Origin: Hydrolagus colliei
Lineage: Eukaryota
DNA: 64,000 bases
Direction of reading: 5' to 3'
Assembly: GCA_035084275.1 (NCBI GenBank)
Contig: CM068745.1
Span: forward strand, 82,646,001-82,710,000
Part shown: piece by piece, positions 1-64,000 of the stretch
Layout: each line of letters starts with the position of its first letter
Position numbering within the stretch: the stretch's first letter is position 1
Translations under genes and position numbers: made by a program
Notes under the pieces: model-generated
Seen by the model: the letters and a program-made list of their open reading frames with translations, nothing else
Databases searched by the model: none
Told to the model about the DNA's origin: nothing

Positions 1-3000
1 GTCTCTAATCAAGCGTGTCCCTATTTGCTGCAAAGTGAAGCTCCCTTTACGCTGACCTCACAACATGTATCATCCATTTTTGTTTCAAATTAAAACATTG
101 GATCAAATTTCCACCTGTCTCCTCAGATTTATTCCAAGATCCATCCCATGACACTGTTCCAAAAGACAAAGGGAGACACCCTCTCGGTGTCCTCATTATC
201 ATTCCCCCATCAATTCATTTGTCATTCACCTCAGGCCTGCGATGTGGGACATTTGCTGGTGTCAAAATACAGTCACTATGCTTGGCAGTACAGTAGTTAC
301 TTGTGAAGTACTTTCAGACTCGTCAGTGTGATAAAATGCTGTACATTCGGAAGGGGCTTCTAGATCAACACCTGCCTGGAAGCTTGTTCTCAATGTCAAG
401 TTATGCTATTTTAAGCATTAAACTCCCATCGGTGTCACCCCCGATGCATATATTGACTCAGTTTGGACACTTTAAAGCATTGTGCTGGGTTTCCACATGT
501 GCCAGACAGACACTTTGGCCGGCCAAAACAAATGTTTCTTTACAAAGTAGAATAATTTCCAATTGCGAAATCACCAACCAAACAGGGCAGTTGTGTGAAT
601 TGGAAGCCAATCTTGTGTTGTTGGGGGAGAGAGAGGGTGTTGTTATATTGTATCATCTCATAAATCGGTTCAATGTAGAAAAAACTATTATTGAACTCCA
701 CCCCGCAATCATTTAAGGGTGCGAATGAGATTTCTAACAATGCTTCACAAAACAGAATTACCTGCTGAAAATTGTTCTTAATAACTTTGGACCAACTGAT
801 TGTTCGCCTCAAGGCTGAGTGTGGAATTTTTGTTGGTGCGGCCAATAAAACAGTCACTACACTTGATAATGCTTTGCGATGTTCCCGCTTCATTGTGCTT
901 CAGCGCGGTAAAAAAAAGGAGTTAATAGAACTCCTATTTCAACTGCTGAGCTCTGGGCAACGGAGCAAAGGAAGCTGACTTGATGGATGAGCTATATAGG
1001 ACTTTGCTCAAACTGAGATTAAAGTTTCTGAATTAAAACCTCACCCCCTCCCAACCTCACCCGCACCCAACAAGGAATATGATCACTACTCTTGCAGCCC
1101 ACATGTTGGGTTTCACCAGAGGTCTTGAATTAGCTTTTGGCTCAAAAAAATATGCCAAACCCCAATGCTTGGAGTTTTAAGGTTGTGGGTACAGAGTAGA
1201 GTGGTGGGTCGACAGTGTGTGATGCCAGTCTTTCAGTTTAATTACTCAAGTCTGTGCCAAAGCAGATGGTATATTTAAAAATAAAATGTGCAAATGAGCT
1301 GCCTTAGTCTAAAACTCCTTTCCATTTCATCAGTCTGAATCAGGCTCCGGTCCTCCACAACAGTTTAATTTTGTTTCCCCCTCCTCGTTTTTTTTTACAA
1401 AAGAATACAATATCTTCTAAACTCTGTCAGAAAATTTGCTCAACGCTCTGGAAGATTAATGTTGTCTGGAATGTTTTTTCAATGAACGGTTCATATCCTG
1501 TTATGTTAGCAAACTGGATTTTTGCTTGTTTAATACTTGTCTAATGCGGACTCCTGTAGTTTAATGGTTAAGAGCGTCGGCCTCTCAACCGAGAGGACCT
1601 GAATTTGGTTCCCAGCAATTGCTAGCATTGCTAGGAAGAGTTTCCTCGCTCCGCATGTCTCTGTTTGCCTAGAAGTAAAGTGAGAACCCAGTTGTTCATT
1701 GATTAACAATTGTTTTTCCAGGGGTTATACAGTAATTGCTTTTTTTAAAAACTCAATCCACAACTGTTTGAGGGACACTGTTGTGCACAATTAGCCCCCG
1801 GGTTTCAAAATATACAGTCAATTCACTTTACAGTATCTACCTGGCCAAAGCGTGTGCCGGATATTCAGCCGAAAACACAATTTATTTTTAGAATGAAAAA
1901 AATTACATTGTGCCGGAAAAATTCCGCTTAATCGAATGGGGACCTTTGTTTTGGAGGTGCCAGTTATACGGAAGTTACGGTTGATTGGGTCACGGATAAA
2001 CAGGCTTTTATTGTACTGTGAAGCGCTTTGAGACGTCTTATATATAATGATAAGGTGCTATATGAAATGCAAGGATTATTATGTTTTTGAGTGTAAAGCT
2101 GAACGACAGAAAATTTAAGAGGTTATTTTGCTGTGTTATATAACTAGAAGGATTTGCAGAGAGCTGCTGCGCTATAGGATACCAGATGATGCAGATATGT
2201 TTACAGATTCAAATTCTTTTCTCTGTTGTTAGTTGATCTCAACCCGGCCAGTACGCGAGGGTGCGAGAATTAATATTCCTTGTATAGTAATAATAATCCC
2301 TGCATTTGATACAATGCCTTATTGCGTGATTGAAACACATCACCCCACGGGGTATACTGTAACATGATGTGGCTGTGTGTGGTTTATAGGTGAACGCAGC
2401 AGCCAATTTTCTGCAAAAGCAATCTTCCCACACAACAGCCATGAAGGGAATACATTTTTTAGATGAGGGATTAATGTGGCAAACTCCCTACTCTTAAGAC
2501 TCGGGGTTTGTTTGTGTCGGCGGAGGGGAAAGGCAGGATTCCCATCACTCCCTCGCCATCCATAGCCCCCTGTTGAAGGGTGTGCGGGGAATGGAGCAGT
2601 GGAGGGGTTGGGGTGGAGTGGGGGGGGGGGGGGGGGGCTGGGGAGGAGAGAGAGATTTGGCAATGCTGGAGAAGGACTATTTACAAAAACTTGCAATTAC
2701 TGTATATATAAAGCGGGTGTGACTTGTTTTCCTGTTACACACAAACGCCACTTGAGGATGTAGTTCATGTATTATTACGGTAGTCGAGGGTTTTGCAGGA
2801 TTTATACCAAAAAAAAGCATTCTATATTTAGAGATGTGTTCGATGTAAACCATTTGCATCTCCTGTGCCCCCGTGTCTGGTCTTCAAATTGTTTTCTACT
2901 TCGAAATCATCAGCTGCCACCTGGTCACAGTCGCTGTATCACTCGTGTCAAAGTACTCCAGAGGGAAGCTGATTAATTCTTGTTTAATGAAAGCGCTCTG

Positions 3001-3149
3001 GTCACTGTAACATAAGGTGTGCTGCCTAGGCTCTAGGTAGAGAGGCAGTGTGTGGAGAGGAGAGAAACGAGGCTAACCACCCCCCCCCCACCACTCACAC
3101 CCCAGTGTTATGAGGAATGAGCTGCGAGTAGCAACTCCGTAAGCCAGAG

Positions 3150-3310
3150 CTCTCTCATCCTCGAAAAGAGACGGATCAGAGGGGACATTACTGAGCTGGG
3201 TACAATCGGATAGAATAATAAACCCCCAAAACGTTGCTTTCAGATAGACCGAGGGAGTAGGGTTTCAATACAGGCATCGGGAAGCAGATATTTATGAAGT
3301 GGAATGGTCA
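3150..3310 (+). mobile_element. Degenerate CR1 fragment (a second short RT relic at ~15378-15445)
   Basis: Reads LEKRRIRGDITELGTI, like CR1 [16 protein letters not shown]; 15378 region reads [14 protein letters not shown]. Confidence 0.55.
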
Positions 3311-3775
3311 GAGTCAGATCCCCGTCAAGCCCTCTGGGATGCAATCCCACCTGAAGGGCAGTGTGTAAATGCAAGTTGTTGTTATAATAACAATAATAAA
3401 TAATAACAATAATCCTTGCATTTGATGTGGCGGCTTTTCACATCTTGTCGACTGTGTCTCAAAGCGCTTCACAGAATATACTGTGAAGTGAATTGTCTGT
3501 ATATATTTGTGGGCGAAACGCGGCAGCCAATTGCGCACAGCAGCGTCCTGTCCCCTCCCCACACACATAAACAGTCGTGGATTGAAAATGACCAATTTTT
3601 AATATTGGGGGTGTTTTTGGGGGGTGTTTTTATTTTGTTGTTATTGCTAAATGGGTTTATTTGGTGCTCACAACTTAAAGAGCATTTATGTAGGGAACCT
3701 CTCTGGTGTCTCAGAGCGCTTAAAAGACTTAATTGACAAATCAATTGTATGGTCTGGGCAGCCACCACACATCGG

Positions 3776-4125
3776 GTGTGAATGGAGGCTGAGGCAGTAT
3801 GAATGAATGGAGGCTGAGGCAGTATGAATGAATGGAGGCTGAGGCAGGATGAATGAATGGAGGCTGAGGCAGGATGAATGAATGGAGGCTGAGGCAGTAT
3901 GAATGAATGGAGGCTGAGGCAGGATGAATGAATGGAGGCTGAGGCAGGATGAATGAATGGAGGCTGAGGCAGGATGAATGAATGGAGGCTGAGGCAGTAT
4001 GAATGAATGGAGGCTGAGGCAGGATGAATGAATGGAGGCTGAGGCAGGATGAATGAATGGAGGCTGAGGCAGGATGAATGAATGGAGGCTGAGGCAGGAT
4101 GAATGAATGGAGGCTGAGGCAGTAT
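3776..4125. repeat. 25-bp minisatellite, 14 copies
   Basis: Unit GAATGAATGGAGGCTGAGGCAG(T/G)AT. Confidence 0.95.
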
Positions 4126-4531
4126 GAGTTGTGTGACAGAGCGATGCATGTTACACCATCTGGAGGAGTAGCTTTCAGGAGCTACCACCCACCCACACAA
4201 ACACATCCACACCACACACACACCCACACAAACACACACACCCACCCACACACACAAACACACACACACACACTGCATTATGAATATGAATCATGCAGTT
4301 GTTGTGATTATAGACACTGGGCTCTTTGTCTATGGTGGATTGCCACGTTTTTAATCGTTTGTCCCAACAACACACTTATTTTCAATGTTACAGAGCGATG
4401 TTAGCAAGTGCTTCTTGTGAGTGTGAAAATTCCACTTAGCATGAGAATTGGGCTACATTTCTAGGGAGGACTGACTAGCTACCCATGCTCGCAGGAACCA
4501 ACCAGGCTCATTCAAGATAACTACTGTCTTC

Positions 4532-4569
<38 letters not shown>

Positions 4570-5992
4570 AGCACACGTTCCTGACCTTATTTAACTAGCG
4601 GTAAGCTATCTTCCACTTAACGTAACATGTTCAGATGGAGAGGAGCTGGCCTTCTGTGTTTAGGGTTAGAAAATTGGCGGCTGTCTTCCACAGATCACTA
4701 AAGCTACTTGAATCTTTTCACTGTATTGCTCTGATGATCCAGCTGTCTCTGGCCACAGCACTTTCTATTTTAGTCAGCAGAGCATCTTGACGCACTCGGA
4801 AACCCCTTCTCCATGAGTAAGAGTATTCAAACCCAAACAAGATGTTTACTAGAATACATATAAATACCTGCATTCTCTCTCCCTGGAAGGACATCAGCTT
4901 AATTAATTCCGGAAAGCATCAGTAAGAGCCAAGCCTTGGAAACCCAAGTGTGTGTTTGTGTAACTGTTGGGGGGCCGAACCACTAAAATAATCATCCGAT
5001 AATCCTTGCGTTTCATATAACGCTTTATCATGTCAAGGTTTCAAAGTGCTTTACGGAATGTTACAGTTAAAGTGAATTTACTGAATGTTTTGCAAGTGAA
5101 AAACCACATTGAGAACGTGGTCTGGCAAGCTTTCACACTGCATGTCCAGCTAGGACCTCCCAATCCATCAGGACTTTGGCTTGTAGGGTTAACAGGAGAG
5201 TAGTTGAGTGGGAAGAATTCCCTTTGATCATGGTAAATTCAACCAAGAGTTGTATTGACTTACAGTATAGAGTTTATCGAAGCGAAAATTACAGGAACAT
5301 CAAACCGCATCATATTCCGTTCTTTTTTAAAAAAAATGTTTTTAATAATTTATTTACCACAATTATGAAACTATATCTCAGCAATTAACTCCGTGCAACT
5401 TGTGTTGATAAAATAGCAGGGACAGCTTAAGTGTGACAACAGTAAATTGTGTTTATATCACACCTTGCACACCAGGAAGATTGCCCACATCACTAGCGAT
5501 GAGCCACCGCAGCTGTGGCTTGGGATCAACAACAACAATTTATATTTTGATTTATATAGCGCCTTCACTCCATGCTGGAAGGCGTCTCAGAGCGATGCTC
5601 CATAACGATGGATCCCAGGACCGAGCCAGGAGCAGGGGTAGAAAGCTGACCGACCAAAGGCGCAGTTGACGAGAAAGGTCTTTAGCTGGCATCTGAAACT
5701 GGGAAGAGAGGAGGGGAGGCGATCAGAGAGGGCTGAAGGCAGGAAGGCTGAGGGTAGGGAATGGAGGAGGGAAGAAGGTTGATAAGGGAAGGTCTTAATT
5801 CTGCCTTGAGGGAGGCAAAGAGAAGGCAAGACAAGTAGTAAAGCTTATAAATGCACGGATAATAGTGTGATGTATAAGGCCTTCCCTCCCCCCCTGTTAA
5901 TTTTTCATGTCTCTAACGCAAGAGTGCTCAAATACTGTGTGAGATCATCTATCTCCCATCCATCTCCCAGCTCAGCTAAGTACCGGTGAAGT

Positions 5993-6200
5993 TCGCTCCT
6001 TCACTCACTCCTTCACTCGCTCCTTCACTCGCTCCCTCACTCGTTCCTTCACTCGCTCCCTCACTCACTCCTTCACTCGCTCCTTCACTCGCTCCCTCAC
6101 TCGCTCCCTCACTCACTCCTTCACTCACTCCTTCACTCACTCCTTCACTCACTCACTCCTTCACTCACTCACTCCTTCACTCACTCACTCACTCACTCAC
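5993..6200. repeat. 12-bp minisatellite decaying into (ACTC)n
   Basis: cactc(g/a)ctcc(t/c)t units. Confidence 0.9.
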
Positions 6201-7068
6201 TGTAAATAAGACGAGTTTGAATGTCAGCTGAATGAGGCCGAGAATCTTGCGCTTCCATCCATCACCGTTGCTTCTCTCGCTCGTATAGTAAATGTAATTT
6301 TATTTTTATACACGGTTGTTCAAATACTCTCCCAGCTTCCAATAATGGGCACTGCCATTTCCAGCCACATACGGAGTGGGGGTGGGGGGGGGGGGGGGTG
6401 GGGGGTGGGGGTGGAGATCTGTGGCTCCAAGGTATTTGGTGCCTCAGCGATGTGGAAAGGCTACAGTATTTCCCCCCTTTTTAACCCAGGAGCACAACAC
6501 TCAGAATGGATTCTGCTGCATGGATGATGAAATCCTAATTTAATTGCTGTCAGAGAGAAGCCACTTTGTTCAGAGCATTTCAGTCAGTGGGCGAGCAGGG
6601 AGGGGGAATGGTGGGTGGGAGGGAGGAGAGAGTGAAAGTGAGCAGTGTGTCTTATCAGACAGTTGTGATGCCTGTCATTTTTGCACGCTAAAAACCTGAT
6701 CGCTTCAAAAGTTTTTTTTTTAAGTTTTGTTTTTTAAAAAAAGGGTATCCGATTGAAGAAATATTTACACTGGGGATGATTCCATCCATGACATTCACAT
6801 TAGGGATTGTCTGAATCTTTATAGTTGTCAGAATATAATGAAACCTCCGTACTCTCTGTGTGTGATAAATTCATGGATAATTTCTGTATCCGCTCCGACT
6901 GACATTAAAAACATATTTCCCTGCCCCTCCCACGCACTAAATTAACCCGGGAAGTTTAGAGAGAATTTTCAAATGTTATCTTTCTTGTTCAATCAGTCAA
7001 TATTCCATTCACTTCTGATAACAGATTGACCGCTAACCATCCAGATCCAAAATCTAGGATAAGAGTTT

Positions 7069-7106
<38 letters not shown>

Positions 7107-7406
7107 ACTCTCTCTGACTTATGGCTGTATGGATCTATGTCTGGGCAGTCTCACTCAACAAAATTTTCAGTCAGTTGCGCTTAGTCACAGCATAAACTCG
7201 CAACATATTTCAGTGTTAATTAGCGCTGAATTGCTGTCAGCTTCGCTCGCTTTCACTTGCGGGTCAGAAGGTTGTGGATTCAAGTGCTACATTGACTGGG
7301 TTTCAGCTCATTGTCTAAGCTGGCACTCCCATCTGTTTGTGTGTGTGTGGTGGTGATGGGGTGGGAACGCTGCTGTGCACAGTTGGCTGCCGCGTTTCGC
7401 CCACAA

Positions 7407-7440
<34 letters not shown>

Positions 7441-7961
7441 GTATGTATATATATATACAGTCAATTCATGTTACAGTATATTCCGCAAAGCGCTTTGAGA
7501 CGTCTAAAAGACGTGAAAAGCGTGTATATCAAATGCAAGGATTATTATCGTTTGCAAAAAGCCATCGAACCGAGGTCCCCCAAAGGCCTTTTCTTCGGGA
7601 CATGATTGAAAATTCTAAGAAGGTGGTAATGCATCTGTTTGTGGAACATCGCTGAGACAAATGGCTAACGCATTTACCGACACTTTGTAGGAGAGCCTTG
7701 AGACATTTCAACCTGATAAGGCACTATAAAGTTCAAGCTTCTCTTTATGACTGACTGACTGACTGATTTTATTAACTTAAAGTGAAATGAAAAAGAGTTT
7801 TGACTCCCGTACCTGCAAAACAAATCTGGCTTTGATTCCAACAGTCCATTAAGATTGTCCCCTAACAGTTGTTAAAGGTGCAATTGTGATTGACGTGTAG
7901 CTTGCGCGCGGATAATGCCTATTTTCTAACATTGTGTGTTACCTGTGTGTTGCTGTTTCAG

Positions 7962-8339
7962 GTGTCTGTACTGCTCAAAGGCTTGTGCAAGTACAAGAGA
8001 GTCCCCTGGTCCGAGCCGAAGGTTATCACATAACCATGAAGTGTAACGTGAGCGGGTACGAGGGCCTAACACAGCAGAACTTCGAGTGGTCGATCTATCT
8101 GCCCTCCGCCCCGGAGAGACAAATCCAGATCATCAGCACCAACGACCCCAGCTTCCCCTACGCCGTGTACGGAAGCAGAGTGCAAAGCAAAGAGATCTAC
8201 ATCGAGAGAGTCGACAGGGACTCAGTGCTTCTACACATCACGAACCTACAAGCTGAAGATGCTGGGCAGTATGAGTGTCACACTCCCAACACAGAATCTA
8301 CCTACTGGGGTTCGTACAGTGCCAAGGGAGATCTGATAG
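7962..8339 (+). CDS. IGSF3: IGSF3 exon, end of signal peptide plus Ig1
   Basis: tttcag|GT..ATAG|gtaag; (G)[32 protein letters not shown]...[23 protein letters not shown]; 378 nt. Confidence 0.96.
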
Positions 8340-11300
8340 GTAAGCAGTATTGGTGGTTTTTAAAAAAAAACACAATTAACCCCATTTCCTTTGTTCGTGC
8401 GCAGCACAAGGCATAACAGCGTTGAAATTTACAAATGTGAAACTTGCACTTTCGCAAAGTAAAAGAGAGGTTCTTGAGCGTAATGCTCCCAATTACTTGA
8501 TAGATGATTCAAAATCTGCCTTTTGTGGGGGCTTTGGGGGATGGTGGGGGGAGGTGCGGGGGGGGGGGGAAAATTTGCACTCGCAAAAAGACATACAGAT
8601 CGAGAACAACAACAATAACTTTGATGTATACAGCGCCCTCCACGCCGGGCAGCGTCTCAGAGCGCTTCACAATAGCGGATCCCGGGATCGAGCCAGGGGC
8701 AGGGGGAGGAGAAAGGTGACCAAAGGCGCGGTCGAAGAGAAAGGTCTTCAGCTGGGACCTGAAACTGGGAAGAGAGGGAGGGGGCGAGGGGAAGGGAGTG
8801 AGGAAGGGAGTTCCAGAGCCTCGGGGCCTAGTGGCTGAAGGCACGGCCGCCGAGGGTGGAGCGGAGGATTCGGGGGGACACGGAGGAGGCCAGACCCGGT
8901 GGAGTGAAGGCAACGGGAGCTGGTTTGAGGAGAGAGGAGGTCGGAGAGGTAGAGAAACCATTAACTGACATTGTGAAGCACGGCAAATTCCATCCATCCT
9001 CTGAATGTACTATCTCTGTTGTGGGCCTTTCGCTTCCTATCAATTCTGTGTCCCCTTATTGGCGGCGTCCGCTTATTGCAGGGCTTCTAATACCAAAAAG
9101 AATGCAGTGGTTAAAATGGCCCCAAGTGCGTTACATTATTCAAAGTAGTTGATGGCAATAGTACTTCGCATCCCAGGATCCTTGAGTAATGAGTCCCAGT
9201 TGGTAACACTTTACCGGAGGAGGTGTTCCTGATGAAGTATCGGCCACAGAGACGAGGAATGGCATTACATGTGCGGCGAACAAAACCACAGTAAATAAAG
9301 CACGGAGCTGCTCATACTGGAGAATTTACATTGAAATATATCATATATTTTGTGTGTTGTTACTCAATCGTGTACATCTGTGCCCTAGGTTTGATTCCTG
9401 GCTGGGAGAAACCTCGGGCAAGCTGTCCATCTGCCTGATAATAATCCCTAAAAACAATATATAGAATAAATTGGTCATTTCAATCCCCGCCTATTTGTGG
9501 GAGGGGGGACATTGCTGTGCGCAATTGGTTGCCATGATTCGCCAACTTATATACAGTCAATTCAATTTACAGTATGTTCTGTGAAGCTTTGAGACATCGA
9601 TAACATGTGAAAAGCGCTATATCAAATGCAAGGATTATTATTATATATGAATCTGCATTGTCCCTCCCCATCACAACATCAAGTTGCTTTTTAAGTGACT
9701 CTGTCTCAAGGCAGAGTAAGGTGCTATGTCAAATGCAAGGATTATTGTATAATTATTATTATTCCAATAATTGAAATGGGCACAACCTAATGTTGATCTC
9801 ATTAATACCGTCAGGTCCATATAGTAGGTACACCACCACTACCAGCACACCACCTCCCTCACCTTTCACAAGATCCAATCCCAAGACTTTAAGCGATGCA
9901 AAATTAAGTGAACTTGCGTACGAATACCGGACGTCGCAACGTTAAATTAATATGATGCTCCCCCAACGTATCAGCAACGTAATAACGAAACAACATTGAC
10001 CGAAGCCACTTTAAGTGAGGGTGTGTGTAAATGTGTGTTGTATTTTTTTTTGCCGTTGGGGCTTGTATAAAATATGGCTCGTAGAACAAATTGTGTGCAG
10101 CTGACCATTCACTGAGATATTGTTAGTTATACCCAATCCTTATACAGCTGTCTGGTGACATTGTTTGTATGATTGGATGTTCTGTAGAACTGTAATAAGC
10201 TTTTCCTGGTGAGTAGAGTAGAGTAGAGGCTTAGCTCTGTTTCTACAGCTATATTTCAACCATTTTTGTGGAAAGACACAGTTGGTCAGATTCAATTCAC
10301 AATCTCTCAAAATAAAACTAAAAATTAAAAATGTAGATAGTCAAAAATAATAAATAATTCATTCTTAATTCAGCAATTTGTCTGCCAGAGGAGCCGACTA
10401 AAAAACACTGCCCGAGGCAGCTTATTACACACGTAAATCTGAAAAATACAACAACAAAAAAAGTACAAAGATAAGCACCTTACCTTAGCCGCAGGCTTCA
10501 CATTATTCCTTCTGTGTCACCACTAATGAGAGTCATTGCTAGACCCGGTGGTGTTAATACCAAGCAATATTTGAGAGCGCAGACATAGTTTATTCTGACC
10601 ATTAGCCACATATTCAGGATTTCCAAACCATTACGGAACTTGCATGGGGTTTGTAGGGGGGTGGGGGGGGGGGCTCGGAGGGAAAGAAAAATCGCACTTT
10701 ATTTTTATAATAATCCTTCACATTTGATATTAGCAACCTGATCGCTCAGTTGAGACATCTCGAAAGTGCTTCACAGAATACAGTTTTGTACATTGATTGT
10801 GCGTTTGCGAAACACAGCAGTGTTCAGTGCTCCAGCAATGTCCCACTATCAATTTCCCACAAACAGCTGTGGATTGAGTGTGAAATTGGGGGAGGCCTGG
10901 GTTATCACCCCCGGCACGCAATCGACTGATCACCGGGTTCCTAGTTACTGTCGGGCCAACAGAGGAGTGCGGAGAGTAAGGAAACTTGCCACACTTTTGC
11001 CCCATCCCAGGATTCGAACCCCACGTACAGTACTCTGGCTTGTGAGAGAGGTGAGAGCTCTCTCTTTCTCTCTCTCTTTCAGCGAGCGCTTAGGCTGCAG
11101 GATTTCCATTTTAAACTAGATTCTTCGCTGCTCTTTTCCGAATGCTTTAAACCCCCCGCTTTGGCAATAGGTCTGCTTATAGGTTAGTAGCGGCTGCAGT
11201 CTCTCCCCCAATGCTGTGCCTGTTGGAGAGGCTGTTCTGCATGCCGGGCCTGTCACAAGTCTTCACTGGCAGTTTCCCCAGCTTCCCATTCCATCCAGGA

Positions 11301-11784
11301 TCACTGTGGCTGACACTGTTCCACTGTGTGTCCGGCGATATGGAATTTTTCCGATATCGATATATCGGTGGTATATCGATATACCAATATATCGATATGA
11401 AAAATTATACCGATATATCGATATATCGCCGGACACTATTCCATTGTCTAATCATCCTTGTGATTGATGTGGGGATGGGGGGGTGGGGGTGGGTGGGGGG
11501 GAGGACATTGCTCTGAGGCACACACAACGCTAGCCGCGTCTGTTGACGAATACAAGGCGCACGATAAGTCTTAATTTAACAAGGCAAGATTTGTACAGGA
11601 ATTGTTTTTACAAAATCTTGCCCGAAGAGTTAGCGTGTGTGCGAAAACGAGAAACGTTGAGAAACTCGCTCAGAATACAGCTTACAGCATCCGAACCCAT
11701 TGGTCCTTAAAGAGAAATTGCAAACCACAGGGACCACCTTTTAAATACAATGTGTAAACCGTCGGTGACTTTCTGTCAAGTGGT

Positions 11785-11818
<34 letters not shown>

Positions 11819-12546
11819 GGTGGAAGGAGTTTTCTTTCCCTTGAGCCTGGATCACGTAAGGAGCTGGATTAATCTAAGCGGTTTGAAAAGAAGCAGAGAT
11901 AGAAGCTCAGTAGGCATTTAATGAGATGGGATATTTCGTTTGGCAACTGTGTGTGCTCGATTGCCGGTGGGTAGGAAATGGTTGCAGACATCGCCGGAGA
12001 TATTTTCTCTCTCTCTCGCTCCTCTCTCTGTGCATAATTTGAAGTGTTAATTATTTTTTTTTTATCTCTGGCCATGTTGTTAAATGGTTTCGATGACGGG
12101 AGGAAAAGATATCTGGTCTGGGCCTGCGGGGATATGTGAGTTTCTCGAAAGAGAATAGACAATTTCACAGAGAACTCGATATCCACACGAAATGGGATCA
12201 GCCCCTTTGTGGTAACGCAGTAATTATCATTGTGGAGGATGGACCACTCTGTCTGTGTGTGCGTGTGCGTGTGTGTGTGTGCGCTGTGCGTATGTTGTGT
12301 ATGTGCGTGTGTGTGTCTATGCACTCGCACACCTCAGGTAAATACGGAATACATACGGAATATGAAACTCATTAGACTGGTTAGGCATTCAGCGTTGTGA
12401 TGGATCTCCGCATGTGAAGCGCATACTCTGTGAAGCGCTTTGAGACGTCGATAAGATGTGAAAAGCGCTATATCAAATGCAAGGATTATGATTATTATTA
12501 TGTATGACACATCACGGTTGACACATCACGCTGACCGAACAAAATG

Positions 12547-12577
<31 letters not shown>

Positions 12578-15500
12578 TCGCCCCCCCCCCCCCCCCCACC
12601 CCATATTTAATCTTCTACTTTCCGAATTGTATCTTCCATGTTCCACTACAGGTTCAGGTCCACTTTCATCTAAAAAACTCAATGCTCAAATACCTCAAAC
12701 TGATTTGTGAGACTGTGAAGGGAATTCCCGACATCACAGCCTGACTTGACTTCTGACCCGTCGGATCCTGATACAGAGAGTGATCGGGCAATACAAGGCA
12801 TACAAGGCTGTTAAAAAGGCATATGGGATACTAGGCTTTATAAATAGGGGTATAGAGTACAAAAGTCAGGAAGTGCTGACTAACCTCTATAAGACTTTGG
12901 TGAGGCCTCAGCTGGAATACTGTGTTCAATTCTGGTCACCACACTACAGAAAGGATGTGAAGGCATTGGAAAGGGTACAACGAAGATTTACTAGGATGGT
13001 GCCAGGATTGAGGGACTTCAGCTATGAGGAGAGGCTAGATAGGCTAGGGTTATTCTCTCTGGAGCAGAGAAGATTGAGGGGAGATCTAATAGAGGTTTAT
13101 AAGATCATGAGGGGTTTCGACAGGGCAAATAGAGAAAAACTATTTCCACTCGTGGGCGAATCTGTGACTCGTGGTCACAGATTTAAAATAGCTTCAAGGC
13201 GAAGTAGAGGGGAGCTGAGGAGAAATTTTTTCACTCAGCGTGTTGTTCGAATCTAGAATGCATTGCCTGAAAAGGTGGTGGAGGCTGATTCGATAACAAC
13301 TTTTAAAAGGGAATTAGATCTTTATTTAGGGAGAACAGGTCTATTAGGCTATGGGGAGCAGGCAGGGCAGTGGGATTGAATCGCTCTTTTCAAAGAGCCG
13401 GCACAGACTAGATGGGCCGAATGGCCTCCTTTTGTGCCGTAAAATTCTATGAATCTATGAATCTATGAATCTATGAATACATACGCAGCATTTTTACTGT
13501 ACCGTTTTAACTCCCCCCAATTTGGAATTACATTCAGGAAATGAAAAGAGGAATTAAGAGTTTGTTGCGGGGGTTTGCTTGTTGGATTTATCCCCTCATC
13601 ACCTTCATAATGAAGCATCTGGGTTTGAAATTAATAATAAAAAAATTATAATAATAATAATCCTCGGCATTTGATGTAGTGCTTTTCACAAATTATCGAC
13701 GTCGCAAAGCGCTTCACAGAATATACTGTAAAGTGAATTGACTGTATATTTTGTTGGGAGCGAAACGCGGCAGCCAATTGCGCACAGCAACGTCCCCCAC
13801 AAACAGTCGTGGATTGAAATGACCAATTTTTATTATTGTGTTGTTTTTTGTGGGGGACGTATTATTATTATGCGCGTGTGTGTGTGGAGCAAGGAAACTT
13901 GCCCGAGGTTTCGACCTGATCTGCCTGGTTTCAAACCCAGGGCTCACACTTCTAAGGCGAGTGCTCTAACCACTGAGCTACAGGAGCTTCATTCAGCTGT
14001 GCAAGAGCTGTGCAAAAATTACTGTTTATCTCCCAATTTGACTCAATTGATTTTAAAATCCCCAAGCAGTTGGCAACAAGCTGCGATCCGTTAAACAGAA
14101 TGATTTCCTATAGATCATTTACAATGGTTTGGAAATCTGGCCATTTCTAAGCTTATTAACCCAGGTTTTTAAATATAGTTGTTCCAATCAACTCAGTCTT
14201 GTTTCACAACATTGGGTTTTGGAAAAATCTTTTAATTTCTGCATTTGTCACTCACTCAGCCAAACAAAATCAATAGGGAATTTCTGCCAATGCCAGTGCG
14301 TGTGGTGGCTGATGATATTGGAATATTCCCTTTATTGTGCAATCAACCGAGTTGGGGTGAACACTGGCGGCAATACTTTACTCCTGTGTTGAACTTGATA
14401 CCCTGAGCCTCCCACAGTTTCCACCAGCCACACCAGAGTGAAGGAGAGAGATGTGTGTCCCTGTGTTGGACTTCGCATTATCTAACTGGAGCCCTGTAGC
14501 TTCCTGGTTAAGAGTACTCGCCGCCTCGCAAGTGAGAGTGTGACCTGGGTTCGATCCTCGAAAAGGGGCGAAATGTTAGGCAAGTTTCTTTACTCCACAC
14601 GCCTCCGTTTACCTGAGCTAGCAGTAGGTAGGAACATGGTTTCGAAGGCATAGTGAGGTTGGGTTGAGGAGAACGAGGAGGCAGAGAGGACCCCCCCGAT
14701 CACAGATGGACAATATGTCAAAAGGAGCAGTTTCTGTGAGCGCAAATACAGACACAAGTAAAAAAATGGTCTCATCATTGTACCTTCTCATGTACAAGCA
14801 ATGATATTACTGAAGAATATCAATGTTTTACCTAAAGTCCTGGTGTTTAAATATACTTTTCATTGTAATATTAATAATAACTTGGCATTAACATTTTTTC
14901 CTCCAAAATTGCACCCAATTTTTACTGCAACAAAAAGCCACTTGTTATGGGTGTGGATGAGGACTTCAGAGAGAAATAGAGCCAAATCAGACAGCTGAAG
15001 GTTGGAACCCCACCCCCTCTCTACTGCAAACCAGCTGCCTGGTGGGTCATTCCTGTCACCCAGCTCCCGCATAGACTCTTTCAACGAACTCCCAGAAACC
15101 GCTGCTTCCATTTTCGCATCCATTGGTTGCTAAAAAAAAAAAAGGCCTTCTCTGCGTTCAGACCTGTTACTGTACTCGCTCTGAATTATTCATCTCTCCA
15201 GCTGGATGGTGCAATCACACACCTGCCCTGGGGCTTGGGAATCAGATGTTCACTTCTGCTCTCCTGAATGCTGATTCCAAATAAAAGATTCAGATCGACT
15301 GATACGCACATTTCATATAAGGCTGATGCAATCGATGCATTCATACCTTAAACCACTGATGCAGAGCAACGCACAGTTAACGTAGATAAGGGGAACGCAG
15401 TGGATGGTGGTGTATCTGGATTTTCAGATGGCCCTTTGGTAAGATGGATTGAGACACAACAACAAAATTACACATTGTGGGTGGGGGGGCAGAGTCCCAA

Positions 15501-17461
15501 GGCACTGGAAATTAGAAAATCTACAGCTCGTCAGGTTGGCAAGTAGCAGGAAATGTAGTTACGTATGAGTCGGGATTAAGAAACCCAATTCTCCAATATC
15601 ACAATATCTCCAATATCACCCTTCAATTCTTTTTGAAAAAATATCATTGGGTCACTCAGTCCATGGCTGTTTGTAGGACACTTCTGCGCACCATTGGCTG
15701 CTGCTTTTCATCCACAAAATACACGTACGCAGTTAATATACTTTATGGTATATTTCTGTGAAGCACTTTGAGGTGTCACAACGATGTGAATATTTTTCTG
15801 GTACTTCTGAGAATTTGTGGGTCAAGGCTAAACTTGTACGGTAGCAGTCGCTCTGTGACTAGCGCTTGGCAAGCGTGGCTCGAGAGAAATCTGTCCAAAC
15901 CATTGAAAGGAGGAGAAATAAGATATGGTGAGAGTTTTTTTTTTCCCCCAATTTTAGCACTGAGGTCAGCCTGGGTTTTACTCTGTTGCTGGATTGCAAT
16001 TATGTTGGAACAACACAGCAGAGGAAGGAAAAGCGAAAAAAAAAACAGGGATCACTTTACAATCTGGAGCATAGGTCACAGTTTTATTAAGAACTTTTTA
16101 TCCTCCCTCCCTCTCCTCCGCTCCCTCCCCTCCCTCCCTCCCTCCCTCCCCTCCCTCCCCATAAGCCTGGCAGTGGAGCTTGAGAGATTCCATCAGTTGT
16201 CAAGGAATAAACAAATCGGTAATTCATTCTTCAGACGAGAGCCACTCAACGCGTGTGTACTCCATCCGATGCCCAAGGCAGGAAAGCCTTGTAGTATCTC
16301 ATCATTCTGTGAAATACTGTGTTTTTTTCAGGGCTTTTTCAGTGCTCAACCTCTCGCCAACCCTGCCACCAACCCACTCCTCCCACCCCTCCTCCCCACC
16401 TCTCCCCCCTCCTCCCACCCCCACATCTCCTCCCCTTCGCACCCCTCCTCCCCCTCTCACGCCTCCTCCCCACCTCTCCCCCCCTCCTCCCACCTCTCCC
16501 CCCTCCTCTCACCTCTCCCCCCTCCTCCCACCCCCACATCTCCTCCCCCTCGCACCCCTCCTCCCCCTCGCACCCCTCCTCCCCACCTCTCCCCCCTCCT
16601 CCCACCCCCACATCTCCTCCCCCTCGCACCCCTCCTCCCCCTCCCACCCCTCCTCCCCCTCCCACCCCTCCTCCCCCTCCCACCCCTCCTCCCCCTCCCA
16701 CCCCTCCTCCCCACCTCTCCCCCCTCCTCCCACCCCCACATCTCCTCACCCTCTCACCCCTCCTCCCTCCTCCCCCCCATCCCCCGCCCCCTCCCACCTC
16801 TCCTCTCCCCACCAGCCCCCTCCTCCCCCCAACCTCCCCCTCCTCCCCCCCCCATCCCCCCTCACTCCCCACTGCTCAGACATGGCTTTCAATTTCATTA
16901 TTAAATGACTAACATTCGCTGCTTTTCATAACTACCTAAGGGTGGTTACCAATACATTAAGCTAGATTCAATTACATTGAAGACTGAAACTGCCAGTGGG
17001 AACTGTCAATTGGCTCCGCTTATCTTACTCACCCATTTTTTTTTTTGCAGATTTGAAGCTGATGCAAAGAGAAACATAGAGAGAGAGAGGAGCTGAATAT
17101 GCACTTGGAATGAGCATGAAAGCATTATCGGAATAGAGTATCATTTTAAAATGCAGTTCTCTTGCTGATGCAAGTTAGCACATGTCAAATACCAAAATTG
17201 TAGGGCAATAAGCACTCCCACTATGATGTAATAATAAAATAGTAATAATGCTTGCATTTGATACGCGCTTTTCACATCTTATCGACATCTCAAAGCGCTT
17301 CACAGAATATACCGTAAAGTGAATTGACTGTATATATTAGTGGGTGAATCGCGGTAGCCAATTGCGCACAGCAGTGTCCCCCACAAGCAGTCGTGGATTG
17401 AAATGACAAATTTTATTATTGTGGGTTTTTTCGGACGGATTATGATTATTATTATTAGGCA

Positions 17462-17504
<43 letters not shown>

Positions 17505-20500
17505 AGAGAGTAAGGAACCTTGCCCAAGGTTTCGCCCTGTATGAAGGGCACTGGATAAATGCGAGCTGTTGTAATAATACTTACTTGCGTTTTACATTTT
17601 TATGTTTTATACGTTAAGAGGCAGAATATCAAATTTCGCAAAGAGTAATTGTCGAGTCCAGTGAAGGTATTTTCTGTAGGCAAGCAAGGCAGCCGCCCTG
17701 AACACTGCAAGAACCTTCCTTCTCTTTCCAAATCATGACATGGATCTTTAAAGTCCCCCCTGAATGGGTCAGATAGAGAACCAGGTTTTGAGTTTGAGCA
17801 ATGATCATAAGAATGTTCTCAGCTGGTTTGGGATAAACAATGAAGGTTTGCCATAATGCTCAGTAAGTCCGTGTGCCCTGGTTAAGCTTGAACAGGTTAA
17901 CAAATGTCTGGCATGTAGTTTGTACAATGAATCCTCTGCTCCCAGTGTTATTTTAGCCGGCATTCCACCCAAATCTCTAATGGAGACCAATATAAATAGT
18001 AGGTCTGGACCTCAGCAGAGAGATATTCAATGGATCGGATTTCAACAGAGGTATAAATTAAAGGTTTGTGTGTGAGTGCACGTGCAAATATTATAGGAGA
18101 TTAACTCACACTTTAAACCCGTGGCACTAAATTATAGTTTTGAAACATAATTTCCGGTTTCAATTTGAAGTTGAAAGCAAACAGAGGGATGGATGGCATA
18201 TTTTCACTTTCCTCACAATGCCATGAAGCATTTAGTACATTCCTCGGCCCAATCAGTTGTATGAATCTGAATTGTTGTCACTAACAGAAACCTGTATGTT
18301 TCTGACCTTACCTTACGTTAAATGTACTGTTAATCCTGCGACGTGTGTTCTTCCAGACACCTTCCCCGACGTGAAAGGCGCAAACCTTACATTAAATGCA
18401 AGGATTCGTTTATTTGTATTTAACTGAATAGCTTGCATTGTTCTAACAACAACAACAACAACAAATTACATTTATAGAGCGCCTTTCACGTCGGGAGGAC
18501 GTCCCAAGGCGCTGCACAGGAGGCGTGTGACCCGAGCTGGGAGGTGAGTGTTCGGGAAGGGGTGAAACACGAAGGGGAGGTCGAAAAATTCGGGGGGGGA
18601 TCAAAAGGCACGGTCGAAGAGGAAAGTCTTCAAACCGGCCTTGAAAGAGGAAAGGGAAGAAACAAGACGGAGGGAATTGGGGGATGGAATTCCACAGGGT
18701 GGGAGCGGAGAAGCTGAAGCCCGGCCTCCGATGGTGGGGCGGTTCAGGCGGGGGGCTTGGAGCAGGCCAAGTCCTGCTGAACGGAGGGGTCCGGGTGGGC
18801 GTGTAGGAGGAGAGTAAATCGGTTAAATATGGCGGGGCAAGGCCGTGTAAGGCATTGAAAACGAGACAAGGATCTTGAACTCGATCCTCTGGAGGATGGG
18901 GAGCCAGTGGAGACGGGCGAGGGTGGGGGGTTATGTGGTCGCGGAGGCGGGTGCGGGATAGTACACGGGCTGCAGAGTTTTGGATGACCTGCAGCCTGTG
19001 AATGGAGGAACTGGGGAGGCCGACGAGGAGAGAGTTTCCGTAGTCCAGCCGTGAGGTGATGTACGCGTGCACGAGTGTTTCGGCAGCGTGGGGGGTGAGG
19101 TAGTTGTGGAGCCTGGCAATGTTGCGTAGGTGGAAGTAAGCGGTGCCGGTGAAGGCACGGATGTGGGGGAGGAAGGAGAGTTTATGGTCGAACATGATGC
19201 CGAGGTTCCTGATTGGCTTTGTGAGGTGGAGAGTACAGCCTTGGATGTTGAGGCTGGCAGCGCCCGATGTGCGGAGGCGCTGGCTTGAGCCAATCAGGAG
19301 GGCCTCGGTCTTACTCACGTTCAATTGGAGGAAGTTGTCCCTCGTCCAGGACTCGATGTCGGACAGACATGCTGTCAGAACATCGATGGTCTGGGGGTTA
19401 AGGGATGAGGCAGAAAGGTACAGCTGTGTATCATCCGCATACATGTGGAAATTTACCCCATGTTTGCGGATGAACAATCGCCCAGAGGGAGCGTGTAAAT
19501 GGTGAAAAGGAGGGGGCCGAGGACAGAGCCCTGAGGGACGCCGTGAGAAACTGTGCGGGGGTTTGAGGAGAAAACCGTTGGAAGAAACAAAATGTAGGCG
19601 GTGGGTCAGGTAGGAATGGAACCAGTCAAGGACAGTGCCTTGAAGGTTGAGGTGGGAGGAAAGACGTTGGAGGAGGATGGTGTGATCGACTGTGTCGAAC
19701 GCAGCAGACAGGTCAAGGAGGACGAGGAGGCAGAGGGAGCCCTGGTCGCAGGCGGTTAGGATGTCGTTTGTAACCTTGACCAGGGAAGTTTCTGTGCTGT
19801 GAGCAGGGAGGAAACCTGATTGGAGGGGTTTAAGTACTAATTCGAGCATATGTTTAAAAACAAGGCAGGAGAAATAATTTTGCTGCCAATTCTGCAGCTT
19901 GAAGTCGTTTGTTTATAAGAAAAAGGGCAATTCTTGAATAAGTGGGGTTACTTCTTAAATAAACAATTGCTTTTCACACATAACACAAAACACACACCAC
20001 AAAAAAAATGAAATACTTTGTATCGCTGAGAAGTAAGATCGTAATGCCGTCCACGATATATTGAGGCACGTTAATGATTAAAGAGCTAAGATCTGACCTT
20101 CACATGGACATTTTTATGATAGAAATCAAATAACTTCAAATCACCTGGTTTATGGAAGTTGACTGAGAATGGCAGGAAATGCAGTTTTATTTTTCAAAAT
20201 ACCTCCAGCAAATGATACACTCTCAATTGCACTTAAAGTGTATATATCCTGTCAGCGTTTAAACCGTGTGTATTGTATAACCCTTGTGTGAGCAGCAAAA
20301 TAAACGCTTGGTGTTAAGGCAAATAGTTTTTTTTGTTAAAAAGGGTCTCTAAGTGAATTCAAAAGGTTGTTAAATTCCCCCGAGCTGCGAGGCCTTTTGA
20401 TTCAGTTGTGTGATAGCCACTGTGAACCGTTTGTATGCAATCTACTGTTGATTCCAAAACAACATTAAGCACTTGGACAGTTGAGTAGACTCATCCATTT

Positions 20501-23500
20501 CTAGGTGTGCATGCATCCATGGCAACTTCCCACCTCACCTCGCGATCCGAACACGCATATAAAACGTGCAATGAAGTCCCAACTTTAATGAACTCGAGTG
20601 TTTATTTGTGATGGGTACCAGCAGAATATTGCTAAATGCTTTGCCAGCGGAATGAACTGCGGAGTTGTGGACAATTGAGGCATTATCTAGTTTTCGTAAA
20701 TAATTGATCCACTTACACTCCCAATGTTTCCCGAGCTGACGGAGGCAGAGTTAGTCACACTATATACAGGAAATGTTTTGTCTCTTTGCCAAAGCCCTCA
20801 ACACATCATAAGGGCTTTGATTAAGCAGATGGCGTCCAGCAAAGTGTGATTACGTGGATCTACACTTGGAAGTCTAGAATATTGTCGTGACTCGCGCACT
20901 TGTTCTCGCGCACAGTGACTGTCCGCCACGCTGAAAAGTGGATGTTTTTTCTTATCTCATGAGATCGGAATGTCAACCTATGGTGTTGCCGGGCGAACTT
21001 GTTTGTCTGTCGTGTTTTTTTGCCGCTAATGGATTCAACTAATGGCGTGTAAAGGAACTGGGTTTGACCCGGCTCGGGACGTTATATTAAATGCGAGTAC
21101 GGTATTCATTTTTTTAAATTTCCCATCCCGTTATTGTAACAAATCTATACGGTAACCGCACAGAGCATCGTTTACTCAGCTGAAAGGCTGCTTCGTGTGT
21201 TAATAGTTTGCCTTTTTTGAAGTTGTCAGCCTCCGTGGCTGCCAGTTCAGCCCTAGGGAATCTTACTTAACTCCCAGCAGAAAGATATGCAGTATTTGTT
21301 TTTTTACAGATTTGGTATTCATTTTATTTAATCTCAAAAGTACAGGAGGATGATTGTACAAAAGTAATTCAAACCCAGACCTTTCTGGTTTCCAGTATAA
21401 AGTGCTCAAGGACCTGAGTTACCCAGGATTGTTTTTAGTGCATTTTAGTTTAATGTGGAGAACTAATCATTTCACTTTCTTGCTAAAGTATTATATTCAA
21501 AACATTAGAGCACGTATTGTTTGACAATGACATGGGCATATCCACTTTTCCAGTATAAAGACATTTGGAAGAGAATTTTTTTTTACACTTATTATTGACG
21601 TACAATAAGCTAGTTGGAAACCAACAACCTACCCCTCAGCCACAATTGGCTGTTGTACGAAAGGTGAGACCAAACTATTACACTGGTTGGGGTGGTGGTG
21701 GGGTGGGGACAGTGAAGGTTGAAATTGAGCTGGAAGCAAAGAGAGAGGTTGTTCATTTTTAGACGAGAGTTGATCCAGAGCACGGCTCAAAGGACTGTCG
21801 TTCGATGAGAAGCACCGTGGCTAATGTTACAGCGTGATATATCAAAGGATTGACGTCCGTGTCAGATAGGAGTGCGGCTTTTGTCAAACTTGAGATCCCA
21901 ATATTAGTTCAGGTTAAGACCCAGCTTGGATGTTTTCAAATCCCTCCATTCCTCTGTGCATCCCCCGGCCTCCTCTCTCTACAAACCAGCTCCTCTGGGT
22001 CTGGCCTCCTCCATGTCCCCCCGAATCCTCCGCTCCACCCTCGGCGGCCGTGCCTTCAGCCACTAGGCCCCGAGGCTCTGGAACTCCCTTTCTCACTCCC
22101 TTCCCCTCGCCCCCTCTCTTCCCAGTTTCAGGTCACAGCTGAAGACCTTTCTCTTCAACCGCGCCTTTGGTCACCTTTGGACCCCCTGTCCCTGGCTCGG
22201 TCCCGGTATCCGTTATTGTGAAGCGCTCTGAGATGCCGTCCGGTGTGGAGTGAGGGAGGCAAAATAAATCGAACTTGTTGTTGTCGTTAAAACCCTCAAC
22301 TGTCCCAACGCCTTGGGACATCCTCTTGACTTGAAAAAAAACTACTGTATATCAATTCAATTGTGTTTTGTTGTTGATTGTATTAGAGCAGTCTCTTTTG
22401 TACATTAACACACACCCTTAATCTCCCCCTCTTCAAAAACGCTTTGTTTTGAAGGAGATCCATCCTGACATGACTTAATTTTCTTGTCGCTAAAAAAAGA
22501 GCCATGTCTCACACCTGCGTCTCAACTATCCTGTTAATTAATTATACACACAAGATTGCATTGTATTCTAGCTTGAATTAGCGAGAATAAGTGGCCACTC
22601 AGAACACAAAGAATCCATAGGTTTCTACATATCCAGAGTGTCTGATTACCTAGTGTTGGTAACGTTTTTGATCTATAATACAATGATGCGTCTCACCGGT
22701 CAGACTGCCAGCAAAGGAGAGAGGTGTTAATACTCACTCGCTTTATCCTGCTTGGGGCAATCTTATCATTGGAATCAGTTGAAGGAGTTATGAAAGTATT
22801 TTGTTCGGTGTTTTTAAGTCTTGAAACATCTAAAAATAACAATAACAATCCTTGCATTTGATATAGCGGCTTTTCACATCTTATCGACGTCCCAAAGCGT
22901 CGTTTTCTGTATATTCACAGAATATACCGTAACGTTTGAATTGACTGTATATTTGTGGGCGAAACGCGGCAGCCAATTGCGCACTTCCAGTTTCTCTTGA
23001 ATCCCAATCCACGTCATCCATCTTTGGGGAGGAACAAACCTGATACAAATCATACCTCGTTGAAATATTTAGAAACAAGAGTACGTGTGAATGCATAGAG
23101 ACAGATTACATGTAAATGCAAATTATTGTTGTTGTTTAATTAGCTTGAGCAAACACGCTGAGGATGGGGAGGGAAGTTAGGGGAAATAGAGAGCTAGGTG
23201 GGTGGGAGTTAGGGGAGATGGAAAGAGAATATATGTCACATTTCTTCCTCTCCGTCTTCGTAAAGGATTAGCCGTTCCTACAGTGACGTTTATCCAACTT
23301 GTTACCCGACTGTGAGTCAAACTCTCAACCGTTTGACGTACTGTGAGATGTTATGTTCTATGTTTTTTTTCTCTCTCTGTGGTGGTGTGTAACCCGTAGT
23401 TGCTTTCTCTCTCTCTCTCTCTCTTACAGTCATTCCAGACACGCTCAGTGCGACGTCGGTACCTCAGACCCTGAGCAAAGTTGAAGGAGACACTCTGGAG

Positions 23501-26500
23501 CTGCTGTGTGAGGTCTCAAAGCAAACCTTACAGCACACGCACATAGCCGTCTCCTGGTATCTACAGAAGGGAGATCAGAATCTCAAGGTCATCTCTCTGA
23601 CGCGCGATTTCATCCTGCGCCCGGGAGAGGCCTACAGACAGAGGCAGGCAGCGGGTGGCGTCCGACTGGACAAGACCGGAGGCACTTCGTACAAGTTGAC
23701 CATCTACAAACTGCAGCCCTTCGACAAGGGAGAGTTCTTCTGCGAGGCCAGAGAATGGATCCAAGACGTTGACAAGAGCTGGTACACCATAGCTACCAAA
23801 CGCACGGACAAGACGAACGTGAATGTAAAAGCCGTCGGTAAGACATTGTATTAACAACTTTTAAAAGGGAGGTAGACGTTTGTTTGGGGAGGACGGGTTT
23901 GAGCAGTTATGGGGGGGGAGAGAGAGAGAGAGAGAGAGCTGGGGAGTGGGATTGAATTGTTTTTTTCAAAGACTCGATGAGCCAAATGGCCTCCTTTTGT
24001 GCCATAAGATTCTATGATTACGGAGGGAGTAGTTTTTCAGGTCAATACGAGACCTATGTGAATGGATAGAAAATAACACATTGTTTCCTCATACTGTAAT
24101 TTGCCATATAATATGAACGAGCTCACGTATGAAATCCAAACGACTGTACTGTATTGTCACTATGTTATCATCACCTCCAGATTTCTACGGACAATGTCCT
24201 TTTCTCAGTGTAGCCTAATTCTCCAGAAACTCCAGTTTACGTAGTCTTGTACTTTGCACAATATGTCCTTCCCTTCCCCCCCCCCTCCCTTCCCCCCCGC
24301 CCCCCCACTCCCCTCTTCCCCCGCGCCCCAGGCCTCAGCCGGGGCTAGCTACACAAGTCCCACCACCTTCAAGTAGCCTTTGGCTACTTTGCTGCTTCTC
24401 TCTGGAACCTTTCACAAATTAGCTACTCTCGCACCCTTCCCTCCCTCCCTCCCTCCCTCCCTCTACTTAATCTCTTCAATCGTATGCTTTGGTTCATCAT
24501 ATGGCTTCTACCTCTTTTATCTCCCACTCTGTATCTCTGAAAAATACTTTGAAATATTAATACGAAAGTCTTTTATATACAGTATATATATATGTGTGCA
24601 ATTTCTTGTTGCTACTGCAGAGTGGTAGAAAATCGTGAGGCCTTACCCCTAGTATTCCAGTATTATATCTGTAATTAAGTTGTCCCTCTAACCCTCCACC
24701 GCCTTCCAAATCTCTCTAGAGTAAATTCCATTGGATAAAGTAGTGTAACATGAACAATGATGCCATTGAGATGGTCCATGTTATTAACATAAGAAGAACA
24801 TAAGAAGTAGGAGCAGGAGTAGGCCATTCAGTCCATCGAGCCTGCCCCGTCATTCAATCATGGCTGATATTCCATTCTAACTCCAGCTACCTGCCTTATC
24901 CCCACACTCCTTAACCCTTTTATGAATTAGAAATCTATCTATCTCAGTCTTGAATATGTTCAAGGACTGAGCATCAACAGCCCGTTGGGGTAAAGAATTC
25001 CATACATTCACCACCCTCTGAGTGAAGAAGTTTTTTCTCAACTCAGTGTGAAAGGGCTGACCCCTAACTTTAAGACTGTGACCCCTGGTTTTTGGATTCT
25101 CCAACCAGGGGAAACATTCTCCCACTATCTACTTAGTTTGCCCCTTAATAATCTTATAGGTTTCTATAAGATCTCCTCTAATTCTTCTATATTCCAGAGA
25201 ATATAGGCCCAAATTAATCAACCTATCATCACATCTCATCCCCCTATTTAGTTTCTGTGTCGGGAAAGGATTGAACTCTGCTTGTCATGCGAGTTTATGG
25301 AGTGATAACTGTGATAACTGTGCTCCGATTACTAGTGAGTGAAGTGATAATAGTTTAGGATCTTTAAGTGCTCAGTGTGTAATTTTCCTGTACCAAAGAC
25401 CCACCATTCACTGCATGAATTCAGAAGAAGAAAAGCATCTTGATGTCTCTCTTTTCCCCTGGTGAATTAAAAACCCAGTTTTAGGCACTTTCACCGACTG
25501 TGAATTTACTTTCTTTCAGCTTTTATTTTAAAAAAAGGGTATGTTTTTTAACACCTTGTTGTAATGTTTCAGTTGTAAAACTCGGACGACATTATTTTTA
25601 TTGAAAGATTTCTTAATGATGCGAGTTTTCACGCGCGCGGTCTAAAGGTTCGCATTAAGTGTGTTGTGATTGTGATGGGTTTAGCAAGATGCCACATTCG
25701 TAGGAGGAATCCAATCGAATGGAAGCTCACTCGGATTAGTTGGCTATCTCTTTTGCTATTTTCCTTCCCAATCCCCGATTTGTTTCAACCTTACCCACTA
25801 CCCCCAGTTGTCTGTTTCCCCCCCCCCCCCCCCTCCCACCCCCACCCCCTCCCATGTAGATCTTAGCTACTGTTGGGAGTATTGTATCACCCAGTATTGG
25901 AATAATCCCTTCAACTAATACTAATAATAATTCGGTCACTCAATCCATGACTGTGTGTGGGGGACGCTGCTGTGCGCAATTGGCTGCCACGTTTTGCCCA
26001 CAAATATACAGTCAATTCACTTCACAGCCTATTCTGTGAAGCGCTTTGAGAAGACTAGCTGACATGAAAAGGCACTATATCAACTACAAAGATTATTATC
26101 GCTAATATTATTATTGATGGAAGTCCCCACTGGCCTTCCTCCCCCCACCCCCACCCCCATCGAAAATGACAGAGGGCGAAACATCAATATGAGTGCCTCC
26201 ACATGACTCACAGCTTCCTCTCTCTGCCTCATCCACTAATCATATTTTCAGCTGCTGCGTCAGAGTGATGGACTACTGGTGAGAATGCAATCCGTTTAGA
26301 TCCCAGAAGAGAAGTAACAAAATATCTATAAACGATAGTAGGCAGATTTGGACGGCAAGAGTTAGTCCCTGGGGGTGAAAAACCAACAAACATCTGGTTC
26401 GTATTTCTCAGGCTACTGAGCTCCGCGCTTCCATCCTTCTGCACTAAACCGAGCTTTACTTGTCCCCGCAGATAGAGATTTCAGTGCTCAATTGGAAAAC

Positions 26501-29500
26501 GATGGCAGGTTCTTCACAGCTGGCGACACCATGGAGCTGAAGTGCGTGATCGACGCTCAGAATGCCCAGGACCGGTACTTCTCCATCTTGTGGATCTTCA
26601 ACGGGACGCAGATCGCCAACGTCGGACGCAACGCCGTGCCCACCGTCAACGGCGATTACGCCTCCAGAGATCAGATGGGGCGGGTGAGGTTTGCCAAAGA
26701 GAGTGACACTGCGCACCTGCTGAAAATCTACCACGTGCGATTGGAGGACAGCGGCAAGTACCACTGTCGGGTGACGGAGAGCGAGAAGACGGTGACGGGA
26801 GACTTTATTTCCAGAGAGACCAGCAAGTCGGGCAAAGTTTTAATCAATGTCCAACCTGTCAGTAAGTAGCCGTACGCCCTGAACTGCAGAACACTGCAGG
26901 TCACTCCACTCAAAACAGGAAATCAATTTGAAGCCATCTCTCTTCCAAAGAGGAATGTACAGTTTTGCTAAGTTTCTTTCTTTATCATTTAAGAAGTCTT
27001 TATAGGTAGACTCAGTAAGAGTTCATTTAGTGGTTCCTGGTACGTTCAAATGCAGAATAGAATGTCTGTTCCCTTATCACGAGAATTGTGTTATTAAGCC
27101 ATTCCGAGTAAAGAGGGTTTTTTAACGTGATGCTCAAAAGTTCCTTTGCAGTTCAAGCCACGAGTTACATGATGTTCTTTCACGTTTGGTTCTGACTTTG
27201 AATCCGTACCAAGCTTTACAAGATACCGATTTATCCAGAACTCTGCCACCCGCATACTCACCCGCTCTAAGCCTCGCTCCCCCATTACCCCAGTCCTTGC
27301 CAGACTTCACTGGCTCCATATCCCAGAGAGGATCGACTTCAAGATCCTCACCCTTGTTTTCAAGTCCCTCCACTCCTCTGCACCCCCCCCTATCTCTCTG
27401 ATCTCCTCTCCCCACAACCCAGCACCCGCTGCCTTCGTTCCTCTGGGTCTGGCCTCCTCCATGTCCCCCCCGAGTCCTCCGCTCCACCCTCGGCGGCCGT
27501 GTCTTCAGCCACTACGCCCCGAGGCTCTGGAACTCCCTTCCTCACTCCCTTCGCCTCTCCCCCTCTCTTCCCAGTTTCAGGTCACAGTTGAAGACCTTTC
27601 TCTTCGACCAAGCTTTTGGGCACCTTCCTGCCCCTGCCCCTGGCTCGGTCCCGGGATCCGCTACTGTGAAGCGCTCTGAGACGCCTTCTGGCGTGGAGGG
27701 CGCTATATAAATCGAAGTTGTTGTTGTTGTTGTTGTTGTTGATTTCCTTCTCCTGATGTTTTGTGAAAGGATCCCGATGAGTTTGGCCCATCACAATCAC
27801 AATCGCAATGAACTTACACGACTCCCATCGTTGCCACACAGCCTGGCTTAATTCAAAATAAAATTGAAATCAATTATAACTCGGTCCGATCTATAAATGA
27901 CAATAAATATTGCGCCAAAGGCATTCAACCCAGCCTGGTTATGAAATTTTTCATGGCATCTTGATAAGATAGCAAGGGTCTGAATTCCATGCAATTAATT
28001 CTCTGCTCAACGAAATGATTCAAAGGTGACAGAATTTGGGGGATGAAAATGAAAACTTATTCTATTAAAACACATGTCCTTTATTTTTTGCTGCCCTTTT
28101 CCATGTTATTGGAGTAACCATCGAATTAGGCTTAATTTCAAAAGCAGCCTCACATTTCTATTTAAAATTCCCTCTTTCCTGTGATTTCAAAACACTGGAA
28201 CTAATATACGATCACTGCATATTTGGCAGAGATCCACAGACACAAAACCTTTTACCACCTTAATGTACAGCTATAAGATGACCCAAGAAGATTAGCGATC
28301 GCAACTGACCACAAACCCTACTTATGGTTACAGTATGTTCAACTTGATTTACGAGCTCCTTCACAGTTCATAAAAGTCACAGTCTTCACACACTAGAAAG
28401 AAAATTTGGATGTTATATAGTTGTTGACTGTGTTGGAAAGGATGGTCCCTTTAAATGAAAATCTGGTGGGTTAAATAATTTGATGTTAAATGTTTTAGGT
28501 CCAATCTACACACCTCCAAATCCCAATTTAATTTCAAATTTGAATCTGGGGGAAATTGCGATGTGGTCTATTTTCAAAGTGCTTCACAGGATATACTATA
28601 AAGTGGATTGACTGTGTAGTTTGTGGTGTTGAACCTGCCAGCGCACAGCAGATTCCCACAAATTTTGTCTTAAAAATTTCAGCGAGAAGTTCTTAAATTC
28701 AGTCCTTGATTTGGAAAGTGCTTTACAAAGGATCTTTAAATGATGCTCTCAGAAAAGCAACCTCTTTGACATCCATTTAGAGTGGATGGGAATATTAAAG
28801 TGTTGAGTGATGGAGCTTCTAGTCATAACATGGGAAACTATTCCAGAGCACTTAATCTGGTTATATAAAGCTTTCTTCGCTCACTTTCTAGGAATCTAGA
28901 ATTGGTGTAACCTATGATCTTTGGGTGGGTGGTGGGGGTGTGGGGGTGGAGGGGTGGGGGGGGGGGTGGAATCAGGAGGAAATACGGAAAAAAGTTCGGG
29001 AATAACAATACAGTAAATAAAGTTCGAGAACTCGCTAGAAAATAAATTGTGTTTTTAAGTTGTCTTTCAAAAAGAGAATTAAAAATATTTATATATATTT
29101 CATGCAGTGACTTTGAAAGTAGCTGCAAACGCACTATGCAAGTGCCGCTATGCAATGAAACTTATTTCCAAAGCCAGCGCTCGCAGTGAGAAAATCTTCC
29201 AAGGCTTACATCTCCCCCCCCACCTCCCTCCATAATAAAACCGATTGAATAGTAACAGCCTAGTCTGGGAGGCTTCAGCAGACCTGCAACCTTTAGATTT
29301 TGGCATCAGTTGTGACACTCAGCCAAGGCAGACACAAAACAAAGTTTAGCCACAATGACTAGTCATCTCTGGTCATTGTCTTAAGATTAGGTTATGTCAT
29401 CTTTTGAGAGTATTGGCTTTGACGTCTAGACCTTTAATCTTTCCTTTCATTCACCCCCCCCCCCCCCCCACCACCACCAAAGTAAACCAGTAATAGCTCC

Positions 29501-32500
29501 ACTATTACAAGATGAGTGCCACATGCTACTTATATCAGAATTTTAATGTCTTCATGCAAGTTATGTTGACGTCCGATGAGCTCATGAAAAGGATCTTGAA
29601 AGTACTGCAAACTGCCACTCACTTATCTGAAGTGCCATTGGCTTTTCAAGAGAATTGGATATCCTGAACCCAGTGAGCAACATCAAAGGGTATGTGGTGA
29701 GATGAAGGGAATTCTGACATTAGCGAGAAGACATAGTCACATACTGTACTGTACTCTACTCTGCCCTGCCCCCCTCACCAACTCAAAGCCAACACTCTTT
29801 CAATAGCTAGATATATGCCCCCCCCCCCCCTTTCCCACAGCAACAATATTTTATGAAGTGATGTGTCTCTCCAAAAAAAACTATCCCATCGCATCAATCA
29901 GGCTTGTAACTTTCTTGTGCCTTGTGTGTAGAAATGGTGTTGCCTCAGTAACAGAGCTCTTATTCAAATGTGAGGAACGCTGGCAGAACCTGACCCCCCA
30001 CCCCCTTTTGGTGGGATTACATCATGGAGGAATTCCATGGGGCTGGGTCCAGACTTTTACTCTGTTTACGTAGCAGTTCGGAGAGATTTGCAAGAGTTCA
30101 ATCGTCACCTCAAAGTTGTTTTCTTTGTAACGTTCTTCTGAGAAACTGACAGCGAGTTGCACGTTTGAGAGCTTCAAGATAAACTGACTTCAAAGTTACC
30201 GCAGCGCTTAACAATTTGCCAAATTCCGGACACTCTAAAATGTTAAGAAAATAGATTAAATCCCAAGACCGGGTGGGGGGGGGGGGGAATTTGTCTTCAG
30301 CTGAGAGCCAGTCGTATCCAACTCTAAACTCTACATTTGTATATCAAAACTGCAGTCTCGGGTCCAAACATAATGTCAGAAAATCAGGATGTTTATCCCT
30401 TTAATATTGAGGCTTTTCTCCCAGTTAAGAGATAATAACAAATTCAGAATTAAACTGCGCCCACCATTCCCTCCCCTCCACCAGCGCAGCATGTACAGTA
30501 TTGTGATATATATATATATATATATATATCTGAGAATATACAGTCAATTCTCTTCATCTCCTTCATCCTGCCCTGACCCCTCCCCCACTGGTCTTGTCCC
30601 TACCTGACTATTCAGCGCCTTGGGACGTCCTCTCAATGTGAGAGACGCTATGTATAAATCTAAATGTAAGTTGTTGTGTTTTTGGATTGATTCCGTGAGT
30701 CCCAATTAAACTTAAGACTTATCTTTTTTTTCTCTCCCCCCCCCCCCCCACCCCCACCCCGCCCCAACTCCCCCATCAAAGAGAGTGACCTGAGTGTGGT
30801 TGTCACTAGTAACACGACCAGGGTGTTAGAGGGCGACTCGCTGGAGTTCATCTGCAACGTTCGTTCGGCAAAGAGGAGCCGGCGCCAACTGACTGTAGTC
30901 TGGCAACTGATAAACAAACAGAAGCAGACCACAGACGTCATCAGCCTGGACCGCGACGGAACCCAGCTGCTGGGCTCATCGTACAGAGTGCGGGGGGCCA
31001 GGGGGGAGGTCAGGCTGGCCAGAGTGAAGCCGGACAGCTTCACCTTGGTACTCCACAACGCCGGGGTCTCTGATGACGGAGAGTACGTTTGCACGGTGGC
31101 GGAGTGGGTCCTGAACACAGACGGGGATTGGCAGAGGATAGGCAAACACTCGGATCACGCCGTAGCCACGGTCACTCCTCTCGGTAAGCTTCCCCCCCCA
31201 CCCACCCCGTGTCGGGAAATACCCAATGGCAGGAAGGCAGAAGTCAGGGAAAAGTCACGTTTATCTGGCTTGTGTTGTTTTTTAATTGAAACTAAACACA
31301 AAATGTATCATGGCCACAATGTTATGATAAATGCCCCAGACTGGCTATCCTACCCAATTTCCGGGCTCTGGCCTGCAGAGCGGAGAGGTCGATAGGCGAT
31401 CAGGATCAGATCTAATAATAATCCTTGCATTTGGTATAGCAGCTTTTCACGTCTTCTAGGCCAGTGGTTCTCAACTAGGGGTATATGTACCCCAGAGGTA
31501 CAAAATGACTTCTAGGGGATACAGGTGACGATACATTGATATATTTAGCTCTCTCATTTAGCGTTTTATAGCCTTTCCAAGTTGTATATTTAATTGTTAT
31601 TCCCCTGGTTGTGTATGTCGCAAGGTATTTTGTTATATAAGAAAAGCTTGGGTCATAAAATGCAAGTGGAGTGAGGGGGATGGTGTGGTGTGTGTGTGTG
31701 TGTGATTGGGGGTGGGAGGTACATGATAACGCTGAAGATTAACAAGGGGTACGTTACTGAAAAGGTTTGAGAAACCCCTGGTTCTAGACTGTGTCTCAAA
31801 GCGCTTCACAGAATATACTGCAAAAGTGAATTGACTGTATATTTGTGGGCGAAATTGAGTATCTTACTGCTTGTTTCTAACCATTGTTTTATGTATAATG
31901 AGGGCTGGAGAATTGCTGAAGTTGAACAGGGATGTTTCAGCTTGAGAATGCGTTGCTGAATTGAATTCTGCGGCTCGTGTTATTATTATAGAACCCGGGA
32001 ATTCCAACATCCGTGGCTTTTTATGTTCATAAAAATGTTTTTATGTTTCCGTCCGGGGACTCCATCCCGCAGCCCCTCCGCCTCACCTCCTCCCTTTCCT
32101 CCTTCAAGGCCGGTCTCAAGACCGGCCTTGAAGGAGGAAATGTACTTCTCAATGGCAATCTAATTGCCATTGAGAAGTACATGTACCAGTTATTACAATG
32201 CAATACAAAATTACACATTTATATAATGCCTTTCACGTTGGGAGGACCACCCAAGGCACCTTCCTCTTCGACCGTGTCTTCTACTCCCCTCCTAACTCTC
32301 CCCACCCCCCACCCCCACCCCCCCCCCTCCTACTCTCCTTCCCCTTCCCCCTACCCTCCCACCTGCCCCACTACTCGGGTCCCGACCTGACTGTTCAGCG
32401 CCTTAAGGGACGCCGTCCCGACGCGAAAGGCGCTCTATCAATGTAATGTTGTTGTTGTTCATGACAGAATCCAGCTTCTCGGTCACTGCCATAACCCGGA

Positions 32501-34710
32501 CCCCGTCAGTGGTCTATGACCACACGTTCGAGCTGCAGTGCTTCATCCGGCCAGTCTTCCCTTCCCGAGTGCCGGTCTCCGTGACATGGAAATTCCAGCC
32601 CGCCGGGACTGGACCCAGCTACGAACTGGTGACTTTCACCCACGAGGCCACCATCGTGTGGGGGGACCAGATGGCCAATTTCAAGACAAAGACGCTGATA
32701 ACCAAATCGGCCTCCAACATCGTCCGTCTGAGCGTCTCTAAAGCCAGCGATCTGGAAGCCGGCCGCTATCAGTGTGTGGCTGAACTCTGGCACAGAAACC
32801 ACGTGGACCAGTGGGTCAAGAAAGCCAGTAAATCCTCAAATCCTTTGGAAGTCAAGGTCAAACCCCCAGGTATGGTCACACACAGTTAGCCTCTGGCTGC
32901 TAATTATTCATTTCCAGTGTTTGACTCTAAATACATTCACGTTGTTCAATATATATTGGACCTGGGTCTTGCCGTTTCTCCCACGTTTTTATTAATAATA
33001 ATAATACTAATAATAAGCCTTGCATTTGATATAGCGGCTTAGTTTTCACATCTTCTAGACTGTGTCTCAAAGCGCTTCACGCTTTTTCAAGTGAATTGAC
33101 TGTATCTATTTTGTGGGCAAAATGCGGTAGTTAAATGCGCATAACAGCGTCCCCCCACACACAGTCGTGGATTGGTTCTCTTCTGTGCAATTTAAATTCT
33201 AAAGAACCTTCCTCCCACTGTTTCCAGGATGCTGATTCCCGCTGGATTTGGTCGCTTAACGCTTGCAGCTTCTTCCGTACCTCACCCAAATGATAATGAT
33301 AATAATAATAATACTTGCATTTCACATCAGGAGAAGTTCCAAAGGAGCACCTGTGGCTCATTGGTTAGAGCGCTCGCCTTACAAGTGTGAGACCTGTGTT
33401 CGAATCCAGGCAGATCAGTGCGAAACCTTGGGCAGGTTTCCTTACTCTACATCCCTAATAATAATCCCTCAAATAAAACAATAATAAAATTGGTCATTTT
33501 CAATCCACGTCTGTTTGTGTGGGGGGACGCTGCTGTGCGCAATTGGCTGCCGCGTTTCGCCCACAAACATACAGTCACTTCACTTTACAGCATATTCTGT
33601 GAAGCGCTTTGAGACGTCGATAAGATGTGAAAAGCCACTATATAAAATGGAAGGATATTTATTATTATTATTATAGACGTCCAGAGAATCCATATGAGCG
33701 CCATGATTTTCGTAACAGATAATGATCCTTCACCTTGTTTGAAATCCTTCGCAACACGGATGGAGTGATGAGGAAGTCGCTGGCGTCATTCGACTGCAAT
33801 AGGAAATAAAAAGGAACTCTTGTTATAGGAAACGTATCTCCTAGATAGGCTCCATTATTTTGTCACTGAGATTGTCATTGTCAACAAATAACTTCCATCT
33901 GCTGTTTTCCCATACACCTGGTGACCAATGTTCACAAGAAAATAATGACTCTTACCTGTGTCTCAGTCTCTCCTCTCTCTCTCTCTCTCTAAACCCTCCT
34001 TTCCCTGGTGCAATTAATCTTCGTCTCTCAATTCTCAAGTGCAGTTTCTCACCATCTCTCTCTCTCTCTCTCTCAAACACACACACGCACACACCCTCCA
34101 CCACATTGCTCTTTCTGTGTTTTCAATGGTTTCTCAGTTTAGCTTAAATACAACTCTCCCCCCCCCACCCCTTCCTTGAGGTTTAAGCATCAACTCTGTG
34201 TCAAAGCTCATTTCCTACGAGCTGGATTGAGTGGAGCCAGTAGCCATTAATGTTTTCACTGTTCCATCGCGCCAGTAATTAAGAGTCATAGTACATTAGC
34301 GCAAACAAGCTGCCAGCTCCGATCCATCCCCGCCAGCAAGCGGGAAGAGGAACGGAATCCACTCAGAGAGGAGACTACAGAAAGATGCCCTCCCATTATT
34401 AACTCTTCTTGCGCTTGTGAATGTTGTAATCGTGGAGGTACTGTGACAAAAAGAGAGAAAATCTTGGCAGTTTTGGCTGATTCATTAATTGTAATTATCC
34501 TTGCGTTTTGATGTAGCTGCTTTTCACATCTTATCGACGTCTCAAAGCGCTTCACGGAATATACTGTAAAGTGAATTGACTGTATATTTGTGGGTGAAAC
34601 GCGGCAGCCAATTGCGCACAGCAGCGTCCCCCACACAATCCACAGTCGTGGATTCAAATGACCAATTTTTTATTATTGTGGGGGTTTTTTGGATGGATTA
34701 TTCTTACTAG

Positions 34711-34748
<38 letters not shown>

Positions 34749-37700
34749 AGTAAGGAAACTTGCCCAAGGTTTCGCCCTGACCTGCCTGGATTCAAACACA
34801 GGTCTCACACACTTGTAAGGCGAGTGCTCTCTTAACCACTGAACTATAGGAGCTCCACAGGAGCTTTGACACAGTAAAACCTATGTTAGTGTTAACGGAA
34901 GGTCTTATTTAGGCTCGGTAGCATTCTGTTTGAGGGTAGTAAAAACCCACTGTGAACTCACAGGGGAGAACTTCCAACAGATTGTGTGAACTTTATAGAA
35001 AAATCATTATCTTCTGCTTTGGTGGGGGAAACAATAGATTGAGTGGAACGCAAGGGAGCAAAAGGTACAGTGTTTTTGGTCTAAAGATCTCAAGATCCTA
35101 TTCTAACAGCACAATGGAATCTTAAATCTTTTGTGGAGCTCCTGTGGCTCAGTGGTTAGAGCACTTGTCTTGCAAGCTGGGGAGACCAAGCTGGGGAGAC
35201 CTGTGTTCGAATCCAGGCAGGTCAGGGCGAAACCTTGGGCAAGTTTCCTTACTCCACACGCCTAATAATAATCCCTCCAAACAAACCCACAATAATAAAA
35301 TTGGTCATTTCAACCCATGACTGTGTGTGGGGGACGCTGCTGTGCGCAATTGGCTGCTGCGATTCGCCCACAAATATACACAGTCAATTCACTTTATGGT
35401 GTATTCTGTGAAAAGCTTTGAGACGTCGATAAGATGTGAAAAGCGCTATATCAAATGCAAGGATTATTATTATTATTATTATTGTTAAACCAACGGATTT
35501 CACGTTTTAACTGCTCGCTGTCCCAGACTGAATAATTTAAAGTTCCAGACTGAATACTGAATATTATGCATTATTCTAGCCCAGCATCGTGAAGGGTTGT
35601 TGACAGATTCTTTTTATTTAAATATTTGATGATTTGCCGGAGAGAAAAGATTGGAAAATACTGTACCACAGATTGCCTCAGCCATCTTCTCTGTGGGCAG
35701 GTGAAAGGGTGCGAGGGATGAAATAGGCCAAATTTTCTGTTTAAAAAAAAAATCTGTGACTATATCAGGGTCGAAACAAAAAGAAACTGGGAAATGAGTG
35801 ACTGCAAATATTCCCAAAACACTTTCTGCGTTTAGCCTTCCATTGCATGCGAATGCTACTTGCTGTAGTTTCTATATTTTTTTCTCTAATTCTGATGAGT
35901 CAAAATAGCTCCCTTCGCACACAAAAAAAACAACAACACATTAAGGGAGCTCAAGGTTTATTTTCCCAAATGATTGGGAATATCTTGGGGGTGGCGGGGG
36001 GAGAAATAGGAGAGACAAATGAACGTACTGTAATTATGGGGAGGAGCTGGAGGTTTGTCACATCTGGTGTGACATTCCAGGTGTTTTGGCTTTTTCTACT
36101 TACACACCCAGAGGGACATGGAAGTATAGGTCAAATCCCCTGAAGCTTCCCAGGCCTTCTCAGGCCTAATTACAGAGACTTGTCTGAGGAATGACACATT
36201 ACCTAAAAGGCAGGGGGAGGTGGGTGGGTGGGTGGGTGGGGGTGGAATATAAAATTCATCTCTTAAGAAAAACACATGCGCTATCATATAAGCCAAAGCT
36301 TTCTGACATGCCTGCGTTTTATTTGGCTTTTTGTGGCTCATTATGTTTTAAATTAGAATGAAACGATTCGTTTTAGAATCTCAATTCCGTATTTGATTGG
36401 AAATACTTTTTCCTCTAGCTATTATTTTTTTCACACATCATTAGCCAGCGGCATTAAAAAAAAATTGTTCCCCAGCCCCCCCCCCATTGTAAATTCAGTG
36501 GATAAACACTAACTGGTTTTATGATCGTAAAATAATAATAATAATACTTGCAATTGACACAGTGCGTTAACATTTCATCTCCCTTGCTCGCTGTAGGACA
36601 ATTTTACTTTGGCCTGTACTGTAATGGTCCTTGGCAGCTGTGTTAATCATTGCTCAAACTCCCTGAAGAGATGCACTTGCATTTAACATGATGGAACCTA
36701 AGACATAATAATAATTCTTGATTTGATATTTGATACAGCGCCTTATTACTGAGACGCCTCAAAGCGCTTCACAGAAGATACTGTAAAGTAGATTGACTGC
36801 GTATTTTGTGGGTGAAATGACTTGAGGTCTGTGTGTGTGAAGAGGAAAATGTACTTTTTTTTCCCAATGTATGACTCCCGAATGCTGAGCAATTTAATGC
36901 CCACTTTGCAGAAAATATATCCTTCGCATTATTATTCAATCCCATTCAAACATAATTAGTTACTCTTAAAGAATGTTTAACGTTGGAAATTCTTTCTGTG
37001 ACATTTAATATAAATCACCTTTGGCTTAGTAAAGTACCAGATACTGAAATTGAATTCAATCAGACTGACAGTCAGCGAGGCTGCAGTAATAGCTGGTGAG
37101 CAGTTTAAAGCTTCTACCTGTATGAAAAACTGTATGGTTTAAGATTCTGAGCACAAGTACTGATAGAGAATGTGGATCCTCAGCTATGACTTCACCTGTG
37201 AGGAGAAGCTAGAGAGGCTAGGTTTATTCTCATTGGAACAGAAAAGGTTACGAGGAGACCTAATAGAGGTTTTCAAGATCATGAGGGAATTCGACAGAGT
37301 AAACAGGGAAAAACTGTTTCCACTGGTGGGCGTATCAGTGACCCGTGGTCACAGATTTAAAACAGTTTCTAAAAGAAGCAGAGGGGAGCTGAGGAGAAAT
37401 GTTTTTCACTCAGCGGGTTGTTGGAATCTGGAATGCATTGCCTGAAAAGGTGGTGGAGGCCGATTCGATAACAGCTTTCAAAAGAGAGGTAGACGTTTAT
37501 TTGGGGAGGACGGGTTTGCGAGGTTATGGGGAGTGGCCTCATTCAAAATGGCCTCCCTCAGTCATCCGTGCTTCAATCCTCCAGTCATCAGAACTTGTGG
37601 AAGTCATTGGGTTCACAATACTGTAGCACTAGAAAGTAGTTCAAAATTCAGAGCGCGTAAAGAGAAAAGGTAACGTTTTCAGCAGCAGCCGCGACAGTAG

Positions 37701-40378
37701 GTACATGGTGTCTGACCAGGCAGCTGCCTTGACTAATTCACGATGGATGGGCAATAGCAGGAGGTAACTCAATAGGAATCATCCTCGTATTTGATGTGCA
37801 ATACAATACAAATTTACATTGATATACCTGCAGCATCTTTCATGTCAGAAAGACATCCCAAAGTGCGAGACATTCGTGGCTCGGCACCTGAGCTGAGGGG
37901 AGAATTAGCGGAGGGAGGGGGGTGAGAGGGTTGGGGGTGGGGGGAAGGAAAGGTGACTGAAGGCCAGTCAAAGAGATGGACGTTGAAAGAGGGTGAGGGA
38001 GGGTTTGAGTCAGACGGACTCCAGAGATGGTGTCACAGAGAAGTGGCGCCAGACAGGCTGAAAGCACAACTGCTGATGGTGGGAAGGGTAGGGTAGGGTC
38101 AGGGTAGGGTAGGGTGGGGGGACTTGGAAGCAGACTGGTGTCCGTTGAACGAAGGGAACAGCTGGGACAATACAGTTAAGTGCCTTTCACATCAGCAGGA
38201 CATCTCAAAGTGCTTCACGGTGTACACTTATCATGCATTGACTGTCATTTGTCAGCGAGTGTTGGCAGCCAATTTCTGTCTCACGAATCATTCGCAAAGT
38301 GAAGGATCAATTTTAACTGCCGATGGGTAAAGACTGGGAACTCCCATGAACCAGAAACTTCAAATGTGATCAGAAAAACAAGGAATGACAGAGGGGAGAC
38401 AGAGAGAGAGAGGAGAATAACAGACAATTGGGAGAAAAGGTAGAGAGAGAGAGAGAGAGAGAGAGGAAGAGAAGAAAAAAACAAGGCTTGGATAAGCTGA
38501 AGAAAGTTGAAAATAAAATAATAATAATAATCCTTGCATTTCATATCATGCTTTTCTTGTCTCCTAGACTGTGTCTCAAACCAGAATATACTGTAAAGTG
38601 AATTGACTGTATACATGTGGGCGAAGCATACACAGTCAATTCACTTCACAGTAATATTCTGTGAAGCGTTTTGAGACGTCTCGAAGATATGATAAAGTGC
38701 TATATCAAATAGAAGGATTATTATTGTTAGAATAAAATTATAGGAACGGCAAGGAAAAACCGGGCCCGAAAATGAGCGAATAATAACAAAGGAAGAGAAA
38801 CAAACGTTTAAAATTTGTTTTCTTGTGATCTGGGCTTGTGGTTGAAGATGACTGAACTAGTGCGCAAGGAAATTGTCAGTCCATCGTGCAAACGCACACC
38901 TTAATCCTTCTATTAGGTATTTCTAGCAGAATTCAGCAGCGGCAGATACAGCGCAGAAAGGTTCATCCTGAAACGCTCTCTCTCTCAGCCTCGCAGGCTC
39001 CGTCATAGCCGAATAAAACAGAGGTTGTGTTGCGAAGGCAGGGTGCTGAATTCACCGTTCCATTTCGATCCCCGATTTGCGTTCTCTTGCGACATTTGTC
39101 ACTTGAGGTGATTAAAATAAAAAAGGCTTGTGGAATGGTAACCTTTCTTCCATTCATTATTCTTTCTGTGGCTGCCGCTTTCAAGGTAGGTCCAAACCCA
39201 AGGTCACTTGCAGTGCCTAGTACATTATAATCAACGTTTCAGTCAATAAAGCTCCCCGTGAGAACGCAAATCGGGGATCGAAATGGAACGGTGAATTTAG
39301 CCGTCACAGAGTCGCTCTATCGTTATAGTCGGTTTGGTTTCCTACTCAACTGTTGGCACTGACTCAATGGAACGCGCAGTAGCTTTTGAACATTTTGAAA
39401 ACCTAACGGAATTACAGTAACTTCGGTTTCAGAGTAAATTAAGTTAGGTTAGGAGGCTGAGCAGGGCTGGAAATTGCCCGCGACTTAAAAGTCATCTCCG
39501 GAAACTGTTAGGCCCTGTTTAGGGCCACTCCTAAGTGTAGACATTCAAACATTTATAACCCTTTACTAGAGACCGGTGTTGTGATAATGTCTGGAGCTCT
39601 GGATGTGCAATCGGTTCAGGGAGCGAAGGGGTGGGTAGGGGAGTGAAATGGAATGGTCCCAGTGTGACTAACACTGTGACGTCAATCAGAATGGGATGCC
39701 AGCCTTGGTTCAGTTGGGAGCAATTTTTGCCGTCACATGTAGTGGCTTTGAAATCAAATCTCGCCTGACCCTCCCGATTCAGTGTTGGGCGAATACTAAC
39801 ATACAAGCTACAGAGGTGCCATACCTTCAGATGCGACATTAAAACCCAGGTCTCGTACTGCCCGTTTAGGTAGACATTAAAGATCCTCCCACCCCCCCCA
39901 CCCCACTGCTATTCAAAAAGTAGTATAGCGAGTTTCTTGTGGGATCCTGGCCAACGATCCCCAAGATAAAATTGGCCATTGGCTATTTGGGGGATATTGG
40001 TGTGCGCAAAATTGCCTGCTGCATATCTCCCCCCCCCGACAAAAATACACACAGTCACACCACCACAACAAATTACATTTGTACAGTGCCTTTCACGTCA
40101 GGAGGATGTCGCAAGGCGCTGAACGATTAGGGGGCAACCCGAGCTGGGAGTCTTACACTGATTCCTGGGAGGCATTTTCAGAGGTCCAGGTGACGTGCAA
40201 AGTATTATCATGTATAATTATTTTGCGTGCACGTGTTTGAAGTGTCTGTCCATGGTTGCGTATGTGTCTATGCTTACACACATATATCTGCAGAGGGAAG
40301 GGGACAATCAGGTCAAAACAAGCAAAACGAATTATAAAAGACTGGAGTTGAAGTAGCGGCGGCGACATTCGCTGAAGG

Positions 40379-40414
<36 letters not shown>

Positions 40415-43400
40415 CATTTATATAGCGCCTTTCATGTCGGGAGCACATCCCAAGGCGCTGTACAGTCAGGTAGGGACCAGAGCAGGAGAGTGGGGGGAGG
40501 GAGGGGTAGGGGCGAAGGAGAGTAGGAGAATTGCCTGTATATTTGTGGGCGAAACGCGGCAGCCAAGTTGCGCACAGCAGCGTCCCACAAACAGTCGCGG
40601 AAATGGGGTTAGGGGGGAAAGGAGGGAAAGGGGAGGGGTCGCGGTATTTAAGTAGGTTGTGTTTCCCGAGCATTGCTTTGGAATAAAAAAAAAGTTTTGC
40701 AGATTATGCTGTTTTAGTAGTCGCGTTTCAGTTGAATCTAATCTAACCACTGGAATGAAGGGTAACTGTGGGAGGAGGGCAGGACAAGGACAGACCCGGT
40801 TAATTTAAGGCCACATTGTTTACTGACGTTCAGCAAATGGCGATAGAACAATAAGGTTGCTCTGCACTGCATTACTAACTACAGTAATACATCTCTCTCT
40901 CTCTCTCTCTCTCTCTTTGGGCTGGTAGGCGCTTGTATTGATGAAACCAGAGTTCAATACTGAAACAGTCCCAATTACGCAGAATGTGTTGGTATATCAT
41001 ACGATGATATGAGTCCCCGTCCTTGGCGCTCTCATTAGCACAACCGCGCGGAGCTTCGGTGGGGGAATTGGAACAATCAAACACAGCGTACAGTGTTCAC
41101 GTCTTAACACATTGAAAGAGCAATTACTTCAGCAATTGAGTGTTTCCATTGGTTGAAGGGATTGATTGAGAACGTCATCAAGGCTGTGTAACACGGAAGA
41201 ACTTTTTTAAACTATATATATATATATCTATTATATATAAAGTGTGCATTCAGCTTCTCATAGTCTTTCACTGCACAAGACAAGAATTCGCTCATTCAGA
41301 TTGCCTGATTCAGTCAATGTATTGGCTGTTACATATTGTGTTTGGTGATTGCCCGGCTAGTAAGATGGAAGTGTGAAACGATACGCCTGCTTTTATTTTA
41401 TCCCCGAAGAACAAATCCAGTAATCTGCCGAACAAATTCCACCAAAAGGATTATTTCGAATGCGCGTAACTCAACCTCGGATGACTTGCGTAACGAACAG
41501 ATCAATCTTTTGTTTTGCATTCATGTGGTAAAAAGTAATTGTTATATTGCTACAATGCCTGATTCACAGTAATTTGGAACATACATTTTGAGGCACATTC
41601 TTTAGAGCAATTTCGAGCCCCATCACTTTGGGCTGGGATAGGAATTTTATCTGACCTCTGAAGAGTACTAGCTATTGGTTGATTGTATATATATATGAGT
41701 TTTCAAGGCTGGATTAATCTATTAATCATATAATCTTTTCAATCAAATGCTTGAGCCTTTCGGATTCACAAAATTGCACTGTACTTTCACAGGTACTATG
41801 TTATAAAACTTTTCAGATAAAAATAGATAAACATTAGATTAATCAATTAGTTAATTAATTAATAATAATAATAATCCTTGCATTTGATACAGCACTTTTC
41901 ATGTCTTCCAGACGTCTCAAAGCACTTCACAGAATACTATACTATACCATAAAGTGAATTGACTATATGTTTGTGGGCGAAACTCGTTAGCCATTTGCAC
42001 ACAGCAACGTCTCCACACAAACAGTATTGCATTAAAATGATCAATTGATTACTTGCCCAAGATTTGCCCTGCCTGGAATTGAACCCAGGTTCAAGGTATG
42101 TGCTCTAACCACTACAGGACTCCACAATGCCATGAATGCACTTCGTTTAAAGCCTAGTCAAGGTTTGCATCACTGAGATTTTGTGAAATATGTGGAAAAT
42201 AGCTGGCCCGAGATTTGAAAGAATAGTTGAGCAGTAATGCGGCTAACGAAATTAAGTTAAATTCAATGAAAAAGGGTATTGCGGAGGCGGAAGAGCGTAT
42301 CGTGGTAGAAAAATCGATTAAAATTCTTGGTACAGCACGTGTTTCTCGCTGGTTTTTTTTGAAAAAAAAAGCCTTTTTTGTTTTTCGCATCAGCCCCTTT
42401 TCTTCTCAAATGGTGTACCTTGTGTGCAACGCTGGTATTTTATTCATGATTTCTCCTTTGTTCCTTCCTCTCTTTTATTTCCCCCCCCCCCCCAAAACCA
42501 TTACCAGTTAATTGCGATTCAGTTACTCACCCAGGTCCATTTCGCTGTGACAGAACAAAGCCATTTATTTTTTTTTTAGAAAAGAAATAAGGCATCAAAT
42601 TAATTATTGCACACCACAGGTCCTGGTACTCAGAGAGGGTTTGCAGTGCATTCAAAATATCCCAAACGATAAGGCCTATAAATGGCAAGCGGGTTTAATA
42701 TGTAAGATATCTCAACAGATGTCTGAACAAGTCTGTGACACTTGTCTTGCGGAGGACGCTGCTCGTGCTCCAGTTCCTCTCCAGCTATTGTTTGAAGCCA
42801 GGCTCCCTCGAGTCGGTAAAACAAGCCCTCGGATTCCCGGAAGGAGTCATTTCATTATTCGTTAGAAATACTGTACAGTACGTCAAGAAATACTAAAAAA
42901 AAGGAGGACCCCCCCCCCCCACCCCACCACCTCCCCCATTGCCTTATAACATGGGAGATGTTTACCCCTCCCTTGTTATTATTTGAAATGGTCTGCAAAC
43001 ACTTACAGTGGTCCCGGGAGCGATGGCATTCAGCTGCTGACAGAAAATTAAACGCTTGACATTTATCAAAGAAGCTCGAGCGTAGCACAGTAACATGGTC
43101 TGGTATTATTGGCTGTCTGATCCGCTCGTCTCTTTAATCAATATGTAAGAGCGGGATTTCACTGTGCGACTGACTCCTCAAGTGCCGCCCACAGCTCCGC
43201 CAATCTATTGCCTGGGAGCTGCCATCTATTCTCCGTTAATTGCCAACTCGTGCCGTGAGCTGTGAGTTCGCTGGCGGGAAGGGAAGTAAGTTCAGAGCTC
43301 GGCCGTGCGCAGGTGACCTGCTTCTCCGATGGTTTCTCAAAATAAAAAGATACGTAGGAAATATTGGTATCGTTCCCCCCGTCTCCCTTCGCCCCTTCTC

Positions 43401-46400
43401 CCCCCCCCCCCCTCCCCTGTCTCATCTCCCCCCCCGTCTCCCCTCCCACCCCGCCTCCCTCCCTCCCCATCTCCCTCCCTCCCCCGTCTCCCTCCCTCCC
43501 CATCTCCCCCCCCCCCCCCCCCCCGTCTCCGCCCCCTGTCTCCTTCCCCCCCGTCTCCTTCACCCCCACCATGTCTCCCCCACCCCATCTCCCCCCCCCG
43601 TGTCTCTCCCACCCCCGTGTCTCCCCCCCTCCCGTGTCTCCCCCACCCGTGTCTCCCCCTCCCCGTCTTCCTCCCCCCATCTCCTTCCCCCCCGTCTCCT
43701 TCCCCCCCATCTCTTCCCCCGTCCCCTCGTCAAGTCTAAAGAAACCAGTCTGTTGAATTTAATGGGAGCTTGCCCAGTTCAGTGCTTTAAACGTTTCTCG
43801 CTTGTTCAGATCTACAATGTACAGGAGCTCGGCTGATTGCCTTCAAGGCAAACTGTTTGCAATAAAGCCGTTCCTGCAGCCATTGAACTGCTGTTGCTGC
43901 CGTCCCTTGCCGTGTCACGGAGCAAGTGGCACAAACAAGGTGTAATCCTTCTTCTAAATGCAGCTTTATTCTAAAATTGCCAATTAGACGCAGCGTTGCG
44001 TTGCCGAACGGCCAGGTCGTGAAGGAGATTAGAACCTTTACTTTGTTGTGTTTTATTAATGTTGTGTCACAATCTGCGGAGTCAGCAACCTGCAGGTTAT
44101 TTGTAAATTTCTCTTCCACCCCCCCCCCCCCCACCCCCCAACCGCACAGGATCGGAATTAGCGTTGGATTGCTAAAGTGTGGTTAGTGCTTACTTTAACT
44201 ATTCACGCTGCGTGCGTTCGCACCACACAGATCCAAGCACGGTGGCTGGAGTGATGGGGGTTGTACATATACAATAAATGATAGTATTGCAATGGTCACC
44301 TTTGTATTTGGTGCAGCTTCTTTCGCATCAGGTGGACTTCACTAACGCGCTTCACGGGTTTATATCGTAAAACGCAACCGCTATGTGTTTTGTGGGCCAT
44401 CGCGGCAGCAAAATCTACAATGTCCCACCAACAGAGCTGAATTGTATTTTGGGGGGGGGGGAAATTGTTAACTGGACACCGGGAGGAACTCCCCTTTCTC
44501 AAATGGGATCTTTTAACATCCACCTGAACTGAAGGGGCTTCAGATTAATATCTCACCTGAAGAACAGTCACTGAACTTGATCAGTCACAGTCAATGAAGT
44601 GTCGATTTAGACTATACGGTTTCAAAGTCCAGAGCTTTCGTTGGAACCCTTTTTGTCAGTGACCTTTTGTTGATTGTGATGAGGCGCTGTAAAGCAAGGA
44701 TTATTTTTATTACTAGCCTCACTGTAGCATTATTGAGAGGGTTGGAGGGCTCGAGAACCCATATAAGCTGCGTCATCTCACAGGTGTCTATAGGAAGCTT
44801 ACTGCAAAATGGCTGCTGCGTTTGCTTACAAAAACAGTTACTATACTTTGTAATAATTACAGTGAAACATTTTGGCATTTTAAGGCATTATTAAAAAATA
44901 TATATTCTTTCTTCGGGCACAGGTCGATTTAGCTTAAGGTTGTAGAAATGCCCTTAACCCAAATAGAGGACCGTGCGGATGTCAATAAGGGAATCAGATG
45001 AATGTTTGTGTGCATTTTAATGACCGGAGCCTCTTTTCTCTCCCAACAGATTGCAAGTTGAAAGTTGACCAAATGAGGAGGAACCTCGTAGTCACGGAGA
45101 AAAGTGACGTCCACTTGAACTGCACCATCCGAAACCAAACCAGCCCAGACGCACAGTTCGCTGTACTCTGGTACGTGCAGAAATCGCCAGACAAGAGCAA
45201 CAAACTCATTTTGAAATCCAGAAGGGATTCCGTGGTGGAGCACGGGAACTGGCTCGGCAGAGGGGAACGGTCGAAGGGAAGACTTCAGTTTAACAAGCCC
45301 TCAACCGGACTGTACACTTTGGTCTTGCAAAACGCCAACATCGACGACAGCGGCTGGTACTACTGTCAAGTGGAGGAGTGGCTGCTGAATCCCAACCACG
45401 TTTGGTACAAGTTAGGAGAGAAGACGTCTGAATCGACCGTTGTAACTGTACAGCATCCAGGTATTGGGTCTATTGGGTTTATTCCATTTGGAAAAACTTT
45501 CAAGTGTTGCCCTCTTCCCTAGAGTGTAGTGTGGGATGGAACCGGTGACGCAAGACGCAATGACCAATTTTCAAACAGCAGTGCCCCACAAACAGCCGTG
45601 AAGTGTTTTTTTTTTTACCAGATTGATTGTTGTTCTGGGCACCAGAAGAAAGTTCCCTTGTGTTTCCGGGGACCTTAATTAAATGTCTCCCTGAAAGAAG
45701 GCGCTTCTGCACAATGCTGCTCTCCCACAGCTCTGCGCTGGAGAGTCAGCCTTGACTATGAATTCAAAGCCCCGATGTGAGAGGCTTGAACATCCACACG
45801 AGTGACCAGGCTGACGCACAAAATCAATCTGGACTTTATAAAGAAGTTTTTCTGCAGTTCTTAAAAGAACGTACAGAAAACCAGCTCGAAATATAAGTGT
45901 TTGTTTCAGAAATTGCCAAATCTAGATGCCCCAAAATACTGTACTAAGAATGGCAGTGGATATTCAACCCATGACTGGCTTGTGGGGGACGCGGCTGTGC
46001 GCAAATTGGCTGCCGCGTTTCACACCACAAATCCCTCAAGGAGAAAACACAATAATAAATTGGTCATTTTCAATCCACGGCTGTTTGTGGGGGACGCTGC
46101 TGTGCGCAAATTGGCTGCCACGTTTCGCCCACAAATATACAGTCACTTCACTTTACATTATATTCTGTGAAGCGCTTTGAGACGTCTGGAAGACGTGAAA
46201 AGCGCTATATCAAACGCAAGGATTATTACGAATATTATTCTTATTAAATCTGGACTCGGATAGGATTCCTGGTCTGCGAGTCAGCGTTCTATTCAGCTGC
46301 GGTGGAGAGGTTGCAGTCTTATCACACTCGCTCCCGAACTGAGGAATGTCCAGCAGGGATTGCTAGATCGATCTCAGGAGCAATAGTTTGGCTGAGTTCC

Positions 46401-49400
46401 ACCAACTTTCTAACCAACAGTGGCTGAGGTTTATTGAAGTGGTCCAAACCAATGCCCCGCTGAAAAAGCAACTCTAACCGCGATCTTTCCGATCTGCACG
46501 GCTCAGATACTCTTAACGAACAAACCCCCCCCCCCCACCCCACCCCTCCTCTCAATCACCACTAACTCATAAGTTAATGCTTGTTTAGACCTCTTTGGAT
46601 TCGATGCCTGGCATCTGTTTGGTGTAAGCGATTTACATTTGCTCTTTCGCTTCAACTGTTGCTTTTTGACACTCACTGGTCTAACTGGAAGGTACAGTAG
46701 ATGTCAATCGATTGTTTTTTGCCCGGCTCTGGCTGCTGTTTCGGTGGATGTGTCAACTAGTAAAACCCGATTGCAAAAATTCACAGCCAGGTCAAGTGTG
46801 GCATCGTCATATATACAGTATTATAATGGAAGAATAGGGCAACGTTGTGTATGTGTTTCTTTACTCCTGCCTCCATTAAAACCACCAATTATTTCCAACA
46901 AGTCTTTTCAGTTTTGATCTTCTCTGCATAACTTAACTTAACCACCACAAAGTAAAGGAGATCACTCGTGAAACAAGCCGGGCTTGTTCTTAATCAACAT
47001 AAACTCCCACTCTGGTGCAGGTCTGTTGGAACTGAGCCAACGAGGAAGGAGACATATTGGTTGAGCAGTCACCCTAGTTTCTCCCCTTCAGTGCCATTCT
47101 TTGGTTTGAAAGCCCAACTCCCATTTGCTCCACTGTACCAAGCCTTGCCTTGCTTATAATCTAGAGCTGCTCTTCATGGCATATATATATATCTACAGTA
47201 ATAATAATATTAATAATAATCCTTACACTTGATATAGCAACTAAATAGGTCATTATATCATCTCCCCCAAGCATCTCACAGCACATTCTGCATGTGTTTT
47301 GTGGATGAATGTGACTGCTAATTGGCACACAGCGATGTCTCACAAACAAACCATTGCGGGAGAGAGGGAGTGACCAATTTAATTTGGAGGATTGTTGGCC
47401 TGGGACACTGGGAGGGGGGGGGGGGGGGGGGGGGGGGGGGTGGAAACCCTCCCATCTCTTTTCGAATATTGTAGTGGTTGTTTTAACATTCATCTGGACA
47501 GGCAGACAGGACCTTTGATTTAACGACTCACCCAAAGATTGGCACCTCCGGCAATGCTGGGCAAATTCCGCAGCCCCGGATTGCCCACCGATGAGTTCCA
47601 AGTCCCAAGTTGGGGATCAAACCCACAGTCTTCTGACTCAGACGTACGAGTGCGAGCCCGGAGCCAGGCTGACACTGTTTGTATACAGTGTGTGGCTTTG
47701 CACACTTCTGCAACATAAACCCCCACGAATCTTATCATTCCTGCAGCGATTCCTAGCATTCCAAGTTTGCTTAACCGTTTCCACACACAGTGAAAACTCA
47801 GCACACGGCCGTCTTCGTTCCCCCCCCCCACACAGACATTGTACCAAGGAAGTACAGTTAATGGTAACATGGTAGCGACCCTGCAGAAGGGGGGGGACAG
47901 TTACTGATTCAGAAAGAAAAAAATTCATTTGGCACAGCAACAAATACAGGGACACATGAAATTGACACAGGCTGACCCTTTACCCCCCACAGTAACTTAC
48001 AACAACAACAGCCAACAAAATTACATTTATAGAGAGCCTTTCACGTCGGGAGGACGTCGCAAGGTGCTGAGCAGTCAGGTCGGGACCTGAGCGGGGGGGT
48101 GGGAGGGGAAGGGTCAGGGTAGGGACCAGGGGGATAGGAGAGTAGGAGGAGGGGGAGAGTTAGTGGAGCAGCAGAAGACGCGGTCGAAGAGGAAGGTCTT
48201 GAGACCGGCCTTGAAGGAGGAAAGGGAGGAAGCGAGGCTGAGGGATCGAGTTCCACAGTGTGGGAGCAGAGAGGCAGAAAGCTCGGCCGCAGATGGTAGG
48301 GGGGGACGTGGGGCAGGCCTGAGTTTGCTGAACGGAGGGGACAGGTGGGCGGAAAGGGAGACAGCAGGTCGGAATAAATAAGTGTTTGAATTGAGCTGTT
48401 TATCAGTCAACACATAATCATTTACAAAGGTCATTAACATTTCCTCAAGTACAAGTTTGTCCGTTCGGTCTGGAAGCCTTGAATGCAAATTATGATTATG
48501 GCTATAATACAGCAGTATTTTGAGGAAATGAACAGAGATTGTTTTGTCTTGAGGCTTTAGAAACTGCACACTTTGTACAAAGAGACTATCTCACACTGGC
48601 AATAGCACCCTGCTTAGTCAGTGCACTCAGTCTCTCACTCAGTCAGTCAGTCAGTCAGTCACTCACTCACTCACTCACTCACTCACTCACTCACTCACTC
48701 ACTCACTCACTCACAACACCAAACAAAAGGCAGAAAATACTCGGAGATGCTGGAAATAACAACAGAATTCACTGAAAATAAATACTCAGCAGGTCAGGCA
48801 GCATCCATGGAGAGAGGGGAGAAGTGAGCTTAACGTTTCAGGTCGTGAAGCATTCAGTTTTGTCAGAACTAACACACTGCTCAGTCAGACATGCACTACC
48901 ACACTGCTCAGTGAACCATTCACCAGCACACTACTCCAGTCAACCATTCACTAACCACTGCTCAGTCAATCAGACATTCGCTGGCACATTGCTCAGTCAA
49001 CCACTCACTCGCCCACTGCTCGAGTCAAACTTTCTCAGCATCGGTGGTGTGGGAGAAGAAGGAAAAAATTATTACCGAGAGGCGGAAGGGTGTCATTTGC
49101 TCCTGACATACTATCAAGTGTCCGCTGCCTAAAAGAGTACGCACGTGGAAGAAGTCAAACCTAGATCGGCTTCTGCCACCCCCACCCCACCACCCACCCC
49201 TCTAGGCTTCTCACTCATGACCACCGTTGTCTAGCGCTCACACGGGGAGCCAGACCATTTGCATGTAGTGCTGGAGATGTTACTCTGCTGACTGCGAGCC
49301 AGCGGCTTTGGAAACATAGAGGGGGAAAATATGGGAAAGGCAATAAAACCCATTGTTTAAAACCATCTCTCTGCCATAGTCATTTAAAATCAGCAAGAAG

Positions 49401-52400
49401 AAAACCATGAAACGTGGGAAGCATGGAAATTGCTAGCACAAAAGAGAGCTATTATACATTAGTTATGAAGTAATATTCTGTTGTTACTCTTTGTGCATTG
49501 CAGTTGATTTTATTTGAATATTTTTGATTACATTATGTTGTGTGCTGCTGATATCAAGGGAATTGGCTGGGAGGAGTTACTAAGCCTTAGGATTCAATTA
49601 ACATGTCTGCAGATAAATCGTTTAGTCCGAGATGCTCGAGCAATTCTGTTTATTCAGACCAAAACTCAACAACTCCTCTCAGCGGCTCAGAAATGGTCTC
49701 ATATATGTCACTGTTTAACCAAACCATTAAAACCTAATTGTGGATTTGTATGAATACATACAGTTTTTATTCTGCCACTGTGTGGGGTTGGGGGTGGGAG
49801 GAGAAAAGAGATGAAGGCAGTGAGAGCGATACCACAATAATAATAATAATCCTTGCATTTGATACAGCACTTTTCCACGTCTCGAGAAAGCGCTTCACGG
49901 AATATACTGTAAAGGGAACTGACTAAATTTGTGGGCGAAACGCGGCAGCCAATTACGCCCAGCGGGGTCCCCCACAAACAGTCGTGGATTAAAGTGACCA
50001 GTGTACTGTTTATGGGAGGGGCAATATTTAAAACACCCTGTGCAGTTTTAATTTAGATACAGAAATTTTCAAAATGAATAATTTGGCGGTTTCAATGGCC
50101 TGACTGTTTTGTGGGACATCGAAAAAGTATACAGTCAATTTTACTTTTTAACGGTATATTCTGCGAAGTGCTTTGAGGACGTCTCAAACGATGCGATAAA
50201 GTGCGATATCAAACGCAAGGATTATTATTATCAAAATGTTTTTTTCCCCATTTTTTGTTCCAGTTCAGCTGGATTGTAGCCGTACAGTTTAGTAGGCTTG
50301 TCTGCTGAAGAAGTGGGAGGGTGGCGGTGGGAGAGAAGGAAACATCTGAACTCTCAGTTCAGGGGTAACATTGGGAGTAGCCATGCACTTGGCCTAAATT
50401 CTCCAGCTTATAGCGAAAGGGAAATGAGCCCAGCACACTCTGTTCCTGATCTCTACCCAGTGACTGTCTCCCTGGCTGGCTGTGTGCGTGCGTGCGTGTG
50501 TGTGTGCATGTTATGGGAGGACACAATCGATGGAGCTCAAAATCCCCTGACAACTTGTCGGGAATCACTGTTCGGACTCGCTTACGAGAAAAATAAAAGG
50601 TGCCTCTTTCACTATCTGTAACCGACCTTATCACCAGCGGAAGAAAAACAAGTCAAGAAAAAAAATTGGCCACTAGTTTTCTTAAAAAATATTTCCTACA
50701 TTGACCCAGTTAAAAGATGGAAGTCTGTTTAGTGTTTTGTGATACTCCGGGTCTTATCCGGCAGCCCTAAATCGTTTAAATGTTCAATTACAAAAAGCAA
50801 TTGGAAAGCTCACTCGAGCTATCGTGATACAGATTGCATCCGATGCAAAAAATGCTTTTTGTTTGCTGACGAGTGCCTCCCGGCTAAAGGGCCTCAAAAG
50901 CCGTCCGGGGAACCGCGTACTCCGCAATGACAGGCGCGAAACAAACACAAGTAGTCGTCATTGACGGTGGAACGCTCTCTGTCTTGTGTTCGGGGACGCA
51001 CTCCGCCTTCGGGGAGCGGTCTGCCGTGAAAACGAAACTCATGAAACCTCAAAACGTGGTGTGTTTTTCCCTTGCAATCCGCAGAAAGCAACTTGCAAAT
51101 CCTGAAAACCGAGCGGAACATCTCCACGCCGGAGGCCAGCTGGATTCAGCTGGACTGTCGCGTCAGCAACCGCACCAGCCCGGACTCCCAGCTCTCCGTG
51201 ACCTGGTACGTCTGGAGGGCGCTGGAGACCGAAAGGCGGGACATTTTCAGGCTGAACAGGAATTCGGTCTTCGAGTACGGAGGCTCGGCTGACAACGCCA
51301 TCAGACTGAAGGACAGACTCCAGTTCGAAAGGTCCTCCGCGGGCCTGTACAGCTTAGTCCTGCAGAGAGCCACCACCGGCGACAGCGGAGGCTACTACTG
51401 CCATGTGGAAGAGTGGCTGCTCGATGCCAAAAGCCTCTGGTACAAAGTGGGAGAGGATCAGTCGGGGACCGTTTCTGTCACCGTACAGCAGCCAGGTATT
51501 GCGCGAGTCCTGCATTTCCCCCGGAGTAAGATTTTAATGAAAGGAGTTGTTTGTGAAAGCTGTCCCGCCCATAGGCATCAGCATCACATTAACAGTAATG
51601 TGTTGTTCAGGCCCTGACCTCATCTCCCAGGTGGCCCGTTACTAATGGCCAGTGGCTGAGTGCTTTGGTGAGTTAAGAACGGACGGACAGACGCTGTTTG
51701 AAAAGCGGAACCGGAATTCTAATGGATTTCTGATCAACACCATGAAGTTTCCAGCCACCCACCCACCTACCCACCCAGCCACCCACTCAACCTACCCACC
51801 CACCTAACCACCCACCCACTCAACCTACCCACCCACCTAACCACCCACCCAGCCACTCACCCACCCAGCCACCTACCCACCTACCCACCCAGCCACCCAT
51901 CCAGCCACCCACCCACCTAGCCACCCACCCAGCCACTCACCCACCCACCTACCCACCCACCCAGCCACCCACCCAGCCACGCACCCACCCACCCACCCAG
52001 CCACGCACCCACCCACCCAGCCACGCACCCANNNNNNNNNNNNNNNNNNNNNNNNNNNNNNNNNNNNNNNNNNNNNNNNNNNNNNNNNNNNNNNNNNNNN
52101 NNNNNNNNNNNNNNNNNNNNNNNNNNNNNNNNNNNNNNNNNNNNNNNNNNNNNNNNNNNNNNNNNNNNNNNNNNNNNNNNNNNNNNNNNNNNNNNNNNNG
52201 CCACCCAGCCACCGGAAGCAAAAATTGCAAAGATCAAATGTTTAAATCATGCCGCTGTTTTAAGAATTCGGTGCTAAGAATCTTCACATCAGCCAAATTC
52301 ACAGGGTCAGATGACTGCAGTTTCTCACTGCCCCCTGTGCGCTAAAATGCCAAACACACAGAGCGTCACATACAGGAATATAATAAGGTTCCCGTTAGAT

Positions 52401-55400
52401 TAGAGCCTGAGGAAGGCTCCCAAATTACTGTGACACAACACAGCGTCCAGGCTCGCATCGTGGATGTCCCCTACTTTGCTTACTACTCTGTGTGTGTGTG
52501 TGTGCCTTCATCCCCACCCTTCCTTCTCCTTCCTCCCCCAAGTGAGCTGGAGCAGGCTTGTCAGTAAATAGATTGATATGTGGGCAGCTGGGTGAAGTAG
52601 GTCATACACACACACTGAGTGCTCCCATTTAACTATCAAACTCTGAAACCTATCATTGCTCGAGAATACAAATACATGTACATTGAGATGCTAAATGCAC
52701 GGCCGCAATCCACAGTGGAGACCAGAGCAGCCACTGTTATTGGACGATCCCAAAGCTGGCAATGGCATTGAAATAAGGAAGTCAATTTTGTAAGGATGTG
52801 GTTTGAGACCCACTATTCCCAGGAAAGCATCCCATAATAGTCATGGACATCGTTAAAATTTAAATTCCCCGCGCTTGGTCATCTGGAGCTCCTGTAGCTC
52901 AGTGGGTTAGACCACTCACTCGCCTTGCAAGCGTGAGAACTGTGTTTCGAATCCAGGCAGGTCAGGTCAGGGCGAAACCTTTCAGCAAGTTTCAGCCTCT
53001 CTCTGCCACCCCTCCACCCCACCACCTCTGGAACTCCATCCAACAGTTCCTTCGCTTCGTTCCCTCACTGGCATCCTTCAAGTCCCGCCTCAAGACCCTC
53101 CTCTTTGACAGTCCCATTGGTCACCCGCCCACCACCCCCCACCCCCGTTTCCCTCCACCCTCCCCATCCCCCATCCCAGCTCGGGTCTCAAACCCATGCC
53201 TCCTGACGTGAAAGGCGCTATACAAGTGTAATGCTGTTGTTGTGTTTGGTGTGGAAAAGAATACGTAGAGAAAAGTGTCCGTTCCAAATCTCAGCGTTGG
53301 GTTCAAGCGAATTGTGAGATCAGTGCTACAAATTGGATAATTTTGTAATCGACTGATGTGGAAAGCCTCATAATTGGACAAAGATGAAAACCGGCTGAGG
53401 AAAGCTAATTGATACGGTTGAATTTAGCTGAAGGCAAATCTCTTCAAATCTCATTAGCACCATTGGTGTTACTGTTGACCTCATCGAAGTGCGAATTCTT
53501 AACAGGGAAATTTTAATTGAAATACCGGCAGGCCCCCGTTTTTTTTAACTACTGATTAAAGTGGTGTCAATTATTGCCACCTGAGGTTGGAGTAGGCGTA
53601 AGATGTGGCCGGGCCAGGCGATGATAGGAAGCATCCCAGCTTCTCATGATTCAGTCAGGCGGATAGAGAAATCGGTCTGCGATGTCCTCCAGGAAGTGCT
53701 CAGCGACTTTGGAGGAATAATTGCGAGTTTGTTGATAAGACGCGGTTAATTGGCCCCGGTTTACATGCGGAGACTGACTGTTCCGCAGGGCAGGTGAGTG
53801 TTTCCTCTCTTTGTAACTCCCTCCACCCACCCACCCATAAACACACACACACACACACACACACAAAGTATCACAATACTGGATCTGAAACTGCCCATGG
53901 AGACATTATGATGATAAAATAATAATAAAATGGATCATTTTCAATCCACGGCAGTTTGTGTGGGGGACGCTGCTGTGCACAATTGGCTGCCGCGTTTCGC
54001 CCACAAATATATATATACACAGTCAATTCACTTTACAGTATATTCTGTGAAGCGCTTTGAGACACAATCTAGAAGACGTGAAAAGCGCCATATAAAAATG
54101 CAAGGATTATTATTATTATCAGAGATGTGGAAACCATTGGGTTCACAATACTGTAGCGCTAGAAAATAATTCAAACGCAAGGATGATTATTATTATTATT
54201 CTGAAATGGTCGTACTGTTCAGAATCTGGGATGGGGTGGGTGTGGGGGGGGGGGGGGGAGAGAGGGTGGAAGGTGAGGGGAGAGGGCAAGGGCAGGGGTC
54301 ACTGTAGAGTGAAATATCTGATGTAAATTCCTTATCACGGGCTACATTACAGTGGGATAAAATAGTGGGCTCCCCAGCTGTGTCTGTGATGATGTTGGTT
54401 TAATGCGATCACACTTCCCGGTGAGAGAGCTGCACATCTCCAGGCAGCTGGTACGGCTGCTGTGGTGACTCGAGTCCCCGCACTACAGCTCTCGGGAAGT
54501 AGTTAAGATGGATTTGTTAAAGGCAAATCTTGCCTTACAAATCTGATAGAATGTTTTGATGAGGTAACGGAATGGGTGGATAATGGTAGCGCAGTTGATG
54601 TAGTTTACATGGACTTTCAAAAGGCATTTGACAAAGTGCCACATGAGAGACTTATTATGAAATTAAAGGCCCATGGCGTAAAAGGGACAGTGGCAGCGTG
54701 GATCCACAACTGGCTGCGAGACAGAAAGCAGAGAGTTGTAGTGAGCGGCTGTTTTTCAGATTGGAGGGAAGTGAGCAGTGGTGTGCCACAGGGATCGGTT
54801 TTGGGACCATTGCTGTTTGTAATCTACATCAATGATCTGGACTTGGGTGTCCGGAGTACAGTTTCCAAGTTTGCAGATGACACTAAGTTAGGGAGAATAG
54901 TAAACAGTGAGGAGGATAGTAGCCATCTGCAAGAGGATATAGACAAATTGGTAAAGTGGGCAGACACATGGCAGATGAAGTTTAATGCAGAGAAGTGTGA
55001 GGTGATGCATTTTGGGAGAAGAAATGAAGGGAGGCAATATAGGCTAGATAGTACAATTTTAAATGGTGTGAAGGAACAGAGAGACCTGGGGATTTGTGTT
55101 AGTGACTCGTTGAAGGTGGCAGGACAGGTAGACAAGGCTGTTAAGAAGGCATATGGGATACTAGGCTTTATAAATAGGGGTATAGAGTACAAAAGTCAGG
55201 AAGTGCTGACTAACCTCTATAGGACTTTGGTGAGGCCTCAGCTGGAATACTGTGTTCAATTCTGGTCACCACACTACAGAAAGGATGTGAAGGCATTGGA
55301 AAGGGTACAACGAAGATTTACTAGGATGGTGCCAGGATTGAGGGACTTCAGCTATGAGGAGAGGCTAGATAGGCTAGGGTTATTCTCTCTGGAGCAGAGA

Positions 55401-58400
55401 AGATTGAGGGGAGACCTAATAGAGGTTTATAAGATCATGAGGGGTTTCGACAGGGCAAATAGAGAAAAACTATTTCCACTCGTGGGTGAATCTGTGACTC
55501 GTGGTCACAGATTTAAAATAGTTTCAAGGCGCAGTAGAGGGGAGCTGAGGAGAAATTTTTTCACTCAGCGAGTTGTTTGAATCTGGAATGCATTGCCTGA
55601 AAAGGTGGTGGAGGCTGATTCGATAACAACTTTTAAAAGGGAATTAGATCTTTATTTAGGGAGAACAGGTCTATTAGGCTATGGGGAGCGGGCAGGGCAG
55701 TGGGATTGAATCGCTCTTTTCAAAGAGCCGGCACAGACTAGATGGGCCGAATGGCCTCCTTTTGTGCCGTAAAATTCTATGATTCTATGATTTAAAACGG
55801 CTCAAACCCTCTGTAAAAAGTTTTTTTTTAATTAAAAAAAGGAACATCACCCACTTCCATCCCATTAGACTCTCCTCGTCTCCTGGAGGTCTCTGCTCTT
55901 TGCCGGGTGGGTGATAGCTCCGCAGACACCAGACGCTCCTAGGCTTATCCACCTGCATCCCGGGCACCAGACACTCCTAGGCTTGTTCATGATTACGCTC
56001 GCAAGTGAGAGGATCCGGGTTCGATTCCTGGCACGGGATGAAACGTTTGGCAAATTTCCTTACTCCACACGTCTCCCATTTACCTCGCAGTAAGTAGGAC
56101 TTACTTACCCCCAAAAAAACAATGTGGTGGTTCCATGTATGACCGTTTGTGGGGGATGCTGCTGCTGTGCGCAATTGGCTGCCGCGTTTCACCCAGAAAA
56201 TAGACAGTCAATCCAATTTACAGTATATATTCTGTGAAAAGCTTTCAGGCATCTCAACATCATGATAAGGCGCTATGTGAAATGTAAGGATTTATTATTA
56301 TTATTATGCACAAATGTGCCAGAGAGTGAAAGGTGACGTTTGGGGGAGGAAGACACAACTGAGGTTAATCGGTAGATTTAATAATAATAATAATAATAAT
56401 AATGCATTTCCCAGAAAGGTGACTGGATAGGGTTGAGGAATTGGAGAAAAGAAACACAAAATACTACAGATGCTGGGAATCTGAAACAAAAACGAAGGTT
56501 GCTGGGGAAACTCAACAGGTCAGGCAGCATCCATGGAGAACGGAAAAAGAGTCAACGTTTAAGGTTGTAGACCCGAAACATTGACTATTTTTCCTTTCTC
56601 CATGGATGCTGCCTGACCTGCTGAGTTTCCCCAGCAACCTTCGTTTTTGTTTGAGGAATTGGAGCCCTGGCTACCTAATCTCATGGGAGAGTAAACAGTC
56701 CCTCCAATCTCCGACCCAACCCTCATCGATGGTCCTTGCAGATGAAAAATAGCCATTTGAGCAAGACAGTGCAGAAATTCAACAACAACAACTGTGATTT
56801 AATTTAATTAATGCCAGACGGCATCTCAGAGCGCCTTCAGCTCCTATGAAACAAAACTGGCACCTTCGGGAAAGGAGGAGACATGAAAAAAAGAGGGGGA
56901 AAAAGAACCTGGAAGATGTGTGAGAACGTTTGATTTTTAAAAAAAATTGTATTAAAAAGCTTTTTTCTCTCCCATTTTTGTTCCCTGTCACCTCTCTACC
57001 AAAAGAATTCAAGATGCAGGTGGATAAAACTGAACTGAACGTCACGGTATCAAACAAGGGCGCCTTTCAGCTCAACTGCAACGTGACTTACCGCACGCGA
57101 GAGGATTCCAGATTCGCTGTGTCCTGGCTGGCCTGGAAATCCAAAGTGGTGGCTGACCAGACGGTGAAGGAAACCATTTTGAAAATCGACTATAATTCGG
57201 TCTTCGAGTACGGCGGCAGCTCGCGCGGCGGAGCTGAGGGGATGAGGGACAGACTGAAGCTAGAGAGACCCTCCAGCGGGCTGTACAGCCTAACAGTGCG
57301 CAACGCCCACACCAGCGACAGTGGGAGCTATTACTGTCACGTGGAGGAGTGGGTCCAAAATGCCAACAACGGCTGGTATAAACTCGGGGAAGGGGAGTCT
57401 GGATTGCTTATCATCGCCATACAAAACACAGGTAAACCTGTTCCCACGTCATCGTGTCATAACCCTAATCCTACTGATTCTATGTGATCACATTTCCACG
57501 TCCCTGGAAAGGCGCTCTACAGATGTAATTTTGTTGTGGCTGAGCAGCAGAAAGTAACGTCAAAGGCCAGTGGTACGTGTATTCCGTAAGTCAGAAGTGC
57601 TTGTTAGTGTTACTGCAAAAAATATATATAGATTGTAGATTATAGAATTTTACGGCACAAAAGGAGGCCATTCGGCCCATCTAGTCTGTGCCAGCTCTTT
57701 GAAAAGAGCGATTCAATCCCACTGCCCTGCCCGCTCCCCATAGCCTAATAGACCTGTTCTCCCTAAATAAAGATCTAATTCCCTTTTAAAAGTTGTTATC
57801 GAATCAGCCTCCACCACCTTTTCAGGCAATGCATTCCAGATTCGAACAACTCGCTGAGTGAAAATAATTCTCCTCAGCTCCCCTCTACTGCGCCTTGAAA
57901 CTATTTTAAATCTGTGACCATGAGTCACAGATTCGCCCACGAGTGGAAATAGTTTTTCTCTATTTGCCCTGTCGAAACCCCCCATGATCTTATAAACCTC
58001 TATTAGGTCTCCCCTCAATCTTCTCTGCTCCAGAGAGAATAATCCTAGCCTATCTAGCCTCTCCTCATAGCTGAATATATATTATATAAAGTCTTATATA
58101 GTCATGGAGTCAAAAATTGTGAGGGGAGATACGTCCACCTCCACCACCACAGTGAAAACTTCACTCGAAGATACACTGAGAGGAATCTGAGGGAATGGTC
58201 ATGCTTGATCGCCCCCTTGAGTTTGTTTCAGGATAGCGTTACTGGTCCATAGCTTCGTTTAAACTTTAGTTAAATTACAGTAAAACCTTGCTGATCCGGC
58301 ACCCAACCAACCGGCAAACTCAAATCAACCGGTATCTCCCAATACAATTCACCATTCCAGCAACCAGATCTCGTACCGGAAGCCGTCCGGGACACTGGCG

Positions 58401-59235
58401 AGTATGCTCACTTTGCTGGAATGCTTTTTTCCCGAATGTTTTACCAAGTGTGCTGGAATGCTTTGTTGGTAAGTATTCATACAACATTCTGTTATTATAT
58501 AGTCTGTTAATATGGTATGTTTTAAAATAATATAATTTTTTTGTTGTAGGATTTTCGGCAACTTGCCGCTCAAATATCCAGGACATTTGATTAACCGGCA
58601 CCGGGCAGGTCCCGAGGGTGCCGGATAACAAAGTTTTTTTTTTTATACTGTTAATAACTGGGTTTCTGTCTTGACACCAGGTTGGAGTTTGCGCAATGAA
58701 ATTTGACCGTATGTCATTTAGAGAGAAAAAATTAATAAATTAATTAGGGGAAAGAGGAGAAACCATTTGAAGATTACCATATTTTTGTCACAATCCCACC
58801 TGAAACACATGTCGGAAAAGAAACCAATACTAGGAAGCTGGAATAGTGTCACTCAATTGTCACTCTGACGAAAACATAAAGCATAACATAATAAAACATA
58901 ACAGAAAGGACGAGGAGTGTAAAGTAACGAAAAATCATTTTGTTTCAAGACGTATTAATGAGCTTTGGCTATTCATCCTTCCAGGTTCTTCTTTGCAAGA
59001 GGCAATTTGTTCAAACGACGCCCTTTTCTACTTCATATTTTTCTACCCGTTCCCGATTTTCGGAATTCTTCTCATCGCCATTTTGCTGACGCGCTACAAA
59101 ACCATGAACGCCCAGAAGAAATCGGATGGGAAAAACGGGGTTCCCTTGCTCTGGATTAAAGAGCCGGCAGTAACTTACTCTCCAACCAGCCTCGAGCCAC
59201 CGGATTTCAGAATAGGACCTGGCGGACTTGCTTAG
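7962..59235 (+). CDS. IGSF3: IGSF3 (immunoglobulin superfamily member 3 / EWI-3); 9 coding exons in window, 5' signal-peptide exon missing
   Basis: Nine exons with canonical AG/GT ends join in frame (378+408+390+402+402+411+411+426+251 = 3479 nt; all internal junctions phase 1). Product is 8 V-type Ig domains, with EWI motif in Ig2, plus TM and the tail [23 protein letters not shown], which matches human IGSF3 as I recall it. The 8-domain count and long tail separate it from IGSF8, PTGFRN and CD101. Confidence 0.96.
8605..8945 (-). mobile_element. L2 3'-end fragment, subfamily B (also 5520-5800 on -)
   Basis: Reverse complement is closely similar to 21920-22285 and 27420-27740; (TTG)n tail. 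Confidence 0.85.
11328..11436. mobile_element. Small palindromic MITE-like element
   Basis: Perfect 14-bp TIR GTGTCCGGCGATAT / ATATCGCCGGACAC; interior built of ATATCGAT units. Confidence 0.6.
12802..13478 (+). mobile_element. CR1 LINE 3' fragment, same subfamily as 54508-55792
   Basis: [30 protein letters not shown]; about 10 differences in ~650 bp versus 55132-55780 by eye; (CTATGAAT)n tail. Confidence 0.95.
13648..13988 (-). mobile_element. Full-length SINE, same family (another at 41861-42123 -)
   Basis: Head gctcctgtagctcagtggttagagcactcgcc on minus strand; same core and tail. Confidence 0.85.
16365..16870. repeat. C-rich low-complexity tandem array (similar array at 43372-43725)
   Basis: 18-bp units such as cctcctccccctcccacc; source of the Pro-rich and Gly-rich ORFs. 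Confidence 0.9.
18445..19840 (-). mobile_element. L2 (LINE2) 5'-truncated copy, RT C-terminal half with frameshifts
   Basis: [45 protein letters not shown]..; [10 protein letters not shown] motif is in a shifted frame; (TTG)n tail at 18445-18470. Confidence 0.93.
21920..22285 (+). mobile_element. L2 3'-end fragment, subfamily B
   Basis: cagtttcaggtcacagctgaagacctttctcttc..gtgaagcgctctgagatgcc..ttgttgttg. Confidence 0.85.
23430..23837 (+). CDS. IGSF3: IGSF3 exon, Ig2 (carries EWI motif; absent from the supplied ORF track)
   Basis: (ct)n-tacag|TC..GTCG|gtaag; hand translation [43 protein letters not shown]...[39 protein letters not shown]; 408 nt, no stop. Confidence 0.96.
23857..24020 (+). 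mobile_element. CR1 3'-UTR fragment just after the Ig2 donor, interrupted by (GA)n
   Basis: caacttttaaaaggga..aatggcctccttttgtgccataagattctatgatt matches CR1 3' ends elsewhere in the window. Confidence 0.8.
24786..25227 (-). mobile_element. CR1 LINE 3' fragment, different subfamily
   Basis: Minus ORF ..[35 protein letters not shown]..; aacataagaa-type tail. Confidence 0.9.
26472..26861 (+). CDS. IGSF3: IGSF3 exon, Ig3
   Basis: ccgcag|AT..GTCA|gtaagt; [41 protein letters not shown]...[27 protein letters not shown]; 390 nt. Confidence 0.96.
27240..27740 (+). mobile_element. L2 3'-end fragment, subfamily B
   Basis: Contains ..[23 protein letters not shown].. RT tail motif and (TTG)n end. Confidence 0.88.
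30782..31183 (+). CDS. IGSF3: IGSF3 exon, Ig4
   Basis: catcaaag|AG..CTCG|gtaag; [27 protein letters not shown]...[25 protein letters not shown]; 402 nt. Confidence 0.95.
31462..31781. mobile_element. hAT-Charlie (MER5-like) MITE nested in a SINE
   Basis: TIR CAGTGGTTCTCAA / TTGAGAAACCCCTG; 8-bp TSD ttctaggc (31454-61) / ttctagac (31782-89), NTCTAGAN-type target. Confidence 0.85.
32052..32459 (+). mobile_element. L2 3'-end fragment, subfamily A, interrupted by a palindromic insert; tail abuts the Ig5 acceptor
   Basis: Matches the reverse complement of 48000-48340 and 18450-18700 except for the insert at ~32124-32259. Confidence 0.85.
32468..32869 (+). CDS. IGSF3: IGSF3 exon, Ig5
   Basis: atgacag|AA..CCAG|gtatgg; [29 protein letters not shown]...[22 protein letters not shown]; 402 nt. 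Confidence 0.95.
33344..33674 (+). mobile_element. Full-length tRNA-headed SINE, DeuSINE-like, with L2-type tail
   Basis: A box TGGCTCATTGG 33354-64, B box GTTCGAATCC 33398-407, core tgctgtgcgcaattggctgccgcgtttc, tail gaagcgctttgagacgtc..(tta)n; family name is from recalled similarity to SacSINE1/AmnSINE1. Confidence 0.85.
34485..34859 (-). mobile_element. Full-length SINE, same family, (CA)n linker
   Basis: Reverse complement of the 33344 and 35131 copies. Confidence 0.85.
35131..35483 (+). mobile_element. Full-length SINE, same family, with internal 14-bp tandem duplication
   Basis: A box TGGCTCAGTGG, B box GTTCGAATCC; aagctggggagacc twice at 35174-35201. Confidence 0.85.
37180..37560 (+). 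mobile_element. CR1 LINE 3' fragment, older
   Basis: [37 protein letters not shown] with a frameshift; related to the 55 kb copy. Confidence 0.9.
45050..45460 (+). CDS. IGSF3: IGSF3 exon, Ig6
   Basis: cccaacag|AT..CCAG|gtatt; [27 protein letters not shown]...[28 protein letters not shown]; 411 nt. Confidence 0.95.
47205..47675 (-). mobile_element. Older, longer DeuSINE (SacSINE1-like) copy; related relics at ~7230-7350 +, 17660-17800 -, 39690-39900 +, 44420-44600 -, 63230-63400 -
   Basis: Minus strand reads cagcctggctc..gcactc..tctgagtcagaagactgtgggtttgatccc..ggaggtgcc..gttaaa, then the same Deu-like core and tail; family name from memory. Confidence 0.65.
48000..48340 (-). mobile_element. 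L2 3'-end fragment, subfamily A (similar short pieces at ~30570-30680 +, 37830-38090 -, 40380-40510 -, 53000-53245 +, 63600-63720 +)
   Basis: Shares tail acatttatagagagcctttcacgtcgggaggacgtc with 18470-18515. Confidence 0.85.
48620..48713. repeat. (TCAG)n-(TCAC)n compound microsatellite
   Basis: Direct reading. Confidence 0.95.
51085..51495 (+). CDS. IGSF3: IGSF3 exon, Ig7
   Basis: tccgcag|AA..CCAG|gtatt; [27 protein letters not shown]...[20 protein letters not shown]; 411 nt. Confidence 0.95.
51755..52212. repeat. (CCAC)n-type array spanning an assembly gap
   Basis: ccacccagcc/ccacccacct units on both sides of the Ns. Confidence 0.9.
52032..52199. other. Assembly gap (168 N)
   Basis: Run of n characters. 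Confidence 1.
54508..55792 (+). mobile_element. CR1 LINE, 5'-truncated young copy (RT C-terminal half plus 3' UTR)
   Basis: [43 protein letters not shown]..; single TGA at 55578; ends in the CR1-type octamer (ATTCTATG)n. Confidence 0.95.
56447..56650 (-). mobile_element. 204-bp fold-back retro-insert (Penelope-associated chondrichthyan repeat type) with 14-bp TSD
   Basis: TSD TTGAGGAATTGGAG at 56433-46 and 56651-64; arms 56484-56560 / 56576-56652; a one-arm relative at 48727-48870. Confidence 0.75.
57006..57431 (+). CDS. IGSF3: IGSF3 exon, Ig8
   Basis: ctaccaaaag|AA..ACAG|gtaaac; [27 protein letters not shown]...[20 protein letters not shown]; 426 nt. Confidence 0.94.
57642..58075 (-). mobile_element. 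CR1 LINE 3' fragment, inverted relative to 55347-55780
   Basis: Reverse complement matches 55347-55780 with about 8 mismatches in 434 bp. Confidence 0.95.
58278..58650. mobile_element. Tc1/pogo (Tigger-like) MITE
   Basis: ta|CAGTAAAACCTTGCTGATCCGGCACC ... GGTGCCGGATAACAAAG(T)nATACTG; imperfect TIRs, left TA present, right flank is TT. Confidence 0.7.
58985..59235 (+). CDS. IGSF3: IGSF3 last coding exon: stalk, TM helix, cytoplasmic tail, stop
   Basis: ccttccag|GT; [86 protein letters not shown]. Confidence 0.96.
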
Positions 59236-61159
59236 TGGAGTGAAAAGGGGATGGATTTTCTTTTTTGGAAAACAAAATTGAAAGACAATTGGGAGACCAA
59301 CATTACAATGAATTATGGAATTTATAGGACCCACCCCCACCCCCCCCCCACTCCCCCTCCCACCCCCCCCCCCCCCCCCCAAATAATCCTAGAATGGAAA
59401 ATATATCATCACCTCTCAAAACATGGACTCTTTAAGAGTCTTAAGAGGCATTGGAGGTACGATGGGACGGAAGATACATTTTATTCCCAGATATTTAGCC
59501 CGTTTGCCTTCCTCTAAACCCCAACCCCACACACAATTACTGAGTCAAGTAGAAACTCAAAGTGTTTTAATTTTACACCAATGTAGGTCTAATCTCCCCC
59601 TCTCCCCCCACCCACCCCACAGTCTTTTTTGCTGCATGAGAATTCTGCTTACATCACATTTGTTGGCTGTTTATCTGGATTGCAAACACCTCAATCCCCT
59701 GCCCCCCCCTCACCCCCAACTCAAAAAAAAACTTATTGCTCCTGAAGAAAGCAGAATTGTAGCAAATGTCAATACTTTGGGATGTGGGAGGGGGTGGGGG
59801 GGGGGGGGGGGGGGGGGGGAGTGGGAAAGGGTGTACAGTGTTATCTGCGTGGAGGTGGAGGAAAACGAAGCAAAATTGAAGTAGCTTCTTTGCAAGGATT
59901 CACAACTATCCCAGAGTTTATGCTTATTGATCGAAAACATCATCTTACTCCAAGGGAATGTTGCCTGAAGATTGTATTGTGCACCTGTATTGTGCACAAT
60001 CGTGCACCTCAGGTCAGTGGTGGTAACGATCCTGTGGAGGAGAGGGTTTGGCGTTTCGGGGATCGTTTTTGTTTAGCCACGCAGACTGATAAAACCGAGA
60101 GAGGGACGAAGATCACACAGAGACTTGAGGGGAGAGCGACTGCACTGAAGCCTTCTCTGTGAGCTTGTGGGTCAAGCCAATTGGTGGTGCTTGACGAGCA
60201 TCAAACGAACCCCATGATATTTACGTTGAAAAGACTATAACGAGGGCATCTTGTCCGGACACTGGTTCCTATCAATGAAGCCATGACAGTGTTATTATAT
60301 GAAGACAGAGTTAAGTTGGATACAGAATGCCTGCGCACAAGGGGGGACAGCGAACATCAATTTTGTGTTTTTATCGAAACACAAACAAGGAGCAACTAGC
60401 GAGTCCACCCAGAGGTTGTTCAACCCACTCTGGATTCTGGATTTCCCATTTCTGAGTATATGTTTTGATGGAGGAACCTAATTGAGCTGACCCAGTAACC
60501 CCCCCCACCCAGTCTATAGTGAAATGTAATCTCTCAGCCAGTTAGGTTTCCTTTTTTTTATATACATCGTTTTGCACTTTTTGAAATTACTTTTTATTCT
60601 GTGCTTCGAGAAGAAATATTCCTGTGATTAGTAGCCCGCCTGGTTTTTGGTTTTCACGCTGTACTTTTTAAGCGTTTCAATATTATCAAAATGAAATGGC
60701 AACTAAGCCTGAACTAGCCCAACAGATCCAGTGGACCCCCCCCCCCTCGCAAAAACGTTGAATGTGCGGACGCAATACTCAGGGCGGTTGCCAAGAAGAG
60801 ACTGTTCAGTCCAAATCAAATGGTAATAATTTGGCCTGAGGCTGAAATGTTCACTCACGCACTCTGTTATAAGAAGTCCATTTGCATTCACTAACTACCC
60901 TTCAAATCCTTACGTTGTCATCCGACTTTGTACTGCTGTGCGTTTGTGTTGTAATTGTACAGTACGCGCAAAGCCACAGTGTCAGGAGCGGAGACAGAAA
61001 GTGACTAGTTTGCAAACCCGAGAATAACTTTTGCGCATGCGATGCACACGTAAAAGGCAGAGATCTTAAACATTGATGGGACCTCTGCAGAGCTTAGTGA
61101 TGACTCCAGGTTCGAAGTGTGAAGGGGGGAAATGGATGTGGAAACACTAGTATTTAACA

Positions 61160-62200
61160 GTGTGTGTATGTGTTTGTATGTGTGCAGGTGATTGTGTGTG
61201 TGCGCGTGCAGTGTGTGTGTGCATGTGTTCGGATGTGTGTGCGGGTGTGTGTGTGCGGGTGTGTTTGTATGTGTGCAGGTGATTGTGTGTGTGTGTGTAG
61301 TAGGTGTGTATCGTGTGTGCGTGTGCAGTGTGTTTGTGTGGGGATGTTTGTATGTGTGCGAGTGATTGTGTATATGGGGTGTGTGTGTGTCTGTGTGCGG
61401 ATGATTGTGTGTGTACTGTGTGTGCGGTGTGTGCATGTGTTTGTATGTGTGCGAGTGATTGTGTATAAGGGGTGTGTGTGTCTGTGTTTGCGGATGATTG
61501 TGTGTGTACTGTGTGTGCGTGCGGTGTGTGCGTGTGTTTGTATGTGTGCGAGTGATTGTGTATCCGGTGTGTGCGGGTGATTGTGTGTGTGCAGTGTGTG
61601 TGCAGTGTGTGCATGTGCGTGTGTTTGTATGTGTGCGAGTGATTGTGTGTACGGTGTGTGTGTGTTTGTGTGCGGATGATTGTGTGTGTGTGCGTGCGGT
61701 GTGTGCGTGTGTTTGTATGTGTGCGAGTGATTGTGTATACAGTGTGTGTGCGGGTGATTGTGTATGTGCAGTGTGTGTGTATGCGGTGTGTGTGCATGTG
61801 TTTGTATGTGTGCGAGTGATTGTGTACAGTGTGTGTCTTTGTGTGTGCGGGTGATTGTGTGTACGGTATGTGAGTCTGTGTGTGCAGATGATTGTGTGTG
61901 TGCAGTGTGTGTGTGGAGTGTGTGTGTGGAGTGTGCGTGCAGTGAGTTTGTGTGTGGGTGTGCGCGTGTGGTGTGTGTGTGTGCATGCAGTGTGTGCGTG
62001 TGTCTGTGTTCGGGTGATTGTGTGTGCATGCGGTGTGTGTGCATGTGTATGCAGTGTCCTTGTGCGGTGTGTGTGTAGAGGTTGTGTGCGGGTGTGTGTG
62101 CAATGTGCACATGTATGTGGTGTGTGTGTGTAGAGGTGTGTGTGCATGTGTGCAGTATACGTGTGTATGCGCAGTGTGTGTGTGTGTGCGTGCGTGTGTG
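61160..62200. repeat. ~1-kb compound (TG)-rich array with higher-order units
   Basis: Recurring gtgtttgtatgtgtgcgagtgattgtgt blocks; source of His/Thr-rich and Cys/Val-rich ORFs. Confidence 0.92.
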
Positions 62201-62206
62201 AATAAA
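62201..62206 (+). promoter_or_regulatory. Candidate polyadenylation signal (second one at 62389-62394)
   Basis: First canonical AATAAA I found downstream of the stop codon; use is unverified. Confidence 0.35.
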
Positions 62207-64000
62207 AGGGATGTTGTGGAAGGATATACCAAGAGCAGTAAGCCTGATTTGTCGACAGGACTTGGAGGGACAGACTAGCCATTTCTGCAGATAAATCTTC
62301 CCATTCAGCTACTGTTAACCCTGTGAGCCAAAGCACTAGTGGCTATAGGATGATCCCAGTTAGATAAACGATGAGAAGCCTCGCTCTCAATAAAAACTAA
62401 ACTCCCCACACTCTGTGACTCTCAACAACAATATGCGAGATATTCATTGACATTAGGTAAGTAGGGGTTCTGTCCCTCCAGGGATAAGAGTCTGTGTATT
62501 GCTTTCCAGGTACAGGGAAATTCCCATATTCGGAGGCGCAATAATAATAATAATACTGGCATACAGCGCCGTATCGGGCCTTCGAGACGTCTCAAAGCGC
62601 TTCGCAGAATATACCGTAAAGCGAATTGATTGGGATATCGTGCGGGGGCAGAGGAAACGCAGGCAGCGACTTCTCAGTCGGGTTCGGTAAATCTTTTAAG
62701 CCCATTTTAATGGTTTTCCCGAATTAATGCCCAGCTGATCAGAAAGTAATAACGAGTGTGCGAGCAAGATTCTGGAAGCGCGGAGACAACGGGTGGAGAA
62801 CATTACAGTCAGAAACTGTTTATCCGAGGCACCATTTTTCTTCATTGCCCCCAGTTAATTAAAATGACTGAATCTCCATTGTAAAGTAGTGTAGAATGGT
62901 TCAATTCCATCGTGTCAGTTTCGGTTTCGAATTAATTTCATTTGATGGAATTAACGAGCAACTAGTGGTACTTAACTATTCACTTTTTCCCCTCCTTTTA
63001 AAGGAGCTTTTAAAAATAAGTAGTGTCTGTCCATGCAGTCTATAGCCTGATTAGGATGAATTGTTTTTTCCAGTTTTAAAGTTGCTCGAAAATAAACCAG
63101 TCACCTCCCCCCACCCACCCCGTTTGGGTTTCAGTTCTTTCCGGCCTTTGCCTCCGTGTCGTCTTGCAGGATTTTAAACACACACATTGGGGCTGCAGTA
63201 ACAACAGCTCCAGGTAAGGATGTGATCTAGAAGTGCACATCAGCGCCAGAGTTCTCTGTTGAAATTGTGCATTCACTTCGCAGGTCATCTTATCACTCCA
63301 GGCCTGAATTATGCCTCCTTGACACAGTGGTAAGACTCATTGACGTAAAGTGATTAGTAGCCCATGGACCTTTTGGAGAGCTATGTAACCAGTGGAGCTT
63401 AGTGTCCCCATTACCAAGGGCAGTAACCAACGAGCATCAATAATTAGTGGGGTGGGGGTGGGGGGGGGGGGGGGGGGAGATATTAACCCATATAACACAT
63501 CAGAATCTTCTGAATGTAATGTGCTTCACTATGTTCAGCTGAGATATTAACCGAGGTGTCCTCTGCCCTGTAGAGGAATCCAATGGATGTTACCCCCCCC
63601 AGCCCTCCACCCCTCCACCACCCCCAGTCCTCCACCCTCCCCCTCACCACCCTAATCCCTTGACAGTCCAGCACTTTGGGACGTCAACCTGATGTGAAAG
63701 GCACTCTACAAATGTAACTTATTAAGTTATTAAGCAGTGTTTCTGGTGTCCTGACCAATATTTCTCCCCGAGAGTTGACGTTGCAGTTTATCTGGATGTC
63801 GTTGAACTGGTGTGGGTTTACACAAAACTGGGGGAGAAGAGGTGTTAATGGTGAAGAACAGAGAGACAAGGGGGTGTCTGGAGTGATGATTGTAATGGGG
63901 GAGGGGGAACTCTTATGGTCTGAAGTCATAATCTCCACATGTCAATTCATTTTGTGCATTATTCCCCGTGGAATAATCCTGCACATCTCTTTCATTCTAG

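Follow-up and report, generated by a model that had tools for sequence, protein, structure and literature searches.

In the window analysed here, a stretch of 64,000 nucleotides of genomic DNA, the exon encoding the eighth Ig domain (Ig8) of an IGSF3 orthologue is bracketed by two nearly identical, inverted copies of a CR1 LINE, which are predicted to pair on the RNA. This pair came about through two independent insertions, and we consider it likely that any effects it has on the RNA are a by-product of transposon activity, not an evolved switch. The role of a switch, which an earlier note on this DNA had proposed for the pair, would be an extrapolation from an established mechanism. The features on which the argument is built are collected in Table 1.

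Table 1. Features of the IGSF3 locus, with their positions in the window
Feature	Positions	Strand	Basis or remark
Third young CR1 (copy C), between Ig1 and Ig2	12796..13452	+	98.2% identical to the upstream copy
Older CR1 (copy D), between Ig5 and Ig6	37188..37536	+	84.5% identical
Ig7 exon, donor for the predicted skipped isoform	51085..51495	+	Splice sites, translation
Run of N, upstream intron	52032..52199	.	Inside the intron between Ig7 and Ig8
Upstream CR1 LINE (copy A), 5'-truncated, 1293 nt	54491..55783	+	RT ORF, 3' hairpin, octamer tail; bounds from the C. milii empty site
Arm A, partnered portion of the upstream CR1	55347..55783	+	2 private substitutions, both CpG>TpG
Ig8 exon, V-set Ig domain, 426 nt, phase 1-1	57006..57431	+	Splice sites, translation
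Arm B, downstream CR1 copy (copy B), 437-nt 3' fragment	57639..58075	-	7 private substitutions; no counterpart in C. milii
TM/cytoplasmic exon with stop codon, acceptor for the predicted skipped isoform	58985..59235	+	82/82 aa identical to C. milii

The gene model comprises eight phase 1-1 Ig exons and a TM exon, and encodes 1158 aa with eight Ig domains (V-set/I-set; Pfam V-set, E = 9e-65), a single TM helix and a short tail. It is 92% identical to IGSF3 of Callorhinchus milii and 48.5% identical to the human protein, it is collinear with the C. milii locus, and all of its best matches that carry a source name are IGSF3. The model also contains a Glu-Trp-Ile motif in Ig2, which we take to be the motif that gave its name to the EWI subfamily, IGSF3 included. 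Gene model and collinearity agree with the earlier note that the gene is IGSF3 and the exon its eighth Ig exon, and, judged from its sequence, the gene is the IGSF3 orthologue of a holocephalan other than C. milii. The length and phase given before for the Ig8 exon were also recovered. This exon shares 87% of its nucleotides and 88% of its amino acids with the C. milii exon at a dN/dS of 0.14, which points to purifying selection on Ig8 in the past; the ratio is silent on the time since the pair was formed, because that time makes up a few percent of the branch.

The borders of the Ig8 exon (...ctaccaaaag/AATTC and ACACAG/gtaaac) are canonical AG/GT, and the junction that would join Ig7 to the TM exon is in frame. 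In a qualitative comparison of the nine acceptors of the gene, the Ig8 acceptor was found to have an A at -3, AAAA before the AG, 75% pyrimidines at -20..-5 and a long pyrimidine-rich tract upstream. The corresponding acceptor in C. milii reads ...ctcacaaaag/AATTCA, in a locus that lacks both CR1 arms, and the AAAAG acceptor is therefore ancestral. Thus, of the weak AAAAG acceptor described in the earlier note, the AAAAG is indeed there, but it is shared with a species that lacks the pair and has the long pyrimidine-rich tract ahead of it.

Arms A and B are reverse complements over 437 nt with 428 matches (98%), the nine mismatches being seven transitions and two transversions, with no indels. 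The spacing between them is 1855 nt, of which 1222 nt separate the end of arm A from the Ig8 acceptor AG (57004-57005) and 207 nt lie between the Ig8 donor (57432) and the start of arm B, in keeping with the earlier estimates of 1.2 kb and 210 nt. The pair had been described as 434 bp long with about eight mismatches; its existence and its identity of ~98% hold, but both counts had to be corrected to the values given here. Likewise, the upstream arm was correctly recognized, but it is merely the 3' third of the 1293-nt, 5'-truncated CR1.

Three lines of evidence, i.e. the RT ORF, the 3' hairpin and the octamer tail, agree with the previous assignment of the repeat to CR1. The upstream CR1 lies in the sense orientation in the intron between Ig7 and Ig8, and is the sole copy long enough for an RT; its RT ORF (54507-55577) matches Pfam RVT_1 (E = 1.5e-26). 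Its 3' hairpin (55700-55783) folds at -31.8 kcal/mol with a z of -3.8, and it ends in a (ATTCTATG)2 octamer tail with the letters ATTCTATGATTCTATGATT. The tail takes the form (GAATCTAT)n in copy C, and is degenerate in arm B, which occupies the Ig8-TM intron in antisense orientation relative to the gene and carries the tail at its low-coordinate end. All CR1 copies in the window are 5'-truncated, none being full-length. A 3' hairpin followed by an 8-bp microsatellite, ATTCTRTG, is a hallmark of CR1 (PMC8665684), and the CR1 traits matched by the copies in the window have also been described in PMC4316615. The copies therefore resemble the CR1 LINEs of amniotes (PMC4316615, PMC8665684) in their RT ORF, severe 5' truncation, 3' hairpin and ATTCTRTG tail, whereas the host here is a holocephalan, and the assignment is based on the RT ORF, the hairpin and the tail. 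Both arms are 3' ends from a single young subfamily of CR1 LINEs, which was active recently and was inserted at least three times in IGSF3. For the third young copy, which had been placed at 12802-13478 with ~98% identity, the identity was confirmed at 98.2%; the measured bounds are 12796-13452, with the octamer tail extending beyond 13452. A search of Rfam returned no match in the pair or the loop, and two tRNA-like matches elsewhere in the window.

The earlier note had suggested a check of related species lacking one insertion; in C. milii, both elements are missing from the orthologous locus, leaving clean empty sites with flanks that align at 73-81%. Unique C. milii sequence aligns to both flanks of each arm; the boundary of copy A can be placed to within about 10 nt, and arm B may be accompanied by a short AT-rich duplication. 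Over 437 nt, the numbers of private substitutions in copies A, B and C are 2, 7 and 7, respectively, in a star-like pattern, the private divergence of the copies being 0.5-1.6% versus an interspecies dS of 0.35-0.85 relative to C. milii, and the identity between copies ceases exactly at the element ends. As the private substitutions, the truncation points (1293 versus 437 nt) and the tails differ, the arms are independent recent insertions, and both insertions are lineage-specific and very young relative to the split from C. milii. Since the substitutions of the three young copies are star-like, gene conversion between the arms is unneeded.

The 98% identity of the arms, together with an assembly gap 3.1 kb upstream, might also be read as the sign of an assembly artefact, with one arm duplicated from the other and put in the wrong place or orientation. 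We regard this as extremely improbable, given the nine differing sites, the seven changes that are private to arm B against two other copies, the unlike 5' ends and tails, and the identity that stops at the element boundaries, with unique, C. milii-alignable flanks around clean empty sites; assembly duplication was rejected as a candidate on the private changes, the differing ends and tails, and the empty sites. We also discarded the idea of one insertion inverted by twin priming, as both arms possess the same 3' end with a tail of their own, and the sequence between them, including the conserved exon, is ancestral and present in C. milii.

On the RNA, arms A and B are predicted to form a duplex of 431 bp with an energy of -864.5 kcal/mol, and this duplex also appears when the full 2.7-kb stretch is folded to minimum energy. 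Between the introns on the two sides of Ig8, the arms constitute the sole reverse-complementary match, and neither of them was found to have a partner within its own intron (the N run aside). With a 431-bp duplex able to form and no rival inside either intron, the locus offers the setting that loop-out skipping, back-splicing and ADAR editing are known to require. Possible competitors for arm B could be copies C and D as well as the content of the N gap, in which a further repeat copy could sit. Copy C had been named as a competing partner that would loop out Ig2-Ig8, and the 2850 nt of exons calculated for this loop were confirmed (predicted duplex with arm B, -836.9 kcal/mol), but copy D had been omitted; it is a weaker partner, with a predicted duplex of -500.6 kcal/mol and a loop of Ig6-Ig8 containing 1248 nt of exons. 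In addition, the duplex may be melted by heavy editing or by helicases.

Inverted intronic pairs have been shown by experiment to promote back-splicing and exon skipping (PMC4201285, PMC8330042, PMC10901737, PMC13019027), with reverse complementary matches promoting both processes alike (PMC8330042). Inverted repeats of 30-40 nt are enough for circularisation; some pairs yield no circles, and stronger hairpins can be inhibitory (PMC4201285). In TBXT, skipping of an exon is caused by the Alu pair that encloses it, whose members are separated by 1448 bp, an unrelated inverted sequence also gives skipping, and higher identity and shorter distance lead to more of it (PMC10901737). Skipping is favoured where the acceptor is weak and the donor strong (PMC13019027), ADARs act on inverted-repeat duplexes (PMC8938519), and circRNAs have been reported in a shark (PMC7759564). 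The AluY/AluSx1 loop-out of TBXT exon 6 in hominoids (PMC10901737) is like the present locus in that an inverted pair in the introns on either side of a single in-frame exon was completed by a lineage-specific retroelement that is missing from an outgroup. The distance between the arms is 1.4-1.9 kb across both systems, and in both the nearest pair is expected to beat partners further away. On the other hand, the arms in TBXT are Alu SINEs with 228/297 matches, whereas those considered here are CR1 LINE 3' ends, both young and 98% alike, in a cartilaginous fish for which the loop-out is predicted. The circles of ZKSCAN1, HIPK3 and EPHB4 (PMC4201285) and of C. elegans zip-2 (PMC8330042) share with the Ig8 locus complementary intronic repeats, canonical GT/AG sites and the lack of a within-intron competitor; they differ in that Northern blots, RNA-seq and RNase R revealed those circles, whereas the one here is predicted. 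In addition, the 437-nt arms greatly exceed the minimum of 30-40 nt, and at such lengths stronger pairing is sometimes inhibitory.

We therefore propose the following course of events for a by-product of two insertions. The 1293-nt copy was inserted in sense 1.2 kb upstream of Ig8 and the 437-nt 3' fragment in antisense 0.2 kb downstream, and the 437 nt that they share would pair in the pre-mRNA to give the 431-bp duplex. This would loop out the 1855 nt holding Ig8 and draw donor and acceptor together, so that adenosines in both arms would be edited, some transcripts would be back-spliced into a 426-nt circle, and some would undergo in-frame skipping, Ig7 being joined to the TM exon to encode a 7-Ig protein, while the full 8-Ig mRNA would stay the main product. 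The past purifying selection on Ig8 and its retention in the shortened isoforms of other vertebrates (see below) count against this proposal; strong skipping of Ig8, if it occurs, might be selected against.

A clearly less probable alternative, to which we nevertheless give some weight, is that the pair is a neutral accident that leaves splicing unchanged and yields neither circles nor skipped mRNA in measurable amounts, either since splicing takes out the introns before the arms pair or in spite of their pairing, or since editing or unwinding undoes the duplex. Constitutive exons, too, are flanked by inverted Alu pairs, in tens of thousands of cases; skippable exons differ little from constitutive ones in folding energy, and only a small part of the variance in skipping is accounted for by structure (PMC13019027). 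More generally, the inverted Alu pairs studied genome-wide (PMC13019027, PMC13019944, PMC2533698) have the same architecture as the Ig8 locus, and the link proposed for them, to a weak acceptor combined with a strong donor, may apply here too; they reveal statistical trends of small effect size in primates, and a single pair alone is not predictive. Moreover, some strong hairpins block circularisation (PMC4201285), the donor (CAG/gtaaac) and the long pyrimidine tract look competent, and C. milii uses the same acceptor. Against this, the duplex (428/437) is far longer and more perfect than those of typical Alu pairs, it is close to the exon with no rival inside either intron, and in TBXT skipping rose with identity and with shorter distance. 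That, through the younger of the two CR1 insertions, the conserved, constitutive, membrane-proximal Ig8 exon came to be skipped and/or circularised to a substantial degree in the chimaera lineage seems to us rather unlikely.

It is far less likely still that the pair is a working switch, which produces a substantial 7-Ig isoform and/or an abundant functional circIGSF3(Ig8), possibly with rolling translation. Such a role would fit the layout, which is as in the TBXT Alu pair, and the A at -3, the purine run before the AG and the good donor, which may put the exon in the class with weak acceptor and strong donor that is reported to be prone to loop-out; in addition, skipping would be in frame. 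The stop-free circle of 142 codons pointed out earlier was also confirmed: its junction codon is GAA, it has no stop in the native frame, and the ATG at 57014 is in frame. However, this circle is not special, as all eight Ig exons yield stop-free circles, five of them also with an in-frame ATG; a stop-free circular ORF is trivial, because every exon that is in frame and divisible by three in length will give one. The open frame of the Ig8 circle is thus a generic property of the exon, and it is probably not translated. A product of the circle would also be devoid of a signal peptide, so that its Ig fold would sit in the cytosol, and the pair is very recent, leaving little time for a function to evolve.

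The layout itself likewise counts against a working switch and in favour of a by-product. As the match between the arms is repeat-derived, its chance level must be judged against random insertion, and when the three young copies were placed at random in the window, 23% of the trials gave an inverted pair whose members fell in the introns on either side of the same exon, and 2% gave one that was additionally within 2.8 kb. A pair of this layout is expected by chance at many loci.

Nor do the annotated isoforms of other species speak for a switch. Ig8 is retained in each of the 12 shortened IGSF3 isoforms that were checked, which are annotated in a ray, in reptiles and in birds, and the 7-Ig isoforms among them mostly lack Ig4, one being without Ig1 and one without Ig3. 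In searches of protein and contig collections with Ig7-Ig8-TM and with the 185-aa Ig8 ORF as queries, no holocephalan fragment was found beyond the C. milii gene model, and an exact look-up of the Ig8 ORF returned no record. Nine papers mention both IGSF3 and circRNA; none of them has IGSF3 in its title or abstract, and either term appears just 1-3 times in each.

As both insertion sites are empty in C. milii, the locus amounts to a clean natural experiment; as the mechanism is already established, the gain would be incremental whichever way it turns out. If splicing is unaltered, the locus would serve as a useful negative example, in which a near-perfect 431-bp duplex lies close to an undisturbed exon. 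If splicing is altered, inverted-repeat loop-out, which has been documented mainly for primate Alus, would also work with CR1 LINE fragments in a cartilaginous fish, and a 7-Ig form of this tetraspanin partner, specific to the lineage, would be indicated. A substantial shift of Ig8 towards skipping or circularisation, if true, would give the TBXT Alu case a natural counterpart outside the primates that is driven by LINEs, and C. milii would supply the empty-site control.

We joined the stop-free stretches of the forward strand, eight Ig-like segments and one transmembrane (TM) segment, at GT/AG sites into a nine-exon IGSF3 model of 1158 aa, the signal-peptide exon lying beyond the window. The model matches Pfam V-set (E 9e-65) and is 92% identical over its full length to IGSF3 of Callorhinchus milii and 71-73% identical to shark IGSF3, and all nine exons are collinear on the C. 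milii locus (L001) with 85-94% nucleotide identity. By these matches the DNA belongs to a holocephalan distinct from C. milii. Each of the eight Ig exons is of phase 1-1 and has a length that is a multiple of three.

The earlier note had labelled the repeat on either side of the Ig8 exon CR1, rightly so: the upstream arm forms the 3'-terminal third of an element of 1293 nt whose ORF at 54507-55577 matches reverse transcriptase (RVT_1, E 1.5e-26), whose final 84 nt form a hairpin (-31.8 kcal/mol, z -3.8), and which terminates in ATTCTATGATTCTATGATT, fitting the 3' hallmark described for CR1, in which the octamer ATTCTRTG comes after a hairpin (PMC8665684, PMC4316615). The window contains five CR1 copies, whose identities were measured with the upstream copy as query. 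The old relic starts 15 nt past the Ig2 donor (23837/gt), unusually near an exon for a retroelement remnant.

Exons of the IGSF3 model and CR1 copies in the window
Feature	Position	Strand	Remark
Ig1 exon	7962-8339	+	GT/AG sites
Ig2 exon	23430-23837	+	GT/AG sites
Ig3 exon	26472-26861	+	GT/AG sites
Ig4 exon	30782-31183	+	GT/AG sites
Ig5 exon	32468-32869	+	GT/AG sites
Ig6 exon	45050-45460	+	GT/AG sites
Ig7 exon	51085-51495	+	GT/AG sites
Ig8 exon	57006-57431	+	GT/AG sites
TM/tail exon	58985-59235	+	GT/AG sites
CR1 copy (13 kb)	12796-13452	+	98.2% identity to upstream copy
CR1 copy, old relic	23852-24018	+	68.5% identity to upstream copy
CR1 copy (37 kb)	37188-37536	+	84.5% identity to upstream copy
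CR1 upstream copy	54491-55783	+	query
CR1 downstream copy	57639-58075	-	97.9% identity to upstream copy

Scanning the region 54000-59500, and also the full window, for repeats confirmed and sharpened the reported inversion of near-identical copies around Ig8. Its arms (55347-55783 and 57639-58075) each span 437 nt, are separated by 1855 nt and are 98% complementary; compared base by base, they show nine mismatches (7 transitions, 2 transversions) without any indel. The distance from the end of the upstream arm to the Ig8 acceptor is 1222 nt, and the downstream arm starts 207 nt after the donor.

Over the common 437 nt, the three young copies show private changes only (two in the upstream arm, both CpG>TpG; seven in the downstream arm; seven in the 13-kb copy), and no site groups them otherwise; they also differ in 5' truncation point and tail, identity ending at the element ends. 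The note had proposed looking for a related species without an insertion. In C. milii the flanks of the upstream element (54288-54496 with L001 89769-89989; 56108-56364 with L001 90316-90561) and of the downstream element (56651-57490 with L001 90605-91365; 58142-58269 with L001 91503-91626) align, both elements are absent, and junction alignments show clean empty sites. Since the private divergence is 0.5-1.6%, against a synonymous divergence between the two species of 0.35-0.85 per exon, both insertions date from the final few percent of the interval since these species diverged. Taken together, the private substitutions, differing truncations and tails, empty sites and recent dates rule out an assembly duplication of one arm, and likewise a twin-priming inversion; gene conversion between copies is unnecessary, as the differences are private to each. 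The pair consists of independent, lineage-specific and very young CR1 insertions around Ig8, and C. milii, with neither, is a natural control.

The intron upstream of Ig8 carries a third lineage-specific insertion and second local dsRNA former, a 204-nt palindromic element (56447-56650; arms ~85 nt, 89-92% complementary) 355 nt 5' of the acceptor, with a perfect 14-bp direct duplication, TTGAGGAATTGGAG, on its two sides (span 56433-56664); the C. milii site is empty with a single-copy target, and kin copies lie elsewhere in that locus. An assembly gap (N run 52032-52199) lies within a CCCACC-type microsatellite of the same intron (51746-52342).

As RNA, the two CR1 arms are predicted to form a 431-bp duplex (-864.5 kcal/mol), all pairs of which are present in the minimum-energy fold of 55347-58075. 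In the assembled sequence, a sensitive search found no further complementary match between the introns flanking Ig8, and no partner for either arm within its own intron. The 13-kb copy, put forward earlier as a competing partner looping Ig2-Ig8 (2850 nt of exons), does pair with the downstream arm in prediction (-836.9 kcal/mol), as does the 37-kb copy, looping Ig6-Ig8 (-500.6 kcal/mol). As the nearer of two possible partners is preferred in TBXT (PMC10901737), the local pair should be favoured over both.

Four other inverted pairs (123-184 nt, 80-89%) also span exon groups, i.e. Ig2-Ig3 (8587-8710/27626-27749), Ig2-Ig5 (17265-17448/35263-35446 and 9465-9587/34549-34671) and Ig3-Ig5 (25954-26083/34508-34637), so, apart from the CR1 pair, several multi-exon loops could form in IGSF3; two further pairs lie within single introns (8775-8904/21990-22119 and 33522-33647/34507-34632). 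C. milii Ig8 is flanked by a far weaker 87-nt, 78% complementary pair (L001 90409-90495/91804-91890).

Enclosed exons circularise with inverted repeats as short as 30-40 nt (PMC4201285), complementary matches favour back-splicing of an exon as well as its skipping (PMC8330042), and such duplexes are acted on by ADARs (PMC8938519). In TBXT, an exon-skipped isoform arose from an Alu insertion completing an inverted pair 1448 bp apart; an unrelated inverted sequence had the same effect, and skipping rises with identity (PMC10901737). The mechanism proposed for Ig8 is thus already standard, its preconditions are present, and the IGSF3 pair is a fresh instance; the Ig8-skipped junction is in frame (...VTVQQP-G-SSLQ...). 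Some editing, back-splicing or skipping at Ig8, if only at a low level, seems rather probable, a substantial splicing effect of the pair would be unlikely, and a functional switch or translated circle highly improbable.

Two points offered in support of that proposal lose weight. The stop-free circle is generic, as all eight Ig exons close into a stop-free frame, five with an in-frame ATG. The acceptor that the note called weak (...ctaccaaaag/AAT), which follows a long pyrimidine-rich tract, is ancestral, C. milii having ...ctcacaaaag/AATTCA without the pair. Furthermore, very many constitutive exons are also flanked by inverted pairs and structure accounts for little of the skipping level (PMC13019027), and some strong hairpins inhibit circularisation (PMC4201285). 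When three young copies were placed at random in the window's non-exonic sequence, 23% of trials had an inverted pair in the introns on either side of one exon, and 2% had such a pair within 2.8 kb; the layout is not improbable by chance, and many such loci are expected genome-wide from an active CR1 family.

Ig8 is kept in all 12 annotated shortened IGSF3 isoforms compared. The 7-Ig forms of electric ray, snakes, lizards, crocodilians and birds lack Ig4 (Ig4-less proteins P0007, P0033, P0036, P0060, P0076, P0084, P0086 and P0112), and Ig1 is missing in one turtle form and Ig3 in one gecko form; the conserved cassette exon looks like Ig4, not Ig8. The Ig4 acceptor reads ...catcaaag/AG in the window (A at -3) versus ...ccatcag/AG in C. 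milii. Isoform X2 of Narcine bancroftii (P0054) keeps Ig1-Ig8 and lacks the TM exon, possibly a soluble form. Reading on through the Ig8 donor (57432-57487) reaches a stop (57485-57487) after 18 further codons, and retention of the Ig8-TM intron would thus yield a similar TM-less product.

Among other repeats, two tRNA-like Rfam matches barely over threshold (13921-13983, minus strand; 33347-33417, plus strand) and a dispersed repeat (55998-56304) that has a tRNA-like box, GGTTCGATTCC, at ~56030 and occurs many times in the C. milii locus are probably tRNA-derived SINEs. Three tandem arrays have a 25-nt unit in ~20 copies (3704-4202), an 18-20-nt C/T-rich unit (16349-16875) and, downstream of IGSF3, a TG-rich composition (61158-62130).
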